Source of the DNA: Clostridia bacterium
GTDB lineage: Bacteria; Bacillota; Clostridia; Oscillospirales; CAG-272
Direction of reading: 5' to 3'
Assembly (NCBI GenBank): GCA_017456985.1
Contig: JAFTIH010000027.1
Coordinates: 1,575 to 65,574 of the forward strand
DNA length: 64,000 bases
Made by a program: the position numbers and the translations under genes. This document shows, one piece after another, positions 1-64,000 of this stretch (positions are counted from its first letter, which is position 1; the number at the start of each line of letters is the position of its first letter). The notes under the pieces are model-generated. The model was not told where the DNA came from and searched no databases. It saw only the letters and a program-made list of their open reading frames with translations.

Positions 1-2
1 TG

Positions 3-206
3 GGTGCTTTCGTGCTGACAGCAGAGAGCGCGGTGCGCTTCCTTGATGACTACCTCGTGGGCGACACCTATTTCAAATGCCTGTACGAGGGACACAATCT
101 CGTGCGCACCCGTTGCCAGCTCGTGCTTGCAAAGGATATTCTTGCTCATATGGACGAAATGAACGAAACGGTGGCGCGCATCGCGGCACAGGTCGCAAAA
201 AAATAA
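3..206 (+). CDS. C-terminal fragment of an unidentified protein; the gene begins upstream of the window
   Basis: The reading frame is open from the window edge to TAA at 204-206. I recognise no family from the 67 visible residues. Confidence 0.35.
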   Translation, partial: GAFVLTAESAVRFLDDYLVGDTYFKCLYEGHNLVRTRCQLVLAKDILAHMDEMNETVARIAAQVAKK

Positions 207-237
207 GAAAAAATATAAAAAAATCCCCCCAAACCCC

Positions 238-266
238 TTGACAAAAGGAAAAAGGGATGCTATAAT
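238..266 (+). promoter_or_regulatory. Sigma-70-type promoter for T-box leader 1
   Basis: TTGACA (238-243), a 17 nt spacer, then TATAAT (261-266), immediately upstream of the T-box leader. Confidence 0.6.
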
Positions 267-282
267 TTCTACATAATTTTAA

Positions 283-547
283 AGGCTGTGACGAAGACGG
301 ACGCGGCAAAAGCCTCCCCCAGAGAGTCGGTGACGGTGGAAATCCGACGGTGTGCGTGCCGAATGTCTTATCCCTTCCGAGCTGAGAGTCTGAAAGCGTG
401 CGCAAGTAAGGTTCTCCGTATGGCTGCGTAAAAGCACAGAGCTTGTTAGAGCTCATAAAGTGGCGCTACGGCGCAATTTGAGTGGTACCGCGGATAGTTT
501 TTTATGATCCGTCTCAAAGAAATCTTTGGGACGGATCTTTTGTTTTT
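283..547 (+). promoter_or_regulatory. T-box riboswitch leader 1 (tRNA-sensing transcription attenuator)
   Basis: K-turn-like GUGACGAAG at the Stem I base. AGAGAG box plus a GGUGGAAAU distal region. Conserved T-box sequence AATTTGAGTGGTACCGCGG at 475-493. Intrinsic terminator GATCCGTCTC...GGGACGGATC plus a T-run at 506-547, whose 5' arm can instead pair with GCGGAT of the T-box to form an antiterminator. Confidence 0.85.
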
Positions 548-580
548 CATTAAAACACTTTTGAAAGGAGAAAACACAAA

Positions 581-2845
581 ATGAAGGACACGAAAAATTC
601 TTTGATGGAGGTTGCCGCCCGCATTCGCGACCTGCGTGAAATTCTTGGGTTTTCGACTGCACAAATGGCGGAAAAAACGGACGTAGAGGAGGCAAAATAC
701 CTGCTTTATGAAGAGGGAGGCGTGGATCTTCCCTTTACGTTCATTCATAAATGCGCTCTCGCCTTCGGCGTAGAGATGAGCGACTTGCTTGAGGGACGCA
801 GCGCAAAGCTTTCCTCTTACACCGTGACGCGTCGGGGCAAGGGACAGCTGACGGCGAAGGAGGACGGCATCGAGATCTCCCATCTCGCCCCCAACTTCCG
901 CGGCAAGATCGCGGAGCCCTACTACGTGCGCTACGAGTATTCGGAGGCGCTGCAAAACAAGCCGATCCATTTGACCACGCACGGCGGTCAGGAGTTTGAC
1001 CTTGTCATCTCGGGCTCGCTCAAGGTGCAGGTCGGTGAGCACACCGTCGTGCTTGAAGAGGGCGACAGCATCTATTACGAGAGCGGCACCCCCCACGGTA
1101 TGATCGCCGTTGGCGGCAAGGAGTGCATATTCTGCGCCGTCGTGCTTCCCGGAGAAGACGAGGCGGACGAGGAAAAGCTCGTCGAGAGCATCGCCGCATC
1201 GGGCAAGCGGGAGAAGTTGCTGATCAGCAATTTCATCAAATGCACCGAGGATGAGCGCGGCGTTTTGACGGATATCGCCTTTGAGAACGAAGAAAAATAC
1301 AACTTTGCCTTTGATACGGTGGACGCCCTTGCCGACAAGTATCCCGACAAGCTCGCGATGCTTCACCTGGATGCGAACAAGGTCGAGCGCCGCTTCACCT
1401 TCCGTGACCTCAAGCGTGAGAGCGCCCGTGCCGCCAACTACTTTAAATCTCTTGGCATCGGCAAGGGCGACCGCGTGATGCTGGTCTTAAAGCGTCACTA
1501 TCAGTTCTGGTTCGCGATCCTCGGTCTGCACAAGCTGGGCGCCGTAGCGATCCCCGCGACCAATCAGCTCAAAGCCCACGACTTCGCCTACCGCTTCGGC
1601 GCCGCCGACGTCAAGGCGATCCTTTGCACCGCGACGGATAAGACCTCGTGTGAGGTCGATCTTGCGGCGGCAGAGTCCCCCTCGCTCACGACCAAGATCC
1701 TCGTGGGCGGCTCGCGTGAGGGCTGGCACGATTTCGACGAGGAGTATGCACTCTTCAGCACGCATTTCCACCGCACCGAGGACACCGCTTGCGGTTCCGA
1801 CCCGATGCTTATGTTCTTTACCTCGGGCACGACGGGCTACCCCAAGATCGCGGCACACAGCTTTAAGTATGCGCTCGGTCATTTTCCCACGGCGCGCTAT
1901 TGGCACGACGTCCGTCCTACCGACTTGCACTTAACCATCTCCGAAACGGGCTGGGGCAAGGCACTTTGGGGCAAGCTCTACGGTCAGTGGATGGCAGAGG
2001 GCGCGGTCTTTACCTACGACTTCGATCGCTTCCATGCCGCCGATATCCTGCCCCTCTTTGCAAAATACCGCATCACCACCTTCTGCGCACCTCCCACGAT
2101 GTACCGTATGCTCATCAAGGAGGATCTTTCGGGATACGATCTTTCCTCTATCCGCCACGCAACGACGGCGGGCGAGGCACTCAACCCCGAGGTCTTTACG
2201 CAGTTTAAGAAGGCGACGGGACTTTCCATTATGGAGGGCTTCGGACAGACCGAGACCACGCTGACCATCGGTAATATGGCAGGCACGACACCCCGCTCGG
2301 GCTCGATGGGTAAGGCGATGCCGCTTTACGATATCGACGTCGTGGATGCGGACGGCAACAGCGTTGGCATCGGTGAAAACGGCGAGATCGTCGTGCGCAC
2401 CGACAAGAGTGTCCCTTGCGGACTTTTCCTTGGTTATTACAAGGATGAGGAGCGCACGAAGGAGGTCTGGCACGACGGGATGTACCATACGGGCGACGTG
2501 GCGTGGCGTGACGAGGACGGCTACTTCTATTACGTGAGCCGTATCGACGACGTCATCAAGTCCTCGGGCTACCGCATCGGTCCGTTTGAGATCGAAAACG
2601 TGATCATGGAGCTTCCTTACGTTCTTGAATGCGGCGTTTCCGCCGCGCCCGACGAGGTGCGCGGTCAGGTCGTCAAGGCGTCGATCGTCTTGACCAAGGG
2701 AACCGAGCCGAGCGAGGAGCTGAAGAAGGAGATCCAAGAGTACGTCAAAACGCACACCGCTCCCTACAAATATCCCAGAATCGTGGTGTTCCGCGACGAG
2801 CTCCCCAAGACCATCAGCGGCAAGATCATTCATAGCAAGCTGTAA
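581..2845 (+). CDS. Fusion protein: N-terminal XRE-type HTH plus cupin domain, C-terminal AMP-forming short/medium-chain acyl-CoA synthetase
   Basis: SD GAAAGGAG upstream. Residues 1-70 have an HTH_3-like pattern (LREILGFSTAQMAEKT). Residues ~90-190 are cupin-like (GGQEFDLVISG...GDSIYYESGTPHG). The remainder carries adenylate-forming enzyme motifs: FFTSGTTGYPK, GYYKDEE, YHTGD, SSGYRIGPFEIE and a C-terminal PKTISGKI. Confidence 0.85.
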   Translation: MKDTKNSLMEVAARIRDLREILGFSTAQMAEKTDVEEAKYLLYEEGGVDLPFTFIHKCALAFGVEMSDLLEGRSAKLSSYTVTRRGKGQLTAKEDGIEISHLAPNFRGKIAEPYYVRYEYSEALQNKPIHLTTHGGQEFDLVISGSLKVQVGEHTVVLEEGDSIYYESGTPHGMIAVGGKECIFCAVVLPGEDEADEEKLVESIAASGKREKLLISNFIKCTEDERGVLTDIAFENEEKYNFAFDTVDALADKYPDKLAMLHLDANKVERRFTFRDLKRESARAANYFKSLGIGKGDRVMLVLKRHYQFWFAILGLHKLGAVAIPATNQLKAHDFAYRFGAADVKAILCTATDKTSCEVDLAAAESPSLTTKILVGGSREGWHDFDEEYALFSTHFHRTEDTACGSDPMLMFFTSGTTGYPKIAAHSFKYALGHFPTARYWHDVRPTDLHLTISETGWGKALWGKLYGQWMAEGAVFTYDFDRFHAADILPLFAKYRITTFCAPPTMYRMLIKEDLSGYDLSSIRHATTAGEALNPEVFTQFKKATGLSIMEGFGQTETTLTIGNMAGTTPRSGSMGKAMPLYDIDVVDADGNSVGIGENGEIVVRTDKSVPCGLFLGYYKDEERTKEVWHDGMYHTGDVAWRDEDGYFYYVSRIDDVIKSSGYRIGPFEIENVIMELPYVLECGVSAAPDEVRGQVVKASIVLTKGTEPSEELKKEIQEYVKTHTAPYKYPRIVVFRDELPKTISGKIIHSKL

Positions 2846-2894
2846 GAGCTCCTAATATTACTATAATATTAAAGAAGAAAATTTAAAAAAACAC

Positions 2895-2923
2895 TTGACA
2901 AATACCGAAAGACTTGCTATACT
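2895..2923 (+). promoter_or_regulatory. Sigma-70-type promoter for T-box leader 2
   Basis: TTGACA (2895-2900), a 17 nt spacer, then TATACT (2918-2923). Confidence 0.55.
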
Positions 2924-2934
2924 GTTACCATAAA

Positions 2935-3216
2935 AGAATAAAAGGCGATGACGAAGAGGGCTGAGCAAACGGCGCCATCAGAGAACCGACGGTTGGTGCG
3001 AGTCGGCGGTGACGTGCTTTCGCTTGTAGCTTCCGAGCCGAGAGGAAGAAAGCGAAAGCCGTAGAACCTCTCCGTGATTGCTGCGTAAAGGCATAGGACT
3101 TATAGGAGTCCGAGAGTGGCGCCGTCATTGGCGCAATTTGAGTGGTACCGCGGGATATAAGAAATTATAGCTCGTCTCAAAGTATTTTATGTCTTTGAGG
3201 CGGGCTTTTGTTTTAT
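2935..3216 (+). promoter_or_regulatory. T-box riboswitch leader 2
   Basis: GAUGACGAAG K-turn region and an AGAGA box. The T-box sequence AATTTGAGTGGTACCGCGG (3135-3153) is identical to that of leader 1. Terminator AGCTCGTCTCAAAG...CTTTGAGGCGGGCT plus a T-run at 3169-3216. Confidence 0.85.
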
Positions 3217-3246
3217 TCTTTTTCCCCCTCGGAAAACGGAGGAACT

Positions 3247-5547
3247 ATGAACGATCAGATCAAGAGCCTTGATGCGAAGATCAAGGAAATGGCTGCCCGT
3301 ATTCGCGAGCTTCGCGAGATCGAACAGCTCACCGTGCGTGAGATGGCGAGAAAAACGGGTGTCAGCGAAGCCGAGTACACGGCTTGTGAGCGCGGAGAGA
3401 GCGACTTAAACTTCGCGTTTATCTACCGTTGCGCACAGGCGTTCAACGTGGACGTTACGGATATTATTGAGGGTACGAGCCCCCGCCTTGCCGCCTACAC
3501 CGTCACCCGCGCGGGTGAGGGTCAGCGTATCGAGCAGGCGCACGGTATGGTGTATTATAACCTTGCCTCGGCATTCCGTAACCGTATTGCCGAGCCCCTT
3601 CTCGTACACGCCGCATACAGCGCCGAGGCAGAGGCAAAGCCCATTGAAGTCACCACGCACGACGGTCAGGAGTGCGATATCGTGCTCACGGGCTCGCTTT
3701 GCGTCCAGGTGGGCAACCACAAGGTCGTGCTTCACGCGGGCGACAGCATTTATTACGATAGTAGTACCCCTCACGGTATGATTGCGACGGGCGGCAAGGA
3801 CTGCACCTTCTACGCGATGGTGCTGAACCCCTCGGGCGAGCCCATCCCCGAGCTTGAGCCCACCAAGACCGTACAGGAAACGGTGCGCCGCAAGGAAACG
3901 GTCACCGAGGACGGTCCCCGCGTCTATGAGAAGTGGGTGGATACCGAGGAGGACGAGCGCGGCGTGCTTCGCAAGATCTCCTTCAAAAACGAAAACGAGT
4001 TCAACTTCGCCTTTGACGTGGTGGACGCGCTTGCCGCAAGCAAGCCCGATAAGCTCGCGATGCTGCACCTCGACAAAAACAAGACCGAGCGCCGCTTTAC
4101 CTTCCGCGACATCAGCCGCGCGTCCAATCAGTGCGCCAACTACTTTAAGTCGCTGGGCATTGAGCGGGGCGACCGCGTGATGCTGGTCTTGAAGCGTCAT
4201 TATCAGTTCTGGTTCGCCGCGATCGCCTTACATAAGCTGGGCGCGGTGATGATCCCCGCAACCAACCAGCTCAAAGCGAAGGACTTTGCGTACCGCTTTG
4301 AGGCGGCGGGTGTCAATACCATCGTATGCACCGCAGACGACGGCACGGTGGATGAGGCAGAGATCGCTTGTGCAAGCTCTCCCTCCATCAAGAACAAGCT
4401 CATCGTCGGCGGCAAAAAAGAGGGCTGGCGCGATTTCGACGAGGAATATACCCTTTACAGCTCTCATTATACCAAGCCCGAAAACGCCCCCTGCGGCGAG
4501 GATCTGATGTTAATGTTCTTCACCTCGGGCACGACGGGCTACCCCAAGATCGCGGCGCATAACTACAAGTACGCGCTCGGTCACTTCTTAACCGCAAAAT
4601 ACTGGCACGGCGTCAACCCGAGCGGCTTGCACTTGACCATCTCGGATACGGGCTGGGCAAAGGCGCTGTGGGGCAAGCTCTACGGTCAGTGGATGGCTGA
4701 GGGTGCGACCTTCGTGTACGACTTTGATCGCTTCCACGCCGCAGATATTCTGCCCCTGTTCGCCAAGTACCATATCACCACCTTCTGCGCACCTCCCACG
4801 ATGTACCGTATGCTCATCAAGGAGGACCTGACGCGCTACGATATGTCCTCGGTCGAGCGTGCGACCATCGCGGGCGAGGCACTCAACCCCGAGGTCTTCC
4901 GTCAGCTTGAAAAGCTCACGGGTCTTAAAATTATGGAGGGCTTCGGTCAGTCCGAGGGCACGCTTATGATCGGTAATTTGCGCGGTGACTCCTACAAGAT
5001 CGGCGCGATGGGTAAGCCCGTACCCCTTTACGACGTGGATATCGTGGATCCCGACGGTAAGAGCGTTGGCATCGGTGAATCGGGCGAGATCGTCGTCCAC
5101 ACCGAAAACGGCGCCCCTTGCGGTCTGTTTACGGGCTACTACCGCGACGAGGAAAAGACGCGCGAGGCTTGGCACGACGGAATGTATCACACGGGTGACG
5201 TGGCGTGGCGCGATGAGGACGGCTTCTATTGGTACGTCGGACGCATCGACGACGTGATCAAGTCCTCGGGCTACCGCATCGGTCCGTTTGAGATCGAGAA
5301 CGTCATTATGGAGCTTCCTTACGTGCTTGAGTGCGGCGTTTCCGCCGCTCCCGACCCCGTGCGCGGACAGGTCGTGAAGGCGTCCATCGTCTTGACCAAG
5401 GGAACCGAGCCGAGTGACGACCTCAAAAAGGAAATTCAGGACTACGTCAAGCAAAAGACGGCGCCCTACAAGTACCCCCGTATCGTCGTGTTCCGTGAGG
5501 AGCTTCCCAAGACGACGAGCGGCAAGATCATTCGCAATAAGCTGTAA
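3247..5547 (+). CDS. Paralogous fusion protein: XRE HTH plus cupin plus AMP-forming acyl-CoA synthetase
   Basis: Same architecture and motifs as 581-2845 (FFTSGTTGYPK, YHTGD, SSGYRIGPFEIE, PKTTSGKI). I chose ATG 3247 (SD ACGGAGGA) over the track start at 3208, because 3208 lies inside the T-box terminator. Confidence 0.85.
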   Translation: MNDQIKSLDAKIKEMAARIRELREIEQLTVREMARKTGVSEAEYTACERGESDLNFAFIYRCAQAFNVDVTDIIEGTSPRLAAYTVTRAGEGQRIEQAHGMVYYNLASAFRNRIAEPLLVHAAYSAEAEAKPIEVTTHDGQECDIVLTGSLCVQVGNHKVVLHAGDSIYYDSSTPHGMIATGGKDCTFYAMVLNPSGEPIPELEPTKTVQETVRRKETVTEDGPRVYEKWVDTEEDERGVLRKISFKNENEFNFAFDVVDALAASKPDKLAMLHLDKNKTERRFTFRDISRASNQCANYFKSLGIERGDRVMLVLKRHYQFWFAAIALHKLGAVMIPATNQLKAKDFAYRFEAAGVNTIVCTADDGTVDEAEIACASSPSIKNKLIVGGKKEGWRDFDEEYTLYSSHYTKPENAPCGEDLMLMFFTSGTTGYPKIAAHNYKYALGHFLTAKYWHGVNPSGLHLTISDTGWAKALWGKLYGQWMAEGATFVYDFDRFHAADILPLFAKYHITTFCAPPTMYRMLIKEDLTRYDMSSVERATIAGEALNPEVFRQLEKLTGLKIMEGFGQSEGTLMIGNLRGDSYKIGAMGKPVPLYDVDIVDPDGKSVGIGESGEIVVHTENGAPCGLFTGYYRDEEKTREAWHDGMYHTGDVAWRDEDGFYWYVGRIDDVIKSSGYRIGPFEIENVIMELPYVLECGVSAAPDPVRGQVVKASIVLTKGTEPSDDLKKEIQDYVKQKTAPYKYPRIVVFREELPKTTSGKIIRNKL

Positions 5548-5550
5548 GAT

Positions 5551-6207
5551 ATGAAAATGAATCCAAAACGCGTGACCCTCTTTGCAGGGCATTACGGAAG
5601 CGGAAAAACGAATATCGCGGTCAACTACGCCCTAAAAATGGCAGAGGCGGGGCTTCCCGTCACCATTGCGGACCTTGATATCGTCAATCCCTATTTCCGC
5701 ACCAAGGACAGCGCAGAGGACCTCGCCCGTGCGGGCGTCGCGCTGATCTCCTCGGCATACGCCAACACCAACGTGGACCTGCCCGCGTTGCCTGCGGAGC
5801 TGTACGCTCTGACGCAGAACCGCGACCGCTACGCCGTGCTTGACGTGGGCGGCGACGACCGCGGCGCACTGGCACTGGGCAGGTATACCCCCGCCATCCT
5901 CGAGGAAGGGAACTACGAGATGATCTTCGTTGCGAACTTCTATCGTCCTTTGACCCCGACGGCAGAGGATGCTATTGAGGTGATGCGGGAGATCGAGACG
6001 GCAGGAGGGATCCCCTTTACCGCCATCGTACACAATTCAAATCTCGGAGAAGAAACGACCGCACAGGATATTCTCGCCAAGGAGGCGGAGGCAGGGCGCC
6101 TATCGGCGCTCACGGGGCTTCCCATCCTCTTTACGGCGGCACCCGTATCCTTGGCGCCCTCGCTCTCTGAGAGCTTTCCCCTCGTATTACAGAAGAAAAT
6201 AACATAA
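5551..6207 (+). CDS. P-loop NTPase of unknown role (Walker A GHYGSGKT)
   Basis: N-terminal Walker A motif GxxGxGKT. Hydrophobic strand plus Asp (VLDVGGDD), consistent with Walker B. It starts 4 nt after the stop of the preceding synthetase gene. Confidence 0.5.
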   Translation: MKMNPKRVTLFAGHYGSGKTNIAVNYALKMAEAGLPVTIADLDIVNPYFRTKDSAEDLARAGVALISSAYANTNVDLPALPAELYALTQNRDRYAVLDVGGDDRGALALGRYTPAILEEGNYEMIFVANFYRPLTPTAEDAIEVMREIETAGGIPFTAIVHNSNLGEETTAQDILAKEAEAGRLSALTGLPILFTAAPVSLAPSLSESFPLVLQKKIT

Positions 6208-6223
6208 AAGGACGGACAAAAAA

Positions 6224-6430
6224 ATGGCAAAAGTGACATTTGACACCGACCTTTGCAAGGGCTGCGGACTTTGTGTGAACGCCTGCCCCAAGAAGATCCT
6301 CGTGATCGCAAAGGACAAGATCAACAAGAAAGGACATTCTCCTGCCGAGATGACGGACGAGAGCAAGTGCATTGGCTGCGCATTCTGCGCGACGATGTGT
6401 CCCGACTGCGTCATCCGCGTAGAGAAATAA
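6224..6430 (+). CDS. 2x[4Fe-4S] ferredoxin-type delta subunit of 2-oxoacid:ferredoxin oxidoreductase
   Basis: Two CxxCxxCxxxCP motifs (CKGCGLCVNACP and CIGCAFCATMCP) in 68 aa, directly upstream of the alpha subunit. Confidence 0.85.
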   Translation: MAKVTFDTDLCKGCGLCVNACPKKILVIAKDKINKKGHSPAEMTDESKCIGCAFCATMCPDCVIRVEK

Positions 6431-6440
6431 GGAGGCACAT

Positions 6441-7499
6441 ATGGCAAACAAGGTACTTATGAAGGGTAACGAGGCAATTGCCGAGGCGGCGATCCTTGCG
6501 GGATGCCGTCATTACTTCGGTTACCCCATCACCCCTCAAACGGAGATCGCCGCGTATATGGCAAAGCGTATGCCCAAGATCGGCGGCGTGTTCCTTCAGG
6601 CGGAGAGTGAGGTCTCCGCGATCAATATGGTTTACGGCGTTGCAGGCGCAGGCTTCCGCGTGATGACCTCCTCCTCCAGCCCCGGAATTTCCCTCAAGGC
6701 AGAGGGTATCTCCTATATCGCAGGCAGCGACCTTCCCGCGCTCATCGTCAACGTACAGCGCGGCGGCCCCGGTCTTGGCGGCATCCAGCCCTCCCAGTCG
6801 GACTATTTCCAGGCAACGCGCGGTGGCGGTCACGGTGACTACCATCTGCTCGTTTACGCTCCCGCCTCCGTGCAGGAGATGGCTGACCTGACCGTTCTCG
6901 GCTTTGAGAAGGCAGACGAATACCGTATGCCCGCGATGATCCTTGCCGACGGTACGATGGGTCAGATGATGGAGCCCGTGGAGCTTCCCTCGGGCGAAAG
7001 CAAGACCTTTGAAAAGCCCTGGGCGCTCAGCGGCACCAAGTGCGAGCGTCCCCACAACGTCGTCAACTCTCTCTACCTCAAGCCCGAAAAGCTCGAGGAG
7101 GTCAACTTTGCACGCTACGAGCGTTACCGCAAGATCGAAGAGACCGAAACGATGTACGAGTCCTACTTGATGGAGGACGCAGAATATTGCGTGGTTGCCT
7201 TCGGTATTGCCGCACGCGTGGCAAAGAACGCCGTCATCGCGGCACGTGCCAAGGGCATCCGCGTGGGTATGATCCGTCCGATCACCCTGTGGCCCTTCCC
7301 CAAGGCACCCCTTGCCGAGGCGGCAAAGACGGTCAAGGCGTTCCTCTCGGTCGAGCTCTCGATGGGTCAGATGATCGAGGACGTCGAGCTTGCGACCCGC
7401 TCGCAGAAGCCCGTTCTGCTTTGCAACCGCGCAGGCGGTATGATCCCCACGCCCGAAGAGGTGCTTGGTGCGATCGAGAATATGACGAAAGGAGTATAA
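6441..7499 (+). CDS. 2-oxoacid:ferredoxin oxidoreductase alpha subunit (VorB/KorA-like)
   Basis: N-terminus MKGNEAIAEAAILAGCRHYFGYPITPQTEI is typical of the OFOR alpha family. Operon position is between the delta and beta subunits. Confidence 0.85.
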   Translation: MANKVLMKGNEAIAEAAILAGCRHYFGYPITPQTEIAAYMAKRMPKIGGVFLQAESEVSAINMVYGVAGAGFRVMTSSSSPGISLKAEGISYIAGSDLPALIVNVQRGGPGLGGIQPSQSDYFQATRGGGHGDYHLLVYAPASVQEMADLTVLGFEKADEYRMPAMILADGTMGQMMEPVELPSGESKTFEKPWALSGTKCERPHNVVNSLYLKPEKLEEVNFARYERYRKIEETETMYESYLMEDAEYCVVAFGIAARVAKNAVIAARAKGIRVGMIRPITLWPFPKAPLAEAAKTVKAFLSVELSMGQMIEDVELATRSQKPVLLCNRAGGMIPTPEEVLGAIENMTKGV

Positions 7500-7502
7500 G
7501 CG

Positions 7503-8261
7503 ATGAGCGTTGTATTTGAAAAACCCAAATCTTTGGCAAACGTCCCCTTCCACTACTGCCCCGGATGCACGCACGGTATCATTCACCGTCTGGTTGCCGA
7601 GGCGATCGACGAGCTGGGCATTGAAGGCCGCGCCATCGGCGTTGCTCCCGTCGGCTGTGCCGTTATGGCATACGACTATTTTACCTGTGATATGATCGAG
7701 GCGGCACACGGCAGAGCCCCCGCCGTTGCGACGGGCATCAAGCGCGCGCGCCCCGAGAATATCGTCTTCACCTATCAGGGTGACGGCGACCTTGCCTCCA
7801 TCGGTATGGCGGAAACCGTACACGCGGCGGCAAGAAACGAGAACATCACCATCATCTTCGTCAACAACGCGATCTACGGTATGACGGGCGGTCAGATGGC
7901 ACCCACCTCGCTCCCCGGTCAGGTCACCCAGACCTCGCCCTACGGACGCGACGTCAAGCTGACGGGCTATCCCGTCAAGGTTGCCGAGCTGCTTTCCGCA
8001 CTCGACGGTCCTACCTATATTGAGCGCGTTGCCGTGAACAACGTCAAGAACGTGAAGGCGGCAAAGAAGGCGATCCTCAAGGCGTTCAAGAACCAGGTCG
8101 AGGGCCGTGGCTTCTCGCTCATCGAGGTCGTTTCCTCCTGCCCCACCAACTGGGGTATGACGCCCGAAAAGGCGCTCGAATGGGTTGACGAGAAGATGAT
8201 CCCCTATTATCCTCTCGGCGTATATCGCGATAAGACGGCAGAAACGGAGGAGAAGGCATGA
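7503..8261 (+). CDS. 2-oxoacid:ferredoxin oxidoreductase beta subunit (thiamine diphosphate-binding)
   Basis: Cys motif FHYCPGCTHG and TPP-binding GDGD...NNAIYGMTGGQ. Confidence 0.85.
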   Translation: MSVVFEKPKSLANVPFHYCPGCTHGIIHRLVAEAIDELGIEGRAIGVAPVGCAVMAYDYFTCDMIEAAHGRAPAVATGIKRARPENIVFTYQGDGDLASIGMAETVHAAARNENITIIFVNNAIYGMTGGQMAPTSLPGQVTQTSPYGRDVKLTGYPVKVAELLSALDGPTYIERVAVNNVKNVKAAKKAILKAFKNQVEGRGFSLIEVVSSCPTNWGMTPEKALEWVDEKMIPYYPLGVYRDKTAETEEKA

Positions 8262-8797
8262 AGACGACCAACCTTTTGATTGCAGGCTTCGGCGGACAGG
8301 GCGTCCTGTTCGCAGGTAAGTTCCTCGCTTACAAGGGACTCCTTGAGGGCAAGCAGCTCAGCTGGCTCCCCTCCTACGGTCCCGAAATGCGCGGCGGTAC
8401 GGCGAACTGCTCCGTCATCATCAGCGACGAGCCCGTCGGCTCTCCCATCGTGTCCAACCCCGACGTTCTGATGGTAATGAACCTGCCCTCGCTTGACAAA
8501 TACGAGGATGCGACCGTCGCAGGCGGCAAGATCTTCGTGGACTCCACGCTCATTGAGCGCAAGGTAGAGCGCACGGACGTGGATGCGTACTACATTCCCG
8601 CGACCCGTCTTGCCAAGGAAGCAGGCTTCCCCACGCTCGCCAATATGATCATGGTGGGCAAGCTCATCAAGGAAACGGGTATGGTGTCCTTTGATGGCAT
8701 CCGCGAGGCGCTCTCCAAGGTCGTTTCCGCAAAGCACGCCGATCTGCTTGAGATCAACCTCAAGGCGATCGAAACGGGCTACAACTACGCAGAATAA
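8258..8797 (+). CDS. 2-oxoacid:ferredoxin oxidoreductase gamma subunit
   Basis: GFGGQGVLFAGKFLA N-terminal motif of the OFOR gamma family. 4-nt overlap with the beta subunit gene. Confidence 0.8.
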   Translation: MKTTNLLIAGFGGQGVLFAGKFLAYKGLLEGKQLSWLPSYGPEMRGGTANCSVIISDEPVGSPIVSNPDVLMVMNLPSLDKYEDATVAGGKIFVDSTLIERKVERTDVDAYYIPATRLAKEAGFPTLANMIMVGKLIKETGMVSFDGIREALSKVVSAKHADLLEINLKAIETGYNYAE

Positions 8798-8861
8798 CCG
8801 AATCACTTTTCACTATGGATTTCCCCGCCTCGGTGCGGGATAAAGAAAGAAGGAAAAACAG

Positions 8862-9929
8862 ATGTTAAACATCAGAATTGAAAAGACCACCGCCCCCAAG
8901 GCAAAGCCTGCAAAGGGCGAGAAGCTCGGCTTCGGTCATATCTTTACCGACCATATGTTCGTGATGAACTATACCGAGGGCAAGGGCTGGTACGATCCCC
9001 GCATCGTGCCTTATCAGAACCTTTCGCTCTCTCCCGCCTCGATGGTGTTCCACTACGGTCAGGAGATGTTCGAGGGGCTGAAAGCGTACAAGGGTGAGGA
9101 CGACAAGGTCTACCTGTTCCGCCCCGATATGAACGCAAAGCGCGCGAACCAGTCTAACGACCGTCTTTGCATCCCCAACATCCCCGAGGAGGATTTCGTG
9201 GAGGCGGTCCGCGCTCTCGTTGAGGTAGAGCAGGATTGGATCCCCACCGATCCCGGCACCTCGCTTTATATTCGTCCCTTCGTGATCGCAACGGACGATT
9301 TCCTGGGTGTTGCGCCCTCTAAAAATTATCTGTTCCTCGTCATCGTTTCTCCCTCGGGTGCGTACTACGCAAGCGGTCTTGCCCCTGTTGGCATCTGGAT
9401 CGAGGACGAGTACGTCCGTGCCGTCAAGGGCGGTATGGGCTTTGCTAAGACGGGCGGTAACTACGCCGCGTCCCTTATCGCACAGGTCAAGGCACACGAC
9501 GATGGTTATTCGCAGGTCTTGTGGTTGGACGGTGTGGAAAGAAAGTACATTGAAGAGGTTGGCGCGATGAACATCTTCTTCAAGATCGCGGGCAAGGTCG
9601 TAACGCCTATGCTCAACGGCAGTATTCTTCCCGGTGTCACCCGTAACTCCGTGCTGACGCTTTGCCGCGCTTGGGGATACGAGGTCGAGGAGCGCCGCAT
9701 CTCGGTGGACGAGCTGGTTGCCGCCGCCAAGGACGGTACGCTCGAGGAGGTCTTCGGTACGGGTACGGCGGCAGTCGTTTCGCCTGTCGGTAAGCTCCGT
9801 TATATGAATGACGTGATGCAGATCGGCGGCGGTGAGATCGGCGAGCTGACGCAGAAGCTGTACGACGAGATCACGGGCATTCAGTGGGGCAAGCGCCCCG
9901 ATCCCTTCGGCTGGAGAGTCGAGGTCTAA
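8862..9929 (+). CDS. ilvE: Branched-chain amino acid aminotransferase
   Basis: 355 aa with class IV aminotransferase motifs: FTDHMF, HYGQEMFEGLKAY, GGNYAASL, EEVGAMNIFF, ILPGVTR. Confidence 0.9.
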   Translation: MLNIRIEKTTAPKAKPAKGEKLGFGHIFTDHMFVMNYTEGKGWYDPRIVPYQNLSLSPASMVFHYGQEMFEGLKAYKGEDDKVYLFRPDMNAKRANQSNDRLCIPNIPEEDFVEAVRALVEVEQDWIPTDPGTSLYIRPFVIATDDFLGVAPSKNYLFLVIVSPSGAYYASGLAPVGIWIEDEYVRAVKGGMGFAKTGGNYAASLIAQVKAHDDGYSQVLWLDGVERKYIEEVGAMNIFFKIAGKVVTPMLNGSILPGVTRNSVLTLCRAWGYEVEERRISVDELVAAAKDGTLEEVFGTGTAAVVSPVGKLRYMNDVMQIGGGEIGELTQKLYDEITGIQWGKRPDPFGWRVEV

Positions 9930-9939
9930 TTGAAAACGA

Positions 9940-9978
9940 CAAGGCTGTTTGAAATCCAAACAGCCTTGCTTTCCTCTT
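9940..9978 (+). terminator. Intrinsic terminator after ilvE
   Basis: 12-bp stem CAAGGCTGTTTG/CAAACAGCCTTG followed by a T-rich tail. Confidence 0.6.
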
Positions 9979-10048
9979 AAAATGCAAACTTAAGGTTGCT
10001 TTTATGCAAACAATAGTTTACATTTAAAGCAAAAGGAGAAAAACGAAA

Positions 10049-11332
10049 ATGAAAAACTTTGATATTGAAACGCGTTGCGTGCAGGGTGGCTACACCCCCG
10101 GCAACGGTGAGCCTCGTCAGATCCCCATCATCCAAAGCACCACCTTCAAGTACGATACGGGCGAGGATATGGGCAAGCTCTTTGACCTGGAAGCGTCGGG
10201 CTATTTCTACTCCCGCTTGCAGAACCCCACCTGCGACACCGTCGCGGCAAAGATCTGTGAGATGGAGGGCGGTAGCGCGGCGATGCTGACCTCCTCGGGT
10301 CAGGCGGCAAACTTCTACGCCGTTTTTAATCTTGCTAACTGCGGCGACCACGTGGTGGCGTCCTCTGCCATCTACGGCGGTACCTTTAACCTCTTCTCGG
10401 TCACGATGAAGAAGATGGGCATTGACTTCACCTTCGTCAAGCCCAACGCGACTGCCGACGAGCTTCGTGCGGCGTTCCGCCCCAACACCAAGGCGCTCTT
10501 TGGCGAGACCATCGCCAACCCCGCGCTCAACGTGCTGGACATTGAAACCTTCGCGACGGTGGCACACGAGATGGGCGTGCCGCTCATCATTGATAACACC
10601 TTTGCGACCCCCGTGCATTGCCGTCCCATCGAGTGGGGCGCTGATATCGTGACCCACTCCACCACCAAGTATATGGACGGTCACGGCGGATGCGTGGGCG
10701 GTGCGATCGTGGATGCGGGCAAGTTTGACTGGATGGCACACGCCGAGCGTTTCCCCGGTCTTTGCACGCCCGATGACAGCTACCACGGTGTCACCTACGC
10801 CGAGCGCTTCGGCAAGGAGGGTGCCTTCATCACGAAGGCGACCGCGCAGATCATGCGTGACCTCGGCTCGGTTTGCGCGCCGATGACGGCGTATATGCTC
10901 AACCTTGGGCTGGAGAGCCTGCACGTGCGTATGCAGCGCCATTATGAGAACGGTCTTGCCGTTGCCGAGTATCTTGCAAAGCACGAGAAGATCGCTTGGG
11001 TGAAATTCCCCTCGCTTCCCGACGACGAGGATTACGCGCTTGCTAAAAAGTATATGCCAAACGGCACCTGCGGCGTCGTCAGCTTTGGCGTCAAGGGCGG
11101 CAGAGAAGCGGCAGAGAAGTTTATGACGGGACTTCGTCTCGCGGCAATCGAAACCCACGTTGCCGACGCCCGCTCTTGCTGCCTGCACCCCGCATCCACC
11201 ACGCATCGCCAGATGAGCGACGCGGAGCTGCTTGCGGCTGGCGTATCGCCCGACCTCGTCCGCTTCTCCTGCGGTATTGAGAGCGCGCGTGACCTGATCG
11301 CGGATATCGAGCAGGCGCTCGCAAACGTATAA
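10049..11332 (+). CDS. metY: O-acetylhomoserine sulfhydrylase (aminocarboxypropyltransferase), PLP-dependent
   Basis: 427 aa with Cys/Met-metabolism PLP family motifs: FYSRLQNPT, SSGQAA, and HSTTKYMDGHG with the PLP lysine. Confidence 0.9.
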   Translation: MKNFDIETRCVQGGYTPGNGEPRQIPIIQSTTFKYDTGEDMGKLFDLEASGYFYSRLQNPTCDTVAAKICEMEGGSAAMLTSSGQAANFYAVFNLANCGDHVVASSAIYGGTFNLFSVTMKKMGIDFTFVKPNATADELRAAFRPNTKALFGETIANPALNVLDIETFATVAHEMGVPLIIDNTFATPVHCRPIEWGADIVTHSTTKYMDGHGGCVGGAIVDAGKFDWMAHAERFPGLCTPDDSYHGVTYAERFGKEGAFITKATAQIMRDLGSVCAPMTAYMLNLGLESLHVRMQRHYENGLAVAEYLAKHEKIAWVKFPSLPDDEDYALAKKYMPNGTCGVVSFGVKGGREAAEKFMTGLRLAAIETHVADARSCCLHPASTTHRQMSDAELLAAGVSPDLVRFSCGIESARDLIADIEQALANV

Positions 11333-11351
11333 GCTGCCCGCGCAGTAGTTT

Positions 11352-11794
11352 TATTGTCGCTTTGCGGCAGTGGTATTCTGCTATAGGCAGAGTGGTATTC
11401 ACCTACGGTGAGTGATATTGTCCGCGCGGCGGACAGTGGTATTCTGCTATAGGCAGAGTGATATTCACCTACGGTGAGTGGTATTGTCCGCGCGGCGGAC
11501 AGTGGTATTCTGCCACGGGCAGAGTGGTATTCACCTACGGTGAGTGGTATTGTCCGCGCGGCGGACAGCGGTATTCTGCCACGGGCAGAGTGGTATTCAC
11601 CTACGGTGAGTGGTATTGTCCGCGCGGCGGACAGTGGTATTCTGCCACGGGCAGAGTGGTATTCACCTACGGTGCGTGATATTGTCCGCGTGGCGGACAG
11701 TGGTATTCTGCCACGGGCAGAGTGGTATTCACCTACGGTGAGTGGTATTGTCCGCGCGGCGGACAGTGGTATTCCGCTTCCGCGGAGTGATAGG
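11352..11794 (+). repeat. Hierarchical tandem repeat: ~6.7 copies of a 66-bp unit, each made of three sub-units (22+20+24 bp) of AGTGGTATT plus a GC hairpin
   Basis: AGTGGTATT or one-mismatch variants start at 11369, 11391, 11411, 11435, 11457, 11477, 11501, 11523, 11543, 11567, 11589, 11609, 11633, 11655, 11675, 11699, 11721, 11741, 11765 and 11786. The intervening hairpins are CTGCCACGGGCAG, CACCTACGGTG and GTCCGCGCGGCGGAC. Confidence 0.95.
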
Positions 11795-11837
11795 CGTGCC
11801 CCGCGCGCAAAAAAAATCAACGAAAGGAGCGACCGAT

Positions 11838-12755
11838 ATGCCCATTCGCATACCGAACGAGCTTCCCGCAACCAAAGTTTTAGCGGATGAAAACATCTTC
11901 GTGATGACCGAGACCCGCGCACAGACGCAGGACATCCGCCCCCTTCGCATCGCGCTTCTGAACCTGATGCCCACCAAGATCGACACGGAAACCCAGCTTT
12001 CCCGTCTTCTCGGTAACACCCCGCTTCAGGTGGAGCTGACCTTGCTGCATACCAAAACGCACGAGTCGAAAAACACCTCCAAGGAGCACCTGCTCGCCTT
12101 CTATAAGACATTCGACGACGTCAAGAGCGAGCGCTTCGACGGTCTGATCATCACGGGTGCGCCCGTTGAGCAGATGCCGTTTGAAGAAGTCGAATACTGG
12201 GACGAGCTTTGTGAGATCATGGCGTGGAGCAAAAAGAACGTCCACAGCACCTTCCACATTTGCTGGGGTGCGCAGGCGGCGCTCTATTACCACTACGGTA
12301 TTCCCAAGTATGCGCTTCCCGAAAAGATGTTCGGCGTGTTCCCGCATACCGTTTGCGACCGCCGCTCTATGCTCTTCCGTGGCTTCGACGACACCTTCTT
12401 CGTGCCGCACTCCCGCCACACCGAGGTGCGCGAGGAGGACATCCGTGCGTGCGAGGCACTGACCGTGCTTTCCACCTCTCCCGCAGCGGGCGTTTACGCC
12501 GTCAGCGCGATGGAGGGCAGACAGATCTTTATTACGGGACATTCGGAGTACGATCCCGATACCTTAGCAAAGGAATTCTTCCGCGACCTTTCGCAGGGGA
12601 AAGCCATTCGCGTGCCCGAAAACTATTTCCCGAGCGACAACCCCGAAAACCCGCCGCTCGTGCTCTGGCGCGCTCATGCTAACTTGATCTACTCCAACTG
12701 GCTCAACTATTTCGTGTACCAGACGACGCCGTACGATCTGGATACGATGGAATAA
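11838..12755 (+). CDS. metA: Homoserine O-acyltransferase (MetA family; probably O-acetyl-forming given the adjacent metY)
   Basis: Canonical MetA N-terminus [23 protein letters not shown] with SD AAAGGAG 8 nt upstream. The track start at 11742 lies inside the tandem repeat and is rejected. Confidence 0.9.
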
Positions 12756-12820
12756 TGTTAATTTTTTGTTAAAATTCCAAAATACGGAACCCTCAAAACG
12801 GGGGCTCCATCCCCCAAAAA

Positions 12821-12868
12821 GCAGACGAAACCGTTGTTAAAGGCACGGGCTTTTCGTCTGCTTTTTTT
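12821..12868 (+). terminator. Intrinsic terminator after metA
   Basis: Stem GCAGACGAAA...TTTCGTCTGC followed by TTTTTTT. Confidence 0.75.
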
Positions 12869-13083
12869 CTTTTTTCGGCGTGTTGACGGAGCACGGAACT
12901 TTCGGGGAAAACCCTTCCTTTTCCTCGAAAGTCGCAGAAAAAACGAGTAAAACGGGGCGAAACGGGGGTAAAAATGAAAAAACCGTTAACGGCAAAATGT
13001 AAACCATTCTTTACAAATAGAGGAAAAATTTGGGTTATTTCGCGGCAGAATGTAGGCAAAACATACAAGAAACGCGCGCGAAA

Positions 13084-13100
13084 TTTGTCAATTTGACAAA
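13084..13100. promoter_or_regulatory. Perfect 17-bp palindrome TTTGTCAA-T-TTGACAAA; candidate operator
   Basis: Exact inverted repeat located 26 bp upstream of the -35 element of the large operon promoter. Confidence 0.35.
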
Positions 13101-13125
13101 ATTATTAAAAAAGAGAAAAAAACAG

Positions 13126-13154
13126 TTGATTTTATGAAAGAATTATTATATAAT
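13126..13154 (+). promoter_or_regulatory. Sigma-70-type promoter of the vWA/tubulin-like operon
   Basis: TTGATT (13126-13131), a 17 nt spacer, then TATAAT (13149-13154). This predicts a ~140 nt GC-rich leader before ATG 13300. Confidence 0.55.
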
Positions 13155-13299
13155 GTAACATAGGATTTTATCCCCTAGTATTATATTATAATAAATAAAG
13201 CATGTGCGCCCGTGCGCCCCGCACGCGTCACGGACGGTCCCCCCTCGGGCGGACCGCGAAACTACAACGTGAATTACACCCAGGAAGGAAACAACACGG

Positions 13300-16200
13300 A
13301 TGAAAAAGACGACGAAAATTCTCTCGGTATTGCTCGCGGTGCTTTTGCTCGTTCTGACGGTCCCCGTCACGACGGCGACGGCATCGAACGGCACCGACCC
13401 CTCTTACACCAAGAACAAGGTGGTCTCGGTCCTTTTCGACAACTCGGGCTCGATGCAGGGAGAAAAATGGAATACCGCGCGCTACGCTCTGCAAACGCTG
13501 ATGACGACGCTCGGCAAGAACGATACGCTCCGTGTCGTTCCGATGAACAAGACCAGCGGTGCCGTCAACAAGGACGGAGAATACGTAGAGGTCGATCTTG
13601 CCGCAGAGGATCGCAACAAGGAGATCGAGCGTATCTTTCTCACCGTAGGGGCTACCTTCCTCTCGGCAGCGACCCCCACCGGCAAGACGCCCTCGGAAAC
13701 CATTGGCGTGGCTTTGCAGGAGCTGATAGATATGGGCATGAAAACGACTGCCGAAACGGGCGCCGATGAGATCAGCAAAAACGATTACTTTCTTTTGGTG
13801 CTGACGGACGGTGCCTTCAACCCCAAGGGCGTCCCCGGCGAGGAGATCAAGGATCCCGCCGTGCTCTTTGACGGCTATTTCAAGGACGACCTTTCCAAGT
13901 ACGCTTCTTTCCAAAGCATCTACATCGGCTTCTCGGACGAGGCTCTTGACCTTAGCGCTTATTCCGCAAGCAGCGCGAATTTCTCTGCCTACAAGGCGAA
14001 GGATTCCGCAGCCATCGGCGGCGTGATGAAGCAGGTCGCCAACCGCATCACGGGCAGATACACGTTAGAGAATTTTACGGTCAACGGCAGTACCGTCACC
14101 ATTCCGCTGGATGGCGTGGGCTTTGCCCTAAGAAGCGTAACGGTGATGGCGACCCAGACCAACGCGCGCTTTTCGAGCGCCAAGTACGGAACGGAAACGC
14201 TCACCCCCTCTCAAAACGTGTCCTTCCAGCCCCCTGCCGGAATGGCGGGTAAGGGCGGCTTCACCGCGATCCTTTCCCGTTCTGCGGGAACCTTCTCGGG
14301 CGGCACCATCACCTTGACGCTGGACGAGGCGATCGAGAAAAGCTCCGTTTCCATCCTTCTTGAGCCTGCACTTGCGCTTTCTCCCATCGTGGAATGTGAG
14401 AAGGACGGCTCGTGGATCGAGGTGGATGCGGCTTACATCAACAGCAACCTCACGAAAAAGAACAAGATCCGCCTGTCCTACATCATCACGGAGCAGGGAA
14501 CGGGCAATACGGTGGACCTCGACGCCATTTTCGGCACGACGGTGGCGCGCGTGTCCTACAACACCAAAACATACGACGTCGGCGAAGCGTTCTCTCTTGC
14601 AACGGGTAACCACGAGATCGGACTTTCGGTCAGCGTGATGGACGGCGCGTACAGCCTGTACGCTTCCTTCCCCTGCGTGGTGCTTGACAACCCGACCTCC
14701 TTCCGCATCGAGGACGGCGGAACCGTCACCTCGGGCAACAACTACACCACCACCTTCAAGGTGTTTGACGACGGCAACCTGATCACCAGCCTTTCGGCGC
14801 TGAACGCTTACAGCCCCTCCGTCACGGCGACGCGTGAGGACGGAAGCACCATCCCCGTCAGCGTGATCAAGCGCGATGACGGCACCTTCGCGGCAACGCT
14901 TGCTCTGGACGGCGAGGCGTACGGCACCTTTAAGCTTCGCGCCACGGTGCGCTCGGCGGAGGGCAACCCCCGCACGCTGGACGTTGCGGTAGGGTACTAT
15001 CCTTCGGGACTCGTCATCACCCCCGACAAGACGGAGCTTTCCAAAACGCTCTTTGGCATCATTGACAACACCGAGGGCATCTCCTTCCGCCTGACGGCGC
15101 CCGACGCCGCAACGGGTAACGACATTGAGATCCCCTTCGGTCTTTCGCAGATCACCTACACGGTGACCGCAGGCACGGTGGATCTCACCGCGGCGGCAAG
15201 CGTTTCGGGCAACGTGCTTACGATCGTTCCCACGGCGGAGCTGCTCGGCGCGCTCGCGGGCAGCGTGGGTGAGCACGCGCTCAAGGTGAAGGTCGTCTTC
15301 AACAAGGGCAGCGCGGTCGAAACGGCAGAGGGAAGCGCCAAGCTCGCTCTGACCGATACGGTCTATGAGATCGTTCCCCTTGAAAAGACGCCCGCCCCCA
15401 TCAATCGCTTCTCCCTCTCCAAGAACGAGGGCTCCATCTATTTCCGCGTTCTGCGTGACGGCGTTTCGCTCTCCGAGGAGGAGCTTGCGGCACTGCTTGC
15501 CGACGGCTCGCTGACGGTTAACGCCAATCCTGCGGGCGGACTGCTTGACTTCATCAACGCCATCGGTCCGCTTGCCTCCGAGCAAACGGTGGAAACGGTG
15601 GACGGCGCCCCCGCCATCCGCGCGCGCATCTGCTCGTGTCAGGGCGGCTTCTTACCCTTCATCCTGACTGCAATGTTCGTTTCGGGCGATCGCGTCGAGA
15701 TGACGGCAAGCTATCGCGGTGTGGAGGCGATGAAGGCGGCTCCCCTTGCAAACGCGAGCATCTTCCAGTACGTCATCCGCATTCTCATTTACCTTTACAT
15801 CATCCAGCTGATCATCGTGGCGGTCACCTTCAAGGACCAGACGAAGGTCAAGCGTGTGCCGCAGGGCGCGCTCGTGCGTCTGTCGCTCTCCGCAAAGGAA
15901 GGACGGCACAAGGCGGTGGAAACCGTCAGGATCATCAAGGTCATCAGCCTGAAGGAGCACCTGATGCTCGGACGACTGATCCCCTTCGTAGGACTTCTGC
16001 CGCGCTTCCGCCAGAAGGACGTCCCCACCACCGTGGGCACGCTTCTTTACACCGAGACGGGACTTCGTATGCGCTCTACGCGTGCCTGCGTGGAAGCGGA
16101 GATCCGTACCCGTGACGGCAACAACCCCATCGTTCCCAAGGTTCGCCAGAAGTTTGCGAACATCAAGCCCAAGGGCGGTATCACGCTTCGGTACGAGCCT

Positions 16201-16344
16201 GCGGAGCTGAACAATATGTGGGTCGAGGCAACCGACCAGACCACCGAGGCGGCAAAGCTCTCCCGCCTTGGCACGATGAGCGGCCCCATCTTAAACGACA
16301 ACCTTTACGTCTTTATCGAGAAGAGCTTGTACGAAAAGCGATAA
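13300..16344 (+). CDS. Secreted or membrane-anchored von Willebrand factor A (vWA/MIDAS) protein with a beta-rich ectodomain, a C-terminal TM helix and a ~170 aa tail
   Basis: Signal peptide MKKTTKILSVLLAVLLLVLTVPVTTATA. MIDAS DNSGS (VLFDNSGSM) with downstream TPTGKT and LVLTDG. Long T/S/V/G-rich region. Hydrophobic helix IFQYVIRILIYLYIIQLIIVAVTF (nt ~15761-15832), then a basic tail. Confidence 0.8.
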   Translation: MKKTTKILSVLLAVLLLVLTVPVTTATASNGTDPSYTKNKVVSVLFDNSGSMQGEKWNTARYALQTLMTTLGKNDTLRVVPMNKTSGAVNKDGEYVEVDLAAEDRNKEIERIFLTVGATFLSAATPTGKTPSETIGVALQELIDMGMKTTAETGADEISKNDYFLLVLTDGAFNPKGVPGEEIKDPAVLFDGYFKDDLSKYASFQSIYIGFSDEALDLSAYSASSANFSAYKAKDSAAIGGVMKQVANRITGRYTLENFTVNGSTVTIPLDGVGFALRSVTVMATQTNARFSSAKYGTETLTPSQNVSFQPPAGMAGKGGFTAILSRSAGTFSGGTITLTLDEAIEKSSVSILLEPALALSPIVECEKDGSWIEVDAAYINSNLTKKNKIRLSYIITEQGTGNTVDLDAIFGTTVARVSYNTKTYDVGEAFSLATGNHEIGLSVSVMDGAYSLYASFPCVVLDNPTSFRIEDGGTVTSGNNYTTTFKVFDDGNLITSLSALNAYSPSVTATREDGSTIPVSVIKRDDGTFAATLALDGEAYGTFKLRATVRSAEGNPRTLDVAVGYYPSGLVITPDKTELSKTLFGIIDNTEGISFRLTAPDAATGNDIEIPFGLSQITYTVTAGTVDLTAAASVSGNVLTIVPTAELLGALAGSVGEHALKVKVVFNKGSAVETAEGSAKLALTDTVYEIVPLEKTPAPINRFSLSKNEGSIYFRVLRDGVSLSEEELAALLADGSLTVNANPAGGLLDFINAIGPLASEQTVETVDGAPAIRARICSCQGGFLPFILTAMFVSGDRVEMTASYRGVEAMKAAPLANASIFQYVIRILIYLYIIQLIIVAVTFKDQTKVKRVPQGALVRLSLSAKEGRHKAVETVRIIKVISLKEHLMLGRLIPFVGLLPRFRQKDVPTTVGTLLYTETGLRMRSTRACVEAEIRTRDGNNPIVPKVRQKFANIKPKGGITLRYEPAELNNMWVEATDQTTEAAKLSRLGTMSGPILNDNLYVFIEKSLYEKR

Positions 16345-16373
16345 CCTTTTCGGCATAAGAAAGGAATTTTGAT

Positions 16374-19300
16374 ATGAAAAGCATATTGATCCTTGGCGTC
16401 GGCGGCACCGGCAGCCGCGCCGTCAATCTGTTGCAAAAGAAGATCTCCCGTATGGGACAAAACGAGGAGACCAAGATCGTTTCCATCGTGTTTGATACCA
16501 ATGCGGCAGATGAGAAGAATATCGACGCCGCCTCCGTCATTTCTCTTTCGGAGAATGCGACGGTGGGTATGGTGCGCAACCGTCTTGGCGCACAGTGCAA
16601 CGAGTGGTTCCCGAACGACCACAAGTACGACGAGAACAATCTTTCCATCGGTGCGGGGCAGTGGAGAAAGCAGTCCTATCTTGCGTTCCTCAACGCGATG
16701 AACGACGCCATTCGCCGCAACGAGTTGGATAACGCCTTGCAAAAGCTGGTGGACCAGACGCAGTCGAATTTCTCGATCGACATCTATACCGTCGCCTCGC
16801 TTGCGGGCGGTACGGGCTCGGGTACCTTTATCCCTCTGACGCTGTACGTCAAAAAGCGCTTGCGTCAGCTCTTCCCGAACGCCACCGTGCGTGCCAGAGC
16901 GATGCTCGCCTGCCCCGATATTTACGAGGCAAAGCAGAACGGCGACCGTATGAACATCACGAGCATCTACGCAAACGCGTATGCGATCCTGCGTGAGCTC
17001 AACGGTATCAACCAGGTCGTTTACGGACTTAACGGTGCGGATTACGACAGCGGCAAGGGCGAGGTTGCGGGTCGCGGCAGAACGCCCGTGTCCTTCCGCC
17101 TCGGCAGTGAGCAGAGCCCCGTGGGCGTGCTCTTCGACTCCAAGGATAAAAAATACCATTCTCCCACGGCGGCGCCCTTTGAGCGCGTTTGCCTGATGGA
17201 GAAGATCGTCAACGTGACCTCGGTCGCCGCGCACGACGAGGCGATGGCAAACATCCTGTATTCGCTTATCTGCACCAAGGCGGGCGGCGAGCTCGACGGC
17301 ATCTGGTCCAACGAGGAAAAGAAGCGTGCGGGTGAAACGGGTCACAACTGTATGTATGCGGGCATCGGCTCCTCGGAGATCCAATACCCCGTCGATACGC
17401 TGCTTGAATACTTCGCTTGGCGCAAGACGCGCGACGACGCGGAGGGCGAGTGGCTGGTGTTGCACAACGCCACCGAAGCGCAGATCTCCGAAAAGCGCAA
17501 GCTTGCCAAGGAAATGCGCAAGGAATACCACCTGACCACCGAGGATTACGCAAAGCTCTTCCTCGATGCGCAAAAGGCAGAGGAGCGCACCGAAACGAGC
17601 TCGGTGACCGAGCTCGTGCATTCCGCGATCCGCTACTACGAAAAGGAAAACGGCACGGAAACCCTCAAATACGTCTTTACCGAGTATTGGGACCGCTTAC
17701 AGCAGAGCTTCCGCTCGCTGATCCCCGACCACAAGGCGATCGCGTCGCGCATCGCGACGCTGGATCCCGTACAGCGCCCCGGCATCTTTTCCTCCAAGAG
17801 CACCAAGGAGAGCGCGGCACAGCAGGTCTGCGACAATGCGGAGCAGGTCTATCTGCGCTTGAACGACTACTATCAGATGGCGGTAGATACCATCCGCAGT
17901 CAGGTCAACGTCTGCGCGGACGCGATCCTTCCGCTTGACACCAAGAAGGATCCCTGTGCAAACCTCGGGCTTTCCTTCACCCAGAACGTTCTCGCACGCG
18001 ACGGCAGCTTCATTCACCCCGTAGCGGCGATGGTGCAGCTTTGTACGCTTCGCCTTGCGATCGCGGATACGCTCGCAGGGATGAATTCCGCCGAGTGGAA
18101 GGATCTTTCCTCCTTCGACGTCGGCAAGCTTCCGATGAATCTGCTCGGATGCACGAGTGACCTCTCGGCGCTCGGTCTTGGCGGCAGAGCAAGCAGAAGC
18201 GCTTACTTAAAAAAGGACAGGACCCGTCTTGCCTCCATCCTTTCGGAGTCGGGCAAGGAGGAGTACGTCAAGCAGAAGACGGATTACGAGGCAGACTGTG
18301 CGGCAGTCCTTAAGGACGGCGATATGATCCTCACCCGCCTTGCTAACGAGGCGTACGAAATGCTCCTTAAACGCGTGCTCGGCGTGATCGCTGACCGCGT
18401 CAACACGATGATCGAGAGCTATCGCTCCTTCTTCCGCCGCTTTACCGAGCAGAAGGCTCGCCTTTCGGATCGCGTCAAGCGCGTCGAGGTAGAGCGCACG
18501 GGCTCCTCGGATACCTCCTGCATCTACGTCGGTGCCTCGGTTGAGAGCCGCCGCCGTCACTACGAGCGCCTCTTGGAGGAAAGCATGTCGGGCACGACCG
18601 AGAGCAACAACATCGCAGGCCGCGGCGTCTTTGCCATTTCCTATCAGATGGCGTGCGCAAAGCGCTTCCGCGGCGAGGACGACATCAAGGTGGATACCAC
18701 GGGCGTCTTTACGGCAATGTACGAGGCGAACAAGGTGGCGATCCGCAAGTCGGACTACTTCCACGAGATCGCTTCCAAGACGGTGCTTGAGGTCATCGCG
18801 GACGAGAACGTGGGCAGAGAGAGCGAGGTCGGTAAGAAGATCATGATCACCGCGTACGAGATGGCGAAGCCCGCTCTGCGCGTGATCGAAAACGGAATGC
18901 AGAAGGAACAGGCAGTCGTCCTCGTTCCCGACGCGATGGAAGAATATCTCGAAGCGAACACCCATATCTTCGATCTTTCCGTCGGTGGCGGCGATGCGCG
19001 CGCCTGCACGGACGACCTACTCGGCAGATGGTGCCAGAAGGCGCTCGTCCGTCAGGAGGAGAGCGTTCCTGCCAACACCATCTACATTTGCCGTGCGCTG
19101 ATGAGCGTTGACTCCATCGACATCATCAAGGTCAACGAAAAGAACCTTGAGGACGGCTACTATAAGTATTATCTCGAAACCGTCAGAATGGCGGGCTCCG
19201 ACCGCTCCAAGTGCGCGGACGGCTCGGGCTATTCGGACGACAGCAAGCTGCCGCACCTTGGCTTTAACTGGCACAAGCGCGGCTATTTGCCCCTCATCAA

Positions 19301-20216
19301 CCACGACCTCGAGCTCGAGGCGGACAAGAAGATGGTCAAGGCGCTCCTTTACGCGCTTCTCAACGGCGAGCTTTCCTTTAAGAAGGAATACGGCGACGTC
19401 GCGTTCCGTTACGACGGAGAGAAGATCGTGGGTGACGGCAGATTCGTGGATGACAACAATCTCGTCGGACTGATCTCCTGGCTCCGTCCGCAGGACGATA
19501 AGATCGAGCGCTGGAGCGAGGCGTTTGACCGCGAGGTCGAGGAGCAGCTTGCATCGCTGCCCTCCGCAGGCTTCGTCCACCAGATCGGCAAGGCGAAGAC
19601 GGCACTGACGCTGACGAAGTATCTGAAGATGCTCCGCCGCAACGTCTTTGAAAGCCTCTTCAAGACGGCGGGTAAGGAGAAGGGAAGTGCCGAGGACGAG
19701 AAGAAGTATGCAAAGCTGAAAAAGAAGCTGAACATGAACATCTTCGAGTTCGCTTACCGCATCAAGACGGAAGAGGAAGGGCATTACGGCTACGACTGTA
19801 ACGACGCAGAGAAGATCTTGCGCGTTGTCAGCGACCTGCTTTGGGAGATGTGCGAGCGCGTCATTTCCAGCGACAAGGATCAGTTCAAGGAGGTTTACGA
19901 GTGGGAGCTCGACTACTTCATTGCTGAGATGTACTTTGACGAGGATATGCCCGAGGACGAGGCAGACCGCGTCGCTGTGATGAAGACGATGCTGCACTTT
20001 GCAAACCGTGCAGACAGCTTTATGGAGATCGTTCCCTCCAAGGATCCCAGCAAGAAGTGGGAAAAGAAGGACTACAATCTCTCGGAATTTCTCGAAAAGC
20101 GGATCTCCGCGCTTGACCGCGTTGCGAAAAACAGAGCAAAGAGCGAGGGCGTGGATGAGGGCGAAGCCGACGAGGGTAGAGCTGACGAGCTTCCCCTCGA
20201 TGCCGCCGAGGTATGA
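16374..20216 (+). CDS. Giant tubulin/FtsZ-superfamily GTPase-like protein (Tubulin_2-type N-terminal domain plus ~900 aa helical extension), paralog 1
   Basis: ILILGVGGTGSRAVN at the N-terminus (T1-like loop). GGTGSG signature at nt 16806-16823. GAGQWRKQSYLAF motif. Acidic C-terminal tail EGVDEGEADEGRADELPLDAAEV. SD AAAGGAA upstream. Confidence 0.75.
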   Translation: MKSILILGVGGTGSRAVNLLQKKISRMGQNEETKIVSIVFDTNAADEKNIDAASVISLSENATVGMVRNRLGAQCNEWFPNDHKYDENNLSIGAGQWRKQSYLAFLNAMNDAIRRNELDNALQKLVDQTQSNFSIDIYTVASLAGGTGSGTFIPLTLYVKKRLRQLFPNATVRARAMLACPDIYEAKQNGDRMNITSIYANAYAILRELNGINQVVYGLNGADYDSGKGEVAGRGRTPVSFRLGSEQSPVGVLFDSKDKKYHSPTAAPFERVCLMEKIVNVTSVAAHDEAMANILYSLICTKAGGELDGIWSNEEKKRAGETGHNCMYAGIGSSEIQYPVDTLLEYFAWRKTRDDAEGEWLVLHNATEAQISEKRKLAKEMRKEYHLTTEDYAKLFLDAQKAEERTETSSVTELVHSAIRYYEKENGTETLKYVFTEYWDRLQQSFRSLIPDHKAIASRIATLDPVQRPGIFSSKSTKESAAQQVCDNAEQVYLRLNDYYQMAVDTIRSQVNVCADAILPLDTKKDPCANLGLSFTQNVLARDGSFIHPVAAMVQLCTLRLAIADTLAGMNSAEWKDLSSFDVGKLPMNLLGCTSDLSALGLGGRASRSAYLKKDRTRLASILSESGKEEYVKQKTDYEADCAAVLKDGDMILTRLANEAYEMLLKRVLGVIADRVNTMIESYRSFFRRFTEQKARLSDRVKRVEVERTGSSDTSCIYVGASVESRRRHYERLLEESMSGTTESNNIAGRGVFAISYQMACAKRFRGEDDIKVDTTGVFTAMYEANKVAIRKSDYFHEIASKTVLEVIADENVGRESEVGKKIMITAYEMAKPALRVIENGMQKEQAVVLVPDAMEEYLEANTHIFDLSVGGGDARACTDDLLGRWCQKALVRQEESVPANTIYICRALMSVDSIDIIKVNEKNLEDGYYKYYLETVRMAGSDRSKCADGSGYSDDSKLPHLGFNWHKRGYLPLINHDLELEADKKMVKALLYALLNGELSFKKEYGDVAFRYDGEKIVGDGRFVDDNNLVGLISWLRPQDDKIERWSEAFDREVEEQLASLPSAGFVHQIGKAKTALTLTKYLKMLRRNVFESLFKTAGKEKGSAEDEKKYAKLKKKLNMNIFEFAYRIKTEEEGHYGYDCNDAEKILRVVSDLLWEMCERVISSDKDQFKEVYEWELDYFIAEMYFDEDMPEDEADRVAVMKTMLHFANRADSFMEIVPSKDPSKKWEKKDYNLSEFLEKRISALDRVAKNRAKSEGVDEGEADEGRADELPLDAAEV

Positions 20217-20287
20217 CCCGTTTTCGGGTGACCGCGCAATCAAAAGCTTTCATTATTAAAATATATATATCTTGAAGGAGAAGAAAA

Positions 20288-23200
20288 ATGAAGAGTGTCC
20301 TCATTCTTGGCGTCGGTGGTACCGGTAGCCGCGCAGTCAATATGCTGCAAAAGAAAATTCTCAGAATGGGCAAGCAGGACGACGTCAACATCGTTTCCGC
20401 CGTATTGGATACCAACGCGGCAGACGAGAAAAACATCGATACTGCGACCATCGTGTCCCTTTCTGACAACGTGACCGTTAAGACGGTCCGTGAGCGTCTC
20501 GGTGCTTCCGTGGATGACTTTTTCCCCAAGGACTCGCTGTTTGACAGCAACAACATCTCCATCGGCGCAGGTCAGTGGAGAAAGCAGTCCTACCTTGCGT
20601 TCCTCAACGCGATGGCAGGCAGACAGAAAAACAATCTTGACAGCGCCCTCGAAAAGCTGGCTGACAAGTCCTCCCCCTCCATCTCGATCGACGTTTATAC
20701 CGTCGCGTCGTTAGCAGGCGGTACGGGCTCGGGCTCCTTTATCCCGCTGACGCTGTACGTCAAGAAGCGCATCCGTGAGATCTTCGGTGCCAAGACCACC
20801 ATTCACGCAAAGGCAATGCTCGCCTGCCCCGATATCTACGAGGGCAAGCAGAACGATCCGCTGAATATCACGAGCATCTATGCAAACGCATATGCGATCC
20901 TTCGTGAGCTCAACGCCATCAACCAGGTCGTTTACGGCTTGAATTCCGCAAATTATGACGACGGCAGCGGCGAGTTCGCACGCGCAGGCCGTACGCCCGT
21001 GCGCTTCCATATCGGTACGAAGGACAGCCCCGTTGGCGTTCTGTTCGATTCCCAGGATCCCGCATACCATACGCCCGAGGCAGCTCCCTTTGAGCGTGTT
21101 TGTATGATGGAGAAGATCACGGGTGTGTCCTCTATCATCGCACACGACGAGGCGCTTGCCAACACGCTGTACTCCCTCATCTGCACCAAGGCAGGCGGCG
21201 AGCTTGATTCCATCTGGTCCAACGAGGAAAAGAAGCGTGCCAACGAAACGGGTCACAACTGCATGTACGCAGGTATCGGCTCCTCGGAGATCCAGTATCC
21301 TATCGACGAGATGATGGAATACTTTGCATGGCGTAAGACCCAGGCGGATGCCGAGGGTGCTTGGCTTGCTCTGCACAACGCCACCGAAGCCCAGATCGCG
21401 GAAAAACGCCGTCTTGCCAAGGAAATGCGCAAGGACTTCCATATGACCGTCAAGGACTACGCGAAGTTCTTTACTGATGCCCAGAAGGCAGAGGCACGCA
21501 CCGAGACCTGCAACGTGACCGAGCTGATCCGCTCCTCCGTTATGCGCGAGGTCGAGCGCGGTGACAGCATCGAAATGGTCAGCATTCTTGCCGAGTATTG
21601 GGACGGCATCAAGGAGGCTCTTGCCGACCTCGTTCCCGATCACAAGCCCGCAGCAGGCAAGATTGCATCCCTTGACCCCGTAGAGAACCCCGGTCTGTTC
21701 GGCGGCAAAGCAGAGAAAGAGGGCAAGGCACAGGCAATCTGTGACAATGCTTCCCAGGCGTATAGCACGATGAACAAGTACTATCACGACGCCGTAGAAG
21801 CGATCAACACCCAGATCGACGTTACGACCGACGCCATCCTTCCCATCGATACCAAGAAGGACCCCGAGGCAAACCTCAAGCTCTCCTTCGCAAGAAACGT
21901 TTTACAGCGTGACGGCTTCTACATCCATCCCGTTGCCGCTATGGTACAGCTTTGTACCTTCCGTCTGATGCTGCAAGAGGAGCTTTCCGCTCTGACGGGC
22001 AGCGAGTGGAAGGATGTCGGCTCGTACGAGATCGGCAAGCTTCCCGCAAGCCTGCTTTCCTGCACGGAAGACCTCGATACGCTGGGTCTTGGCGGCAAGG
22101 CAAGCAAGAGCTTCTATCTTAAGGGCGGCAGATCGCGTTTCACCTCTCTGCTTGGCGATACCGCTGCTGACGCTTTCAAGAACCAGAAGACGGATTATGC
22201 AACCGACAGCGAGGCACTTCTCAAGGATGCCGATATGCTTCTGACCAAGCTCCACAACGAGGCGAGCGAGATGCTTTTGCGCCGCGTGATCGAAAAGCTT
22301 GGCGAGCGCATCGACGCTCTGATCGAGAGCTACCGTTCCTTCTTTGGCCGTTTTGCTGAGCAGAAGGACCGCCTTGTCGATAAGGTCAAGAGAGCGGAAG
22401 AGGACAAGGCAAAGAACGCCGACACCTCTTGCGTTTACGTGGGTGCGTCCATCGCACAGCGTCAGCGCCACTACGAGCTTCTGATGGAAGAGAGCATGAC
22501 CGACGAGCGCGAGGGCAACAGCGTTGCCGGCGAGAGCGTGTTCGGCATCTCCTACAAGATGGCTTGCGCAAAGAAGGGCAACGCCGCAGAGGAAGAGCGT
22601 GTTGACGCTACGGGCGTCTTTGACGCGATGAAGAAGGCAAACCTCGTACAGCTTTCCAAGACCGACTACTGCGTCGCACTGCGTGCAAGAAACGTCTTTG
22701 AGGTGCTCGCAGAGGAGAACCGCGGTCACGAGTATGAGGCAGGTAAGACGGCAGTTCAGACGGCTTACGAAATGGCAAAGCCCGCCCTTCAGGTCGCTAC
22801 GGGCGGTCAGCATAAGAATCAGGCAGTCGTTCTCGCGCCCAAGAGCGTTGAGGAATATCTGCAGAAGAATACCGATCGCTTCGGCATTTCGATCAGTGCC
22901 GCTTGCACGGACGACTTGGTCACCAGATGGTGCCCCGAGTCCTTCGTCCGCATTGAGGACACCGTACCGCGCAACACCATTTTCATCTGCCGCGCACTGA
23001 TGAGCGTCAACTCGGTTGACATCGTGAAGGTCAACGAGAAGAGCGGTGAGGACGGCTACTACAAGCGTTATCTGGAAGCAGTCCGCATCGGTGAGGAGCA
23101 GAAGAACGACAGTATGTTCCCGCACCTTGGCTTTAACTGGCACAAGCGCGGTTACCTGCCCTTCATCAACCCCGACCTTGAGGCAGAGGCAGACAAGAAG

Positions 23201-24052
23201 ATGATCAAGGCGCTCCTTTACGCCATTATGAACGGCGAGATCACCTTCAGCGTGCAGTACTCCGACAAGGCGTTCCGTTACGGCAACGATAAGATCGTTG
23301 GCGACGGCAAGTTCGTGGACGAGAACAACCTGCTCGGACTGATCGCTTGGCTGCGTCCTCAGGACGACAAGATCGAAAAGTGGTGCGCAGAGTTCGACCG
23401 CAACGTGGAGGATCAGCTCAAGGTCCTTCCCAAGACGGGCTTTGTACACGAGATCCCCGCCGCAAAGGCAAAGCTGACCACCACCAAGTACCTGCGTATG
23501 TTCCGTAAAAACATCTTCGAGACCATTATGGAGAATAGCTCCGGCTCCGCTCAGACCGTGATGAAGAAGGATCTGAATATGAGCCTGTTCGAGTTCGCTT
23601 ACCGTATCAAGGTCGAGGAAGAGAGCCGCGGCGGCTACGACTGCAACGACGCTGAGAAGATCCTCAAGGTCGTCAGCGACCTGCTTTGGGAGCTCTGCGA
23701 GCGCGTTGTCAGCAGCGAGAACGACCAGTTCCAAGAGGTTTATCAGTGGGAGCTTGACTACTTCATTGCCGAGCTTTACTGCGACGACGATATGCCCGAA
23801 AAGAGCGCAGGCGACGTGGCAAGAACGATGCTCCAGTTTGCAAACCGTGCAGGCTGCTTTATGGAGATCAGCCCCTCGACCGATCCCGCAAAGGGCAAGT
23901 GGGAGAAGAGACCCTTCGACCTCAACGCCTTCCAGAGAGACCGCATGAACGCTTGCGTTAGCCGTGTGATGGCAAGCAAGGGCGGCAAGGCACCCGCAGA
24001 GGATGCTCCCGCGACCGAGGCGCCCGCAACCGAGGCACCTGTCGAAGAATAA
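20288..24052 (+). CDS. Giant tubulin/FtsZ-superfamily GTPase-like protein, paralog 2
   Basis: Collinear with 16374-20216 over its whole length. It has the same GVGGTGS, GGTGSG (nt 20717-20734) and GAGQWRKQSYLAF motifs. Acidic/Pro-rich tail APAEDAPATEAPATEAPVEE. SD GAAGGAGA upstream. Confidence 0.75.
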   Translation: MKSVLILGVGGTGSRAVNMLQKKILRMGKQDDVNIVSAVLDTNAADEKNIDTATIVSLSDNVTVKTVRERLGASVDDFFPKDSLFDSNNISIGAGQWRKQSYLAFLNAMAGRQKNNLDSALEKLADKSSPSISIDVYTVASLAGGTGSGSFIPLTLYVKKRIREIFGAKTTIHAKAMLACPDIYEGKQNDPLNITSIYANAYAILRELNAINQVVYGLNSANYDDGSGEFARAGRTPVRFHIGTKDSPVGVLFDSQDPAYHTPEAAPFERVCMMEKITGVSSIIAHDEALANTLYSLICTKAGGELDSIWSNEEKKRANETGHNCMYAGIGSSEIQYPIDEMMEYFAWRKTQADAEGAWLALHNATEAQIAEKRRLAKEMRKDFHMTVKDYAKFFTDAQKAEARTETCNVTELIRSSVMREVERGDSIEMVSILAEYWDGIKEALADLVPDHKPAAGKIASLDPVENPGLFGGKAEKEGKAQAICDNASQAYSTMNKYYHDAVEAINTQIDVTTDAILPIDTKKDPEANLKLSFARNVLQRDGFYIHPVAAMVQLCTFRLMLQEELSALTGSEWKDVGSYEIGKLPASLLSCTEDLDTLGLGGKASKSFYLKGGRSRFTSLLGDTAADAFKNQKTDYATDSEALLKDADMLLTKLHNEASEMLLRRVIEKLGERIDALIESYRSFFGRFAEQKDRLVDKVKRAEEDKAKNADTSCVYVGASIAQRQRHYELLMEESMTDEREGNSVAGESVFGISYKMACAKKGNAAEEERVDATGVFDAMKKANLVQLSKTDYCVALRARNVFEVLAEENRGHEYEAGKTAVQTAYEMAKPALQVATGGQHKNQAVVLAPKSVEEYLQKNTDRFGISISAACTDDLVTRWCPESFVRIEDTVPRNTIFICRALMSVNSVDIVKVNEKSGEDGYYKRYLEAVRIGEEQKNDSMFPHLGFNWHKRGYLPFINPDLEAEADKKMIKALLYAIMNGEITFSVQYSDKAFRYGNDKIVGDGKFVDENNLLGLIAWLRPQDDKIEKWCAEFDRNVEDQLKVLPKTGFVHEIPAAKAKLTTTKYLRMFRKNIFETIMENSSGSAQTVMKKDLNMSLFEFAYRIKVEEESRGGYDCNDAEKILKVVSDLLWELCERVVSSENDQFQEVYQWELDYFIAELYCDDDMPEKSAGDVARTMLQFANRAGCFMEISPSTDPAKGKWEKRPFDLNAFQRDRMNACVSRVMASKGGKAPAEDAPATEAPATEAPVEE

Positions 24053-24157
24053 TTCCCGGCGGGTTGTCCGCCAAAAATTTCCCGATGCCCTATACGGGCA
24101 TCGGGACCCCCAAAGGGGCGCCGCAAGGACGCCCGATCAAAGAAAGGGTTGAAACCG

Positions 24158-26179
24158 ATGTTAACCTATGTGATCAATACGTCTGAGAATAAGGTTTTGA
24201 AGAGTGAGATTCTTTTCGATCTTGTCGGATATAACAAGATCGAATGGATGCGCAGCGGACTTTCTGCCGTCGCGGACTGCACCGATGAGATCATTCGCCG
24301 TCAACAGCCTATGACCGCGGAGGAATACCGCGTGGTGGTGCTCGTTGACTTTTTGGCGTTTGAAAAGACGCTGTTTCCCGAAGAAAATCCGGTCAGCGAA
24401 TATCTGACGATTTACAGAAAGCTGATTGAAATATATCTTTATAACCATCTTTATATGCCGCTTCGCCGTGCCAAGCTCGGCTTTGAGGGGCTTGAGGTGT
24501 TCTATATTCAATACACCGAGAAGAACACCATCCGCGAAAACGCGGCGGAGAAGATGCACTTAGCCCAGCTTTTAGAGCTTTCCGAGGAGGAGATCGAGCG
24601 CGCGGCGGGCAAGGTGGACGAGGAGAAGAAGGACGCGGAGGAAAGCGCCCCCAAATCTGCGCGCGCAAAAGCCAAAAAGCAGGAAGAAGAGGAGCCGACC
24701 GAGACGAAGACGCCCGCGCAGGTGTACGACGTCTTCAAGGTCGCGTACCGCGACGGGGAGTTTTTCTTCCGTGCCGAGGATTTCTGCAAGAATACCAAGG
24801 CGGGAGAGTCGGTGACCTTTGACACCTTCTACCGCAATTTTGGCGAAAACCACGTAAACGCGTACCGCGCCTTCGGCGCCCGCTCGCGCACCTACGTAGC
24901 GGAGGCGGCGTCTGCAAGACTTGAAAGCCGCGCCGCGTTCGATAACTTGAATTTGTCGCTCGCCCTCATCCGTGCTTACGAGCAGGATATGAAGTTTGAG
25001 GACGCGACGGAGAGCGACGACGTTTTGGACATCCCCAAGATGAACAAGGAAGCGTTCTTCCGTGTGATCCAAAAGGCATACGGCAAGGTGAAAAACGCCC
25101 TTGAGCTCGTCCGTCAGAGCGGAAAAGCCAACGGCTTCTACCGCTTGGAAACGCCCACCTCCGTGTCTGCGGATATTTGCCGCGACACCCTGACGGATGA
25201 AGAGCGGACGGAGATCAGCTCCCAAGCCAAGGGGAAGGACATCAAGGATCAGTTTGCCGAGATCCGCCGCTACGCCGCGACCAAGGCGGGAGAGAAGAGC
25301 GACGACGAGCGCAAGAAGCTGACCCAATATATGAGCGCTTACAAAACGGAGCGCGATAAGATCCGCAACCACACGACGGAGCAGGACGTCAAGATGATGC
25401 TCCGCGACGCGAAAAAGCAGGACAAGTACCCCTCGGGTTTAGAATATGAAAACGCGGTCGAGAAGAAAAAATCGACGATGCGCACCATTTTGAAGCACGC
25501 GATCAACGCCGACTACAAGGGCACCGATTACGAGGAAGAGATGAAGGACGCCAACGAGGTCTATGACGGCTACCTGCGCGCCAAGGCAATGCTTGCGAAG
25601 AATTTCCGCACGCACGTCGTTTGCCTGCTTCTCGTTCTCGTGGCGATGATCGTTCCGTACGTCGTGTTGCAGAGCACGGATTTTTCCCGCGTGGGCGCGA
25701 TCCTGCTCGCTTCGATCGCCGTCGCGATCTTCAGCGGCGTGTACATTTTTTCAGCCTTCGTCCACATCATTCCTCTTATGCGGCAGATCACGGCGGCGAA
25801 GATCAGAATGACGGACATCTATGCCAAGTGCCTTTGCAAGCGCGCTGAGGCGATGCTTGCCCTGCGCCATCGCTACGAGCTGTACCTGCCCGCCGTGGAG
25901 CAGATCTACTACGAGCTTTACACGCTTGAGGTCCTGCACAATGCTAACCGCGAGATCAATCGCCATATCGAGGAGCACAGAGAGATGCTCGAATGCCTGC
26001 GCGACGTTCTTCTCGGTATGCTCAACAGTATGCAGGTCACGCACAGAGCGACGGAGGACGTGGCGCTCGACGAGGACGAATTCCTCATCGGCGAGTCCAT
26101 CCGTGCCAACAGTATTTATAAAGTCTTTACGCTTGACGTGATCGAAGAGATCTTTGGAGAGGGAGGTATGAGAATATGA
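24158..26179 (+). CDS. Membrane protein of unknown function: N-terminal globular domain, charged K/E-rich helical region, two TM helices
   Basis: I prefer ATG 24158 (SD AAAGAAAGGG) over TTG 24149. Highly charged region EEEIERAAGKVDEEKKDAEESAPKSARAKAKKQEEEEP. Hydrophobic helices VVCLLLVLVAMIVPYVVL and VGAILLASIAVAIFSGVYIFSAFVHIIPL. I recognise no family. Confidence 0.6.
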   Translation: MLTYVINTSENKVLKSEILFDLVGYNKIEWMRSGLSAVADCTDEIIRRQQPMTAEEYRVVVLVDFLAFEKTLFPEENPVSEYLTIYRKLIEIYLYNHLYMPLRRAKLGFEGLEVFYIQYTEKNTIRENAAEKMHLAQLLELSEEEIERAAGKVDEEKKDAEESAPKSARAKAKKQEEEEPTETKTPAQVYDVFKVAYRDGEFFFRAEDFCKNTKAGESVTFDTFYRNFGENHVNAYRAFGARSRTYVAEAASARLESRAAFDNLNLSLALIRAYEQDMKFEDATESDDVLDIPKMNKEAFFRVIQKAYGKVKNALELVRQSGKANGFYRLETPTSVSADICRDTLTDEERTEISSQAKGKDIKDQFAEIRRYAATKAGEKSDDERKKLTQYMSAYKTERDKIRNHTTEQDVKMMLRDAKKQDKYPSGLEYENAVEKKKSTMRTILKHAINADYKGTDYEEEMKDANEVYDGYLRAKAMLAKNFRTHVVCLLLVLVAMIVPYVVLQSTDFSRVGAILLASIAVAIFSGVYIFSAFVHIIPLMRQITAAKIRMTDIYAKCLCKRAEAMLALRHRYELYLPAVEQIYYELYTLEVLHNANREINRHIEEHREMLECLRDVLLGMLNSMQVTHRATEDVALDEDEFLIGESIRANSIYKVFTLDVIEEIFGEGGMRI

Positions 26180-29100
26180 CGGTTTTAAAGATCGTATTTA
26201 TCGTCGTATCGCTTTTGCTCCTGTTCTTCCCCCTCTTGCCGCTTCCTATGAAGCTGCGCAAGTTCTCCACCTTCCGCAAGCTGCGCTACGACGCGCCTCA
26301 CAACCGTGTGAACGCGGCGTTTATTCTCTTGACCATCCTTGAATTCGTGGCGATCGCCATCGTTTACAGCGCGATCTTTACGCTGGCGATCAAGATCGCC
26401 TCCGTTCCCTTTATCGCGAGCCTTTTGCAGAAATTCTCGGACACGGTGGCGTTCAACAGCAACGTGCTCTTCCGCGTGCTGCTTCTCAACATCGTCACCC
26501 TTTACGCCTTCCTTATCCTGAAAGCCATCGTCAAGGGCTTCTTGAACGTGCTGTTCGGCTTTACCAAGAAGAAGGCAAAGAAAAAGAAGAAAAAGGAAGC
26601 GGAGGAAGCGACGGCTGACGAAAAGCCCGCAAAGCGGAAAAAGAAGCCCGGCCGCATCTCCTATTTCTTCCGTCCCCGCCGTAAGAAAAAGACGGACGAG
26701 GAGGACGAGGAGCCCTCTGCACAGGACGAAAAGCCGACCGAGCGTGTGGTTACGGCAAAGAACGAGAAGTTCAAGAAGGAACACCCCATTCTTTTCCGTA
26801 TGTATCAGAAATTCTGGGGACTGTTCTTTGAGGGTCCCGATTTCTACCACGCAAAGCGCTTCGTTTCGTCTGCAGTTTCCGCGATCCAGTTCTTTATCTA
26901 TCTGGTCGAGATCCTTTACGCGATCTTGTTCCTCTTGATGCTTCTCGCCGTATTTTTCCCGCTTCCTTCGTTCTTCTACGGCGTGCTCAACTGGATGACG
27001 ATCAAGACCTACATCTATCCCTTCGTGTCGCTTTTGCTGTTGCAGGAGATCTGCAACACCTTCCGCGCACCTTGCAAGGAGATCGAGCCCGTAGAGGAAA
27101 CCTACGAGAAGGAGATCGAAGAGGTCGAACAGCAGAAGAAGATCGCGCTTGACAAGCTGCGCAACGATATTCTTCGCCGCTTTGCCAAGAATCACAGCAT
27201 CCGCTTCTTCCCCGCAACGGATGCGAAGGAAATGTCCGAGTATCACGTGACGAGCAAGGTCTATCAGGACGCCCTCACGTATATCGGCACCTATATGAAA
27301 GAGAACTACGGACGCGTGGTGCAGAGCTATATGAGCGGTCTTGACGCCGTGTTCAACGACCGTCACGTGTATTTCGGCTCCTCCTTCTATTCTCAGCTTG
27401 GCGAATACATCATCACCTATACTTATATCCGCCTGCTTTCGGGACAGAGAATGATCTTTATCGTTTCCGACCGCTCGCAGGTCGTGAAGCTGCAGCAGTA
27501 TATCGGTAACCGCCTGACGGATATCACGGGCGTGACGCGCGAGGAGACCTGGCGCGTTTACAGTGCCGACTCGCATCACGTCAACGAAGCGGACGTTCTC
27601 GTGGGTGTTCCCGAGGACTTTGCGACGGATAACCTGGTTGAAAACTACCCCGCCTTCTTCGAAGAGGTGTGCAACGCCGTCTTCGTGGATGCGGACAGCA
27701 TTTTGAATCTCAACAGCTACCTTTGCACCATTATGGCGTGCCGCCTGCTTTCGGCGACCGAGCAAAAGATCCGTTTCCTTTTCCTCTCGCGCGACGTCCT
27801 GCAGGGCTTCTCCGCGTCCTTGCGCAAGTTCTTCTGCATCGACGAGGAGATCGTGGACTGCAACAGCGCCGAGGAAAACGAAAACGTTTCCTATATGCTT
27901 TGGAACCGTGAGTGCAACTCGCTTTACAACAAGAACGGACAGAGCGAGACCACGATCGAGTGCCTCGTCGCGGAAGCGGCTTACAGCGCGGACGTGGACG
28001 GCATCCGTATTCTGACGAGCGTACCCCTTAAGCCTGCCGAGAAGCAGAACTTCCTAGCACACGACGTGGAGATCAACGAGTTCCATAAGAAGGTGCCGCG
28101 CGTCAACTATATGATCTGCACCGATGACCGCTGCAACCTTGCCGCCGCCATCTATGCGTACACGCGTTTCCACGGCAGAGAAGCCTCGATCGTGCATATT
28201 CTCAGCCGTCCCTATCTGCTTCGCGAATACTTCGGCGACCGCGTTGAGCTGTACGTCAATCGCTCCGATCTGATCAAGCCCCGCGCGACCGAGCACGCAG
28301 ACACCAAGAAGCTGCTCCTTCTGCGCCTCGTTTGCGAAGCCACCTCAAGCCCGAGCGGCATTCCGCTCTCCGTCTTCACCGAGAAGGTGGATGCCATTAT
28401 GACGGAGCGTGGCTGTGCGCCCGCCTTCGACCTTTCCGCCCGCGTCGCTTACGTGCTCAGCGAGCTGATGAGCGACTCCACTCTCATCGAGAAGACGGAA
28501 GAGGAAAAGAGCGACGGAACGCTTACCTACTATACCAAGGCGAAGAAGCCCGTTTATACCTACTTTATCGTGCTCCAGCCCGAGCGTAAGGACGGCTACA
28601 CGTTGAAGAACGAAAACGGCATCACCTTCCTTTGCCTTGAACGCATCTTTGATAAGCTTCTTGCCAACAACCGCCGCGTGGAGCTCGTTCTGCACGGCTC
28701 GGTGATCGGCACGCTGGAAACCTTCCCCGAGCGCGTTTATCAGCAGTACGTTCCCGGTCAATACATCATTTTTGACAACCACGAGTATGAAATTGAGAAG
28801 ATCTCGGATGACCGTACCGTCATTTATTTAAGACAGGAGAACATCACCAACAACTCTTGTCTTGATACGGCATTCCTTCGCCATTACGAGGTGCGCCGCC
28901 GTCACGACGACGAGCATTTCCTGCACGGCGAAAAGGAATACAGCGCAGGACAGCTTTTGAAGATCGAAACGGTCGTACAAAACGCAAGCATCCTGGGCGA
29001 GACGTACGGTACGTACCGACTGATGGCAGACAGCCAGACGCTCAACTTCAAGGATCTTGTGGGCGGTAACTTCCGCCTTGCGGACAGCGTCATCAAGAAG

Positions 29101-31647
29101 CAGGCAAGAAAGTTAGACAACGGACGCGTCTTGACCGTCCGCCTGACGGCAAACGAGCCCTGCGACGACGGCGTCAGGCGCCTGCTTGCCGCTGTGCTCA
29201 ACGAATTTCTGCGCACGATGTTCCCCGAGACCTACCGTTGCGTTGCGGTCTGTCCCGTGCTCCGCACGCCCCTTTCCAAGGAAAAGGGTGAGGCGGCTAC
29301 CGACTTTAACAGCCGCGTGGAATCCTTGTATCCTTATCTGCTTTGCTGTGAGGATGAAGACGGCGCTTCGGGTACCAAGGACAACGTCTGCGAATTTCTG
29401 ATCATCAACGACGCGCACGAGGACGTGGGTATCCTCGACCGTCTGTACGACGGCAGTGCGCGCATTATGGAGGAGATCTTCTCCTACATTTACGACTACC
29501 TTATCTGGCTCAAATCCAAGCCCACGCTTCCCGAGGGGGATGCGCACTACATCTACTTCGGTAGCGACACGCTTCCCGAGGTTTATGCACTGGATGAGAG
29601 CATCGCGCTCCTTGCCAACTGTGCAAGAGAGTTCGGTGTGCTGGAGGACGAGGAAGAGGTCGAAAAGCCCACGCACTGCTCCTTCTGTAAGAAGCCGCTC
29701 GTGACGGGTCGCTACGCGATCTACGACGAGAACCGCTACATCTGCTTTGACTGTCAGGTGGAAAGCATCAGCGATGAGGACGCTTTGGAAAAGACGGTGA
29801 GCGCAGTGGAAGCCTATTGGAAGGAAGCCTTCCCGCTCGTACCCCTTCCCGAGGGTGTCAGCTTTGATCTTGCCGATCCCTTCTCGCTGGAGGAAGGACA
29901 GGATCAGACGGAGTACTTCTACCGTCTGCATTATGAGGACAGACGCGTCGATATTGAATGCGACCTTCCCGAGAAGAGCGTATTCGCCGCCGTTTTGCGT
30001 GCGTATATGGCAGTTTACCATCGCGACGGCAATATCGTGACCCCTGCGGCAGAGGCACAGCTTTACTTTGAGGAGCTGCGTTATCTTGACACCGTCGGCG
30101 CCGCAGAGCGCGCCGCCTACGTGCGTGAGCAGATCCCCGATTGGATGGCTCCTATCCTTGACGAGATGAAGGCGTACGTCGGTGACGGCGCAGAGGGTAA
30201 GACCTCCTTTGACTACGTAGCGGAGAATTCCGTTCCCGAGGAGCCCGAGGAAATCGTTCCTACGCCGGGCGACGACGAAAACGGCACCGACAACTCGGAT
30301 GCTCTGTACGATCCCGACCGTGTACCGCGCTTCTGGAAGCGCTATTTGCGCGGCAAGCAAGCCAGCGATGACGACACAGATGAGGACGCTCTGCCCGCAG
30401 ATGCCGAGGACGGCGATGCGGCAGACGAGGGCGCCGAGGACGTGGCAGAAACGGGTGCCGAGGATGCGGGTGCAAAGCCCAAGAAGAAGGGCAAGCTCTC
30501 CAAGCTCAAAACGGGTGAGGAGCTCATCCCCTACGAGGCAGAGGAAAAGACCAACCCCGAGATCCGTCTTTACAACCGTTTTGCCCGCGCGATCGCCGAT
30601 TTCAGCGATCAGCCCATCCCTTGTGAGGGTATGTCGCTTGCGACGGTCAACAAGATCTACTACCTCGTGCTTTACGATTATCCCGAGTTCTTTTGGGTGG
30701 AGAACGGTTATCGCTACAACCACGACGGCAAGGGTCACGTCAATAGCCTCTTGCTTTCCTTCCGTTGCCTTGGCAGTGACGGCAAGATCGACATTGCCCG
30801 TGTGCAGAAGTACAGACGCGAGCTGCGTGCCAGCGTGAAATTCTTCACCAAGGGCATCACGCGCAAGACGAGCCCCTACGACGCACTGCTTACCATCTAC
30901 CGTCGCCTGATCCTCAACCTCGACTACGACGGTGTGGGACTTGATGGCGGTGCAGGCAGAAGCGTGCGCGACGAGGATACGCTCCGTTCGCTTCACAGCG
31001 CTCTCGTAGAGCGCAAGGTCGTTTGCCAGGGCTACGCCGTGGCGATGCAGTACCTGTTGCAATCGGTTGGTATTTGTTGCGGTCAGGTCGTCAGCCAGAC
31101 GCACTCTTGGAACGTCGTTAAGATCGACAAGCAGTGCTACTTCCTGGATGCAACCTGGGGCGACAACTCCAACACCAAGACGGGTGAGGATTATAAGAAC
31201 GTCGTTGGCTATGAATACTTCTGCGTTCCCGCCAAGGAAAACCTGCTTGGCGAAAAGGCAGAGGTTCGTATGCCCGACCCCAATATCTTCGTGGGACTTG
31301 AGGAGTTCCGCGCAACGAAGCACGAATATGCGCGTTTCCACGGCGGCTACCTGACCTCGTACGACGTGGACCAGATCGCCGCGGCATTCGCCAAGGCGGC
31401 GACCGCCCGTCCCTTCGAGAAGGAGCGACCCAGCGTGATGTTCCGTTGCCGCGACGTTGCTGTGTTCCGTATGGTTCAGGATTATCTGTTCAAGGGACGC
31501 GGCTGGCAGACGGCAATGCAAAAGGCGCAAGCCATCGTTGCCGAGGACGGCAAGAACAAGCGTGCGCAAAAGCTGCTTTCGGGCGGTATCTCCTGGTGGT
31601 ACAGCGAAAAGCATCTGACGCTGACCATCTTCTTCACGGAAGAATAA
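26176..31647 (+). CDS. 1823 aa polytopic membrane protein with a zinc ribbon and a C-terminal transglutaminase-like (Cys-His-Asp) domain
   Basis: ATGA overlap with the upstream gene. At least 5 N-terminal hydrophobic helices split by a poly-K/E linker (KKKAKKKKKKEAEE). HCSFCKK...ICFDCQ zinc ribbon at nt 29672-29757. Acidic disordered stretch. Core VCQGYAVAMQYLL (Cys codon 31024-31026), THSWNVV (His 31102-31104) and FLDATWGD (Asp 31147-31149). Confidence 0.75.
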   Translation: MTVLKIVFIVVSLLLLFFPLLPLPMKLRKFSTFRKLRYDAPHNRVNAAFILLTILEFVAIAIVYSAIFTLAIKIASVPFIASLLQKFSDTVAFNSNVLFRVLLLNIVTLYAFLILKAIVKGFLNVLFGFTKKKAKKKKKKEAEEATADEKPAKRKKKPGRISYFFRPRRKKKTDEEDEEPSAQDEKPTERVVTAKNEKFKKEHPILFRMYQKFWGLFFEGPDFYHAKRFVSSAVSAIQFFIYLVEILYAILFLLMLLAVFFPLPSFFYGVLNWMTIKTYIYPFVSLLLLQEICNTFRAPCKEIEPVEETYEKEIEEVEQQKKIALDKLRNDILRRFAKNHSIRFFPATDAKEMSEYHVTSKVYQDALTYIGTYMKENYGRVVQSYMSGLDAVFNDRHVYFGSSFYSQLGEYIITYTYIRLLSGQRMIFIVSDRSQVVKLQQYIGNRLTDITGVTREETWRVYSADSHHVNEADVLVGVPEDFATDNLVENYPAFFEEVCNAVFVDADSILNLNSYLCTIMACRLLSATEQKIRFLFLSRDVLQGFSASLRKFFCIDEEIVDCNSAEENENVSYMLWNRECNSLYNKNGQSETTIECLVAEAAYSADVDGIRILTSVPLKPAEKQNFLAHDVEINEFHKKVPRVNYMICTDDRCNLAAAIYAYTRFHGREASIVHILSRPYLLREYFGDRVELYVNRSDLIKPRATEHADTKKLLLLRLVCEATSSPSGIPLSVFTEKVDAIMTERGCAPAFDLSARVAYVLSELMSDSTLIEKTEEEKSDGTLTYYTKAKKPVYTYFIVLQPERKDGYTLKNENGITFLCLERIFDKLLANNRRVELVLHGSVIGTLETFPERVYQQYVPGQYIIFDNHEYEIEKISDDRTVIYLRQENITNNSCLDTAFLRHYEVRRRHDDEHFLHGEKEYSAGQLLKIETVVQNASILGETYGTYRLMADSQTLNFKDLVGGNFRLADSVIKKQARKLDNGRVLTVRLTANEPCDDGVRRLLAAVLNEFLRTMFPETYRCVAVCPVLRTPLSKEKGEAATDFNSRVESLYPYLLCCEDEDGASGTKDNVCEFLIINDAHEDVGILDRLYDGSARIMEEIFSYIYDYLIWLKSKPTLPEGDAHYIYFGSDTLPEVYALDESIALLANCAREFGVLEDEEEVEKPTHCSFCKKPLVTGRYAIYDENRYICFDCQVESISDEDALEKTVSAVEAYWKEAFPLVPLPEGVSFDLADPFSLEEGQDQTEYFYRLHYEDRRVDIECDLPEKSVFAAVLRAYMAVYHRDGNIVTPAAEAQLYFEELRYLDTVGAAERAAYVREQIPDWMAPILDEMKAYVGDGAEGKTSFDYVAENSVPEEPEEIVPTPGDDENGTDNSDALYDPDRVPRFWKRYLRGKQASDDDTDEDALPADAEDGDAADEGAEDVAETGAEDAGAKPKKKGKLSKLKTGEELIPYEAEEKTNPEIRLYNRFARAIADFSDQPIPCEGMSLATVNKIYYLVLYDYPEFFWVENGYRYNHDGKGHVNSLLLSFRCLGSDGKIDIARVQKYRRELRASVKFFTKGITRKTSPYDALLTIYRRLILNLDYDGVGLDGGAGRSVRDEDTLRSLHSALVERKVVCQGYAVAMQYLLQSVGICCGQVVSQTHSWNVVKIDKQCYFLDATWGDNSNTKTGEDYKNVVGYEYFCVPAKENLLGEKAEVRMPDPNIFVGLEEFRATKHEYARFHGGYLTSYDVDQIAAAFAKAATARPFEKERPSVMFRCRDVAVFRMVQDYLFKGRGWQTAMQKAQAIVAEDGKNKRAQKLLSGGISWWYSEKHLTLTIFFTEE

Positions 31648-31662
31648 CGCCTAAAATAAAAG

Positions 31663-31693
31663 AAAATGCCATCCCGCGAGGGATGGCATTTTT
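31663..31693. terminator. Bidirectional intrinsic terminator between convergent operons
   Basis: Stem AATGCCATCCC / GGGATGGCATT with a GCGA loop, flanked by an A-run and a T-run. Confidence 0.85.
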
Positions 31694-31701
31694 GATGCTC
31701 T

Positions 31702-34296
31702 TTATGAGAGCGTCTTTAAGGGAATGCTCGCGGGCAAGCGCGCCTCGGAGCAAACGGTATAGATGATCTGGAAGCGCTCCGCAAGCGTCGCAAGAAGGGC
31801 GCACGCCTTGGCGTAATTGCCGTCGTCCAGATTGATGAACGGGTCGTCGAGAAGCAAGAAGGGCGTCTCGGCGGTAAAGATCGCTTCCATCAGGGAAAGA
31901 CGGGCGCAGAACGCCGCAAGATCGGATTCGCCGCGCGAGAGTGCAGACACGGGGCGGCGCTCGCCGTACCTCTCGACCGAGAGGGCGAGCGAGACATCCA
32001 TCGAAAAGCTTGAGATGCGGGAGCCGTCGCTCGGCAGCTCGGCGTCCGCGCTTTCCGTCAGCTTTTGATAATAACGGTCAAAATGCATCTCCATATCCCG
32101 CAAATAGCGCGTGGCAAGGTCATCCTTGGCTTCCTTTAAGGTGGATTTCGTCAAAAGGATGAGGGAAAGCGTGTGCTCGGCGTTTTCCTTATCCCGCTCA
32201 AGCGCCTCGCGCTGGGCAAGTAGGGTGGGAATCGTCGCGGCGATCTCCTCTTGACGCGCCCCGTCGCTCTTTTTGACGGAAAGCGCCGCCTCCGTTTCAC
32301 GCAAAGCCGCCTCCGTTTGCCGCTCCTCTTCGAGAATCAGGTGGATCTCCCCGAGATACGGCGGGGGCGAGGCTTCGGGATCAAAGTGCGTCGTGCTGAG
32401 GAATTCGTCCACGCGTCCGCGCGCGCCGTTGTAGCTTTGCAGCCTCTGACGGCAAAGCAGGACGTTTTGCTTGATCTGATCCAGCGCCGCACGCGGTGTG
32501 AGCGCGGCAAGCGCGGGGAAGTGAGAAAGGAAGAGCGAGAGCTGGGTGGAAAGACGCTCTTGCTCCGCGCAAAGCCGTTTTTTCTGCGCGGCGCACGCGG
32601 CATCCTTTTGGGTAAGATGGGCGTAAAGCGAAAGTTCGGCTTCGATTTTTTGTAATGCGGCGTCGGGGTCCTCGGTGCCCTCGGGAAGCAGGGCAAACAG
32701 AACGGCGCGCCCCTGTGCCTCCTCCGTCGCCAGTGCGGCTATGTCCTCGGAAAGCGCGGCAAGCTCCCCTCTGACACTCTCATACCGTGTAAGATCGTCA
32801 AGGAAGCGGGACGCCGCAAGCAAGGCGTTTTTATCGGTATAGCCGAAGGGGGATAGCAAATAAAGCAGTCGGTCTGCTTGTACGTGATATTCATCGGGTA
32901 AGCGGCTTTTTTGCGTGCGCGTCTTAAAGAGTGCGAAGAGCAAGAGCACGAGCGCACCCGCGCACAGAGCAAAGCCGCAGACGGCGAGCGGGACGACGGA
33001 AAGCGCAACGCCAAGCACGCCCAAAACGGCAAAGAGCACCGCGCTTGCGCACGAGAAGATGGGCAACATCTTGCCCCTCTTCGGTGTGCCCGCGTAGAGC
33101 GCCGCCTGCGCTTCTTCGGTCGCCTCCTTGGCGGCACGGATGGCAAGCAGCTCAGCTTCCGTGGGATAACGCGCACAAAGGCGGGAAGCGGCGGCTTCCT
33201 CTTTGGCTTCCTTCTTGGCGAGAAGTGCGGCAAGCGCGTCCTTTTTCTTATGCCAGTGGGCGTGTGAAGCGCGCAGCTTTTCTAAAAACGCACCGCTGCC
33301 CCCCTGCACGCCGTAGCGCAAGGAAAGGGAAGAGAGCGACGTTTTTTCCTCTTCGCTCAGCGCGGCACCGTCGATCTGTACCGCAAGCGTGTTAAGCTCG
33401 GACACGGCGGTATCCGCCGAAAGAAGCTCCTCGTCGGTAGGGAAGTGGGGGGCGAAAAATTCTTCTAACGGCGCAAGTGCCGTCTTTTCCGCGTCACGCG
33501 CCTCGCAAAGCGAGCGGTAGTGGGCGCTTTGCTCCTCCCAGCGGCGGCGTTTTTCCGCCTCGGTGCGCTTGACCTTTACCGCCTCTAATTGCTCGGTAAG
33601 TTCAACTTTTTTTGCTTCGAGCGCGGCGCATTCCGCACGCAGTACGGCGGCGCGCTCTTCCGCTGCTTTGGCGGCGGCGATCTCGTTTGCCTTTTCGCGT
33701 GCGTCGTCCGCAAGCTCTGCGATCAGACCGCGACCGCCTTGCACGCTGTAAAAGCGCCGTGCATCGTCAAGCAGCTTGTCCGCCCGCTCAAAGTTTCCGA
33801 GGTCGTCGGACGCATCGAGAAGGGTGCCAAGGCGCGTGCGGATGCTGTTGTTGTCGGGGGGCGCAAAGGGAAGACGCTGGGAGATATAAAGGCTTCGCTC
33901 AAACCCCTCGGCATCCACGCCGAACAGCTCGACGCCCACGTTCTCCGTGTAACGGTCGGAAAGGTTTCCCGTTGCTAGATGGTAGAGTGCAAAGCGGTCC
34001 TCCTTTTCCTTCTCTCCGAAAAAGCGTTCGAGGCGGTAGCCCTCGCCCTCTGCCTCAAAGCAAAGCGAGCCACCGAAGGAGCCGCCCTGCCAGGGCATAT
34101 AGCGCCGCCTTTCGCTTTCCTGCAAGGCGCGCTTGTTGATGGGGGGAAGCCCGTAGAGCATCGCTTTGAGAAAAACGGCAAAGGTGCTTTTGCCCTGTCC
34201 GTTTGCGGCGTATAAAAGATTTAATCCCTCGTCAAAACGGAAGGTAACGTCCGAAAGACAACCAAAGTTTACAATATGGCAGTGTAAGAGCTTCAT
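31702..34296 (-). CDS. SMC/SbcC-like AAA ATPase (YhaN-like) with coiled coils and a central hydrophobic segment
   Basis: N-terminal Walker A NGQGKST in MKLLHCHIVNFGCL... Long Ala/Glu/Leu-rich coiled coils. Central TM-like stretch LPIFSCASAVLFAVLGVLGVALSVVPLAVCGFALCAGALVLLLFALF. C-terminal Walker B FLLLDDPFINLD. Confidence 0.75.
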   Translation of the reverse strand: MKLLHCHIVNFGCLSDVTFRFDEGLNLLYAANGQGKSTFAVFLKAMLYGLPPINKRALQESERRRYMPWQGGSFGGSLCFEAEGEGYRLERFFGEKEKEDRFALYHLATGNLSDRYTENVGVELFGVDAEGFERSLYISQRLPFAPPDNNSIRTRLGTLLDASDDLGNFERADKLLDDARRFYSVQGGRGLIAELADDAREKANEIAAAKAAEERAAVLRAECAALEAKKVELTEQLEAVKVKRTEAEKRRRWEEQSAHYRSLCEARDAEKTALAPLEEFFAPHFPTDEELLSADTAVSELNTLAVQIDGAALSEEEKTSLSSLSLRYGVQGGSGAFLEKLRASHAHWHKKKDALAALLAKKEAKEEAAASRLCARYPTEAELLAIRAAKEATEEAQAALYAGTPKRGKMLPIFSCASAVLFAVLGVLGVALSVVPLAVCGFALCAGALVLLLFALFKTRTQKSRLPDEYHVQADRLLYLLSPFGYTDKNALLAASRFLDDLTRYESVRGELAALSEDIAALATEEAQGRAVLFALLPEGTEDPDAALQKIEAELSLYAHLTQKDAACAAQKKRLCAEQERLSTQLSLFLSHFPALAALTPRAALDQIKQNVLLCRQRLQSYNGARGRVDEFLSTTHFDPEASPPPYLGEIHLILEEERQTEAALRETEAALSVKKSDGARQEEIAATIPTLLAQREALERDKENAEHTLSLILLTKSTLKEAKDDLATRYLRDMEMHFDRYYQKLTESADAELPSDGSRISSFSMDVSLALSVERYGERRPVSALSRGESDLAAFCARLSLMEAIFTAETPFLLLDDPFINLDDGNYAKACALLATLAERFQIIYTVCSEARLPASIPLKTLS

Positions 34297-35396
34297 CGGC
34301 GTCCCCCCTCACGGCTTTCATAAATCACTTCCTCGGGCATCTCGCCCTCGAGCGCACGCAGTCCGAAGGTTAACACCCTTTGCTTGTCCTCCTCGGAAAG
34401 CGCCTCGTTTTGCATCACGCGGCGCACGAACTCGCCGCGCAGGGAAACGTCGTTTTCGTAGCCCTCGGGGCGCAGGCGCAAGCGCGTGGCATCCTTGAGC
34501 TTAGAGAAAAAGAACTTGCCATCGAGCAAAAGTCGGATCTGCTCGGGCTGCTTGAGATGAACGTCCTCGATCTCGCCCACGAGTGTGAGCGTGACCATAT
34601 CCTCTTTACGGATCTCTGCAATTGCCTCGCGCACGCGGCGCTCGATCTCGTTTAAGGTCTCGGCACCGCTCACGTCAACGCGCACGTCGTGGATCAGGCG
34701 CCTTGCGGTCGGAACGAAGGAGGCGCACAGCGTGTCGCTGTCAAAAAGGATAACGCCGCATTTTCCCGTTTCGTCAAAGCCGCGTCCCTCGGGCGTTCCT
34801 GCATAGCAGGCAAGCCCGCCGTCCTCAAGGCGCATCGGCGTATAGCTGTGGAAGTGTCCGAGTGCCAAATAATCCACGGGCTTTCCGCGAAAGAGTGCGT
34901 GCGGAATGATCTCCTCGCGCGTGTCGGAGCGGGAGGTGGAGAGCGTACCGTGCAAAAGGAAAATATTCTTTTTTTCTTTTTGGGGTGTGAACGCCTCGAT
35001 CACGCTCCCGGGCGTCGCATAGCCTGCGGCGTAAACGCAAACGTCCCCAAAGCGAAAGACCTCCGCCGTTCCTTTCGGGATGCGGTGAAGATTGTCGGGA
35101 AGCTCGTAGGCGGCAAGCGCGCCCGCGTCGTGATTGCCTTCAATATATAAGAATGTCATATCGGCGTGCGATGCGATGCAGTCGAGCACGTAGCGCACCG
35201 CGCTTGCCGAGGGGACCTCGGTATCAAAAAGATCCCCCGCGATGAGCACAAGAGAAACGCCCTCGCTTCGCGCGCCTTCCATCACGTCGGAGAAGGTCAG
35301 AAGAAGCTCGCGCCGCCTGCTTTTTGCGGTGCGGGCGGGCAGATGGCTCTCCATCGCGGAATCGAGGTGGCAGTCTGCAATATGTAAGATTTTCAA
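34293..35396 (-). CDS. SbcD/Mre11-like metallophosphoesterase nuclease (YhaO-like)
   Basis: LKILHIADCHLD, GDLFD and GNHD motifs. I prefer the TTG start at 35396 with SD AAGAGGTGA over the longer track ORF. 4-nt overlap with the downstream ATPase gene. Confidence 0.75.
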   Translation of the reverse strand: MKILHIADCHLDSAMESHLPARTAKSRRRELLLTFSDVMEGARSEGVSLVLIAGDLFDTEVPSASAVRYVLDCIASHADMTFLYIEGNHDAGALAAYELPDNLHRIPKGTAEVFRFGDVCVYAAGYATPGSVIEAFTPQKEKKNIFLLHGTLSTSRSDTREEIIPHALFRGKPVDYLALGHFHSYTPMRLEDGGLACYAGTPEGRGFDETGKCGVILFDSDTLCASFVPTARRLIHDVRVDVSGAETLNEIERRVREAIAEIRKEDMVTLTLVGEIEDVHLKQPEQIRLLLDGKFFFSKLKDATRLRLRPEGYENDVSLRGEFVRRVMQNEALSEEDKQRVLTFGLRALEGEMPEEVIYESREGGRR

Positions 35397-35564
35397 GAGA
35401 TCACCTCTTTCTTGTGTGTCGTGGGATTGACTTTTGGGGAAAAGACTGGTATAATCATAGAAGAGCGCCCTCTTTTCCACCACCTTCTATTATACCAAAA
35501 ATCAGAAGTGGGGTCAAGTGGCGCACCGAAAAAAGATGCAATTTGTGAAAGGCAGGAAACGTAT

Positions 35565-36038
35565 ATGATCGTGATCGAAATGGAAAACGGTAAAAAAATC
35601 AAGATCGAGCTTCGCGAGGACGCCGCCCCCATTACCGCGGCGAACTTTTTGAAGCTCGTTAAGGAAGGGTTCTACGACGGGCTTATCTTCCACCGCGTCA
35701 TTCGCGGCTTTATGATCCAAGGCGGCGACCCCACGGGAACGGGTATGGGCGGCGCCTCGGAGCGCATCAAGGGTGAGTTTTCGATGAACGGCTGGAACAA
35801 CCCCCTGCGCCACACGCGCGGCGTGATCTCGATGGCGCGCTCGCAGATGCCCAACTCCGCCTCCTCGCAGTTCTTTATTATGCACGAGGATGCGCCCCAC
35901 CTCGACGGCTCCTACGCCGCATTCGGTCAGGTGGTTGAGGGGATGGACGTCGTGGACGAGATCGCCGCGACCCCGACCGATTACGCCGACCGCCCTGTGA
36001 TCGAGCAGAAAATGCTGCGCGTCACGGTAGAAGAATAA
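35565..36038 (+). CDS. ppiB: Cyclophilin-type peptidyl-prolyl cis-trans isomerase
   Basis: FHRVIRGFMIQGGDPTGTGMGG and SQFFIM motifs. I chose ATG 35565 because family members begin near this point. Confidence 0.85.
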   Translation: MIVIEMENGKKIKIELREDAAPITAANFLKLVKEGFYDGLIFHRVIRGFMIQGGDPTGTGMGGASERIKGEFSMNGWNNPLRHTRGVISMARSQMPNSASSQFFIMHEDAPHLDGSYAAFGQVVEGMDVVDEIAATPTDYADRPVIEQKMLRVTVEE

Positions 36039-36163
36039 AAGAAAAAAAGAAAAGGTCAGTCCTTGCTTTGCCCTTTAAGACGGTGCGGGCGGGGACTGCC
36101 TTTTTTTGTATATTTTTTGCGCGTCCTTCGTACAATAAACAAAAAGAAGGGCGGTGGGGAAGT

Positions 36164-37198
36164 GTGAATGAGCGCGTAAGGGCGTTTGGTGCGTGGTGTG
36201 TGGCGATCCTTGGAGGCGGGGCAATCTTGTATTTGATCCTCCGATATGCGCTAGGCGTGCTTTTGCCCTTCGGCTTTGGCTGGGCGGTCGCCGTCGCGGT
36301 GCGCCGCCCCGCCGCCTTTTTGCATAAAAAGCTCGGGCTCCCGACGGGCGCGGCACGGCTCCTTTTGGTGATCTTATCCCTTTTGCTCCTGTCTTTCGCC
36401 GTCGTGCTCGGCGTGCGCGGCATCGTGCGGGAGCTGTCCGCACTTGCGGGGGGACTTGGCGGAGATGCGGGCGCACTGCTTGAGCGCCTTCGGGCGATGC
36501 TCCTTAAAATTCCCTTGATCGGGGAGCGTCTTGCCGAGGGCGCCTTCTGGGGAGATGCGATCTCCGCCCTTCTCTCCGCTCTGCCCGCCGCCGTTGCCGC
36601 ACTGGGCGGCAAGCTTCCCTCGCTCCTTTTTACGCTCGGGGTGGGTGCCATCGCTGCGGCGTACTTTTGCCTTGATTTGGAACGCATCCACGCGGCGCTC
36701 TTGCGGCGCATCCCCCGCGCGTGGCAGGGCGTGCTCCGCTTTGCCAAGGACTCCGCCACGCGTGCCGCCTTGTCCGTGTTGCGCGCGCAAGGGGCGCTCG
36801 TTCTGATCGCCTTCGTTTTTTTGCTTTTGGGCTTCCTGCTTCTCAGGGTGCGTTACCCGTTGCTTCTCGCCACGCTCTTTTGTCTGTTTGATATTCTCCC
36901 CGTGCTGGGCGTGGGGATGCTGCTCGTGCCGTGGGGCGTCTTCGCTCTGCTTTCGGGCGCCAAGGGACTCGGGGTCGGGCTTCTTGTGCTTTTTGCCGCC
37001 ATCAGCATCGTCAGGCAGTTTGCGGAGCCGCGCTTGCTTGGCGCCTCGTACGGCGTGCATCCGTTGCTTACGCTGTTATCGCTCTATGCGGGCGCGCGGC
37101 TGTTCGGATTTTTAGGACTGTTGCTCTTTCCCGCTCTGACGCTCCTTCTTTACGAAACGTTTTTTGCGGACGAAGAAAAAAATAAAAGCCACCCGTGA
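36164..37198 (+). CDS. AI-2E/PerM family integral membrane protein (YtvI-like)
   Basis: Multiple TM helices. The C-terminal region IVRQFAEPRLLGASYGVHPLLTLLSLYAG is typical of the AI-2E family. The start is uncertain; GTG 36164 is proposed. Confidence 0.55.
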   Translation: MNERVRAFGAWCVAILGGGAILYLILRYALGVLLPFGFGWAVAVAVRRPAAFLHKKLGLPTGAARLLLVILSLLLLSFAVVLGVRGIVRELSALAGGLGGDAGALLERLRAMLLKIPLIGERLAEGAFWGDAISALLSALPAAVAALGGKLPSLLFTLGVGAIAAAYFCLDLERIHAALLRRIPRAWQGVLRFAKDSATRAALSVLRAQGALVLIAFVFLLLGFLLLRVRYPLLLATLFCLFDILPVLGVGMLLVPWGVFALLSGAKGLGVGLLVLFAAISIVRQFAEPRLLGASYGVHPLLTLLSLYAGARLFGFLGLLLFPALTLLLYETFFADEEKNKSHP

Positions 37199-37210
37199 TG
37201 GGTGGCTTTT
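37184..37210. terminator. Bidirectional terminator shared by the permease gene and rpmB
   Basis: Stem AGCCACCC / GGGTGGCT flanked by A- and T-runs. The stop codon of the permease gene lies in the loop. Confidence 0.75.
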
Positions 37211-37219
37211 ATAGAGCAC

Positions 37220-37405
37220 TTATGCGCGCTCAACCTTGCCGGAACGCAGGCAACGGGAGCAAACGTAAACGGTCTTGTTGGTGCCGTTTACAACTGCTTT
37301 TACCTTGCGGATGTTGGGCTTCCAGGTTCTGTTGCACTTACGGTGGGAGTGCGAGACGGTGTTGCCGAATACAACGCCCTTACCGCAAACACTGCACTTT
37401 GCCAT
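37220..37405 (-). CDS. rpmB: 50S ribosomal protein L28
   Basis: 61 aa: MAKCSVCGKGVVFGNTVSHSHRKCNRTWKPNIRKV..., a conserved bL28 sequence. Confidence 0.9.
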   Translation of the reverse strand: MAKCSVCGKGVVFGNTVSHSHRKCNRTWKPNIRKVKAVVNGTNKTVYVCSRCLRSGKVERA

Positions 37406-37475
37406 GAGTAATTACCTCCTAAATAATTCCATACTGTCGCATAATGCGATCTTGTTACACAAATCGACGAATTGT

Positions 37476-37504
37476 ATTATAACACATAACTTTCCAAAAA
37501 TCAA
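37476..37504 (-). promoter_or_regulatory. Sigma-70-type promoter of rpmB
   Basis: On the minus strand: TTGATT, a 17 nt spacer, then TATAAT. Confidence 0.55.
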
Positions 37505-37534
37505 TAGGCTTGGACGATTTTTTTAAAATATTTT

Positions 37535-40078
37535 TTAATGCTCCGCCTCTAACCAGTTCTTGCCCACGGCAGTTGCCACCGTCAGAGGAACGGCGAGCAG
37601 GACGGCGCCCTCCATTTCTTCTTTCAGAATGGTGCGGACACGCTCTGCCTCGCCCTCGTCGCATTCCACGATCAGCTCGTCGTGGACCTGCATCACGAGC
37701 CGCGCACTCTTGCACTCCTCGCACAGGCGGCGGTCGGCGCGCACCATCGCGACCTTGATGACGTCGGCGGCACTGCCTTGGATGGGGCTGTTCATCGCCA
37801 CGCGCTCGCCAAAGGAGCGCTGGGCGTAGATGCGGGAGGAAAGCTCGGGAATATAGCGGCGGCGACCGAGCACCGTCGTCGTGTAGCCCTGCTCCTTCGC
37901 GTCGGCGACGGTTTTGTCAAGATACGCCTTGATGCCCGGGAACTCGGCAAAATAGCTTTCCATATAGCGCTTTGCCTCGGCAACGCTGACACCAATGTCC
38001 GCGGAAAGGGAATATGCGCTGATGCCGTACACGATGCCGAAGTTGACCGCCTTCGCCCGACTGCGAAGCTCGTCGGGAACGGCACCCTCGGGGACGCGAA
38101 ACACGGCGGCGGCTGTGCGGCGGTGAATATCCACGCCCGAGAGAAAGGCGTCGCACATATTTTCGTCGCCCGAGAAGGCGGCGAGCAGGCGAAGCTCGAT
38201 CTGCGAGTAGTCGGCATCCACGAACACCCGCCCCTTTCCCTTGGGGACAAAGACGCGGCGCAGCTCTCTACCAAGCGCGGTGCGGATGGGAATGTTCTGC
38301 AAGTTCGGCTCCGCCGAGGACAGGCGTCCCGTTGCAGTCAGGGCTTGCTTGAAGTCGGTGTGGATCACGCCCTCCTCGTCTGCCACCTTTAAAAGTCCTT
38401 GCGCGTAGGTGGAGTAGAGCTTGGTGATTTTGCGATAGGTGAGGATCTCGTCCACGATGGGGTGCGCAAAGCGCAAGGAGCTCAGCGTATCGACGTCGGT
38501 CGAGTAGCCGTTTTTGTTCTTTTTAAGTCCCTTGGTGGGGAGCGCCAGATGCTCGAACAGCACCTCGGCGAGCTGCTTCGGCGAGTTGATGTTAAAATCC
38601 ATCCCCGCAAGCGCCGTGATGTTTTCGGTGAGCAAAACGATCTCTGCGGCAAGTCTCTCGCCAAAGGCGGTGAGCGCCGCCGTATCGATGCGGAAGCCCT
38701 CCTTCTCCATCCGCGTAAGCACGGGGCAAAGGGGAAGCTCGACCTCGTCTAAAAGCGCGCGGGCACCGATGGCGTCGATCTCTGTCGAAAGCGCCTCTTC
38801 TAAGCGCAAAAGAAGTGTCACAGCCCCATCGTCCTCGGGGAGCGCTTCGCCGAGATAGCGAAGCGAAAGGGAGGACAGGTCCGTGCTGCCGTCCCCGCCG
38901 CTGAGCACGTAGCCGTACAGCAAAAGATCGCGCGGCACGAGCGGCGTATCGGGAAGGGCGTGTAAAAGCCGCTTGGCGTCGTGCGTCACGACGCGGCGGG
39001 AGCCGTCAAAGAGGGGGAAAAGCGCCGAGGGGGCGCAGGTGCTTTTGAAGATCTCCTTGCCGTTTGAGAACAAAAAGCCGTCGGGAGAGGGAAGGACTGC
39101 GAGCGCCGATCCTGCGGGAAAACGCGCGATCAGCTCGTCGGCGTTGCAGGACGAAGCGGCGGGCGCGGCGGGTGCGCTCTCTTTTTGTGTCCCCTCCGCC
39201 TCGCAAGGACATTTGGATGGGGTGAGCGAGAGCTTCTTGATCAGTCCCGTAAATTCGAGCGCCACGCATTTGTCGTACATCGCGGGGGATACGCCCATAT
39301 AGCACAGCTCCTCGAGCGTCACGCCGAGCGGGACCTCGCGGCAGATGGTGGCGAGAAACAGGGATTCTTCTGCATACGAGCGACCTGCCGTGAGCTTTTC
39401 GCGCACGCCCTTAGAAATGGAGGGCGCGTCCAGATGCTCGTATAGCCCATCGATGGAATGAAATTCCGCGATCAGCTTGGTCGCCGTTTTTTCTCCGATG
39501 CCGGGCACGCCGTAAATATGGTCGGAGGAATCTCCCATCAGCGCTTTAAGCGCAACGAACTCGGAGGGCTCGATGCCGTACTTGGTGAAAAACGCGTCGC
39601 GGTCGAAGGAGACCGTTTCTCCCGTCGAGGCGAGAAGCACGGTCGTTTTGTCGCTGATGAGCTGGAGCAGATCGCGGTCGCCCGACAGCACGTAGGTGTG
39701 CGTGTCCTCGCGTGCGTCGCCAAGCGCGGCAACGGTGCCGAGAATATCGTCTGCCTCGTACCCCTCTAGCTCTAAGGTGCGGAAGCCGAGCAGACGCAAG
39801 CATTCCTTCGCGTCGTTAAATTGGGCGAGCAGATCGGGGGGCGTTTCGTGACGCCCCTCTTTATAATAAGGATATTTTTGTTTGCGGAAATTGGGTGCCT
39901 TCAAATCAAAGGCAACGGCGGCAAAGTCGGGACGGATGGCGTCGAGGTGCCTGAGCACGATATTCAGCATTCCGTAAATGGCGTTCGTGGGCTTGCCGTC
40001 CTTGGTCGAGAGGGGGCGGATGCCGTAGAAGGCGCGGTTGAGGATGCTGTTTCCGTCAATGACGAGTGTTTTCTTCAT
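37535..40078 (-). CDS. polA: DNA polymerase I
   Basis: 847 aa. N-terminal 5'-3' exonuclease domain (LVIDGNSILNRAFYG). Pol A family motifs DYSQIELR and QVHDELIVE. Confidence 0.95.
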   Translation of the reverse strand: MKKTLVIDGNSILNRAFYGIRPLSTKDGKPTNAIYGMLNIVLRHLDAIRPDFAAVAFDLKAPNFRKQKYPYYKEGRHETPPDLLAQFNDAKECLRLLGFRTLELEGYEADDILGTVAALGDAREDTHTYVLSGDRDLLQLISDKTTVLLASTGETVSFDRDAFFTKYGIEPSEFVALKALMGDSSDHIYGVPGIGEKTATKLIAEFHSIDGLYEHLDAPSISKGVREKLTAGRSYAEESLFLATICREVPLGVTLEELCYMGVSPAMYDKCVALEFTGLIKKLSLTPSKCPCEAEGTQKESAPAAPAASSCNADELIARFPAGSALAVLPSPDGFLFSNGKEIFKSTCAPSALFPLFDGSRRVVTHDAKRLLHALPDTPLVPRDLLLYGYVLSGGDGSTDLSSLSLRYLGEALPEDDGAVTLLLRLEEALSTEIDAIGARALLDEVELPLCPVLTRMEKEGFRIDTAALTAFGERLAAEIVLLTENITALAGMDFNINSPKQLAEVLFEHLALPTKGLKKNKNGYSTDVDTLSSLRFAHPIVDEILTYRKITKLYSTYAQGLLKVADEEGVIHTDFKQALTATGRLSSAEPNLQNIPIRTALGRELRRVFVPKGKGRVFVDADYSQIELRLLAAFSGDENMCDAFLSGVDIHRRTAAAVFRVPEGAVPDELRSRAKAVNFGIVYGISAYSLSADIGVSVAEAKRYMESYFAEFPGIKAYLDKTVADAKEQGYTTTVLGRRRYIPELSSRIYAQRSFGERVAMNSPIQGSAADVIKVAMVRADRRLCEECKSARLVMQVHDELIVECDEGEAERVRTILKEEMEGAVLLAVPLTVATAVGKNWLEAEH

Positions 40079-41043
40079 TCTTTCTCCTCATCGTTCTTGG
40101 GGGTGATGTCAAAGGTATCGGTCTTGGCGTCAAAATTAAAACGCTCTTGCGCGAAGGGCTCCTTTTCGTCGGGAATGATCGGGATCTCCTCTGCCTCGAA
40201 TGCAGTGGGACGCCCGATGGCGGCGGCAAGATCCTCCGAGGTGTAGTAGGTAGGCAGGCAGAAGGAGAGGAGCCTTGTCAAGGTGTAAAGGAAGAGTCCG
40301 AACAAAAGGAAGTCGTGCATCACGATGCCGACGAGAGGGCGCTGCTCCACCGCGTTGTAGATCAGACCCGACACGGCGGCAGAGCCGCAAAGCGTGACGG
40401 CACACATACAGACGGGCAGGAAGAGTGCCTCGTGCATCGTCCCCTGACGGAAGCGACCCTCGGCAAGAAAGAAGAGAACGAGCACGACGAAGGTGATCTG
40501 GTCAAAGATCTTGATGGGGCTGTTCAGCGTGAACGCGGTGTCAAAGTACGCGTAGAACGCAAAGGCGAGGCAGAAGAGCGCTGCGCCGAGTCCCGTTAGT
40601 AGCGTTGCACCGTGCGGCGGGTGGGGAAGGGCGTTGAGAACGAGATATACCGCACTCACGGCGCCAAAGCACAAAAGAAGGATGCCGCAAACCGTTTGCA
40701 CGGGCATGTGCGGCTCTGAAAAGAACTCGCCCGCAAAGGAAACGAGCCACACGACGGTGGCAATTGCGGCAAAGCCCGCGGCAAAGAGGGTGGGGAGCGT
40801 GGTCTTGTACGCTCTGCCCGTCAGTGACTCGCGGAAGAGCGCGCCGAAGAGCAAAAACGCCACGGCGGCTGCTATATATATTAAAGGAAGAAAAACGTCG
40901 GCAAAAAATCCCCCGTCAAAATGTCCGAGCGAGGGGGTGTAGTGAGAAAGGAGCGCGTACGTGCGCGCACCCGTCGTTAAGATAACGAACAAAAGCGTGG
41001 CGACAAACGCCGTAAAGAAAACTTTCTTTGCTTTGAAGTTCAT
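40075..41043 (-). CDS. Polytopic membrane protein of unknown function
   Basis: 322 aa with about 8 hydrophobic helices. The stop overlaps the polA start by 4 nt. Confidence 0.55.
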   Translation of the reverse strand: MNFKAKKVFFTAFVATLLFVILTTGARTYALLSHYTPSLGHFDGGFFADVFLPLIYIAAAVAFLLFGALFRESLTGRAYKTTLPTLFAAGFAAIATVVWLVSFAGEFFSEPHMPVQTVCGILLLCFGAVSAVYLVLNALPHPPHGATLLTGLGAALFCLAFAFYAYFDTAFTLNSPIKIFDQITFVVLVLFFLAEGRFRQGTMHEALFLPVCMCAVTLCGSAAVSGLIYNAVEQRPLVGIVMHDFLLFGLFLYTLTRLLSFCLPTYYTSEDLAAAIGRPTAFEAEEIPIIPDEKEPFAQERFNFDAKTDTFDITPKNDEEKE

Positions 41044-41198
41044 AACAGATCCTCTTCTTCATCTTTGATAAAACCATTGTACCGCAGAGATGTGAATAAA
41101 ATGTAAAGAAAGGCGGCTTTGTGCAAAATATCCAAAAAATAACCGCGGATTTCGAGAATTTTTTTCATAAAAATTTACAAATAAATCGGACAAAGGGG

Positions 41199-41227
41199 TT
41201 GCTTTTTTACGAGAAATCCGTTATAAT
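41199..41227 (+). promoter_or_regulatory. Sigma-70-type promoter of the S10 operon
   Basis: TTGCTT (41199-41204), a 17 nt spacer, then TATAAT (41222-41227). Confidence 0.55.
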
Positions 41228-41234
41228 AGTAAGG

Positions 41235-41464
41235 CTTGATATGCGTTGAAGCGAGAGGTTGCCGCTAAAAGCGGGTAATTTTCGTGGAGTATGTCCGACA
41301 AATCGGGCGAAACACACTAGCCCCCTGCGTCAAAACCGCGATCCCGGGTTCTGCCTTTGCGGAAAGGCGATTCCCGGATAACTTTCGTAGAGGTTTGAAA
41401 CGCGCGGAGCCGTGTGAATGGCAATCGCCCCCCTGAGAAAGAATTCTAAAAGGAGGCAGACAAA
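41235..41464 (+). promoter_or_regulatory. Long (~230 nt) structured 5' leader of the S10 operon
   Basis: Non-coding stretch between the promoter and rpsJ with several GC-rich inverted repeats. No long ORF is present. Confidence 0.4.
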
Positions 41465-41773
41465 ATGGCAAAGGAAAAAATCAGAGTGAAGCTCAAGAGC
41501 TACGACCACACGCTCGTCGATGCTGCGGCAGCAAAGGTTGTGGAAGTTGCTAAGAGAAACGGCGGTGCGGTATCGGGTCCCATTCCCCTTCCCACTGACA
41601 AAGAGATCATCACTATTCTTCGTGCGGTACACAAGTACAAGGACAGCCGTGAGCAGTTCGAGACCCGTACCCACAAGCGTCTGATCGACATTCTGAACCC
41701 CCAGCAGAAGACCATCGAGGACCTGATGAGCCTCGAGCTTCCCGCCGGTGTTGAGATCGAGATCAAGGCGTAA
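41465..41773 (+). CDS. rpsJ: 30S ribosomal protein S10
   Basis: Conserved uS10 sequence ([10 protein letters not shown]...) with SD AAAGGAGG upstream. Confidence 0.95.
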
Positions 41774-41882
41774 CTCCTCATTCCGCAGAGGAACCCAAAC
41801 TTAACCACGATCCGTGGTCACGTTGGTGTGATCGGGAAACCGAAAATTCAAACACATCAACCAATAACGAACGGAGGAAAAA

Positions 41883-42515
41883 ATGAAAAAAGGCATGATC
41901 GGTAAGAAGCTGGGTATGACCCAGATCTTCGACGAGGTCGGCAACGTGATCCCCGTAACCCTGATTGAAGCAGGTCCTTGCGTGGTCGCGCAGAAGAAGA
42001 CGGTTGAGAACGATGGCTACGATGCAGTCCAGCTCGCATACAGCGACGTTAAGGATAAGCACCTGGCAAAGGCTCAGCTCGGTCACTTCAAGAAGGCAGG
42101 TATCTCTCCCAAGAGACACCTCAAGGAGTTCCGCTTGGCAGATACGAGCGCGTACGAGGTTGGCACTGTGGTTTCCGTCGATACCTTCGCCGCAGGCGAG
42201 AAGGTCGACATCACCGGAACCAGCAAGGGTCACGGTTATTCGGGCGTTGTCAAGAGATGGAATTTCGCAGTGCTCAGAATGTCCCACGGTACGGGTCCTG
42301 TACACCGTACGGGCGGCTCGATGGGTATGAACTCCACTCCTTCCCGCATCTTCAAGAACAAGAAGATGGCTGGTCACTGGGGTGACGAGAAGGTAACCAT
42401 CCTGAACCTGGCAGTAGTTAAAGTTGACGCAGAAAAGAACATTATCGCGGTCAAGGGTGCCGTTCCCGGCGCTAAGGGAAGCATCGTCTTCATCCGTGAT
42501 TCTGTGAAAGCATAA
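41883..42515 (+). CDS. rplC: 50S ribosomal protein L3
   Basis: Conserved uL3 sequence (GMIGKKLGMTQIF...) in canonical operon order. Confidence 0.95.
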   Translation: MKKGMIGKKLGMTQIFDEVGNVIPVTLIEAGPCVVAQKKTVENDGYDAVQLAYSDVKDKHLAKAQLGHFKKAGISPKRHLKEFRLADTSAYEVGTVVSVDTFAAGEKVDITGTSKGHGYSGVVKRWNFAVLRMSHGTGPVHRTGGSMGMNSTPSRIFKNKKMAGHWGDEKVTILNLAVVKVDAEKNIIAVKGAVPGAKGSIVFIRDSVKA

Positions 42516-42533
42516 CGGAAGGAGGAAATACGA

Positions 42534-43160
42534 ATGCCTAACATGAAAGTTGTAGATATGGCGGGCAAGGAAGTAGGCGAGATCGCTCTGTCCGATGTCA
42601 TTTTCGGTGCAGAAGTAAATCCCAGCGTCCTCCACACCGCAGTAAGAGCATATCTTTTGAACCAGAGACAGGGTACGCAGTCCACGCTCACTCGCAGCGA
42701 GGTTTCGGGCGGCGGCAAGAAGCCCTGGAAGCAGAAGGGTACCGGCCACGCAAGACAGGGCTCGACCCGTTCTCCTCAGTGGACGCACGGTGGTATCGCA
42801 CTCGGCCCCAAGCCCCGCAGCTACCGCGTGAGCCTCAACAAGAAGATGAAGAGAGCAGCGCTGTTCGGCGCACTCACCAGCAAGGTTGCTGAGGAGAGCC
42901 TCGTCATCGTTGACAGCATCGTAGCAGAGAGCTACAGCACCAAGGCTATGGTCGCTTTCCTTGACGCCGTCAGCGGCGCAAAGAAGACTCTGATCGTTCT
43001 TCCCGCAGTTGACGAGAAGGTCGTAAAGAGCTGCGACAACATCCCCGGTGTTAAGACGACTGTCTATAACTCCATCAACGTTTACGACATCCTGAACTGC
43101 GATAAGCTGGTTCTTGCAAAGGGTGCGGCTGAAAAGATCCAGGAGGTATATGTAAAATGA
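42534..43160 (+). CDS. rplD: 50S ribosomal protein L4
   Basis: Conserved uL4 sequence (KPWKQKGTGHARQGS). Confidence 0.95.
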   Translation: MPNMKVVDMAGKEVGEIALSDVIFGAEVNPSVLHTAVRAYLLNQRQGTQSTLTRSEVSGGGKKPWKQKGTGHARQGSTRSPQWTHGGIALGPKPRSYRVSLNKKMKRAALFGALTSKVAEESLVIVDSIVAESYSTKAMVAFLDAVSGAKKTLIVLPAVDEKVVKSCDNIPGVKTTVYNSINVYDILNCDKLVLAKGAAEKIQEVYVK

Positions 43161-43453
43161 GAAACCTTTCTGATATCATTTTAAAGCCTGTCATCACCGA
43201 AAAGGCGATGGACATGATCTCCGCAAAGCGCTACGTATTCAAGGTAGCGAAGGATGCGAACAAGCCCGAGATCGCAGCAGCGGTCGAGGCAATGTTTGAG
43301 GGCGTTAAGGTCGCTGACGTTAACGTCATCACCATGAAGAAGAAGCCCAAGAGACTTGGTGTTCACGCGGGCTATACCGGCGAATGGAAGAAGGCGATCG
43401 TCACCCTGACGGAAGACTCCAAGAGCATCGCATTCTTCGAGAGCCTGAGCTAA
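43157..43453 (+). CDS. rplW: 50S ribosomal protein L23
   Basis: Conserved uL23 sequence, overlapping the rplD stop. Confidence 0.95.
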
Positions 43454-43466
43454 GGAGGAACAAAGA

Positions 43467-44297
43467 ATGGCTACTATGAATTATAAGCCCACAACTCCTT
43501 CCCGCAGAAATATGGTTACCCCCTCTTTCGCAGAGCTGACCAAGTTCACTCCCGAAAAGAGCCTGATCGAAACCAAGAAGAAGCATGCGGGTCGTAACAG
43601 TTACGGCAAGATCACCGTTCGCCATCACGGCGGCGGCAACAAGGTAAAGTACAGAATCGTTGACTTCAAGCGCCGCGAAACGGGTGCTGCAAAGGTCATC
43701 GGTGTCGAGTACGACCCTAACCGTACCGCATATATCGCCCTTCTCGAGGACGAGGCCGGCGATAAGAGCTATATCATCGCTCCCGCAGGTCTGACGGACG
43801 GCGACGTCGTTTACTCGGGCGCTGAGGCAGATATCAAGCCCGGTAACACGCTGCCGATCTCCTCGATTCCCGTAGGTACCGTCATTCACAACATCGAGCT
43901 GTATCCCGGTAAGGGTGGTCAGCTTGCTCGCTCGGCTGGTGCTCAGGCACAGCTGATGGCTAAGGAAAACGGCGTAGCACAGGTTCGTCTTCCTTCCGGC
44001 GAGGTTCGCATCGTCCGTCTTGACTGCAAGGCTACGATCGGACAGGTCGGTAACATCGAGCACGACACCATCAAGATCGGTAAGGCAGGTAAGACCCGTC
44101 ACAAGGGTATTCGTCCTACCGTCCGCGGTAGCGTTATGAACCCTGTTGACCACCCCCACGGTGGTGGTGAGGGTCGTGCGCCCATCGGTCACACGGGTCC
44201 TCGTACGCCTTGGGGCAAGCCCGCTCTTGGTCTTAAGACCAGAAGCAAGAAGGCGAGAACGAATAAGTTTATCGTGAAGCGTCGCGGTAGCAAGTAA
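43467..44297 (+). CDS. rplB: 50S ribosomal protein L2
   Basis: Conserved uL2 sequence ([16 protein letters not shown]). Confidence 0.95.
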
Positions 44298-44311
44298 GGA
44301 GGCACACAGTA

Positions 44312-44587
44312 ATGAGTAGAAGTTTGAAAAAAGCGCCCTTCGTGGAAGAGAAGCTGTATAACAGAATCGTTGCCATGAACGAAAAGGGCGAGAAGAAAGT
44401 CCTCAAGACCTGGTCTCGTGCATCCACGATCTTCCCTGAGTTCGTCGGTCATACGATCGCCGTTCACGACGGTAGAAAGCATGTTCCGGTTTACGTTACG
44501 GAAGATATGGTCGGACACAAGCTCGGTGAGTTTGCTCTGACCCGTACCTTCAAGGGCCACGCCGGCACGAAGACGTCCAACAAGTAA
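44312..44587 (+). CDS. rpsS: 30S ribosomal protein S19
   Basis: Conserved uS19 sequence ([11 protein letters not shown]...HDGRKHVPV). Confidence 0.95.
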
Positions 44588-44611
44588 GGCGAGAGGAGGC
44601 ATAGCTAAACA

Positions 44612-45025
44612 ATGAAGAAAGAAAAGAGAATTGCGCTGGAAGAGAGAAAGGCTGCGGAAAAGAACGCACCCGAAGGCAGAGCGTATCTGAAGTACGTTCG
44701 CATCTCCCCCCGCAAAGTTGAAATCGTCCTGAATCTGATCAGAGGCAAGGACACCGATACCGCTATGGCGATCCTCAAGAACACGCCCAAGCGTGCATCC
44801 GAATACCTTGTAAAGCTCTTGAAGAGCGCTGTTGCAAACGCTGAGCACAAGAACGCAGAGAAGGCTCTGGGTATGGATACCTCGAACCTTTACGTTGCAG
44901 AGTGCTTCGTATGCCCCGGCCCTACGCTCAAGAGAATTCAGCCCAGAGCTCAGGGTAGAGCATTCCAGATTTTAAAGAGAACCAGCCACGTAACGCTGGT
45001 AGTCAAAGAAAGGGGGACTAAATAA
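44612..45025 (+). CDS. rplV: 50S ribosomal protein L22
   Basis: Conserved uL22 core ([18 protein letters not shown]) with a short charged N-terminal extension. Confidence 0.9.
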
Positions 45026-45795
45026 TGGGACAGAAAGTAAATCCTCACGGCCTGCGTGTCGGTGTTATCAAGGATTGGGATTCCAGATGGTTCGTTAAGG
45101 ACGAGGAATTCGGCGATGCCCTTGTGTCCGACTACAAGATCAGAAAGTATCTGAAGGCAAAGCTTCAGTCTGCAGGTGTCCCCAAGTTTGAGATCGAGCG
45201 CGACAGAATGCGCGTTCGCGTCTTCATCCACTGCGCAAAGCCGGGTATGGTAATCGGCCGCGGCGGCTCCGAGATCGAGAAGCTGCGCACCGAGCTTGAG
45301 GCAATGGTTGGTCGCCCCGTGGTCGTCAACGTTGTCGAGATCAAGAACCCCGACCTCAACGCACAGCTCGTTGCTGAGAACATCGCAGCACAGCTCGAAA
45401 ACAGAATTGCTTTCCGTCGTGCTATGAAGAAGGCAATCGGTAACACGATGCGCCTTGGTGCGAAGGGTATCAAGATCTCCTGCGGCGGCCGTCTTGGCGG
45501 CGCTGAGATCGCCCGCACCGAGCACTATCACGAAGGCACCATTCCGCTTCAGACCATCAGAGCCGACATCGAGTACGGCTTCTGGGAGGCAAACACCACC
45601 TACGGTAAGATCGGTATCAAGGTTTGGATCTACAAGGGCGAGGTTCTTGCAGAGAACGAAAACGCTCAGAGAAGAAACGACCGCACCGACAGACGTCCTC
45701 CCCGCCGTGACGGCGATCGCCGCCGCGATGGAGGCAGAGGTCCTCGCAACGGTGGCTTCCGTGGTCCCAGAAAACCCGAGGGAGGTAACCGCTAA
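45025..45795 (+). CDS. rpsC: 30S ribosomal protein S3 with an Arg/Gly/Asp-rich C-terminal extension
   Basis: Conserved uS3 sequence ([13 protein letters not shown]...). Tail [41 protein letters not shown]. Confidence 0.95.
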
Positions 45796-46220
45796 TGTTG
45801 ATGCCTAAGAGAGTAAAATACAGACGTGTCCACCGCGGTCGTATGACCGGTAAGGCACTGCGTGGTAACACGCTGTCCAACGGTGCATACGGTCTTGTAG
45901 CAACCGAGCCTGCATGGATCACCGGCACCCAGATCGAGGCTGCCCGTATCGCAATGACCCGTTACACCAAGCGTGGCGGTCAGGTTTGGATCAAGATTTT
46001 CCCCGACAAGCCCGTAACCGAGAAGCCTGCTGAGACCCGAATGGGTTCCGGTAAGGGTTCTCCCGAATACTGGGTCGCTGTGGTTAAGCCCGGCAGAATC
46101 CTGTTCGAGATGGACGGCGTTGCCGAGGACGTTGCAAAAGAAGCAATGCGTCTTGCAATGCACAAGCTTCCTATCAAGTGTAAGTTTGTGACGCGCGAAA
46201 CGCAGGGACAGGAGGGTTAA
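45795..46220 (+). CDS. rplP: 50S ribosomal protein L16
   Basis: Conserved uL16 sequence ([17 protein letters not shown]). Confidence 0.95.
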
Positions 46221-46223
46221 GCC

Positions 46224-46412
46224 GTGAAAGTAAAGGAACTCAGAGAAATGAGCGGCGAGCAGCTCAAGGCAAAGCTCGTCGAGCTGAAGAAGGAACTCTT
46301 CAATCTCCGCTTCCAGCTTGCGATCAATCAGCTTGACAATCCTCACAAGATCGCGGACGTCAAGCATGACATCGCGCGTGTTATGACCGTTCTTCGTGAG
46401 AAGAATGCGTAA
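46224..46412 (+). CDS. rpmC: 50S ribosomal protein L29
   Basis: Conserved uL29 sequence (LKAKLVELKKELFNLRFQ) with a GTG start. Confidence 0.9.
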   Translation: MKVKELREMSGEQLKAKLVELKKELFNLRFQLAINQLDNPHKIADVKHDIARVMTVLREKNA

Positions 46413-46424
46413 GGAGGAATTAAC

Positions 46425-46685
46425 ATGGCAGTAGAACGCAACCTGAGAAAGGTGAGAGTCGGTACTGTTGTCAGCAACAAGATGGATAAGACCATCGTCG
46501 TTGCCATCGCAGACCACGTTCGTCACCCCAAGTACAACAAGATCATCAAGCGTACCATTAAGATCCACGCACACGACGAGCAGAACGTTTGCTCCGTAGG
46601 CGATAAGGTATCCGTAATGGAGACCAGACCCCTCTCCAAGACCAAGAGATGGAGACTGGTGGAGATCATCGAAAAGGCGAAGTAA
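46425..46685 (+). CDS. rpsQ: 30S ribosomal protein S17
   Basis: Conserved uS17 sequence ([14 protein letters not shown]...HPKY). Confidence 0.95.
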
Positions 46686-46763
46686 TTCTTCGTAACGTAA
46701 CCGTTTCACAATAATCACAGTAGGCAGGTCAAAAAGCTTGCCGAAACAAGGAGGAAACAACCA

Positions 46764-47132
46764 GTGATTCAGCAGCAGACACTTATGAAAGTCGCTGACA
46801 ACACCGGCGCGAAGGAAATTATGTGCATTCGCGTTCTCGGTGGTACCGGTCGCCGCTACGCCAACATTGGCGACGTGGTGGTTGCCTGCGTTAAGAAGGC
46901 AGCTCCCGGCGGTGTCGTGAAAAAGGGCGACGTTGTAAAGGCTGTCGTTGTCAGAAGCGTGAAGGGTGTTCGTCGTGCAGACGGCTCCTATATCAAGTTC
47001 GACGAGAACGCAGCAGTTATCATCAAAGAGGATAACAACCCCAAGGGTACCCGTATTTTTGGCCCGATCGCAAGAGAGCTCCGCGATAAGGACTTCACCA
47101 AGATCCTTTCGCTTGCTCCCGAAGTACTGTAA
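46764..47132 (+). CDS. rplN: 50S ribosomal protein L14
   Basis: Conserved uL14 sequence ([18 protein letters not shown]). Confidence 0.95.
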
Positions 47133-47145
47133 GGAGGACACAACA

Positions 47146-47472
47146 ATGAGTAAGCTTCATATTAAAAAAGATGATCTTGTTGTAGTCATCGCAGGCGACG
47201 ACAAGGGCGTTCGCGGTAAGGTTATTGCCACCTCTCCCGAAGAGGGCAAGGTAATGGTCGAGGGCGCGAACATCGTATCCAAGCACAGCAAGGCTCGCCG
47301 TCAGGGCGAGGTTTCGAGCATCGTGAAGACCGAGGGCGCTATGTACGCATCCAAGGTTATGCTCGTTTGCCCCAAGTGCGACAAGGGTGTCCGTACCAAG
47401 GTCTCCTACGAGGAGAAGGACGGCAAGAAGATCAAAGTTCGCGTTTGCGCTAAGTGCGGCGCGAAAATCTAA
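47146..47472 (+). CDS. rplX: 50S ribosomal protein L24
   Basis: Conserved uL24 KOW region (IKKDDLVVVIAGDDKG). I chose ATG 47146 with SD AAGGAGGA; the longer track ORF overlaps rplN. Confidence 0.9.
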   Translation: MSKLHIKKDDLVVVIAGDDKGVRGKVIATSPEEGKVMVEGANIVSKHSKARRQGEVSSIVKTEGAMYASKVMLVCPKCDKGVRTKVSYEEKDGKKIKVRVCAKCGAKI

Positions 47473-47491
47473 GAGAAGGGAGTAATTGAAA

Positions 47492-48031
47492 ATGTCGAGA
47501 TTCAGCGAAATGTATAAAAAAGAAGTTGCTCCCGCTCTGATGGCGAAGTTTGGCTACAAGAGCCCCATGCAGATCCCCAAGTTCGACAAGATCGTTATCA
47601 ACGTCGGCGCGGGCGACGCTAAGGAGAACTCCAAGGTCATCGACGCTATCATCGCAGACCTCACCCTCATCACGGGTCAGAAGGCTGTTCCGACCTTCGC
47701 TAAGAAGTCGGTTGCAAACTTCAAGCTCCGTGAGGGCATGAAGATCGGCGCAAAGGTAACGCTGCGCGGCGAGCGTATGTACGAATTCATGGATAAGCTG
47801 TTCAGCTTCGCGCTGCCCCGCGTCCGTGACTTCAAGGGTATCAATCCCAACGCCTTCGACGGCAGAGGCAACTATGCACTCGGTTTGAAGGAACAGCTCA
47901 TTTTCCCCGAGATCGAGTACGATAAGGTGGAAAAGGTTCGCGGTATGGACATCATCTTCGTCACCACCGCAAACACCGATGAAGAAGCAAAAGAGCTGCT
48001 CACCCTGATGGGCGCTCCCTTTGCAAAGTAA
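47492..48031 (+). CDS. rplE: 50S ribosomal protein L5
   Basis: Conserved uL5 sequence. I prefer ATG 47492 (SD AGAAGGGAG) over TTG 47486. Confidence 0.9.
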
Positions 48032-48050
48032 GATAGGGAGGTAAAATAAA

Positions 48051-48236
48051 ATGGCAAAGACTTCTATGAAACTGAAGCAGCAGAGACCCCAGAAGTTCTC
48101 TACTCGTGAGTACAACCGTTGCAAGATCTGCGGCAGACCTCACGCCTACCTCCGTAAGTACGGAATTTGCCGTATCTGCTTCCGTGAGCTCGCATACAAG
48201 GGCGAGATCCCCGGAGTAAGAAAGGCAAGCTGGTAA
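48051..48236 (+). CDS. rpsN: 30S ribosomal protein S14, type Z (zinc-binding)
   Basis: 61 aa with CxxC...CxxC ([20 protein letters not shown]). Confidence 0.95.
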
Positions 48237-48343
48237 AAAATTCTCTCTCTACCGGCAGGAAAGTCAAGGACTTTTACCACCGGTCAGCCGTCGCACAAAG
48301 TGCGGCAGCAAGATTATGAACTTGCATATAGGAGGATAAAAAA

Positions 48344-48742
48344 ATGCAAATTTCAGACGTAATCGCAGATATGCTCACCCGTATCCGCAATGCAAACGAC
48401 GCAAAGCACGAAACGGTTGACGTTCCTGCATCCAACATGAAGAAGGCAATCGCAGAGATCCTGCTGGGCGAGGGCTACATCAAGTCCTACAACGTCATCG
48501 AGGACGGCAAGCAGGGCATCATCCGCATTGCTCTTAAGTACGCTCCCGGTAAGCAGAAGGTCATTCACGGCCTGCGCCGCGTATCGAAGCCCGGTCTTCG
48601 TATCTACGCAAGCTGCGAGGAGATGCCCCGCGTTCTCAACGGTCTGGGCATCGCCATCGTATCTACTTCCAAGGGCATTATGACCGATAAGAAAGCTAGA
48701 GAAGCAAACGTTGGCGGCGAAGTTCTCGCCTTCGTTTGGTAA
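48344..48742 (+). CDS. rpsH: 30S ribosomal protein S8
   Basis: Conserved uS8 sequence ([13 protein letters not shown]). Confidence 0.95.
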
Positions 48743-48756
48743 GGGAGGGTAAAGAG

Positions 48757-49296
48757 ATGTCGAGAATCGGAAGAGCACCCATTACCATCCCCGCAGGCGT
48801 AACCGTAACGGTTGACGCAGGCAACTTCGTAACTGTCAAGGGCCCCAAGGGCGAGCTGAAGGAACAGTTCAGCGCGGCTCTCACCATCGCGGTAGAGGGT
48901 AACGTCCTCACGGTAAGCCGCCCCGACGATGAGAAAGAGAATCGTTCTCTGCACGGTCTTACCCGTACCCTCATCAACAACATGGTGGTCGGCGTAACCG
49001 AGGGTTATTCCAAGACCCTTGAGATCAACGGTGTCGGTTACAGAGCAGAGAAGCAGGGCAAGAAGCTCGTTCTCAACCTCGGTTATTCGCACCCCGTCTT
49101 CTTCGAGGAAGACGACAACGTCAGCTTCGCATGCCCCAACAACACCACCATCGTTGTCAGCGGCATCAACAAGCAGGCAGTCGGTCAGGTAGCGGCTCAG
49201 ATCCGCTCCAAGAGACCTCCCGAACCCTACCTTGGTAAGGGTATCAAGTACACCGGTGAGCGTATCCGCCGCAAGGCTGGTAAGGCCGGTAAGTAA
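48757..49296 (+). CDS. rplF: 50S ribosomal protein L6
   Basis: Conserved uL6 sequence ([15 protein letters not shown]). I chose ATG 48757 with SD GGGAGGG. Confidence 0.9.
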
Positions 49297-49315
49297 TTAG
49301 AAAGGAGTAGACACA

Positions 49316-49675
49316 ATGGTTAAGAGAACAGATAGCAACAAACAGCGTCTGAAGAGACACATCAGAGTCAGAAGCAAGATCTCCGGTACCGCAGAGCGTC
49401 CCCGCCTTGCCGTGTATCGCTCGAACGCCAACATCAGCGCACAGATCATTGATGATGAAAACGGCGTGACCCTCGTATCTGCTTCGACCGTCGAGGCTTC
49501 CTTCGACGGAATCGGCTCCAACAAGGCAGCAGCTGCTAAGATCGGCGAGCTGATCGCTGAGAGAGCACTGGCAAAGGGCATCACCACCGTCGTATTCGAC
49601 CGTGGTGGCTATATCTATCACGGACGTGTGTCGGAGTTGGCTGAAGGCGCTCGCAAGGGCGGCTTAAAGTTCTGA
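49316..49675 (+). CDS. rplR: 50S ribosomal protein L18
   Basis: Conserved uL18 sequence ([19 protein letters not shown]). Confidence 0.95.
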
Positions 49676-49728
49676 TCCGGTTTGCACACATCCAAAGTAA
49701 TTTGGATTAAAAGATAAGGAGTAAAAAC

Positions 49729-50229
49729 ATGGCAAAAAAGTTTGATGCAGCAGGCGTAGAACTCGAAGAAAAGCTTGTTGTTCTGAACCGTGTTTCCAAG
49801 ACCGTGAAGGGTGGCCGTATCGCCCGCTTCGCAGCGCTGATGGTTGTCGGCGACCGCGATGGTCACGTTGGCTTTGGTCTGGGAAAGGCATCTGAGGTAC
49901 CCGACGCGATCCGCAAGGGTATTGAGGACGCAAAGAAGAATATGATTAAGGTATCGCTGAACGGTAACACCATTCCTCACGAGGTTATGGGCGTTTACGG
50001 CGCAGGTAAGGTTCTTTTGAAGCCTGCCGCAGAAGGTACCGGTATTATCGCAGGCGGCACGGTCCGTGCCATCCTTGAGCTTGCAGGTGTGAAGAACATC
50101 CGTGCAAAGTGCCTCCGTTCCTCGAACCCCATCAACGTTGTTAAGGCAACGTTCGAGGGTCTGAAGGAGCTGCGCACGCTTGAGGAAGTTGCAGCACTCC
50201 GCGGCATTTCCGCAGAGAACGTAAAGTAA
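49729..50229 (+). CDS. rpsE: 30S ribosomal protein S5
   Basis: Conserved uS5 sequence ([18 protein letters not shown]). Confidence 0.95.
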
Positions 50230-50242
50230 GGAGGACGACGAA

Positions 50243-50422
50243 ATGGAAAAGGTTAAAGTTGTTCTCGTAAAAAGCCTTATCGCTGCAAAGCCCGCACAGA
50301 AGGCAACCGCACAGGCTCTTGGTCTGAAGAAGATCGGCGACTGCAACGTTGTTGCAAACGACGCCGCTCTCGCAGGTCAGATCCGTGTTATTCGTCACCT
50401 TGTTAAGGTAGAAACCGTTTAA
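50243..50422 (+). CDS. rpmD: 50S ribosomal protein L30
   Basis: 59 aa ORF that does not appear in the supplied track: MEKVKVVLVKSLIAAKPAQKATAQALGLKKIGDCNVV... SD AAGGAGGA upstream. Expected position between rpsE and rplO. Confidence 0.85.
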   Translation: MEKVKVVLVKSLIAAKPAQKATAQALGLKKIGDCNVVANDAALAGQIRVIRHLVKVETV

Positions 50423-50446
50423 TCGGAATAAGAAGGAGGAAAACAA

Positions 50447-50887
50447 ATGAAGCTCCATGAACTTTCTCCTGCGGAGGGCTCTGTAAGAGATTCCTACCGT
50501 AAGGGTAGAGGTCCCGGTTCCGGTAACGGAAAGACCGCGGGCAAGGGTCATAAGGGTCAGAACGCACGCTCCGGCGGCGGTGTCCGTCCCGGCTTTGAAG
50601 GCGGCCAGATCCCGCTTTACAGAAAGCTTCCCAAGAGAGGCTTTTACAACAAGTTTGGCAAGTGCTATGCAATTGTCAACGTCGATGCTCTGAACATTTT
50701 TGAAGACGGCGCAGTAGTTGACGAGGCCGCTCTCCTGAGTTACGGCTTAATTGACGATGTATGCGACGGCGTCAAGGTTCTTGGCAGAGGTGAACTCTCT
50801 AAAAATCTCACCGTAAAAGCACAAATCTTTTCGGCTACCGCAAAAGAGAAGATCGAGGCTAAGGGTGGAAAGACCGAGGTGATCTGA
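50447..50887 (+). CDS. rplO: 50S ribosomal protein L15
   Basis: Conserved uL15 sequence ([19 protein letters not shown]). Confidence 0.95.
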
Positions 50888-50888
50888 T

Positions 50889-52289
50889 ATGCTGCAGACG
50901 CTGAGAAATGCGTGGAAGGTAATTGACCTTCGTAAAAAGCTCATCTACACCTTGATTGTCCTGCTTCTGTACCGCATCGGTACGGTAATCCCCGTTCCCT
51001 TCGTGAGTGCTGCCGGCTGGGCGCAAAGCTTTGGCGGTACCATTCTCGATTACCTGAACACGCTCTCGGGCGGCTCGCTTCAGGTCGCGACGCTGTTTGC
51101 TCTGGGTATCTCGCCCTACATCACGGCGTCCATCGTGATCCAGCTTCTTTCCGTTGCGATCCCTGCTCTTGCGCGTTGGTCGCAGGAGGGTGAGGAAGGA
51201 AAGAAGAAGATCAACAACCTGACCCGTTACACGACCGTGATTTTAGCAGTCGTTACGGCAATCGGCTACTACTTCCTTATGAAGAATAGCGGTATGATCG
51301 TCGGAGAAGGTACGACCGTTCTCGGCGCATTTACGATCATCTCTTGCTATTGCGCAGGCGCGTCGCTCGTGATGTGGCTTGGCGAAAAGATTAACGAAAA
51401 CGGTATCGGCAACGGTATCTCCGTGATCCTCTTCGCAAACATCATCTCGGCACTCCCTGCAAAGATCATCCGTCTGGTTGATCTGTGCATCCAGGGCTTC
51501 GCAGGAACCAATCCCGGTCTTTGGGGCACTCTCTCTCTCGTATTCGCTATCGGCTATATTGTACTGCTTCTTGCAATGGTGGTGTTCTGTGTCTATGTCA
51601 CCGGCTCCGAGCGCCGCATCCCCGTACAGTACGCTAAGCGCGTTGTTGGCCGCAAAATGTATGGCGGGCAGAGTCAGAATCTGCCTCTCAAGCTCAATAT
51701 GTCGGGTGTTATGCCCGTCATCTTCGCCTCCTCCATCATCTCGCTTCCCGCGACGATCATGGCTTTTGCAGGTGTCAAGAGCGCAGATAGCTGGGATAAG
51801 GCTTCCGGTTTCTGGGAGAAGTTTAACTACCTTCTTCGCAGCGACGGATGGATCTATCCTATCCTTTTGTTCGTTCTCATCATCGCGTTCGCTTACTTCT
51901 ACACCACGATCTCCTTTGATCCCGTAGAGGTTTCGAACAACCTGAAAAAGAACGGCGGTACCATCCTTGGTCAGCGCCCCGGTGCTCCCACGGCTGAGTA
52001 TATCAAAAAGAGTCTGTCGAAGATCACCCTGATCGGTGCATTCTTCCTCAGCATCGTGGCGATCGTTCCGATCATCCTCGTACCGACCGTCATGGAACCC
52101 CTGGTGAAGGCGGTTCTTTCGAACCATCCCACCTACGCGGCAAACGCCGCAAGCTACGTTTCCTACTTTACGGGCGCATTCGCATTCGGTGGAACCTCGC
52201 TTCTCATCGTTGTCGGTGTTGCTCTTGAGCTGGTACGCGATCTGGAAGCACAGCTCGCAATGCGTAGCAACAAGGGCTTCTTAAAGTAA
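50889..52289 (+). CDS. secY: Preprotein translocase subunit SecY
   Basis: 466 aa, 10-TM pattern, conserved N-terminus (LRKKLIYTLIVLLLYRIG) and canonical position. Confidence 0.95.
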   Translation: MLQTLRNAWKVIDLRKKLIYTLIVLLLYRIGTVIPVPFVSAAGWAQSFGGTILDYLNTLSGGSLQVATLFALGISPYITASIVIQLLSVAIPALARWSQEGEEGKKKINNLTRYTTVILAVVTAIGYYFLMKNSGMIVGEGTTVLGAFTIISCYCAGASLVMWLGEKINENGIGNGISVILFANIISALPAKIIRLVDLCIQGFAGTNPGLWGTLSLVFAIGYIVLLLAMVVFCVYVTGSERRIPVQYAKRVVGRKMYGGQSQNLPLKLNMSGVMPVIFASSIISLPATIMAFAGVKSADSWDKASGFWEKFNYLLRSDGWIYPILLFVLIIAFAYFYTTISFDPVEVSNNLKKNGGTILGQRPGAPTAEYIKKSLSKITLIGAFFLSIVAIVPIILVPTVMEPLVKAVLSNHPTYAANAASYVSYFTGAFAFGGTSLLIVVGVALELVRDLEAQLAMRSNKGFLK

Positions 52290-52315
52290 TTCTTCGCACA
52301 AGGAGGGAAAAGGAT

Positions 52316-52948
52316 ATGAAGATCATCTTCCTTGGAGCTCCCGGTGCAGGTAAAGGCACCCAGGCAGAGATCGTTTCGGAGCGGCTTTCGATCCCGACGA
52401 TCTCTACCGGCGCCATTATCCGGGAAGCCTTAAAGGCAGGAACCGAAATGGGACTTGCCGCAAAGAAGTTCATCGACGCGGGCGCGCTCGTTCCCGATGA
52501 GGTCGTGATCGGCATCATCAAGGAGCGTCTTGCGAAGGAGGACTGCAGAAGCGGCTTTATCCTCGACGGATTTCCTCGCACCGTGCCTCAGGCTGAGGCA
52601 CTCGACCAAATGGGTGTTGCGATCGATCTCGTGCTTTCGCTTGAGGTTGCCGATGAGGCGATCGTAGAAAGAATGAGCGGCCGCCGTGTCTGCGATAAGT
52701 GTGGCGCTTCGTATCATACGAAGTACCTGCCTTCAAAGGACGGCGTAAACTGCGACAAGTGCGGCAACGCGCTTTCCATCCGCCGCGACGACGCTCCCGA
52801 GGTCGTATTGAGTCGTCTTGAAGTTTACCATAACACCACCGAGCCGCTGAAGGAATACTACGAAAAGAAGGGTATTCTCAAGCTGGTGGCAGGGCAGGAG
52901 GATGTCAAGGACACCACCGCTCTGACCTTGGCGGCACTTGGAATCTAA
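52316..52948 (+). CDS. adk: Adenylate kinase (zinc-lid type)
   Basis: GAPGAGKGTQ P-loop. CDKCG...CDKCG lid. Confidence 0.95.
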   Translation: MKIIFLGAPGAGKGTQAEIVSERLSIPTISTGAIIREALKAGTEMGLAAKKFIDAGALVPDEVVIGIIKERLAKEDCRSGFILDGFPRTVPQAEALDQMGVAIDLVLSLEVADEAIVERMSGRRVCDKCGASYHTKYLPSKDGVNCDKCGNALSIRRDDAPEVVLSRLEVYHNTTEPLKEYYEKKGILKLVAGQEDVKDTTALTLAALGI

Positions 52949-52950
52949 AC

Positions 52951-53709
52951 ATGGTCATTGTAAAAAATTCCGATCAGCTGAAGCTGATGAAGATTGCCTG
53001 TCGGATCACGGGTGAGACGCTGGCATACGCGCACGAGCTTGTTCGTGAGGGCGTATCCACCAAGTTCCTCGACACGAAGATCCGCGCCTTCATCGAGAAG
53101 CAGGGTGCAAGACCCTCCTTCCTCGGGTACGGCGGTTTTCCGGGCAGTGCTTGTATCAGCATCAACGATGAAGTCATTCACGGCATCCCTACTGAGAAGA
53201 GAATTCTTCGCGAGGGTGACATTGTAAAAATCGATGTCGGTGCCTGCTATCGCGGGTACAACGGCGACAGCGCACGCTCCTTTCCCGTCGGACGGGTGAG
53301 CGACGAGGCGCTCCGCCTGATCGAAACGACCAAGGCGTCCTTCTTTGCCGGTATGGAAAAGGCGGTCGTCGGGGGCAGGATCGGTGACATCGGCAGTGCC
53401 GTGGAGAATTGTGTCACGAGCGCGGGCTATACCGTCGTCAGACAGTACGTCGGGCACGGTGTCGGCGCAGAACTGCACGAAGATCCCGAGGTTCCGAATT
53501 TCGGAACGGCAGGCAGAGGCGTGCGGCTATATCCGGGAATGACGATTGCGATTGAGCCAATGGTCAATGCCGGAGGGCACACGGTAAGAGTGCTCGATAA
53601 TGATTGGACCGTTGTTACCACGGACGGGTCGCTTTCCGCGCATTACGAAAACACCGTCGCGATCACCGCGAACGGACCGGAAAACCTCACCGACGTCGGT
53701 GACAGCTGA
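52951..53709 (+). CDS. map: Type I methionine aminopeptidase
   Basis: Conserved metal-ligand context ([17 protein letters not shown]). Confidence 0.95.
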
Positions 53710-53738
53710 CGCAGTGCTATAGTAACAAGGAGAAAAAC

Positions 53739-53960
53739 ATGGCAAAAGACGATCTGATTGAATTTGAAGACGGTGTTGTCGTTGAAGCACTTCCCAATGC
53801 CACCTTCAAGGTAAAGCTGCCGAACGGTTACATCGTAACCGCCCACATTTCCGGCAAGCTTCGCATGAACTATATCAAAATTCTTCCCGGTGATACCGTA
53901 ACGGTTGAGGTTTCGACTTACGACCTCAGCAAGGGACGCATCACTTGGAGAAAAAAATAA
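53739..53960 (+). CDS. infA: Translation initiation factor IF-1
   Basis: 73 aa, conserved S1-like sequence ([11 protein letters not shown]-type N-terminus, [16 protein letters not shown]). Confidence 0.95.
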
Positions 53961-53984
53961 TCGGAAAAGGAACGGTATAAAACA

Positions 53985-54098
53985 ATGAAAGTTAAGCCTT
54001 CCGTCAAGAAGATTTGCGAAAAGTGCAAAATCATCAAGAGAAAAGGCCACGTGATGGTGATTTGCGAGAATCCCAAGCACAAGCAGAGACAGGGCTAA
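53985..54098 (+). CDS. rpmJ: 50S ribosomal protein L36
   Basis: 37 aa ORF that does not appear in the supplied track: [37 protein letters not shown]. Confidence 0.9.
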
Positions 54099-54178
54099 GT
54101 CCCGTCGGCTTTCGCTGAGATTTTAGCAAAAAGTACGGCCGCATAAGGCGGTCAAATGACAAGAAAGGGTGAAATAAC

Positions 54179-54547
54179 ATGGCTCGTATAGCTGGTGTTG
54201 ATATTCCGAACAACAAGCGCATCGAATACGCTCTGACCTATATTTACGGTATCGGCGTAAAGAGCGCACGCGACATTCTCGAAAAAACCGGCATCAATCC
54301 GGATACCCGTGCGAAGGACCTGACCGAGGCAGAGGTTGCCAAGCTCCGTGATGAGATCGAAACCTCCTACCAGGTAGAGGGTGATCTTCGCCGCGAAGTT
54401 GCTCTTAACATTAAGAGACTGAACGAAATCAGCTGCTACCGCGGCATCAGACACCGCAAGGGTCTGCCCGTACGCGGTCAGAGAACCAAGACCAACGCAA
54501 GAACGCGCAAGGGTCCCAAGAAGACCATTGCTAACAAGAAGAAGTAA
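54179..54547 (+). CDS. rpsM: 30S ribosomal protein S13
   Basis: Conserved uS13 sequence ([14 protein letters not shown]). Confidence 0.95.
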
Positions 54548-54561
54548 GGAGGGTAAGTGAA

Positions 54562-54957
54562 ATGGCAGTAACGAAAAAGGTTGTTACCAAGAAGCGCCGC
54601 GAGCGCAAGAACATTGAAAAGGGTCAGGCACACATCCGTTCTACCTTCAACAACACCCTCGTAACCATCACCGACGTTGCCGGAAACGCAATTTCCTGGG
54701 CATCCGCTGGTGAGCTCGGCTTCAAGGGCTCCAGAAAGTCCACTCCTTACGCTGCACAGATGGCTGCAGAGCACGCTGCAAAGCTTGCTATGGAGCACGG
54801 TCTTAAGACGGTTGAAGTGTATGTCAGAGGCCCCGGAGCAGGCAGAGAGTCCGCGATCCGCGCACTCGCTACCGCAGGTCTTTCCATCACGCTCATCAAG
54901 GACGTCACGCCCATTCCTCACAATGGTTGCCGTCCCCCCAAGCGCCGTCGCGTATAA
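54562..54957 (+). CDS. rpsK: 30S ribosomal protein S11
   Basis: Conserved uS11 sequence ([16 protein letters not shown]). Confidence 0.95.
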
Positions 54958-54976
54958 TTACAGGAGGTAGAGAAAA

Positions 54977-55603
54977 ATGGCAAGATATACAGGCCCCAGC
55001 TGCAAACTGTGCCGCAGAGAAGGCACGAAGCTTTTCCTGAAGGGCGAAAGATGCACCTCCGGCAAGTGTGCTTTTGATCACAGAAGCACCGCTCCCGGTC
55101 AGCATGGCGCAGCCCGCAAGAAGGTAGAAGAATACGGAAAGCAGCTCCGTGAAAAGCAGAAGACCCGCCGTTACTACGGCGTACTTGAGGGTCAGTTCAA
55201 GCACTATTATGAGCTGGCTGAGAAGAAGGAAGGCATCACCGGTGAGAACCTTCTGATCATCCTCGAGAGCCGTCTTGATAACGTTGTTTACAGAATGGGT
55301 ATGGCTTCCAGCCGTAAGGAAGCGCGTCAGCTCGTTCTCCACGCACACTTCACCCTCAACGGCAAGAAGGTAACCATCCCCTCTCTGCTCGTTAAGGCAG
55401 GTGACGTGATCGCCGTTAAGGAGTCCAGCCGCGACTCCGTTAAGATCAAGGCTCTGGCAGAGACCATGCAGTCCGCCATCACGCCCAAGTGGCTTGATGT
55501 GGATAAGACCGCTCTCTCTGCAAAGGTTCTGACTCTTCCCGCAAGAGAGGACATCGACTTCGACTTCGAAGAGCAGCTGATCGTCGAGCTCTATTCCAAG
55601 TAA
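54977..55603 (+). CDS. rpsD: 30S ribosomal protein S4
   Basis: Conserved uS4 sequence ([16 protein letters not shown]). Confidence 0.95.
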
Positions 55604-55740
55604 TACCCGCCTCCGCCGCGTGAATACGGCAATCGGCGGGTACCCCCTATGGGGACTCGCATGTGTATTCACGGCAGTTCTTTTCCCTATGGTTAGGGAT
55701 CGCTTGAAAGTTATGAATTGAATAGGAGGATTTGTAAGTA

Positions 55741-56715
55741 ATGATTGCAATAGAGAAACCCAATATTACCGCAGTAGAAATCAGCGAAGACGGAAGCTAC
55801 GGCGAGTTTGTCGTAGAGCCTCTTGAGCGTGGCTACGGTCTGACGCTTGGCAACTCCCTTCGCCGCATTCTGCTCAGCTCTCTTCCCGGATATGCCGCAA
55901 CGGCAATTCATATCAGAGACGTTCTGCACGAGATCTCGTCCGTCCCCGGTGTTAAGGAGGACTGCCCCGAGATCGTGCTCAACGTCAAGAGCATCATTGC
56001 AAAGCTTCACACCACCGCCGCAAAGACGGTCGTGCTTGAGGCTGTCGGTCCTTGTGAGGTTACCGCAGGTGACATCACGCCCGATGCAGAGCTTGAGATC
56101 TTGAATCCCGAGCAGCATATCGCAACCGTTTCGAACGGTGAACACTTTTATATGGAGATCACCTTTGACCACGGCCGTGGCTACGTTTCTTCCGAGAAGA
56201 ACAAGCAGAAGTACGTGGATGCAGCAGGTGGCTTCGGCGCACCCATCGGCAGAATCTTTACCGACTCCATCTTTACTCCCGTGTACAAGGTGGAGTACCG
56301 CGTAGAGAACGCGCGTGTCGGCGGTAACATCACCGACTACGACAAGCTGACGCTGTGTGTCAAGACCAACGGTACCATCGCCGCAAAGGAAGCAATCTCC
56401 CTGAGCGCCAAGATTCTGAATGATCATCTCAATCTCTTTGTGAATATGTCCGATGAGGCAAAGACGCTGGAGACCATCGTGGAAAGACCCGAGGATAAGA
56501 AGGGTAAGGTTCTTGAGATCACCATTGAGGAGCTTGACCTGTCGGTTCGTTCCTTCAACTGCTTGAAGCGCGCCGGCATCAACACCGTCGAAGATTTGAT
56601 CAGCAAGACCGAGGAAGATATGATCAAGGTAAGAAACCTTGGTAGAAAATCCCTCGAAGAAGTTATGCAGAAGCTCCACTCTTTGGGTCTCAGCCTGAAG
56701 ACGGTAGAGGAGTAA
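55741..56715 (+). CDS. rpoA: DNA-directed RNA polymerase alpha subunit
   Basis: 324 aa. Conserved NTD ([17 protein letters not shown]) and CTD ([16 protein letters not shown]). Confidence 0.95.
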
Positions 56716-56737
56716 TTTTAAAAGGAGGTTTAAGGAA

Positions 56738-57247
56738 ATGTCCGGAAATAGAAAACTCGGCAGAACCAGTTCGCAGAGAAAGGCGATGCTGAGAGGCATG
56801 GTTACCTATCTTTTCGAGAACGGAAAGATTGAAACCACATATACTCGTGCAAAAGAAGTTGCTGCGATTGCAGACAGCATGATCACCCTGGCAAAGGTTC
56901 AGGACAAATCGCAGGAGCTCGCCGCTTACCGCCGCGCACTTGCATATATCACCAAGTGGCAGGTAGCAAGAAAGCTCTTTGACGAGATCGCTCCCGGCTA
57001 TGCGAAGCTCGCAGGCGGCTACACCCAGATCCTGAAGCTCGGTCCCCGCCGTGGCGACGCCGCTGAAATGGCAATCGTCCGCCTGGTTCCCGCAGTAAAG
57101 GAAGAGGTCGTCGAGGAGAAGCCCGCTAAGAAGACTGCTAAGAAGGCAGCTCCCAAGAAGGCTAAGAAGGCTGAAGAAGCCGCTCCCGCCGTCGAGGAGA
57201 CTCCCGTTGCAGTAGAGGAAGCTCCCGAAGCACCTGTTGAAGAATAA
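56738..57247 (+). CDS. rplQ: 50S ribosomal protein L17 with a K/A/P/E-rich C-terminal extension
   Basis: Conserved bL17 core ([16 protein letters not shown]). About 50 aa of low-complexity tail [44 protein letters not shown]. Confidence 0.95.
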
Positions 57248-57258
57248 TCTTTAACTGC

Positions 57259-57289
57259 AAAAGCACCGTGTGAAAGCACGGTGCTTTTT
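57259..57289 (+). terminator. Intrinsic terminator after rplQ (copy 1)
   Basis: Stem AGCACCGTG / CACGGTGCT followed by TTTTT. Confidence 0.85.
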
Positions 57290-57316
57290 ATCATCCTGCG
57301 ACATGCGGTCGCCCTT

Positions 57317-57414
57317 CCTGAAACATAGTCGTCTGCTATCGCCTGCGCCTGCTCGGCTCTGCATACTCCTTGTTTCAGTTACATCCGTAAAAAAACAGTT
57401 ATCAACTGTTTTTT
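57317..57414. repeat. Tandem element copy 1: 63-nt core bounded by the inverted repeat CTGAAACA/TGTTTCAG, plus its own terminator-like hairpin
   Basis: Core at 57317-57379. Hairpin AACAGTT-ATC-AACTGTT flanked by A- and T-runs at 57389-57414. Confidence 0.8.
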
Positions 57415-57423
57415 CGCCGGTGA

Positions 57424-57522
57424 CCTGAAACATAGTCGTCTGCTATTGCCTGCGCCTGCTCGGCTCTGCATACTCCTTGTTTCAGTTAAGCACTTCGGAA
57501 AAACAATTATGAATTGTTTTTT
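57424..57522. repeat. Tandem element copy 2 (107 bp downstream of copy 1)
   Basis: The core at 57424-57486 differs from copy 1 at one position (C to T). It has a different terminator-like hairpin, AAAAACAATT-ATG-AATTGTTTTTT. Confidence 0.8.
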
Positions 57523-57536
57523 CTCGTTTACCCGCT

Positions 57537-57599
57537 GTCGAGGAGACTCCCGTTGCAGTAGAGGAAGCTCCCGCAGAGGCACCCGCAGACGCAGAATAA
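57537..57599 (+). pseudogene. Displaced duplicate of the rplQ 3' end (alternative L17 C-terminal tail with stop codon)
   Basis: 37 nt are identical to rplQ 57191-57227. The sequence then diverges but stays in frame ([20 protein letters not shown]-stop). It is followed by an exact copy of the rplQ terminator. Confidence 0.7.
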
Positions 57600-57606
57600 T
57601 TGCACC

Positions 57607-57637
57607 AAAAGCACCGTGTGAAAGCACGGTGCTTTTT
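57607..57637 (+). terminator. Intrinsic terminator (copy 2 of the rplQ terminator)
   Basis: Identical AAAAGCACCGTGTGAAAGCACGGTGCTTTTT. Confidence 0.8.
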
Positions 57638-57800
57638 CATATTTACTTTTCTTGATTTTTGTGCTATACTGTACGTGAGGATTTGTTTTATTACGGCAAG
57701 CATATGCGAAATCACCTGTCGCACGACAAAAACTGTCGCAGACGAAACGGAAACGATCGTGTATAATGAAATCACCAAAGAACAGAAAGGTGATTTCCCA

Positions 57801-58145
57801 ATGAGAAACTACGTAATTTGCAAATGTGCAGGACAAGCGAAAACGTCTTTTTACCTCGTATTAAACAACGACGAGCATTATTTGTTCACGCAAGGCTATC
57901 GCAAGGGCGTCAAGGAGTACTTTATGAAAGGCGTAACGATCCACGATGCCTTCGACACGAGCAAAGCAAGGTTTGACAGCGCTTTGATGCGCACGATGGA
58001 AAAAATACCGTCTTACATTCGGTACGTTGAAAAAGAATGTGGCATTGCCGTATTAGAGAAAACGAAGAAAAAACGAAAGCGCCTTGCCGCCAAATGCGAT
58101 AGCAGAAGCAAGAGCGCCGTTCATTTGCGCTTTAGCTGCACGTGA
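57801..58145 (+). CDS. Hypothetical small protein (114 aa)
   Basis: ATG with SD AGAAAGGTGA. An extended -10-like TGTATAAT lies at 57760-57767. The segment is AT-richer. I recognise no family. Confidence 0.45.
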   Translation: MRNYVICKCAGQAKTSFYLVLNNDEHYLFTQGYRKGVKEYFMKGVTIHDAFDTSKARFDSALMRTMEKIPSYIRYVEKECGIAVLEKTKKKRKRLAAKCDSRSKSAVHLRFSCT

Positions 58146-58155
58146 GGGAGGTCTT

Positions 58156-59319
58156 ATGATGACAACGGTAAAGAATATTCAAAAATTCATTGAAGACGTG
58201 ATGGATCGGTACTCTATATCGTACGACTTCTTCTTCACGACGTATAACGACGAAGACCGACCGGTCAGACGCAGAGTTTTTCCGCAAGGCAAAGTGGATG
58301 AATACAACTTGAACCGTGTTTGTCGCATCCTTGGTTTGGATAAGGACGTGATATTGTGCGCAGACAGAGAAAAGGCAAACCTCTGGTTTCAAAAATTTCC
58401 TTTTTTTCGCATAATGCTTGAATACAGAACGGCAAATTATTATGCCACCTACGGAACGTCCCCCGCAGAGGGAAGGCTTTTAAGCGCAATTTTCGGGCAA
58501 AGGTTTTGCAAAAAGTACGCAGATGAAGAAATAAAAGACAGGCTGTTGCAAACGCTCAAGCAATACGATAGTGTAATCCCGCATTTGTATCATCCCAACG
58601 CGACGATCGATAGATTTTTGCACAGTGAGCAGGATTTCGTTCCGTTTGAGCGGGTGGAAGGTTTGGTGCAGAGCTTCCTCTTGTTGGTCGAACGGCATAA
58701 GGAGCTATTCTTTAAGATCTGGCACTTGGATTTGCGTGCGGAAGAAATCAACGAGTATAATTTTCTTACGACGGTGCTTGAAGCGCAGGATATTGCCAAA
58801 GCGGGTGGGCTTTTGTACCATCATAAGGTGTTACAGATGCTTCCGATCTTTAAAAAAGAAGGATTTGAGAGGTACGAGTCCTTTGTAAAAATTGGAAAAC
58901 GCGATTTTGAGCCTTGGCGATGCCCTCGCTTCGCTGACGATTTTGCACTTGCCCAACGATATATAAACGTTTTTCCAAGAGCAAAGGAGAATATCCGCGA
59001 ATTTTGTATGCAGATCCGCAACATTCGTTGCAGCTATACGTGGTCTGACGATGAATACGTCGTTGACGAAGAGGATGCCATGGTGCCCGAGGAGCTTCGC
59101 TTGGGGCGCTACCGTCCCTTGAAGCAAATCTACGTTCCGAAGACGGAAGCCGAACTGGGTGACGATTTCATCTACGCGGAAAAGCTGAGTCGATTGGCGG
59201 CGCCGCCCACGCAAAACGGTCTTGTCGTCCCACAACCCGAGAGCCCCCAGGTTAAAAACTTTATGCGTCGTATGATGGATAGAGTTGCCGCCGGTATAAA
59301 AAAGGGGGAGGACGATTGA
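58156..59319 (+). CDS. Hypothetical protein (387 aa)
   Basis: ATG 58156 with SD GAGGGAGG. The long ORF is uninterrupted in AT-richer DNA, where spurious long ORFs are unlikely. I recognise no family. Confidence 0.6.
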   Translation: MMTTVKNIQKFIEDVMDRYSISYDFFFTTYNDEDRPVRRRVFPQGKVDEYNLNRVCRILGLDKDVILCADREKANLWFQKFPFFRIMLEYRTANYYATYGTSPAEGRLLSAIFGQRFCKKYADEEIKDRLLQTLKQYDSVIPHLYHPNATIDRFLHSEQDFVPFERVEGLVQSFLLLVERHKELFFKIWHLDLRAEEINEYNFLTTVLEAQDIAKAGGLLYHHKVLQMLPIFKKEGFERYESFVKIGKRDFEPWRCPRFADDFALAQRYINVFPRAKENIREFCMQIRNIRCSYTWSDDEYVVDEEDAMVPEELRLGRYRPLKQIYVPKTEAELGDDFIYAEKLSRLAAPPTQNGLVVPQPESPQVKNFMRRMMDRVAAGIKKGEDD

Positions 59320-59320
59320 A

Positions 59321-59536
59321 ATGATGGAAAAATCGTTCTCTCTTGTCGCAGGCGAAAGACTAAGACAGCTGATCAAGGAATATTATTCGTCCCAAGAGGA
59401 GTTTGCACTCGACTACCCGATGGATCTGCGAACAGTGAGTCGCTATGTCAATAACGGCATCACAAGGATCGATACGATTCAAGAGCTGGCTGAATTTTTT
59501 AAGGTTCCGTTCATTACGTTTTTTGAATCTACGTGA
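59321..59536 (+). CDS. XRE-family helix-turn-helix protein (71 aa)
   Basis: HTH_3-like pattern: GERLRQLIKEYYSSQEEFALDYPMDLRTVSRYVNNG. Confidence 0.65.
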   Translation: MMEKSFSLVAGERLRQLIKEYYSSQEEFALDYPMDLRTVSRYVNNGITRIDTIQELAEFFKVPFITFFEST

Positions 59537-59571
59537 GATCGTTATATACTTGGAAAAGAAAGGAGCGTACG

Positions 59572-59838
59572 GTGGAAGATTTTTGGAAAACATATGGTGG
59601 CAAAGAGCGATCCTCGGACGACGGACGACAGCAAAGCCGTGCTATAAATGCAGACGGGGGAGCAAAAAAACAACGCGAAAGCCCCGACGAAAAGAAAAAG
59701 GCGCTTTTCTTACAGCAAAAGAAAACGCTGGACACCTTTCTTGGGACGGGTGCCATCACGCGCGCGCAGTATGATAAAAGCCTTGGCGACCTCATTGAAA
59801 AAATGGGGATGCAGGGCGTGGAACAGGAATCATTTTGA
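59572..59838 (+). CDS. Small protein with a SHOCT-like C-terminal motif
   Basis: I prefer GTG 59572 (SD AAAGGAG, 6 nt spacer). Motif LDTFLGTGAITRAQYDKSLGDLIEKM. Lys/Glu-rich middle. Confidence 0.45.
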   Translation: MEDFWKTYGGKERSSDDGRQQSRAINADGGAKKQRESPDEKKKALFLQQKKTLDTFLGTGAITRAQYDKSLGDLIEKMGMQGVEQESF

Positions 59839-59867
59839 CTTATTTTTTTCAAACGGAGGATAATGAC

Positions 59868-60776
59868 ATGAGCAATGAGAAGAAAACGGAAATGCAAGAG
59901 AAAAAGATTGATTTGGGAACAGTTATCGCGACTGTTACAAAAATGCCGGGTGTTAAAGTTAATAGAGAGGCTTTTTTGAAGGAGCAATTTAAGGATTTAA
60001 GCAAAGAAGAAATTGCTTGTATCGTTGAAAAAGGCCCGGTGGATGCGGGGCAAAGCCGTGAAGCGTTAGCCAAAAAGGCGAGTAGAATTATAAAAGAGCG
60101 TACTGCGGTTTCATCTGCAGCCTCTTTGGTGGCTGGGCTTCCCGGAGGAATGGCTGTGCTTGCGACGCTTCCCGCAGACATCGTACAGTTCTATGCGGTA
60201 GCGTTGAGAATGGCGCAAGAATTAGTTTATTTGTATGGGGAAAAAGATTTATGGTGTGAGGCTACTGATAACTATGAACACGTAAACAATCAACTTATTT
60301 TGTATTGTGGCGTAATGTTAGGAGCTTCCGGTGCGGATGCAACAGTTAAGGTTTTGGCGGCGGCACTGGCAAAACAAGCATTGAACCAACTGCCTAAAAA
60401 GGCGTTAACGAAGACCTTTTATTTTCCTGCAATTAGAGCTACACTCAAATTCTTTGGTATCAAGCTCACAAAATCGATGTTCGGAAAGGGTGTTTCCAAG
60501 GTTGTTCCCATTTTGGGGGGAGTTGTATCCGGCGGCATAACACTTGCGTCAATGCTTCCTATGGGCAAGCGGCTTGCAAAGGTTTTGGATAAAGCGCACT
60601 TCGACTATTCGGAAGAAGATTTTGAGAAGGATATCAATATCATATTGGAACTTTCCGAGAAAGAGGAGGAAGATGTCTTAGCAAAAATTGAAAATGCTAA
60701 AGCTTTGTTGGATGAAGGCGTTATAACAGAGGGCGAATTCCTTAAGATAAAAGAAAAATTGCTCTCGGAAATCTAA
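59868..60776 (+). CDS. EcsC-like protein with a C-terminal SHOCT domain
   Basis: ATG 59868 with SD ACGGAGGA. The central LPGGMAVLATLPADIVQFYAVALRMAQELVYLYG resembles the EcsC family. The C-terminal AKALLDEGVITEGEFLKIKEKLLSEI is a typical SHOCT motif. Confidence 0.6.
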   Translation: MSNEKKTEMQEKKIDLGTVIATVTKMPGVKVNREAFLKEQFKDLSKEEIACIVEKGPVDAGQSREALAKKASRIIKERTAVSSAASLVAGLPGGMAVLATLPADIVQFYAVALRMAQELVYLYGEKDLWCEATDNYEHVNNQLILYCGVMLGASGADATVKVLAAALAKQALNQLPKKALTKTFYFPAIRATLKFFGIKLTKSMFGKGVSKVVPILGGVVSGGITLASMLPMGKRLAKVLDKAHFDYSEEDFEKDINIILELSEKEEEDVLAKIENAKALLDEGVITEGEFLKIKEKLLSEI

Positions 60777-60781
60777 ATACG

Positions 60782-60808
60782 AAAAAGGCAGGGAAACCTG
60801 CCTTTTTC
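60782..60808. terminator. Bidirectional intrinsic terminator
   Basis: AAAAAGGCAGG-GAAA-CCTGCCTTTTT between convergent genes. Confidence 0.8.
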
Positions 60809-60831
60809 GTTTGTTCGTTTGTATGAGGCAT

Positions 60832-61986
60832 CTACTTATCCAAGCACCCGCGTGCGAGGGCGTTGCAAAAGCCGGACGCGGTAAAAAACTTGTATTCTCC
60901 GATACAAAGTCCGTTGTCAAGAGAAAAGCCGTGTCCCTCGTTGTTGCCGTCCACGATTTTGGAGCAGGGGTTGAAGATGACCATCTTTTTGATGCCCGCC
61001 TCAGCTTCAAAGCCGTATGAAAAGCGGCTCTCCCACAGCTCGTGACGCTCTTGCGTTAAGTTTCGGAAATAGGTCGTCCGCAGGGCGAAGGGACGGAAAA
61101 CGAACACGTGGACGCGGGCGCCCGTGCCGTTTGCATAAAAGCGGTGGATGAGGTTCGGACGGAAGGTGCCAAACACCTTGCATTCATAGATCTCGCCTGC
61201 CGTCACCAGCGTAAAGCGCGTACCCTGTGCGCCACGAAAGAGAGAAAGGATCGGGCGTTTTAGTTCGGGGAGTGGGAGCTTTGCCTCTTTGCAAGCGTCT
61301 TGCAGCTTTTCAAGAAAGGCACGGCGAATGGAGAGGGCGCGAAGGATGCGGACCAGCCATAGCGTGCCAAGTATCACGAGCAGAGCGCTGCCAAGCGAGC
61401 TGGTGATCAGCATCAGTGCGATGCCGGGCAGCGAAAAGCAAACCATAATAAAATAGGGAAGTGCGACACCGCCCACGAAGTAAAGCAGAGCGAAGAAAAG
61501 CACGCGAAAGGGGAAGAAAAAGGGTGCCTTTTTGCCCTTGGCGTCGTTTTTCTCCCGATAGGATAGTCCCGACACACTGCCAAGCACGAAGGCAAGGAGA
61601 TAGAGCGGAAGGATGGCTCTTGAAGAGAGATAAAGCAAAAATGGCGACAGATTGCCGAACAAAGTGGCAAACATCGGCGTGGGAACGGGGAGAAAAAGAA
61701 AAAGGAGAAATGCGATCCTCGTTTTCGTGCGGTGCAAAAGAAAGGAGATCTTTTCCCGTGTGCTTTTCTTACCCTCGTATAATTGCTTTTTGTGTTCAAA
61801 GCGAATCAAAAGGCGACTGAGGGAGTAGAGAAGCAGACAGGAGAGCAAGATCGCTGTCAGGGATGCAAGCGCGGGCACTCCCGTGCGCAGGGCGTAGCGG
61901 AAGATCGCGTCAGCGTCCAAATACAGAGCTAGCCAAACGAGAAAAAAGTGAATACAGGAAAAGAAACTGATGCCGTGCTTTTTCAT
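60832..61986 (-). CDS. Membrane protein of unknown function (N-terminal polytopic region plus C-terminal soluble domain)
   Basis: 384 aa with about 7 hydrophobic helices, then a ~150 aa soluble C-terminal domain. I recognise no family. Confidence 0.55.
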   Translation of the reverse strand: MKKHGISFFSCIHFFLVWLALYLDADAIFRYALRTGVPALASLTAILLSCLLLYSLSRLLIRFEHKKQLYEGKKSTREKISFLLHRTKTRIAFLLFLFLPVPTPMFATLFGNLSPFLLYLSSRAILPLYLLAFVLGSVSGLSYREKNDAKGKKAPFFFPFRVLFFALLYFVGGVALPYFIMVCFSLPGIALMLITSSLGSALLVILGTLWLVRILRALSIRRAFLEKLQDACKEAKLPLPELKRPILSLFRGAQGTRFTLVTAGEIYECKVFGTFRPNLIHRFYANGTGARVHVFVFRPFALRTTYFRNLTQERHELWESRFSYGFEAEAGIKKMVIFNPCSKIVDGNNEGHGFSLDNGLCIGEYKFFTASGFCNALARGCLDK

Positions 61987-62010
61987 AAGCGCGCCCCTTC
62001 TTTCTTTGTT

Positions 62011-62712
62011 TTATTTTGTCAGATCCTTGATGATCTCGCCCGCCATGATCAGTCCCACGACGGAGGGAACGAAGCTGCACGATGCGGGGATAGGCTTGCC
62101 GCTTGCCTCGTCAAAGAGTGCCGTTTTGACGGGCTCCTCTTCCGAATAGACTACCTTAAGGTCGGTAATACCGTGTGCCTTCAGCTTGGTGCGCAAGGCA
62201 CGCGAAAGCGGGCAGACCTTGGTCTTGTCGATGGTGGTGACGCGAAAGGCGGTGGGGTCAAGCTTATTGCCTGCGCCCATCGCGCTGATCATCGGAATAC
62301 CGCTTTCCTTGGCGTAAACGGCAAGCGCGATCTTGGCGCTGACCGTGTCGATCGCATCGGCAAAATACGACACCCCTCGAAGCGGAAGCGTGGGGACGGT
62401 TTCGGGCAGAACGAAGGCATCCACCGTATGCACGGTGATAGCGGGGTCTATCAGGCGCACGCGCTCGCGCGCGGCGTCCGTTTTCTTTTGCCCGATCGTA
62501 GCGGTCGTCGCGTAGAGCTGACGGTTGAGGTTGCTTTCGGTATAGGCGTCGCTGTCGATAAGCGTGAGCTCTCCCACGCCCGCGCGCGCAAGCGCCTCCA
62601 CAAGATAGGACCCCACGCCGCCAAGTCCAAACACGGCAACGTGAGAAGCATTTAATCGCGCGATCGCGTCTTCGCCCAAAAGAAGCGCGGTACGGCTGTG
62701 GCGTTCTTGCAT
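62011..62712 (-). CDS. tcdA: ThiF/E1-like tRNA threonylcarbamoyladenosine dehydratase
   Basis: VAVFGLGGVGSY Rossmann motif. DSDAYTESNLNRQ. I chose ATG 62712 with SD AAAGGAGA. Confidence 0.75.
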   Translation of the reverse strand: MQERHSRTALLLGEDAIARLNASHVAVFGLGGVGSYLVEALARAGVGELTLIDSDAYTESNLNRQLYATTATIGQKKTDAARERVRLIDPAITVHTVDAFVLPETVPTLPLRGVSYFADAIDTVSAKIALAVYAKESGIPMISAMGAGNKLDPTAFRVTTIDKTKVCPLSRALRTKLKAHGITDLKVVYSEEEPVKTALFDEASGKPIPASCSFVPSVVGLIMAGEIIKDLTK

Positions 62713-62753
62713 ACGGTTCTCCTTTCTTCGCACGCCGTGCGGTTGTAGCGGGA

Positions 62754-63326
62754 TCATTTCGGGGGATGCTTCAAAAGGTACGCCTTTTGCAGAGCAAAGG
62801 TCGTTTTGCCATCCTCAAGCACACCGTCAAGCACCATTCCAAGGGCATCGCGAAGCGGAAGGGTGAGGGGCAAAAGGTTTTCGTCCTCGTCGGGATGGCA
62901 TTCGCCAAAGGTAAGATCCTCGGCGAGAAAACAGTAAATGCGCTCGGACAGGATCGCAGGGGAGGACAGATAAACGCCAAGCGGCGTCATTTTCCCCGCC
63001 GTGGCGCCAATCTCTTCCGAAAGCTCGCGCCTTGCGGCTTCCATCACGTCGTCCTCGCCGACCTCGAGCTTGCCCGCAGGGATCTCAAGCGTGCTTCTTC
63101 CTACCGCGTAGCGGTACTGTCGCACGAGCGTCACGCGCTCCTCGCCATCCAGCGCCACAACGGCGACGGCACCGCGGTGCAGAGCGTATTCGCGCATCGA
63201 TTCCTTGCCGTTCGGAAGGGCGATTTTATCGCGGAATACGTGCAAGACCTTGCCGTCGAAGATCTCCTCGCGCGCAATGGGCTCCTCGCGCAAAAGGGTG
63301 TCGAAATCCATATTTTTTTCGTTCAT
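62754..63326 (-). CDS. NUDIX hydrolase (ADP-ribose pyrophosphatase-like)
   Basis: NUDIX box GKLEVGEDDVMEAARRELSEEIG. I chose ATG 63326. Confidence 0.8.
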   Translation of the reverse strand: MNEKNMDFDTLLREEPIAREEIFDGKVLHVFRDKIALPNGKESMREYALHRGAVAVVALDGEERVTLVRQYRYAVGRSTLEIPAGKLEVGEDDVMEAARRELSEEIGATAGKMTPLGVYLSSPAILSERIYCFLAEDLTFGECHPDEDENLLPLTLPLRDALGMVLDGVLEDGKTTFALQKAYLLKHPPK

Positions 63327-63426
63327 TACGATTTTCCTTTTTTGGATAGAAAATAGTTGCAAAAAAATGGTAAAAATCCTTGTCAAGATGCGAAGGTGTA
63401 GAAAATGCCGTTTGCTTTAAAAAAGT

Positions 63427-63533
63427 TTTTCCACATCTAAAATGTTGAAAATGTTGAAAACTTTTGGGAAAAAAGGCTTTGAAAGCCGTTTGGGGTGTGG
63501 AAAACCCAAAAGTTATCCACAACGTTTTCCACA
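63427..63533. promoter_or_regulatory. Cluster of four DnaA boxes with AT-rich ATGTTGAAAA repeats
   Basis: TTTTCCACA at 63427-63435. TGTGGAAAA (inverted) at 63496-63504. Perfect consensus TTATCCACA at 63513-63521. TTTTCCACA at 63525-63533. ATGTTGAAAA occurs three times (63442-63461 and 63548-63557). Confidence 0.6.
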
Positions 63534-63693
63534 GTTTTCACCTCAAAATGTTGAAAACTCGGAAAAACAGAAAACTGTGCGATTTGCACAAATTTCCCAT
63601 TTAATCCCACGAAAAAGGCAGTTAAAGGATGGGGAAAAATGGATTTTTCGCCCCGGATGCTAATCGGTTTTGGTAAAATTTCTCTGCCGCGAA

Positions 63694-64000
63694 TTAAGTC
63701 CGTTTTCCCTGCTTTTTGGCTTTTCCACCGAAGGAGACGCGTGGTTTTGCGCCTTTTTTCGTCCCTTTTTGGGCGGGCGTTGCACCGCCCTTCCGCGTAG
63801 GGAGGTGTGAGGTGTGCTTGCCTCCTCGGCTTGCGGATCTTTTTACGCCCGCGCGGTCGGCCTTTTTGGCGTCAGTGCCCCGTTCGGGGTGCTTTTCCTT
63901 CGACGGTGCCTGCCCGCCAAAGTGAGAAGCGGGCGCGGGGCGCACCAGACATTCGGGGCCGTTGCCGATCAGGTCCTCGCGGTGCGCATAGCGAAGCGCC
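63694..64000 (-). CDS. 3' end of an unidentified gene entering from the right edge; strongly basic low-complexity C-terminal tail
   Basis: The minus-strand frame is open from position 64000 to the stop at 63694. The tail is rich in K/R/G/A/P. Real coding status is uncertain. Confidence 0.3.
   Translation of the reverse strand, partial: ALRYAHREDLIGNGPECLVRPAPASHFGGQAPSKEKHPERGTDAKKADRAGVKRSASRGGKHTSHLPTRKGGATPAQKGTKKGAKPRVSFGGKAKKQGKRT

Follow-up and report, generated by a model that had tools for sequence, protein, structure and literature searches.

A candidate tRNA-gated operon for salvage of branched short-chain acids into isoleucine and valine in rumen and hindgut Clostridia

An array of genes in a 64,000-nucleotide stretch of Clostridia bacterium DNA (the window) is probably a salvage operon under tRNA control, in which branched short-chain acids, plentiful in rumen and gut fluid, are turned into isoleucine and valine. 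An anabolic direction, from acid to amino acid, had been proposed in a sequence-only reading of this DNA. The Ile and Val specifiers of two T-box leaders and the relatives of two acyl-CoA synthetases support that direction, as does in part the 2-oxoacid:ferredoxin oxidoreductase (OFOR), with enzyme substrates that we infer. Reductive carboxylation of branched acids to branched-chain amino acids (BCAAs) is classical rumen physiology, and the need of M. ruminantium for 2-methylbutyrate is one observation that it has been invoked to account for (PMC2812497). No description of this module was found in the literature that was searched; if our reading is true, the operon provides a gene-level handle on a 60-year-old observation in rumen nutrition.

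In the proposed scheme, uncharged tRNA-Ile would cause T-box 1 to let transcription from promoter 1 enter the synthetase 1 gene, and synthetase 1 would convert 2-methylbutyrate to 2-methylbutyryl-CoA, with ATP cleaved to AMP and PPi. Uncharged tRNA-Val would open the remainder of the operon through T-box 2, and synthetase 2 would form isobutyryl-CoA from isobutyrate. The OFOR, running in the reductive direction, would combine either acyl-CoA with CO2 and reduced ferredoxin to yield 2-oxo-3-methylvalerate or 2-oxoisovalerate, which IlvE would transaminate to Ile and Val, respectively. A P-loop NTPase would be co-expressed with the OFOR and IlvE. Leu has no acid-activating arm in this scheme, and would be made from 2-oxoisovalerate via a leuA-like gene under a Leu T-box in related genomes.

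Operon layout, T-box leaders and conservation

The whole array lies on the plus strand of the window with all genes co-directional (Table 1). The gene order, shared direction and short gaps given in the sequence-only reading agree with the coordinates and family matches: adjacent genes from synthetase 2 through the OFOR gamma subunit overlap by 4 nt at the closest and are at most 16 nt apart, and 64 nt precede ilvE. Synthetase 2 starts at the ATG at 3247 and not at an upstream TTG at 3208.

Table 1. Features of the operon, with coordinates counted from the first nucleotide of the window
Feature	Coordinates	Strand	Description
Promoter 1	238-266	+	TTGACA, 17-nt spacer, TG-extended -10 TATAAT; 12/12 consensus matches
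T-box leader 1, Ile-specific	279-519	+	RF00230; specifier AUC at 370-372; UGGU acceptor-pairing bulge in antiterminator
T-box 1 intrinsic terminator	506-547	+	14-bp stem and U tract; pattern scan and fold
Synthetase 1, 754 aa	581-2845	+	HTH, cupin, AMP-forming acyl-CoA synthetase; proposed 2-methylbutyrate--CoA ligase
Promoter 2	2895-2923	+	TTGACA, 17-nt spacer, TATACT, TG-extended; 11/12 consensus matches
T-box leader 2, Val-specific	2939-3182	+	RF00230; specifier GUA at 3026-3028, purine next
T-box 2 intrinsic terminator	3169-3222	+	14-bp stem, 10-nt loop, U tract; fold
Synthetase 2, 766 aa	3247-5547	+	HTH, cupin, AMP-forming acyl-CoA synthetase; proposed isobutyrate--CoA ligase
P-loop (SIMIBI-class) NTPase	5551-6207	+	Conserved; named only "hypothetical protein" in sources
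OFOR delta subunit, 68 aa	6224-6430	+	2x[4Fe-4S] ferredoxin-like; Fer4
OFOR alpha subunit	6441-7499	+	POR_N and PFOR_II; "VorB" in NCBI naming
OFOR beta subunit	7503-8261	+	TPP-binding; TPP_enzyme_C
OFOR gamma subunit	8258-8797	+	POR
IlvE, branched-chain amino acid aminotransferase	8862-9929	+	Class IV, type II
Bidirectional hairpin terminator closing the operon	9940-9968	+	Pattern scan

Both leaders matched the RF00230 covariance model over its full length (model positions 1-219, covering Stem I, the Stem II/IIA-B region, Stem III and the antiterminator), T-box 1 with 75.8 bits (E = 6.8e-16) and T-box 2 with 82.8 bits (E = 1.1e-17), and a search of the whole window recovered the same two (E = 1.3e-14 and 2.1e-16, respectively). 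These scores lie below the Rfam gathering score of 93 bits, which is an annotation threshold and not a structural feature; with default settings, Rfam reported no T-box in the window, and the leaders are visible only with an E-value threshold. Orthologous Ile and Val leaders scored 80-89 bits, compared with 110 bits for the Leu T-box in one related locus (L006), and leaders of this kind will be missed by pipelines that rely on the gathering score. Despite the low scores, the E-values and the antiterminator and terminator folds bear out the two T-boxes that had been proposed.

Each T-box is preceded by a near-consensus promoter, and both promoters have the same architecture and position in orthologous loci. 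The antiterminators of both leaders adopt the canonical fold with a 7-nt bulge, UGGUACC; UGGU is present in the bulge of all 121 leaders compared, which fits discriminator A73 of the tRNA. Folding of the terminators gave -22.9 kcal/mol (z = -6.6) for T-box 1 and -21.2 kcal/mol (z = -7.3) for T-box 2, the latter having been overlooked by the pattern scan because its loop exceeds 8 nt. The 5' arm of terminator 1 overlaps the 3' arm of its antiterminator, and in both leaders the two structures share a strand and are therefore mutually exclusive. No tRNA genes were found within the 64-kb window.

The AUC specifier is invariant in the 46 orthologous leaders ahead of synthetase 1. Variation at the Val specifier is synonymous only, with GUA in 65, GUC in 5 and GUG in 1 of 71 orthologous leaders. 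The specifier lies in the Specifier Loop, immediately 5' of the lower Stem I helix. This flanking helix is 100% paired, with compensatory changes at 4 of 4 pairs, and controls shifted by one to three columns lower the pairing to 24-50%; this covariation fixes the codon register. C instead of the usual purine follows the specifier in roughly half of the Ile leaders, that of the window among them. Both codons specify branched-chain amino acids, in line with the sequence-only reading, and the leaders are predicted to answer uncharged tRNA-Ile (leader 1) and uncharged tRNA-Val (leader 2).

Ile control covers synthetase 1 only and Val control covers everything else, a division that had been overlooked. 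The earlier notion of one dedicated synthetase per T-box holds for the synthetases themselves; the genes for the P-loop protein, the OFOR and IlvE all follow the Val T-box only. In many relatives the stretch between synthetase 1 and promoter 2 is too short to hold a terminator.

The wiring is awkward in one respect, in that Ile synthesis, too, requires the OFOR and IlvE. With both behind the Val T-box, a cell starved of Ile only would depend on leaky read-through or on further copies of these genes.

The comparison set comprised 80 related loci from MAGs of rumen and hindgut Clostridia. All eight genes fell within the fetched DNA in 35 of the 80. Synthetase 1 was directly upstream in 47 of the 65 loci with enough upstream sequence, and the P-loop gene directly followed synthetase 2 in 49 of the 69 with enough downstream sequence. 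The arrangement is not due to chance, and the module is kept across dozens of species-level MAGs from both habitats; two loci (L025 and L027) keep the genes and have no T-box. No Leu/isovalerate arm is present, although the sequence-only reading listed isovalerate among the acids. Relatives serve Leu through a Leu T-box and leuA-like gene, found downstream in 13 related loci.

Enzymes of the operon and competing functional assignments

Both synthetases match PF00501 (E = 1e-60 to 1e-63) and PF13193 and contain the core motifs TSGTTGYPK, YHTGD and SGKI. The best solved relative of each is Macs from M. acetivorans (3ETC; E = 1.6e-186 for synthetase 1 and 9.4e-189 for synthetase 2), with alignments of 625-632 bits over about 515-540 residues. 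Among NCBIfam models MbcS scored best for both (430 and 435 bits), and as neither reached the equivalog cut-off of 850 bits they are not MbcS equivalogs. With 3ETC and MbcS as closest relatives, the synthetases are not of the aromatic-acid or otherwise unrelated types whose preferences, in the sequence-only reading, would have counted against the proposal.

The pocket motif is GWGK in synthetase 1, as in 3ETC, and GWAK in synthetase 2. Across orthologues the two paralogue groups differ at only 2 catalytic-core positions, one of them directly after the pocket Trp, where the Ile-linked enzyme shares Gly with 3ETC and the Val-linked enzyme has Ala; synthetase 1 retains the Macs Gly at both. This Gly/Ala difference runs in the direction expected. 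Macs favours 2-methylbutyrate, the only acid that completes its thioester step efficiently, and adenylates propionate too (PMC10455477), and S. aureus MbcS activates 2-methylbutyrate and isobutyrate, and isovalerate hardly (PMC10026030). We propose that synthetase 1 acts on 2-methylbutyrate and synthetase 2 on isobutyrate.

The demonstrated role of MbcS, the best-scoring curated family, is lipid priming (PMC10026030). The synthetases might by analogy salvage 2-methylbutyrate and isobutyrate as FabH starters, with IlvE and the OFOR making the same acyl-CoAs from BCAAs. We consider such a role unlikely, given that the T-boxes in published surveys govern genes for aminoacyl-tRNA ligases and for the synthesis and transport of amino acids, with a specifier that fits gene function wherever it has been verified (PMC2494555). 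To switch on IlvE and the OFOR for breakdown of Val while tRNA-Val is uncharged would also be self-defeating. Branched acids are known to enter both lipids and amino acids in rumen bacteria, and the acyl-CoA pools may have a dual use.

The OFOR alpha subunit scored 536 bits with NF005507 (VorB subfamily, cut-off 399), a model whose name rests on annotation and not on assay of a close relative. Its nearest solved structures are 1YD7, a 2-keto-acid OFOR from P. furiosus, followed by the 2-oxoglutarate enzymes 8YS5 and 6N2N. Scores of 79 bits with the Pyrococcus VorA model PRK08366, 314 with a generic model and 231 with an Oor-type alpha model were all below the respective cut-offs. The branched-chain class assumed earlier for this enzyme is supported in part, by the VorB subfamily match and not by the nearest solved relatives, which are generic 2-keto-acid and 2-oxoglutarate enzymes. 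Genetic context (linkage to IlvE and the synthetases, and the Val T-box) suggests branched 2-oxoacids and acyl-CoAs as its substrates. IlvE is well matched by NF009897 (504 bits, cut-off 307) and TIGR01123 (415 bits, cut-off 250).

An OFOR nearer in sequence to short-2-oxoacid enzymes than to archaeal VOR would also suit a propionate start for Ile, in which synthetase 1 would form propionyl-CoA for carboxylation to 2-oxobutyrate by the OFOR, and the ordinary IlvBNCD enzymes encoded elsewhere would finish Ile. Clostridia and methanogens are reported to build Ile from propionate through reductive carboxylation. The adenylation of propionate by Macs agrees with this route, but its inefficient thioester step with acids other than 2-methylbutyrate (PMC10455477) and the retention of both Macs Gly residues in synthetase 1 argue against it. 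Four further enzymes would be needed, none of them in the operon, and we regard the route as quite improbable.

AMP-forming chemistry favours acid activation over ATP recovery: AMP-forming synthetases conserve no energy toward the acid, and fermenters use ADP-forming synthetases or phosphotransacylase/kinase. Fermentation of BCAAs by IlvE and an oxidative OFOR, with acyl-CoAs released as branched acids, is very improbable for this operon, as breakdown induced by uncharged tRNA-Ile or tRNA-Val would make no regulatory sense and the paralogous synthetases each have their own amino-acid-specific switch, even though C. sporogenes needs porA, which encodes a PFOR-superfamily enzyme, to form each of the three branched acids from BCAAs (bioRxiv 10.1101/401489).

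The P-loop NTPase gave weak CbiA/ParA matches only, and no NCBIfam family was matched. A confident predicted model most resembles SRP GTPases and ATPase-type HypB in fold (TM 0.5-0.6). In 56 of 57 loci the gene immediately precedes that of the delta subunit, a genetic tie to the OFOR that the sequence-only reading had overlooked; as a guess, the protein might help in OFOR maturation or assembly.

The N-terminal HTH-cupin module of the synthetases

Both synthetases begin with a PuuR-like HTH and cupin module of about 215 aa, overlooked in the sequence-only reading. HTH_19/HTH_3 domains are followed by Cupin_2. The PuuR model aligns over residues 15-187 of the module with only 26.6 bits, and stand-alone HTH-cupin relatives of 183-190 aa align to it end to end with 33-48% identity. 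The Ile-linked and Val-linked paralogues are told apart by 14 positions, of which 12 fall in the module, several of them in the cupin. Identity between the paralogues is 53% in the module vs. 76% in the catalytic core, and the module is well conserved within each group.

The HTH is conserved and strongly acidic (mean net charge about -6), and no conserved palindrome was found near the promoters of orthologous loci beyond an A/T-rich UP-like tract, which together make DNA binding by the module doubtful. The concentration of separating residues in the module, its greater divergence between paralogues and its conservation within each group tentatively suggest a paralogue-specific sensor, which may possibly add a second layer of control above the T-box. 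Each cupin would bind its own ligand, either Ile vs. Val or 2-methylbutyrate vs. isobutyrate, and the ligand would toggle enzyme activity or, with lower likelihood, affect the promoter. In logical terms, the operon would then require both scarcity of the amino acid and availability of the precursor acid, or it would be subject to end-product feedback inhibition. If true, these enzymes would be acyl-CoA synthetases of a new, allosterically regulated or trigger-type class, widespread in gut Clostridia.

Comparison with known systems

The leaders share with classical Firmicutes T-box operons (ilv-leu, trp and aminoacyl-tRNA synthetase genes) tRNA attenuation, a K-turn Stem I, specifier loop and distal platform, a UGGN bulge, competition between antiterminator and terminator, and a specifier for the product amino acid. 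They differ in controlling acid activation and reductive carboxylation rather than the acetolactate route, in placing two T-boxes of unlike specificity in series within one array, in scoring below the Rfam gathering threshold, and in the C after the Ile specifier.

Like archaeal VOR and bacterial KOR/OOR-type enzymes, the OFOR has a delta-alpha-beta-gamma set of subunits, a TPP-binding beta subunit, a 2x[4Fe-4S] delta subunit and reversible chemistry; archaeal VOR is said to be reversible in the title of a 1996 report by Heider et al. The window alpha subunit is far from the characterised Pyrococcus VOR and closer to 1YD7 and the 2-oxoglutarate enzymes. A dedicated P-loop NTPase gene also stands ahead of the OFOR genes, something that to our knowledge has not been described for VOR or KOR operons.

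The synthetases resemble Macs and MbcS in their AMP-forming fold, in having Gly in place of the acetate-pocket Trp (GFGQ motif) and in the shared GW[G/A]K motif, and the known substrates of those enzymes, 2-methylbutyrate and isobutyrate, match the Ile and Val switches of the window. MbcS differs in its known physiological role, which is lipid priming and not amino acid synthesis. Unlike either, the window synthetases are paired paralogues under separate T-boxes, and carry the extra N-terminal HTH-cupin module with a linker of about 35 aa. An adenylate-forming enzyme with an N-terminal HTH recalls BirA, whereas the fusion to an acyl-CoA synthetase sets the module apart from PuuR-type regulators.

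Operon layout and T-box leaders

ORF listing, Pfam/NCBIfam scans and an Rfam scan with an E-value threshold recovered all elements of the gene order described in the sequence-only reading: two T-box leaders, each followed by an acyl-CoA synthetase, then a P-loop NTPase, a four-subunit 2-oxoacid:ferredoxin oxidoreductase (OFOR) and the branched-chain aminotransferase IlvE, all on the forward strand. Position 238, where that reading begins, coincides with the -35 box of promoter 1, as follows from the span of that promoter.

Features of the operon and its surroundings (window positions)
Feature	Position	Strand	Remarks
Promoter 1	238-266	+	sigma-70 consensus 12/12, TG-extended -10 box; precedes T-box 1
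T-box leader 1	279-519	+	RF00230 full-length match, 75.8 bits, E 6.8e-16 (E-value threshold)
Synthetase 1	581-2845	+	754 aa
Promoter 2	2895-2923	+	sigma-70 consensus 11/12, TG-extended -10 box; precedes T-box 2
T-box leader 2	2939-3182	+	RF00230 full-length match, 82.8 bits, E 1.1e-17 (E-value threshold)
Synthetase 2	3247-5547	+	766 aa; ATG at 3247, in frame with TTG at 3208 of the ORF listing
P-loop protein	5551-6207	+	218 aa
OFOR delta	6224-6430	+	68 aa, 2x[4Fe-4S]
OFOR alpha	6441-7499	+	POR_N plus PFOR_II
OFOR beta	7503-8261	+	TPP-binding
OFOR gamma	8258-8797	+	
IlvE	8862-9929	+	class IV aminotransferase
Hairpin terminator	9940-9968		closes gene array
metY-like gene	10049-11332		beyond operon terminator
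Gut-1 RNA (RF01706), four tandem matches	11390-11469, 11476-11555, 11608-11687, 11720-11798	+	between metY-like and metA-like genes; 38.7-44 bits, E 2e-5 to 5e-4; gathering score 50
metA-like gene	11742-12755		beyond operon terminator
Protein without Pfam match	13300-16344	+	1014 aa; precedes the two giant proteins
Giant protein	16374-20216	+	1280 aa; N-terminal tubulin-like domain
Giant protein	20288-24052	+	1254 aa; N-terminal tubulin-like domain
S10-Clostridia ribosomal protein leader (RF03136)	41237-41310	+	48 bits, above gathering score; upstream of ribosomal protein cluster

Scanned at the default gathering thresholds of Rfam, the window yields no T-box; the same two leaders were recovered when the E-value scan was repeated across its whole length. 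The gathering score of the T-box family is 93 bits, and the Ile and Val leaders of the module in the window and in the related loci L001, L006 and L036 all fall below it, at 76-89 bits, so that pipelines using gathering thresholds leave them unannotated. This may be why the link between T-boxes and the module escaped notice.

Both leaders have the canonical antiterminator fold with a seven-base UGGUACC bulge and a strong competing terminator with a U tract (-22.9 kcal/mol, z = -6.6 for leader 1; -21.2 kcal/mol, z = -7.3 for leader 2). The acceptor-pairing tetranucleotide is UGGU in 121 of 121 leaders, which implies that the discriminator base is A, the base found there in bacterial tRNA-Ile and tRNA-Val. 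A tRNA search found no tRNA genes within the 64-kb window.

T-box Stem I is not a minimum free energy (MFE) structure, and MFE folding of single Stem I sequences was uninformative, with z-scores above 0; the specifiers were therefore approached comparatively. The parse required lower helix pairing next to the K-turn, replacing a first, too loose regular expression that gave nonsense output, and placed the specifier in the three bases 5′ of the lower Stem I helix, with one spacer base and CUUC:GAAG pairing beside the K-turn. All 46 parsed leaders of synthetase 1 orthologues carry AUC (Ile), and the 71 leaders of synthetase 2 orthologues carry the Val codons GUA (65), GUC (5) or GUG (1); the window has ATC at 370-372 and GTA at 3026-3028. 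An invariant Ile codon in one set and variation solely among synonymous Val codons in the other is the behaviour of a specifier.

Aligning 58 leaders of synthetase 2 shows 100% pairing of the lower helix, a percentage made partly circular by the pre-selection of paired helices in the parse. The compensatory changes and slide controls are free of this circularity: compensatory changes occur in 4/4 pairs of the lower helix (variants GAAG/CUUC, GGAG/CUCC, GAAA/UUUC, GGGG/CCCC and others) and in 6/6 pairs of the distal helix, and displacing the 3′ partner by 1-3 columns lowers pairing from 96.7% to 24-50%. RNAalifold on the 58 Stem I sequences recovered the distal helix alone, and the other helices were supplied by hand for the covariation count. 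The predicted specifier register is thus supported by covariation, and we assign Ile to leader 1 and Val to leader 2 with high confidence, both being branched-chain codons as a branched-chain amino acid module would have. The base 3′ of a T-box specifier is normally a conserved purine; it is always a purine in the Val leaders (G 61, A 10), and in the 46 Ile leaders it is C in 21, A in 23 and G in 2, with C at window position 373.

Beyond the operon terminator, the tandem array of Gut-1 RNA, an orphan motif, might be a regulatory element upstream of metA. One further copy occurs in L001 (13487-13557, 46.8 bits). The tubulin-like domains of the two adjoining giant proteins match PF13809 (Tubulin_2) with E 1e-33 to 1e-36. 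The RF03136 leader is consistent with the Clostridia origin of the window.

Synthetase cores and the fused HTH-cupin module

Both synthetases contain an AMP-binding core (PF00501 plus PF13193). Their best NCBIfam model is the Staphylococcus aureus methylbutyryl-CoA synthetase MbcS (430-435 bits, far from the equivalog cut-off of 850), and by far their top solved structure is 3ETC (E 9.4e-189 and 1.6e-186), which spans the entire catalytic part. 3ETC is the medium-chain acyl-CoA synthetase of Methanosarcina acetivorans (Macs); 2-methylbutyrate is its preferred substrate and the one for which a clean thioester step is reported (PMC10455477). Purified MbcS is selective for 2-methylbutyrate and isobutyrate, with butyrate and isovalerate poor substrates and acetate unused (PMC10026030). 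The nearest characterised relatives are thus enzymes for short branched-chain acids, as first supposed, and their substrate range comprises exactly the acid pair corresponding to Ile and Val.

An alignment of 50 synthetase 1 and 80 synthetase 2 orthologues contains 310 columns that are at least 90% conserved and identical between the groups, and only 14 that are at least 90% conserved within each group yet differ between them. The catalytic core holds two of these 14, Gly459/Ala471 (motif GW[G/A]K) and Gly474/Ala486. The former directly follows the pocket Trp and corresponds to Val in the acetyl-CoA synthetase motif 'GWVTG'. In the alignment 3ETC has Gly at both positions, so the Ile-linked enzyme matches the 2-methylbutyrate enzyme; the bulkier Ala of the Val-linked enzyme is suggestive of a smaller acid, for which it would be expected. 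We regard 2-methylbutyrate as the probable substrate of synthetase 1 and isobutyrate as that of synthetase 2.

Overlooked in the sequence-only reading, both synthetases start with an XRE-type HTH and a cupin domain, which together span about 215 aa and lead into a linker of low conservation. This module aligns end-to-end but weakly with the PuuR regulator model. Its best matches among 1.8 billion representative proteins are fusions of ~760 aa and their fragments, followed by many stand-alone HTH-cupin proteins of 183-190 aa with 33-48% identity over the entire module, which indicates fusion of an entire small regulator to the enzyme. This family of fusions has at least 8000 relatives, named solely 'AMP-binding protein' or 'cupin domain-containing protein'.

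The other 12 of the 14 discriminating positions lie in this module, several within the cupin (E94/A98, I99/Y103, Y114/L118). Identity between the two window paralogues is 53% in the module vs 76% in the core, and conservation inside each paralogue group is about equal (0.73-0.81 vs 0.81-0.84). Such a pattern fits a domain with a separate recognition target in each of the two pathways. The HTH is acidic (mean net charge about -6), with a Glu-rich recognition helix, and no conserved operator was found near either promoter in related loci, where consensus promoters and an A/T-rich UP-like tract alone were seen; both points disfavour the role of a classical repressor. A TAATATTA-CTA-TAATATTA repeat at 2852-2870 was considered as an operator and dropped, as it is not conserved in other loci.

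Conservation of the module and its oxidoreductase

A search with one genome per species found relatives of synthetase 2 in at least 593 stretches. The best 80 of these loci (67-74% identity) all come from uncultured rumen or hindgut Clostridia, labelled Acutalibacteraceae, Oscillospiraceae, Christensenellales, Ruminococcus sp. and similar, with cattle, yak, goat, sheep, deer, horse and human as hosts. Window proteins and the T-box core were mapped onto these 80 loci with about 6 kb of flank each, and contig ends cut many of them. The complete set of eight genes occurs in 35 of the 80. Synthetase 1 lies directly 5′ of synthetase 2 in 47 of the 65 loci with enough upstream DNA, and the P-loop gene directly 3′ of it in 49 of the 69 with enough downstream DNA. 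The P-loop gene adjoins OFOR delta upstream in 56/57 loci, even where ilvE has moved ahead of it.

A lone T-box with synthetase 2, away from any OFOR, is found in 11/80 loci; in L001, the Val T-box and synthetase are flanked by a 5S rRNA gene and a lysine riboswitch (4306-4422, 9161-9335). Among sampled loci, Rfam confirmed three T-boxes in L006 and also T-boxes in L001 and L036. At E <= 1e-4 it found none in L025 and L027, where the genes are kept, so that control must differ there. These two loci, one of them labelled Lachnospiraceae, retain both fused synthetases, ilvE, the P-loop gene and the OFOR as far as the fetched DNA reaches, and have an extra distant AMP-binding gene upstream (25-26% identity).

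Thirteen related loci (L006, L009, L016, L021, L028, L032, L042, L045, L048, L050, L054, L057 and L062) have a third T-box 3′ of ilvE, with a Leu specifier (CUC or CUG), controlling a leuA-like gene; 2-isopropylmalate synthase models match this gene best, on truncated ORFs. The L006 copy (12741-12991) scores 109.9 bits and, in contrast to the Ile and Val leaders, exceeds the Rfam gathering score. The window lacks the Leu T-box and has metY and metA after ilvE instead.

IlvE scores above two curated equivalog cut-offs. The placement of the OFOR among branched-chain enzymes held in part: its alpha subunit exceeds the cut-off of the NCBIfam 'VorB' subfamily (536 vs 399 bits), a subfamily that is annotation-based, but it is distant from the Pyrococcus 2-ketoisovalerate oxidoreductase (VOR) alpha model (79 bits), and its nearest solved relatives are 1YD7 (Pyrococcus furiosus 2-keto-acid OFOR alpha) and then the 2-oxoglutarate enzymes 8YS5 and 6N2N. 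The case for branched-chain substrates comes mainly from context, namely the conserved clustering of the OFOR with IlvE and the two synthetases behind a Val T-box. In archaea, PFOR-superfamily enzymes for branched 2-oxoacids are established. Genetic evidence in Clostridium sporogenes likewise places a PFOR-superfamily enzyme on branched 2-oxoacids, in the oxidative direction (bioRxiv 10.1101/401489).

The P-loop protein has the Walker A motif GHYGSGKT. It matched no curated NCBIfam family, the sole name in the sources being 'hypothetical protein', and a sequence search of the PDB gave matches at the Walker-A level only. Its AlphaFold model is confident (pLDDT 85), and fold search returned a generic SIMIBI-class likeness (SRP GTPases and the ATPase-type Ni-chaperone HypB) with TM 0.5-0.6 only. 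Given its tight linkage to the OFOR, our guess is a role in OFOR maturation or assembly.

Proposed wiring and relation to known systems

The specifiers, the kinship with 3ETC and MbcS and the conserved linkage support the salvage of branched acids into amino acids put forward in the sequence-only reading, and we consider it likely that the module as a whole serves Ile and Val salvage. Uncharged tRNA-Ile would open T-box 1 and induce synthetase 1, converting 2-methylbutyrate to 2-methylbutyryl-CoA; uncharged tRNA-Val would open T-box 2 and induce synthetase 2, the P-loop protein, the OFOR and IlvE, with synthetase 2 converting isobutyrate to isobutyryl-CoA. The OFOR would reductively carboxylate both acyl-CoAs with reduced ferredoxin, and IlvE would catalyse the last step to Ile and Val. 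The absence of an isovalerate arm, with only two activating enzymes, would be explained if Leu were made from the module's 2-oxoisovalerate, a reading drawn from the Leu T-box and leuA-like gene of the 13 related loci. The OFOR and IlvE are gated by tRNA-Val alone, though the proposed route needs both for Ile too. Promoter 2 begins a few bases from the synthetase 1 stop codon in many relatives, so transcripts from promoter 1 would run into T-box 2 and still be subject to it.

Genes under T-box induction serve to raise the pool of charged tRNA. In a T-box survey, the specifier matched the function of the downstream gene in every leader for which that function was experimentally verified (PMC2494555). 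An anabolic direction follows from the match between specifiers and gene function and from the AMP-forming synthetases, which drive acid activation; a catabolic reading, branched-chain amino acid breakdown, conflicts with both induction by uncharged tRNA and AMP-forming synthetases and was rejected.

Since the 1960s many fibre-degrading anaerobes have been known to need or use isobutyrate, 2-methylbutyrate and isovalerate, and feeding branched acids to cattle is still studied as a means to raise fibre digestion. The genes usually cited for branched-acid use are generic. The Methanobrevibacter ruminantium genome paper inferred Ile formation by reductive carboxylation of 2-methylbutyrate and named no genes (PMC2812497). 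Our literature search found no paper tying T-boxes to acyl-CoA synthetases or OFORs and no description of a dedicated, regulated branched-acid module, with earlier mention possible in T-box surveys or curated regulon databases (e.g. Vitreschak et al. 2008, RegPrecise); acyl-CoA synthetase and OFOR targets are absent from the T-box and RNA-regulon surveys consulted, including PMC2494555.

The module provides a marker gene set, scorable in MAGs and metatranscriptomes, for predicting branched-acid salvage among uncultured Clostridia, and its two T-box specifiers give each synthetase a predicted substrate. It also exposes an annotation blind spot, namely T-boxes below the Rfam gathering score, and brings to light two very common, uncharacterised protein types, the synthetase with its fused HTH-cupin module and the P-loop NTPase that accompanies the OFOR. 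Rumen physiologists will find little surprise in the outcome, but a long-standing question now becomes open to direct tests. The physiology is classical, and T-boxes, Macs/MbcS, VOR and IlvE are each known already; apparently new are an amino acid operon under T-box control whose proposed route is the salvage of acids by reductive carboxylation, and two components not characterised before, a regulator-enzyme fusion and an NTPase linked to the OFOR.

Follow-up and report, generated by a model that had tools for sequence, protein, structure and literature searches.

A helix-turn-helix and cupin module fused to predicted branched-acid acyl-CoA synthetases in Clostridia

A DNA-binding-type fold and an enzyme are joined in one polypeptide in the trigger enzymes BirA, PutA and NadR, and BirA itself belongs to the adenylate-forming ligases and has its HTH at the N-terminus. 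Branched short-chain fatty acids are a requirement of many gut and rumen Clostridia; the salvage of these acids by rumen bacteria has been known from biochemistry since the 1960s but, to our knowledge, has never been described at the regulatory level. XRE-cupin transcription factors, among them PuuR and SutR of E. coli, ErfA, PsdR and PauR of P. aeruginosa, and 1Y9Q of V. cholerae, have the same two-domain fold, in the same order, as the module considered here, and are typically local repressors of an adjacent enzyme gene, which matches its link to a metabolic gene (PMC7901475). The catalytic part has close homologues in MacsMa of Methanosarcina acetivorans (3ETC) and MbcS of S. aureus; the preferred substrates of both are short branched acids, 2-methylbutyrate and isobutyrate among them (PMC10026030, and in part general background). 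Literature searches for the HTH-cupin-ligase fusion itself found no paper on it.

The window, a 64,000-nucleotide stretch of a Clostridia genome (GCA_017456985.1, contig JAFTIH010000027.1), carries this fusion twice. Its elements are as follows.

238-266, + strand: promoter 1, read from the sequence (TTGACA 238-243, spacer 17 nt, TG-extended TATAAT 258-266)
279-548, + strand: T-box leader 1 (specifier AUC, Ile, 370-372; T-box motif 475-493; terminator 506-548)
581-2845, + strand: ORF1, 754 aa from an ATG, HTH-cupin-acyl-CoA synthetase, paralogue A, Ile-gated
602-796, + strand: ORF1 XRE-like HTH, aa 8-72, five helices, net charge -7
845-1150, + strand: ORF1 cupin barrel, aa 89-190, invariant H134, E138 and H172, Pfam Cupin_2
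1151-1276, + strand: ORF1 linker, aa 191-232, acidic and poorly conserved, aa 193-207 predicted disordered
1277-2842, + strand: ORF1 AMP-forming acyl-CoA synthetase, aa 233-754 (P-loop FFTSGTTGYPK 412-422, pocket G459, catalytic K748)
2895-2923, + strand: promoter 2, read from the sequence (TTGACA 2895-2900, spacer 17 nt, TG-extended TATACT 2915-2923)
2939-3216, + strand: T-box leader 2 (specifier GUA, Val, 3026-3028; T-box motif 3135-3152; terminator 3170-3216)
3247-5547, + strand: ORF2, 766 aa, HTH-cupin-acyl-CoA synthetase, paralogue B, Val-gated
3280-3477, + strand: ORF2 HTH, aa 12-77
3514-3831, + strand: ORF2 cupin, about aa 90-195
ORF2 aa 245-766, + strand: ORF2 synthetase, pocket residue A471
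5551-6207, + strand: P-loop NTPase, first gene of the downstream operon (5551-9929; its genes assigned by NCBIfam and Pfam)
6441-7499, + strand: VorB-like alpha subunit, downstream operon
7503-8261, + strand: TPP beta subunit, downstream operon
8258-8797, + strand: gamma subunit, downstream operon
8862-9929, + strand: IlvE, downstream operon

Architecture and spread of the fusion

The N-terminal peptides quoted in the sequence-only reading of this DNA are found in the translations of ORF1 and ORF2, which are 67% identical across their full length. The ORF2 frame was listed as 3208-5547 with a TTG start; the start is most likely the ATG at 3247, with a GGAGG at 3238-3242 standing 4 nt upstream. 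That a complete AMP-binding enzyme follows the N-terminal module is borne out by Pfam, which matches AMP-binding and AMP-binding_C in both proteins (251-620 and 670-748 in ORF1). The assignment of an HTH plus a cupin held for the cupin in both proteins (47.8 bits at 133-187 in ORF1 and 46.7 in ORF2, cut-off 27.2) and for the HTH in ORF2 (HTH_19 36.4 and HTH_3 31.4 bits, above cut-off like every other ORF2 match); the ORF1 HTH stays below threshold (HTH_19 at 13-72, 21 bits, cut-off 30.2). Most orthologues also exceed the Pfam HTH thresholds. In the AF2 model of ORF1, five helices (8-22, 26-32, 37-45, 52-62 and 66-71; pLDDT 88-97) precede the barrel, linker residues 193-207 fall below pLDDT 50, and the full-length protein reaches pLDDT 82.7 and pTM 0.68.

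The fusion is genuine, as had been argued from its presence in both paralogues. Across 80 species-representative genomes, N-module and synthetase share one frame in 127 pairs, against a single pair with an internal stop, and on this count both the artefact and the pseudogene readings were rejected. The six unlinked N-modules in the same genomes all lie at contig ends, and a search for homologues of the isolated module returned contig-end fragments of fused proteins and nothing else. That an error of sequencing or assembly merged separate regulator and ligase genes has a virtually negligible probability: other lineages do have a split arrangement, but both copies in the window are open, and paralogues A and B form sister clades, so the gene duplication came later than the fusion (the tree is rooted on PuuR, whose outgroup branch is very long, and is compatible with both fusion-first and fission-first histories).

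The further claim that retention in both paralogues means function is supported by the conservation of the module. Within orthologue groups, identity is 63-71% in the HTH and 72% in the cupin, close to the 73-75% of the catalytic N-domain, and 42-47% in the linker; by this measure the HTH and cupin are conserved at the level of the catalytic domain and the linker is free to vary. The description of the fusion as unusual stands only in part, since the architecture is rare among characterised proteins yet common in nature. A relative is encoded in at least 594 GTDB species genomes, and in an even sample of 400 Clostridia genomes 223 have an N-module homologue (E <= 1e-20). The fused ligases are among the most widespread Clostridia proteins with an uncharacterised domain architecture.

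There is also a split-gene counterpart. Stand-alone N-module genes encode about 195 aa (range 188-203 aa), and in 17 of 19 cases the gene adjoins or overlaps, directly upstream, an unfused synthetase gene; this type of ligase thus has the N-module as its dedicated partner. Split pairs are also found away from VOR and IlvE, and the conserved thing is therefore the two-gene unit.

Operon context and the predicted pathway

Both proteins fall within the ANL superfamily (PF00501, E 3e-63 and 2e-60; PF13193, E 2e-21). The phosphate-binding loop (T/S)SGTTGxPK is present, and the catalytic lysine of the SGK motif, K748 in ORF1 and K760 in ORF2, aligns with K609 of E. coli Acs; in the pocket, A and G stand where Acs has V386 and W414, while that lysine is retained. 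Against the PDB, ORF1 matches 3ETC at E 1e-186. The best NCBIfam model is MbcS (NF047394), but at 430 and 435 bits against a cut-off of 850 the two proteins are relatives from a related subfamily and not equivalogs. ORF1 is probably a 2-methylbutyrate-CoA ligase and ORF2 probably an isobutyrate-CoA ligase.

ORF1 and ORF2 are each preceded by a separate promoter and T-box, and both head a VOR plus IlvE operon whose downstream gene order is the same in most of 80 loci. The -35 and extended -10 consensus is conserved in 61 promoters orthologous to promoter 1 and 37 orthologous to promoter 2. At the Rfam gathering threshold nothing was found; both T-boxes emerge in E-value mode only, as full-length RF00230 matches at 279-519 (75.8 bits, E 7e-16) and 2939-3182 (82.8 bits, E 1e-17), each against a gathering score of 93. 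Both contain a Stem I with specifier loop, the T-box sequence, and a terminator/antiterminator, the terminators being read from the sequence. The specifier at the aligned position is AUC in 67 of 67 ORF1 orthologues, and GUA (35) or GUC (3) in the ORF2 orthologues. A search of this genome, which is 93.6% complete, found no ilvB, ilvC or ilvD, and the de novo Ile/Val pathway appears to be missing from it.

The two synthetases would then carry out the opening reaction of a salvage route gated by tRNA, in which 2-methylbutyrate or isobutyrate would be converted to its acyl-CoA, reductively carboxylated by VOR to the 2-oxoacid, and transaminated by IlvE to Ile or Val. The ligases would be the entry point of this route, which would stand in for de novo Ile/Val synthesis.

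Candidate roles of the N-terminal module

Autoregulation, allosteric gating by a ligand bound in the cupin, and a moonlighting repressor were the roles first proposed for the module. Gating fits the evidence best of the three; the autoregulator and the moonlighting repressor are both weakened by an acidic HTH, by the lack of a conserved operator and by T-boxes that already gate transcription. The best explanation overall, held with moderate confidence, is a cis-acting small-molecule sensor or regulatory module on a branched-acid ligase. The module belongs to an HTH-cupin subfamily dedicated to this ligase type, whether fused to it or encoded by an adjoining or overlapping gene, and most likely acts on the ligase itself. 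We infer the substrates, the ligand and any allosteric effect as follows: a small molecule specific to the pathway would occupy the cupin at H134, E138 and H172 (the candidates being the end-product amino acid, its 2-oxoacid, the branched acid or its acyl-CoA), and binding would shift the activity or oligomeric state of the ligase, to which, in the structural model, a flexible linker tethers the module. The first committed step, which consumes ATP, would thereby come under fast control after translation, atop slower control by the T-box, with the acidic HTH serving as a structural or docking domain rather than as an operator binder.

The HTH bears on whether the target is instead DNA. A trigger enzyme or autorepressor would bind an operator through its HTH and repress its own promoter unless the cupin or active site is occupied, the relieving ligand being the branched acid or the acyl-adenylate, as in the manner of BirA, PutA and NadR; together with the T-box it would form an AND gate of amino acid demand and substrate supply. 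This reading is unlikely. In its favour, members of the XRE-cupin family act as local repressors on metabolic genes next to them (PMC7901475), HTH_3 and HTH_19 pass the Pfam thresholds in ORF2 as in most orthologues, R14 and R19 in helix 1 are invariant, and the HTH is under purifying selection. The split arrangement resembles that of XRE-cupin factors repressing an adjoining enzyme gene, with the module as first gene of a two-gene unit; the T-box is absent in 11 of 18 split pairs, and some other transcriptional control is therefore needed there. Against it, the HTH is acidic in every fused and split member, with a net charge of -4 to -9, about 10 units below the +3 of PuuR and +5 of SutR, the two known DNA binders on which the comparison is calibrated. 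The recognition helix follows the consensus (S/T)xEEYxx(Y/C)ExG, and the positions of helix 3 that usually contact DNA are E, V, L or A, that is, acidic or hydrophobic. DNA binding by this HTH is, by these features, doubtful.

The promoters point the same way. Position-wise information content over the 61 and 37 promoters, aligned on the -35, revealed no operator: apart from the -35, the extended -10 and a stretch rich in A further upstream, no motif is conserved across the 98. The best inverted repeat scores 5.64 in the promoters and 5.15 in shuffles, a marginal excess, and inspection by eye of closely related split-gene promoters found no consistent operator. Strong palindromes do overlap the -35 or -10 in a few isolated promoters (L007, L046 and L013), which would favour an autorepressor. 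The 1:1 stoichiometry with an abundant enzyme, and the frequent overlap of module stop and ligase start in split pairs, an arrangement typical of genes for subunits of one complex, count against one.

The cupin site, in turn, bears on the non-regulatory readings. H134, E138 and H172, together with D140, D162 and S168, are invariant in 122 sequences. Were the module purely structural, its HTH-cupin unit would dimerise and set the quaternary state of the ligase or a VOR complex, with no sensing. Cupins commonly dimerise, and the module is conserved and sits on a flexible linker; a scaffold, however, needs no such invariant site, and split pairs exist without VOR nearby, so that this reading is quite improbable. 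Of the 12 strictly fixed differences between paralogues A and B, 11 fall in the N-module, as expected if the module reads an Ile-specific versus a Val-specific ligand; alternatively, these residues could reflect paralogue-specific dimerisation that insulates A-A from B-B pairing.

A catalytic cupin, a metal enzyme like HppE or EutQ working on the acid, acyl-CoA or 2-oxoacid, for example as an isomerase, is more improbable still. Although a phmmer search of the ORF1 module against the PDB gave no match, the module profile finds 1Y9Q as its best PDB match, which is also first by Foldseek, and has a full-length match to HppE (E 8e-5); by Foldseek HppE, HEPD, MPnS and Psf4 rank right behind 1Y9Q (E 1e-14 to 1e-9), and there are weak matches to EutQ-like cupins. 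The triad aligns with the Fe ligand positions of HppE and matches the 2-His-1-carboxylate site of such enzymes, but the site is not diagnostic of them, because the non-catalytic regulators PuuR and SutR carry the same H/E/H triad; by the same token the triad does not separate a sensor-only module from a repressor. Similarity to the PuuR model is itself marginal, at 17-27 bits where the cut-off is 211. HppE-type reactions need O2, chemistry that is implausible, we infer, in hosts that are strict gut anaerobes, and no pathway step is missing an enzyme. The paralogue for achiral isobutyrate retains identical invariant residues, on which ground the cupin was rejected as an epimerase in any general explanation.

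A more specific form of the cis-acting sensor can be put forward tentatively, namely a new class of regulated acyl-CoA synthetase in which a metal-cupin sensor, diverged between the paralogues towards Ile- versus Val-specific metabolites, gates the first step of branched-acid salvage, and in which an acidic, DNA-mimicking HTH may dock on the basic nucleotide/CoA cleft of the ligase. If true, this would give the feedback control point of branched-acid salvage. More broadly, the ligand of the module and its target, enzyme or DNA, would explain how demand, read by the T-box, is balanced against supply, and knowledge of its role would offer a handle for studies of rumen nutrition and gut cross-feeding.

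Comparison with known systems

With respect to the XRE-cupin transcription factors, the succession of an HTH_3-type domain and Cupin_2 is found in ORF2 and, with the HTH at a sub-threshold 21 bits, in ORF1, and the H/E/H cupin site is alike. Those factors, however, are free-standing proteins of about 180-200 aa, whereas the module in the window is fused to a 520-aa ligase, its HTH is acidic, its recognition helix is devoid of the usual polar or basic contacts, and it is accompanied by no detected operator. HppE, HEPD, MPnS and Psf4 likewise pair an HTH-like alpha domain with a cupin in the service of something other than DNA binding; because HppE, HEPD and MPnS have this fold and do not bind DNA, an HTH plus cupin need not be a DNA binder. 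Their metal ligands align with the triad of the module, but overall identity is only about 19-20%, and they are O2-dependent Fe enzymes of phosphonate metabolism in actinomycetes and marine bacteria with no link to an acyl-CoA ligase. Resolving the role of the module might provide a second clear case, after the HppE-type enzymes, of an XRE-HTH/cupin unit recruited away from transcription.

MacsMa and MbcS have been studied as ligases alone, whereas the window proteins carry the HTH-cupin module and would feed amino acid rather than fatty acid synthesis. For BirA, PutA and NadR DNA binding is demonstrated, while it is doubtful for the window proteins; there is no sequence relationship to them, and here a cupin stands between HTH and enzyme. 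Finally, the ACT-type domains of the AHAS small subunit, threonine deaminase and IPMS, which give end-product feedback on first committed steps of branched-chain amino acid synthesis, follow a logic that the module would share, a ligand-binding domain on the first committed enzyme, with an ACT fold in place of the cupin.

Two fused genes and their T-box leaders

Two neighbouring genes each encode an N-terminal XRE-type helix-turn-helix (HTH) and cupin, together termed the module, joined in frame to an AMP-forming acyl-CoA synthetase (the ligase).

279-519, + strand: full-length T-box leader of ORF1 (Rfam, 75.8 bits)
370-372: its specifier codon, Ile
581-2845, + strand: ORF1, 754 aa, HTH-cupin-ligase, first gene of the window
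1955-1957: codon of G459 in ORF1
2939-3182, + strand: full-length T-box leader of ORF2 (Rfam, 82.8 bits)
3026-3028: its specifier codon, Val
3247-5547, + strand: ORF2, 766 aa, HTH-cupin-ligase, same direction as ORF1
4657-4659: codon of A471 in ORF2
Before each ORF: its own strong promoter (TTGACA, 17-nt spacer, TG-extended -10)
3' of ORF2: small P-loop NTPase, then three VorB-type 2-oxoacid:ferredoxin oxidoreductase (VOR) subunits, then IlvE

The sequence-only reading had described a regulator-like HTH and cupin fused to an adenylate-forming enzyme, present twice, and this description is correct, since the Pfam domains and AlphaFold2 models agree and the two proteins are 67% identical across their full length. 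AMP-binding, AMP-binding_C and Cupin_2 are matched in both; profile support for the HTH holds in ORF2 (HTH_19, 36.4 bits; HTH_3, 31.4 bits) but falls below threshold in ORF1 (21 bits). Five N-terminal helices and a beta-barrel are predicted with high confidence (pLDDT 86.6 for the isolated module, 82.7 for the complete protein), and linker residues 193-207 are predicted to be disordered. Public annotation reads simply 'AMP-binding protein', and a literature search for the HTH-cupin-ligase fusion found no paper. ORF2 had been listed from TTG 3208; because GGAGG at 3238-3242 precedes ATG 3247 in the sequence, the latter is most likely the start.

Both T-box matches (E 1e-16 to 1e-17) lie under the Rfam gathering score of 93. 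Specifiers were assigned by aligning about 100 orthologous leaders: all 67 leaders of ORF1-type genes carry AUC (Ile), and ORF2-type leaders carry GUA (n=35) or GUC (n=3), both Val. No terminator-like hairpin was seen in the spacer that separates ORF1 from promoter 2 (2846-2938). Transcripts from promoter 1 probably continue into the second T-box, so VOR-IlvE transcription that originates at the Ile unit may be controlled by the Val leader as well. A TAATATTA-cta-TAATATTA repeat lies directly 3' of the ORF1 stop (2853-2871), about 25 nt upstream of the -35 of promoter 2, and is not kept in the closest relative, L001. The P-loop NTPase (5551-6207, 218 aa) has weak CbiA/ParA-like matches and no NCBIfam match; since almost every related locus has it after the ligases and before VorB, it is a conserved operon member.

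Substrates, distribution and history

3ETC, a ligase from Methanosarcina acetivorans, matches the catalytic part with E 1e-186; the best NCBIfam model for that part is MbcS, at a score under the equivalog cut-off. In alignment with E. coli Acs, the pocket has Ala in place of V386 and Gly in place of W414, and the catalytic Lys is retained. Neither ilvB, ilvC and ilvD (no match) nor leuB and leuA (no match above cut-off) were found in the source genome (1.8 Mb, 93.6% complete), and the organism therefore probably lacks de novo branched-chain amino acid synthesis. Given the T-boxes, the VOR and IlvE genes, the likeness to 3ETC and MbcS, the pocket residues and the missing ilvB, ilvC and ilvD, ORF1 and ORF2 are very probably CoA ligases of tRNA-gated salvage to Ile and Val, with 2-methylbutyrate and isobutyrate as putative substrates. 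In some related loci a third AMP-forming ligase, which is unfused, precedes the fused pair by 1-2 kb (L002:5199-6767, L006:5225-6793, L007:5197-6771, L012:5160-6734 and others); it shares 24-28% identity with the catalytic part of the window proteins and is absent from the window.

Scanning one genome per species returned at least 594 relatives. The best 80 of these, all gut, faecal or rumen Clostridia MAGs, contain 127 in-frame fusions against one with an internal stop, which excludes an assembly or frameshift artefact, together with six unlinked modules at contig ends. About two thirds of the 80 loci carry the tandem pair, and most keep the order P-loop NTPase-VOR-IlvE. More broadly, 223 of 400 evenly sampled genomes of the class have a module homologue (E <= 1e-20); the window's genome has the two fused copies and no further module.

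Among the 150 best module matches, about 110 lie within frames of 690-820 aa and about 40 within frames of 185-250 aa, the latter being free-standing HTH-cupin genes. In 17 of the 19 examined, the next gene, at a gap of 0-20 nt or with overlapping stop and start, encodes an unfused ligase with 53-62% identity to the window's catalytic part, and an Ile-type T-box precedes 7 of 18 such split genes. Ten larger regions surrounding split pairs contained neither VOR nor IlvE, the neighbours being unrelated genes (e.g. YkuD, ClpB-like). Since the two adjoin even there, the conserved unit is module plus ligase, as one gene or two. Free-standing modules of the same subfamily also occur without an adjoining ligase (L121:7684-8295, L122:7964-8530). 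Because L121 (module, YkuD, ClpB-like) matches the L120 set (module, ligase, YkuD, ClpB-like) minus the ligase, gene content implies that one lineage lost the ligase and left the module gene alone. In the module tree, whose root is unreliable, split genes form one or two clades, and Ile-type and Val-type modules are well-supported sister clades, which places the paralogue duplication after the fusion. A different cupin fusion is P0224 (401 aa, representative library), in which a cytidylate kinase carries a cupin of this broad family at its C-terminus, with no Pfam HTH match.

DNA binding by the module

The fused protein might be a BirA-like trigger enzyme, acting on DNA through its HTH. By fold and Pfam models the module matches the XRE-cupin repressors, whose known targets include adjacent metabolic genes (PMC7901475). 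The HTH is under purifying selection, with 63-71% identity inside orthologue groups (catalytic N-domain 73-75%, linker 42-47%). The domain is, however, acidic, with a net charge across 65 residues of -7 in ORF1 and -4 in ORF2, and means of -6.1 (Ile-type, n=67), -5.7 (Val-type, n=38) and -5.0 (free-standing, n=53); all 18 split genes fall between -4 and -9, T-box present or not, whereas PuuR (+3) and SutR (+5), proven E. coli family members and the only two used for calibration, are positive in the same columns. The recognition helix has the consensus (S/T)xEEYxx(Y/C)ExG, and its usual base-contact positions are variable or are E, V, L or A. Striking palindromes do occur in a few promoters, but the longest perfect inverted repeat averages 5.64 nt against 5.15 in shuffles (9% at p <= 0.05), and among 61 + 37 promoters, aligned by their -35, conservation is confined to the -35, the extended -10 and A-rich sequence upstream, with no conserved operator found.

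The structural relatives point both ways. The V. cholerae XRE-cupin protein 1Y9Q is the closest PDB relative by both module profile and Foldseek; Foldseek ranks HppE, HEPD, MPnS and Psf4 next, and the module profile matches HppE along its full length (E 8e-5). In these four enzymes an HTH-like and cupin pair exists without DNA binding. Trigger-enzyme action is the second-ranked reading and the less likely one.

The cupin site and the proposed role

Six cupin residues (H134, E138, H172, D140, D162, S168; ORF1 numbering) are invariant in 122 sequences. The first three align with metal-ligand positions of HppE, as might suit a catalytic cupin; because PuuR and SutR share the same triad, it is predicted to mark a ligand or metal site rather than catalysis, and the catalytic reading is a minor one.

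Twelve differences between Ile and Val types are strictly fixed, 11 of them in the module (five HTH, six cupin) and one in the 520-residue catalytic part, and paralogue identity is 47-53% in the module against 68-88% in the ligase. The module has therefore specialised along with T-box amino acid identity, as expected of a sensor for an Ile-specific or Val-specific metabolite; the fixed differences might instead reflect paralogue-specific dimerisation. The sole catalytic difference, Gly in Ile-type proteins (G459) and Ala in Val-type ones (A471), aligns with Acs V310, a known acyl-pocket residue. It is a candidate determinant of preference for 2-methylbutyrate or isobutyrate, Gly fitting the extra carbon of the former.

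The favoured reading, which we hold with roughly even confidence and ahead of the trigger enzyme, is that the module would be a cis-acting sensor or regulatory domain on its ligase, binding a putative ligand or metal and allowing the first committed, ATP-consuming step to be controlled rapidly. A module serving as scaffold only is, like the catalytic cupin, a minor possibility. The fusion is widespread, conserved, uncharacterised and open to direct testing. Compared with known systems, the catalytic half of ORF1 and ORF2 joins the MacsMa/MbcS kind as a new member; by fold, the N-terminal half is of the XRE-cupin family, yet it differs from that family in being neither free-standing nor equipped with a DNA-binding-like HTH.

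Follow-up and report, generated by a model that had tools for sequence, protein, structure and literature searches.

A hairpin array between metY and metA of a gut Clostridia bacterium is probably a tandemly amplified copy of the dispersed Gut-1 repeat family

The window, i.e. the whole 64-kb stretch of DNA that was analysed, contains the methionine biosynthesis genes metY and metA in the same orientation. They are separated by a spacer of 505 nt, almost all of which is a nested tandem repeat. The features of this locus are, in window coordinates:

10049 to 11332, + strand: metY, O-acetylhomoserine sulfhydrylase, the upstream gene of the operon (NCBIfam TIGR01326, 563 bits)
11333 to 11346, + strand: hairpin 0, GCTGC-CCGC-GCAGT, directly 3' of the metY stop codon (-5.1 kcal/mol)
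11347 to 11355, + strand: first linker, AGTTTTATT, degenerate and U-rich, a typical start of a Gut-1-type array
11356 to 11368, + strand: first array hairpin, GTCGC-TTT-GCGGC (fold energy -6.0 kcal/mol)
11369 to 11773, + strand: core array, 6.2 copies of a 66-bp unit, with three hairpin types alternating with linkers
11774 to 11794, + strand: last hairpin, CCGC-TTCC-GCGG (-6.8 kcal/mol), and decayed terminal linker AGTGATAGG
11795 to 11837, + strand: putative residual native spacer with a GC-rich stretch, A8 and the metA ribosome-binding site GGAG (11826-11829)
11838 to 12755, + strand: metA, homoserine O-acetyltransferase (acetyl-type), the downstream gene of the operon (NCBIfam NF047918, 499.9 bits)

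The spacer thus runs from 11333 to 11837. Tandem Repeats Finder detected a period-66 repeat at 11364-11774 (6.2 copies, 95% matches, no indels, score 731), within which a period of ~22 nt is nested. Together with the motif counts given below, this confirms the evenly spaced motifs and the three alternating mini-hairpins described in the initial annotation, as well as its 66-bp unit, the number of copies being 6.2 instead of ~6.7. All 15 exact occurrences of the motif AGTGGTATT in the 64 kb, both strands considered, fall on the + strand at 11369-11773. When up to one mismatch was allowed, the window had 24 matches, of which the array contributed 18, as against 5.2 +/- 2.5 (maximum 12) in shuffled sequences. 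Adding CGTGATATT (11677), AGTGATAGG (11786) and the leading AGTTTTATT (11347) brings the count to ~21 AGTGRTATT linkers at 11347-11794, each followed by a small hairpin. The core array accounts for 19 of them, namely the 15 exact copies of AGTGGTATT, AGTGATATT twice, AGCGGTATT and CGTGATATT. The linkers are spaced 22, 20 and 24 nt apart in turn, and the three hairpins between them are T-CTGCC-ACG-GGCAG-A, T-CACC-TAC-GGTG-A and T-GTCCGC-GCG-GCGGAC-A, with predicted RNA energies of -7.4, -4.1 and -9.9 kcal/mol, respectively. Since a T-A pair closes the foot of each hairpin, the true single-stranded linker is only 7 nt long (GTGGTAT). The initial 9-mer description is therefore accurate, and the unit is better written as a 7-nt GUGGUAU linker between U-A-closed hairpins.

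The units differ little from each other. Four linkers of the array read GUGAUAU and the others are of the GUGGUAU type, UGGU being present in 16 of them (the 15 copies of AGTGGTATT and the single AGCGGTATT). The hairpin variant CTGCT-ATA-GGCAG is found in the first two 66-bp units; CTGCTATAGGCAG is common to units 1 and 2, and CTGCCACGGGCAG to units 3 to 6. This near-identity of the units and the sharing of variants between neighbouring units suggest a recent local amplification. The window holds a single copy of the array.

No promoter-like site was found between the array and metA, including the stretch 11795-11837, and hairpin 0 followed by AGTTTTATT resembles at best a weak terminator. Thus, metA must be read through the array, which, judging from the sequence, would necessarily be co-transcribed with metY and metA. 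Open reading frames cross the array because 66 is a multiple of 3. A coding repeat was dismissed, as these frames overlap metY and metA and have no counterpart in related genomes. Upstream of metY, the gap to ilvE is 119 nt, which corrects the ~70 nt given initially. The earlier statement that no SAM riboswitch lies near either met gene holds, as neither a SAM nor any other met riboswitch was matched by Rfam models in the whole window (E <= 1) or in the region 11200-11950 (E <= 10).

Among 4227 Rfam models used in a permissive search, Gut-1 (RF01706) was the sole family that matched the array. Four full-length matches were obtained on the + strand (11390-11469, 11476-11555, 11608-11687 and 11720-11798), with scores of 38.7-44 bits and E-values of 2e-7 in a 551-nt search and of 2.3e-5 to 4.9e-4 in the whole 64-kb window. 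The best score, 44 bits, lies below the Rfam gathering cut-off of 50, so that a default Rfam search is silent at this locus. The layout of the model is nevertheless found in the array: model positions 1-77 are aligned, the three stems pair, and 7-nt linkers stand between them. With the Gut-1 model, scores of 50.9-74 bits were obtained for canonical loci of other genomes, where each arm matches in its own orientation. The Gut-1 consensus consists of three hairpins with GUGAAAU or GUGAUAU between them. Arrays that mix GTGATAT and GTGGTAT linkers (L029, L069, L086 and the window itself) tie the linker variant of the window to the family. Gut-1 was described from human-gut metagenome reads only, as a probable non-coding RNA to which no function was given, and was rated as certainly an RNA on the basis of covariation (Weinberg et al. 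2010, Genome Biol 11:R31, PMC2864571). The original alignment already includes long tandem runs, such as BAAZ01000130.1 with four matches 240 nt apart, and loci that combine a forward GUGAUAUU array with an inverted AAUAUCAC array behind it. No later paper on Gut-1 was found in the literature searched.

The family consensus bears directly on one early proposal, according to which the array is a multivalent T-box-like leader whose UGGU linkers pair with the ACCA-3' end of uncharged tRNA, sense its charging and regulate metA. Besides the UGGU in 16 linkers, the proposal could draw on the real T-boxes of the same window, which the T-box model RF00230 matches at 279-519 and 2939-3182. The same model does not match the array even at E <= 1, the family consensus GUGAUAU/GUGAAAU has no UGGN, and the four GUGAUAU linkers of the array itself have none either. 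The array also has no specifier loop and no antiterminator/terminator alternative, and is missing in relatives (see below). We find this proposal hardly credible.

To place the family in genomes, a pattern scan was run on one genome per species for three linkers 9-18 nt apart. True hairpin-type arrays were present at 100 or more of the 120 loci among the matches listed; a few matches were unrelated tandem repeats (e.g. L021, L028, L052 and L096). Nearly all hosts among these matches are Clostridia MAGs from gut or rumen, and they include Acutalibacteraceae, Oscillospiraceae, 'Eubacteriales', Christensenella and Butyrivibrio (B. crossotus). At least 10 MAGs carry arrays on two or more contigs, and 11 of the 8-kb loci, on contigs of MAGs, contain two elements. 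The unit of the family consists of a hairpin of 5-8 bp, whose foot is closed by T-A and whose loop is usually closed by C-G, and of a linker of exactly 7 nt behind it, GTGATAT or its variants GTGGTAT and GTGAAAT. Such units usually form two convergent arms, and the whole element measures a constant 172-176 bp. Four AGTGATATT linkers and three hairpins make up the F arm, next to which lies the centre TATTCGCC...AACT; in the R arm, the four linkers are inverted (AATATCACT, decayed to AATATAACT in the outer two) and accompanied by their hairpins. A long hairpin of variable sequence comes after the element. Pairing between the two convergent arms in one RNA, as a rod of four-way junctions, was considered and is not supported, as GTGATAT arms face ATACCAC or ATATAAC without compensation.

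One-armed arrays also exist in the family (L041, L075) and, like that of the window, have a strong hairpin and then AGTTnTATT at their start, a layout that hairpin 0 shares with the array starts of L041, L075, L289 and others. First linkers comparable to that of the window, AGTTATATT and AGTTTTATT, are found at the array starts of L041, L075 and L013. Other listed loci have at most 3-6 linkers per arm, which makes the ~20 of the window exceptional. A tandem duplication of 154 bp in B. crossotus (L047) indicates that amplification recurs in the family.

The array thus resembles Gut-1 in its three or more short hairpins, its conserved 7-nt linker (GUGAWAU), its strand and its gut Clostridia source. 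It differs in the linker, which is GUGGUAU in place of GUGAUAU or GUGAAAU, and in two of its three loops, ACG and GCG, the family type being UNC/UUNC. Moreover, its ~20 linkers have a single orientation, whereas the usual Gut-1 element is a convergent pair of 4 + 4, and it lies inside an operon, whereas the usual element is found behind a terminator in non-transcribed DNA. For a Gut-1 element, its linker, copy number and location are unusual.

The initial annotation had asked whether the repeat is unique or dispersed. It is dispersed, the same hairpin/heptamer repeat being found in at least 100 unrelated intergenic regions of many Clostridia. A neutral minisatellite of local origin, belonging to no family, would agree with the 95% identical tandem units, the unusually high copy number and an assembly break inside the array. 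The specific Gut-1 matches and a detailed architecture common to at least 100 loci in other genomes make it extremely improbable. A phage origin of the family is not supported either: true arrays were seen in only 2 of 87 viral pattern matches, and uncultured gut phage contigs gave only two weak matches. None of 72,556 plasmids had a family match.

The same dispersal, and the state of the metY-metA junction in relatives, also bear on whether the array serves the met genes. A protein-based scan of metagenomes yielded 80 metA relatives with 65-76% identity, the closest MetA being ~73-76% identical. In ~55 of the 80, metY lies directly upstream of metA, with a gap of 5-46 nt that holds just the ribosome-binding site. 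Three longer gaps among the relatives contain unrelated sequence (an extra ORF or other DNA). No array occurs at the junction in any of the ~55 relatives with metY upstream. Because these gaps are so short and lack the array, we infer that the 505-nt spacer arose by a lineage-specific insertion into a tight junction; the empty site and the boundaries of the insertion are deduced from relatives, none closer than ~73-76% in MetA identity. No target-site duplications were seen at the ends of the element. An independent metagenome contig is identical over the first 218 nt and ends inside the array. The history of the locus might thus be that a three-hairpin copy of the family landed just behind the metY stop codon, in a junction normally of ~20 nt, and was then amplified about six-fold, by slippage or by unequal exchange between identical linkers. 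The idea that the array is a cis-element dedicated to the met genes does not survive these comparisons, given its absence from the junctions of ~55 relatives and the presence of the same repeat at 100 or more unrelated loci.

For the same reasons, the comparison that had been drawn with TRAP leaders and CsrB-type sponges is not supported as far as the met genes are concerned. On that reading, the array would be a multi-site RNA platform whose ~20 single-stranded GUGGUAU linkers titrate or recruit an RNA-binding protein and thereby control metA or a wider regulon. Selection by a protein that reads the linker would be expected to produce what is seen, i.e. a constant linker length, a conserved linker sequence and covarying stems; the array would also have to be transcribed with metY and metA, and both Rfam and Weinberg et al. 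2010 (PMC2864571) class the family as RNA. Against it, family copies adjoin unrelated genes in either orientation, the junctions of the ~55 relatives have no array, and with the usual pair of convergent arms one transcript cannot show both arms in sense. In addition, the stems show no excess of G-U pairs, the GNA/GNRA loops are on the opposite strand, and a candidate protein was not identified. We therefore regard a platform at this locus as unlikely; a multi-site protein platform is possible at the level of the family, but not as a met regulator.

The stems and loops of the family were analysed for the nature of the nucleic acid that folds. Across 290 distinct inter-linker hairpins (1640 pairs), 95% of the stem pairs are Watson-Crick. 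The exceptions comprise 22 G:T and 24 A:C pairs, without any G-U excess, whereas unidirectional terminator hairpins of the same loci have 21 G:T against 7 A:C, the bias expected of RNA (Fisher p = 0.03 for the difference). The G-U wobble of CTGCT-ATA-GGCAG, previously taken as weak support for RNA structure, is thus not part of a family trend. The loops are strongly asymmetric between strands. On the GTGATAT strand, TTC was counted 26 times against 0 for GAA, TAC 17 times against 1 and TGC 14 times against 0 for GCA, and among tetraloops TTGC 12 times against 0 for GCAA, TTTC 11 against 0 and TTAC 10 against 0. The loop-closing pair is C-G in 206 of 237 hairpins. Read on the opposite (ATATCAC) strand, these loops are C(GNA)G triloops and C(GNRA)G tetraloops, the triloops being at least as frequent as the tetraloops. 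Triloops are uncommon in functional RNAs, and C(GNA)G is reportedly the signature of unusually stable DNA mini-hairpins, as in the d(GCGAAGC)/GNA loops of Hirao and co-workers. Taken together, the stem and loop statistics suggest that the family may work in the form of hairpins of single-stranded DNA or, if RNA is the acting molecule, through the strand that Rfam does not annotate. They raise the question of whether the annotated strand and the RNA nature of Gut-1 are correct. The loops of the window fit the family type in part, namely TAC (GTA on the opposite strand) and the terminal TTCC (GGAA), and ACG and GCG do not.

The spacing of the units was informative as well. The period of the family ranges between 18 and 27 bp; 22 and 25 are its modes, and it shows neither a preference for 21 nor helical phasing. 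Despite this variation, the length of the linker is fixed at 7 nt and compensatory changes preserve the pairing of the stems, which argues for recognition as a folded single strand and not as a duplex. This weighs on another alternative listed initially, that of double-stranded DNA sites (iteron, centromere or operator) in which the 9-bp motif is read as duplex about every two helical turns. The mean spacing of ~22 bp agrees with it, the F arm abuts the -35 box of an outward promoter at some loci, and the heptamer ATATCAC/TATCACT recalls known duplex operator half-sites such as the WATCACW heptads of the omega repressor and lambda TATCACCGC. Binding of a duplex linker does not require spacers that are always palindromic with compensatory changes, and the 18-27-bp spacing without phasing, the absence from the 72,556 plasmids and an outward promoter in only 5 of 34 full elements also speak against such sites. 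The neighbours of the arrays are ordinary chromosomal genes. An iteron- or centromere-like array is thus disfavoured, and we consider duplex sites of any of these kinds very unlikely.

For the analysis of genomic positions, every element was given a direction, F to R. On the R side, the neighbouring gene points toward the element in 35 of 49 cases, and on the F side it points away in 30 of 46; where the flanking genes are co-directional, they read from R to F in 23 of 32. Of 58 elements, 50 have a terminator-like hairpin that faces their R end. A tRNA gene is found within 250 nt of 13 arrays, including ends of rRNA operons, and in all 13 cases its transcription is directed at the array, the distance being usually 53-94 nt. 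The copy in the window obeys the same rule, in that its GTGGTAT sense runs with metY and starts right behind the hairpin at the metY stop codon. The position bias is real and not absolute, and insertion or retention behind terminators fits it better than an obligatory cis-RNA role. The 70:30 orientation bias and the placement downstream of tRNA genes in 13 of 13 cases could nonetheless reflect a transcription-linked RNA role instead of one in DNA.

All-versus-all clustering of 726 ORFs around 111 loci was used to search for genes that accompany the arrays. The largest neighbouring gene family was present at 9 loci (AraC-type regulators, ABC transporters etc.), and no transposase or HUH gene was associated among these ORFs. 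Seven canonical elements, six from genome loci and one found via a homologue, are followed by an outward promoter and a gene of 116-128 aa with a PF05635 domain (93-99 bits). PF05635 is the 23S rRNA intervening-sequence protein, a four-helix-bundle family that includes Avd of diversity-generating retroelements. The promoter (TTGACT, TTGACA or TTGAAA, 16-17 nt, TATAAT) abuts the last F linker at several loci, and the gene, always in the same orientation, starts 31-70 nt from the F end. The flanks of these loci differ, except for L013 and L109. A PF05635 copy with 50% identity in an Akkermansia-labelled MAG (L003) has a GC-rich array variant on both sides. The subfamily comprises at least 7990 protein clusters, mostly on very short contigs; an exact-protein look-up of one homologue returned ten copies of one locus, i.e. 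one new context. No PF05635 gene is present in the 64-kb window, and the outward promoter was rejected as a general part of the element, since only 5 of 34 full elements have it, where 1.1 would be expected. Either the PF05635 protein is the partner of the arrays, or array, promoter and gene form a small mobile module with many ORF-less derivatives. A wider model would make Gut-1-type arrays the cis part of a single-strand-hairpin repeat system whose trans factor is the Avd-like PF05635 protein, the mobile module leaving ORF-less copies preferentially behind tRNA/rRNA operons and other terminators, and the array of the window being a hyper-expanded orphan arm with ~20 sites in the metY-metA transcript or DNA. 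We propose it as possible, though rather doubtful.

We consider it probable, on balance, that the array is a one-armed, tandemly amplified copy of the dispersed, REP/BIME-like gut-Clostridia repeat family known in Rfam as Gut-1, and that it senses neither methionine nor SAM nor tRNA. For the family itself, action or spread by way of hairpins in single-stranded nucleic acid is most probable, in the manner of a REP/BIME-like element that would operate through its single-strand hairpins with their sequence-specific 7-nt foot, and the array of the window would be a passenger repeat without a sensing role. The ~20 stable hairpins that it would bring into the metY-metA mRNA may act at most generically, as a partial terminator or an exonuclease barrier, and any effect on metA levels would then consist in uncoupling them from those of metY. 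The textbook precedent for such a hairpin stack in mRNA comes from the REP elements between cistrons in E. coli. The met genes of this genome therefore appear to have no new kind of riboregulator; the inserted repeat probably only perturbs expression of the operon and breaks short-read assemblies. For Gut-1, which has been in Rfam since 2010 as an orphan 'sRNA' from human-gut reads, the analysis provides a place in named Clostridia lineages and a usual form, that of a fixed-length convergent array pair behind terminators. Its stem and loop statistics would agree with hairpins of single-stranded DNA, formed by the strand that is not the annotated one. It is also repeatedly linked to PF05635, itself very abundant and without an assigned role outside diversity-generating retroelements, so that two orphan features may be brought together in one testable hypothesis.

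Several known systems share traits with the array or its family. ToxI of type III toxin-antitoxin systems also consists of a short structured unit that is directly repeated in tandem and closely precedes a gene; there, a ToxN/AbiQ-type endoribonuclease gene lies directly downstream, whereas the downstream gene here is metA and the family has no conserved downstream gene. With the trp leader bound by TRAP and with CsrB/RsmZ, the array has in common many evenly spaced single-stranded motifs between or on hairpins. Unlike these platforms, the family has no link to a single regulon, has convergent arms and no known cognate protein, and is absent from orthologous leaders.

The closest likeness is with REP/BIME elements (REPINs), although by membership the family is not REP. 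REPs are imperfect palindromes that are conserved, measure 20-40 nt and have a GT(A/G)G head, whereas the palindromes found here are 11-22 nt long and variable in sequence, only the linker being conserved, and the head is GTGATAT in place of the GTAG head of REPs. The blocks of 4 direct and 4 inverted units with a fixed length of 172-176 bp differ from the alternating REPs of BIMEs, no RAYT/Y1 transposase gene was seen beside ~110 loci, whereas REP systems have RAYT transposases, and the hosts belong to another phylum (Clostridia versus Proteobacteria). What is shared is the general plan: short extragenic palindromes with a conserved short head, probably in many dispersed copies and in direct and inverted clusters, mostly downstream of genes or terminators and sometimes between the cistrons of an operon, with conservation of the hairpin and not of the duplex sequence. 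Between cistrons, REPs have a stabilising effect on the mRNA upstream, and single-stranded DNA is the form in which REPs are processed. Among the alternatives listed at the outset, a BIME/REP-like palindromic cluster is the one favoured by the evidence.

The gene for a PF05635 protein (23S rRNA intervening-sequence protein family, an Avd-like four-helix bundle) starts 31-70 nt from the F end, the outer edge of the F arm, of a canonical Gut-1 double array at the loci listed below, to which L003 adds a further case. These genes have one constant orientation, and the gene-array pairs are found in differing genomic contexts. In several of these loci, the last linker is abutted by a strong outward promoter.

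PF05635 genes and arrays (L, array-bearing locus; coordinates local to each locus)
L006, 6009-6532: gene and array
L013, 449-928: gene and array
L043, 2429-2966: gene and array
L045, 5224-5526: gene and array
L049, 632-1150: gene and array
L109, 2316-2824: gene and array
L289, 2217-2857: gene and array
L003, 6162-6518: gene with a GC-rich array variant on either side

In different MAGs, the F end is joined to a near-identical cassette in which an outward promoter, of sequence TTGC(A/C/G)N-17-TATACT or TATAAT, is followed by a short leader, a GGTGAT ribosome-binding site and an ATG. The small genes behind this cassette, for membrane proteins or lipoproteins, are unrelated to one another. At L097 the cassette occurs twice inside 3 kb, amid a run of small same-strand ORFs.

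F-end promoter cassettes
L022, 1884-1944
L032, 3447-3507
L097, 4637-4697
L097, 7370-7430
L121, 107-167

Among the loci listed, 13 arrays (those below and at 9 more loci) have a tRNA gene 53-250 nt away, and all 13 lie downstream of that gene, in some cases where a 23S-5S-tRNA operon ends.

tRNA-adjacent arrays
L008, 1326-1725
L022, 1944-2853
L032, 3507-4159
L121, 167-1512

Cysteine synthase (cysK-like) genes adjoin arrays in four of the loci listed, two with the gene upstream and two with it downstream. Taken with metY-metA in the window, these neighbours hint at an association of the arrays with sulfur amino-acid genes; they could equally reflect chance or shared ancestry.

cysK-like genes beside arrays
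L031, 6220-7580
L054, 85-1358
L058, 91-1289
L063, 1959-3098

The search of the whole window turned up neither a SAM riboswitch nor one of any other class; further features are listed next.

Other features of the window
279-519, plus strand: T-box leader (75.8 bits, E = 1e-14; below the Rfam cut-off of 93)
2939-3182, plus strand: T-box leader (82.8 bits, E = 2e-16; likewise below 93)
13300-16344, plus strand: 1014-aa ORF downstream of metA, with no significant NCBIfam match (sole match, 21 bits to a sortase-target model)
57317-57523: separate tandem repeat (period 107, 1.9 copies, 89% identity) including a terminator-like stretch

A second example of array amplification is the tandem duplication in Butyrivibrio crossotus (L047, 1883-2267) of a 154-bp unit with five linkers and hairpins, each of the two copies scoring 66.8 bits on Gut-1.

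Family-wide (L002-L121), the hairpin loops of Gut-1-type arrays show a strong strand polarity (for example, L032, 3507-3659), and their stems show no G-U excess. On the GTGATAT strand the loops read TTC, TAC, TGC, TTGC, TTTC or TTAC; seen from the ATATCAC strand they are C(GNA)G or C(GNRA)G, which puts the GNA and GNRA loops on the strand opposite to the one that Rfam annotates for Gut-1.
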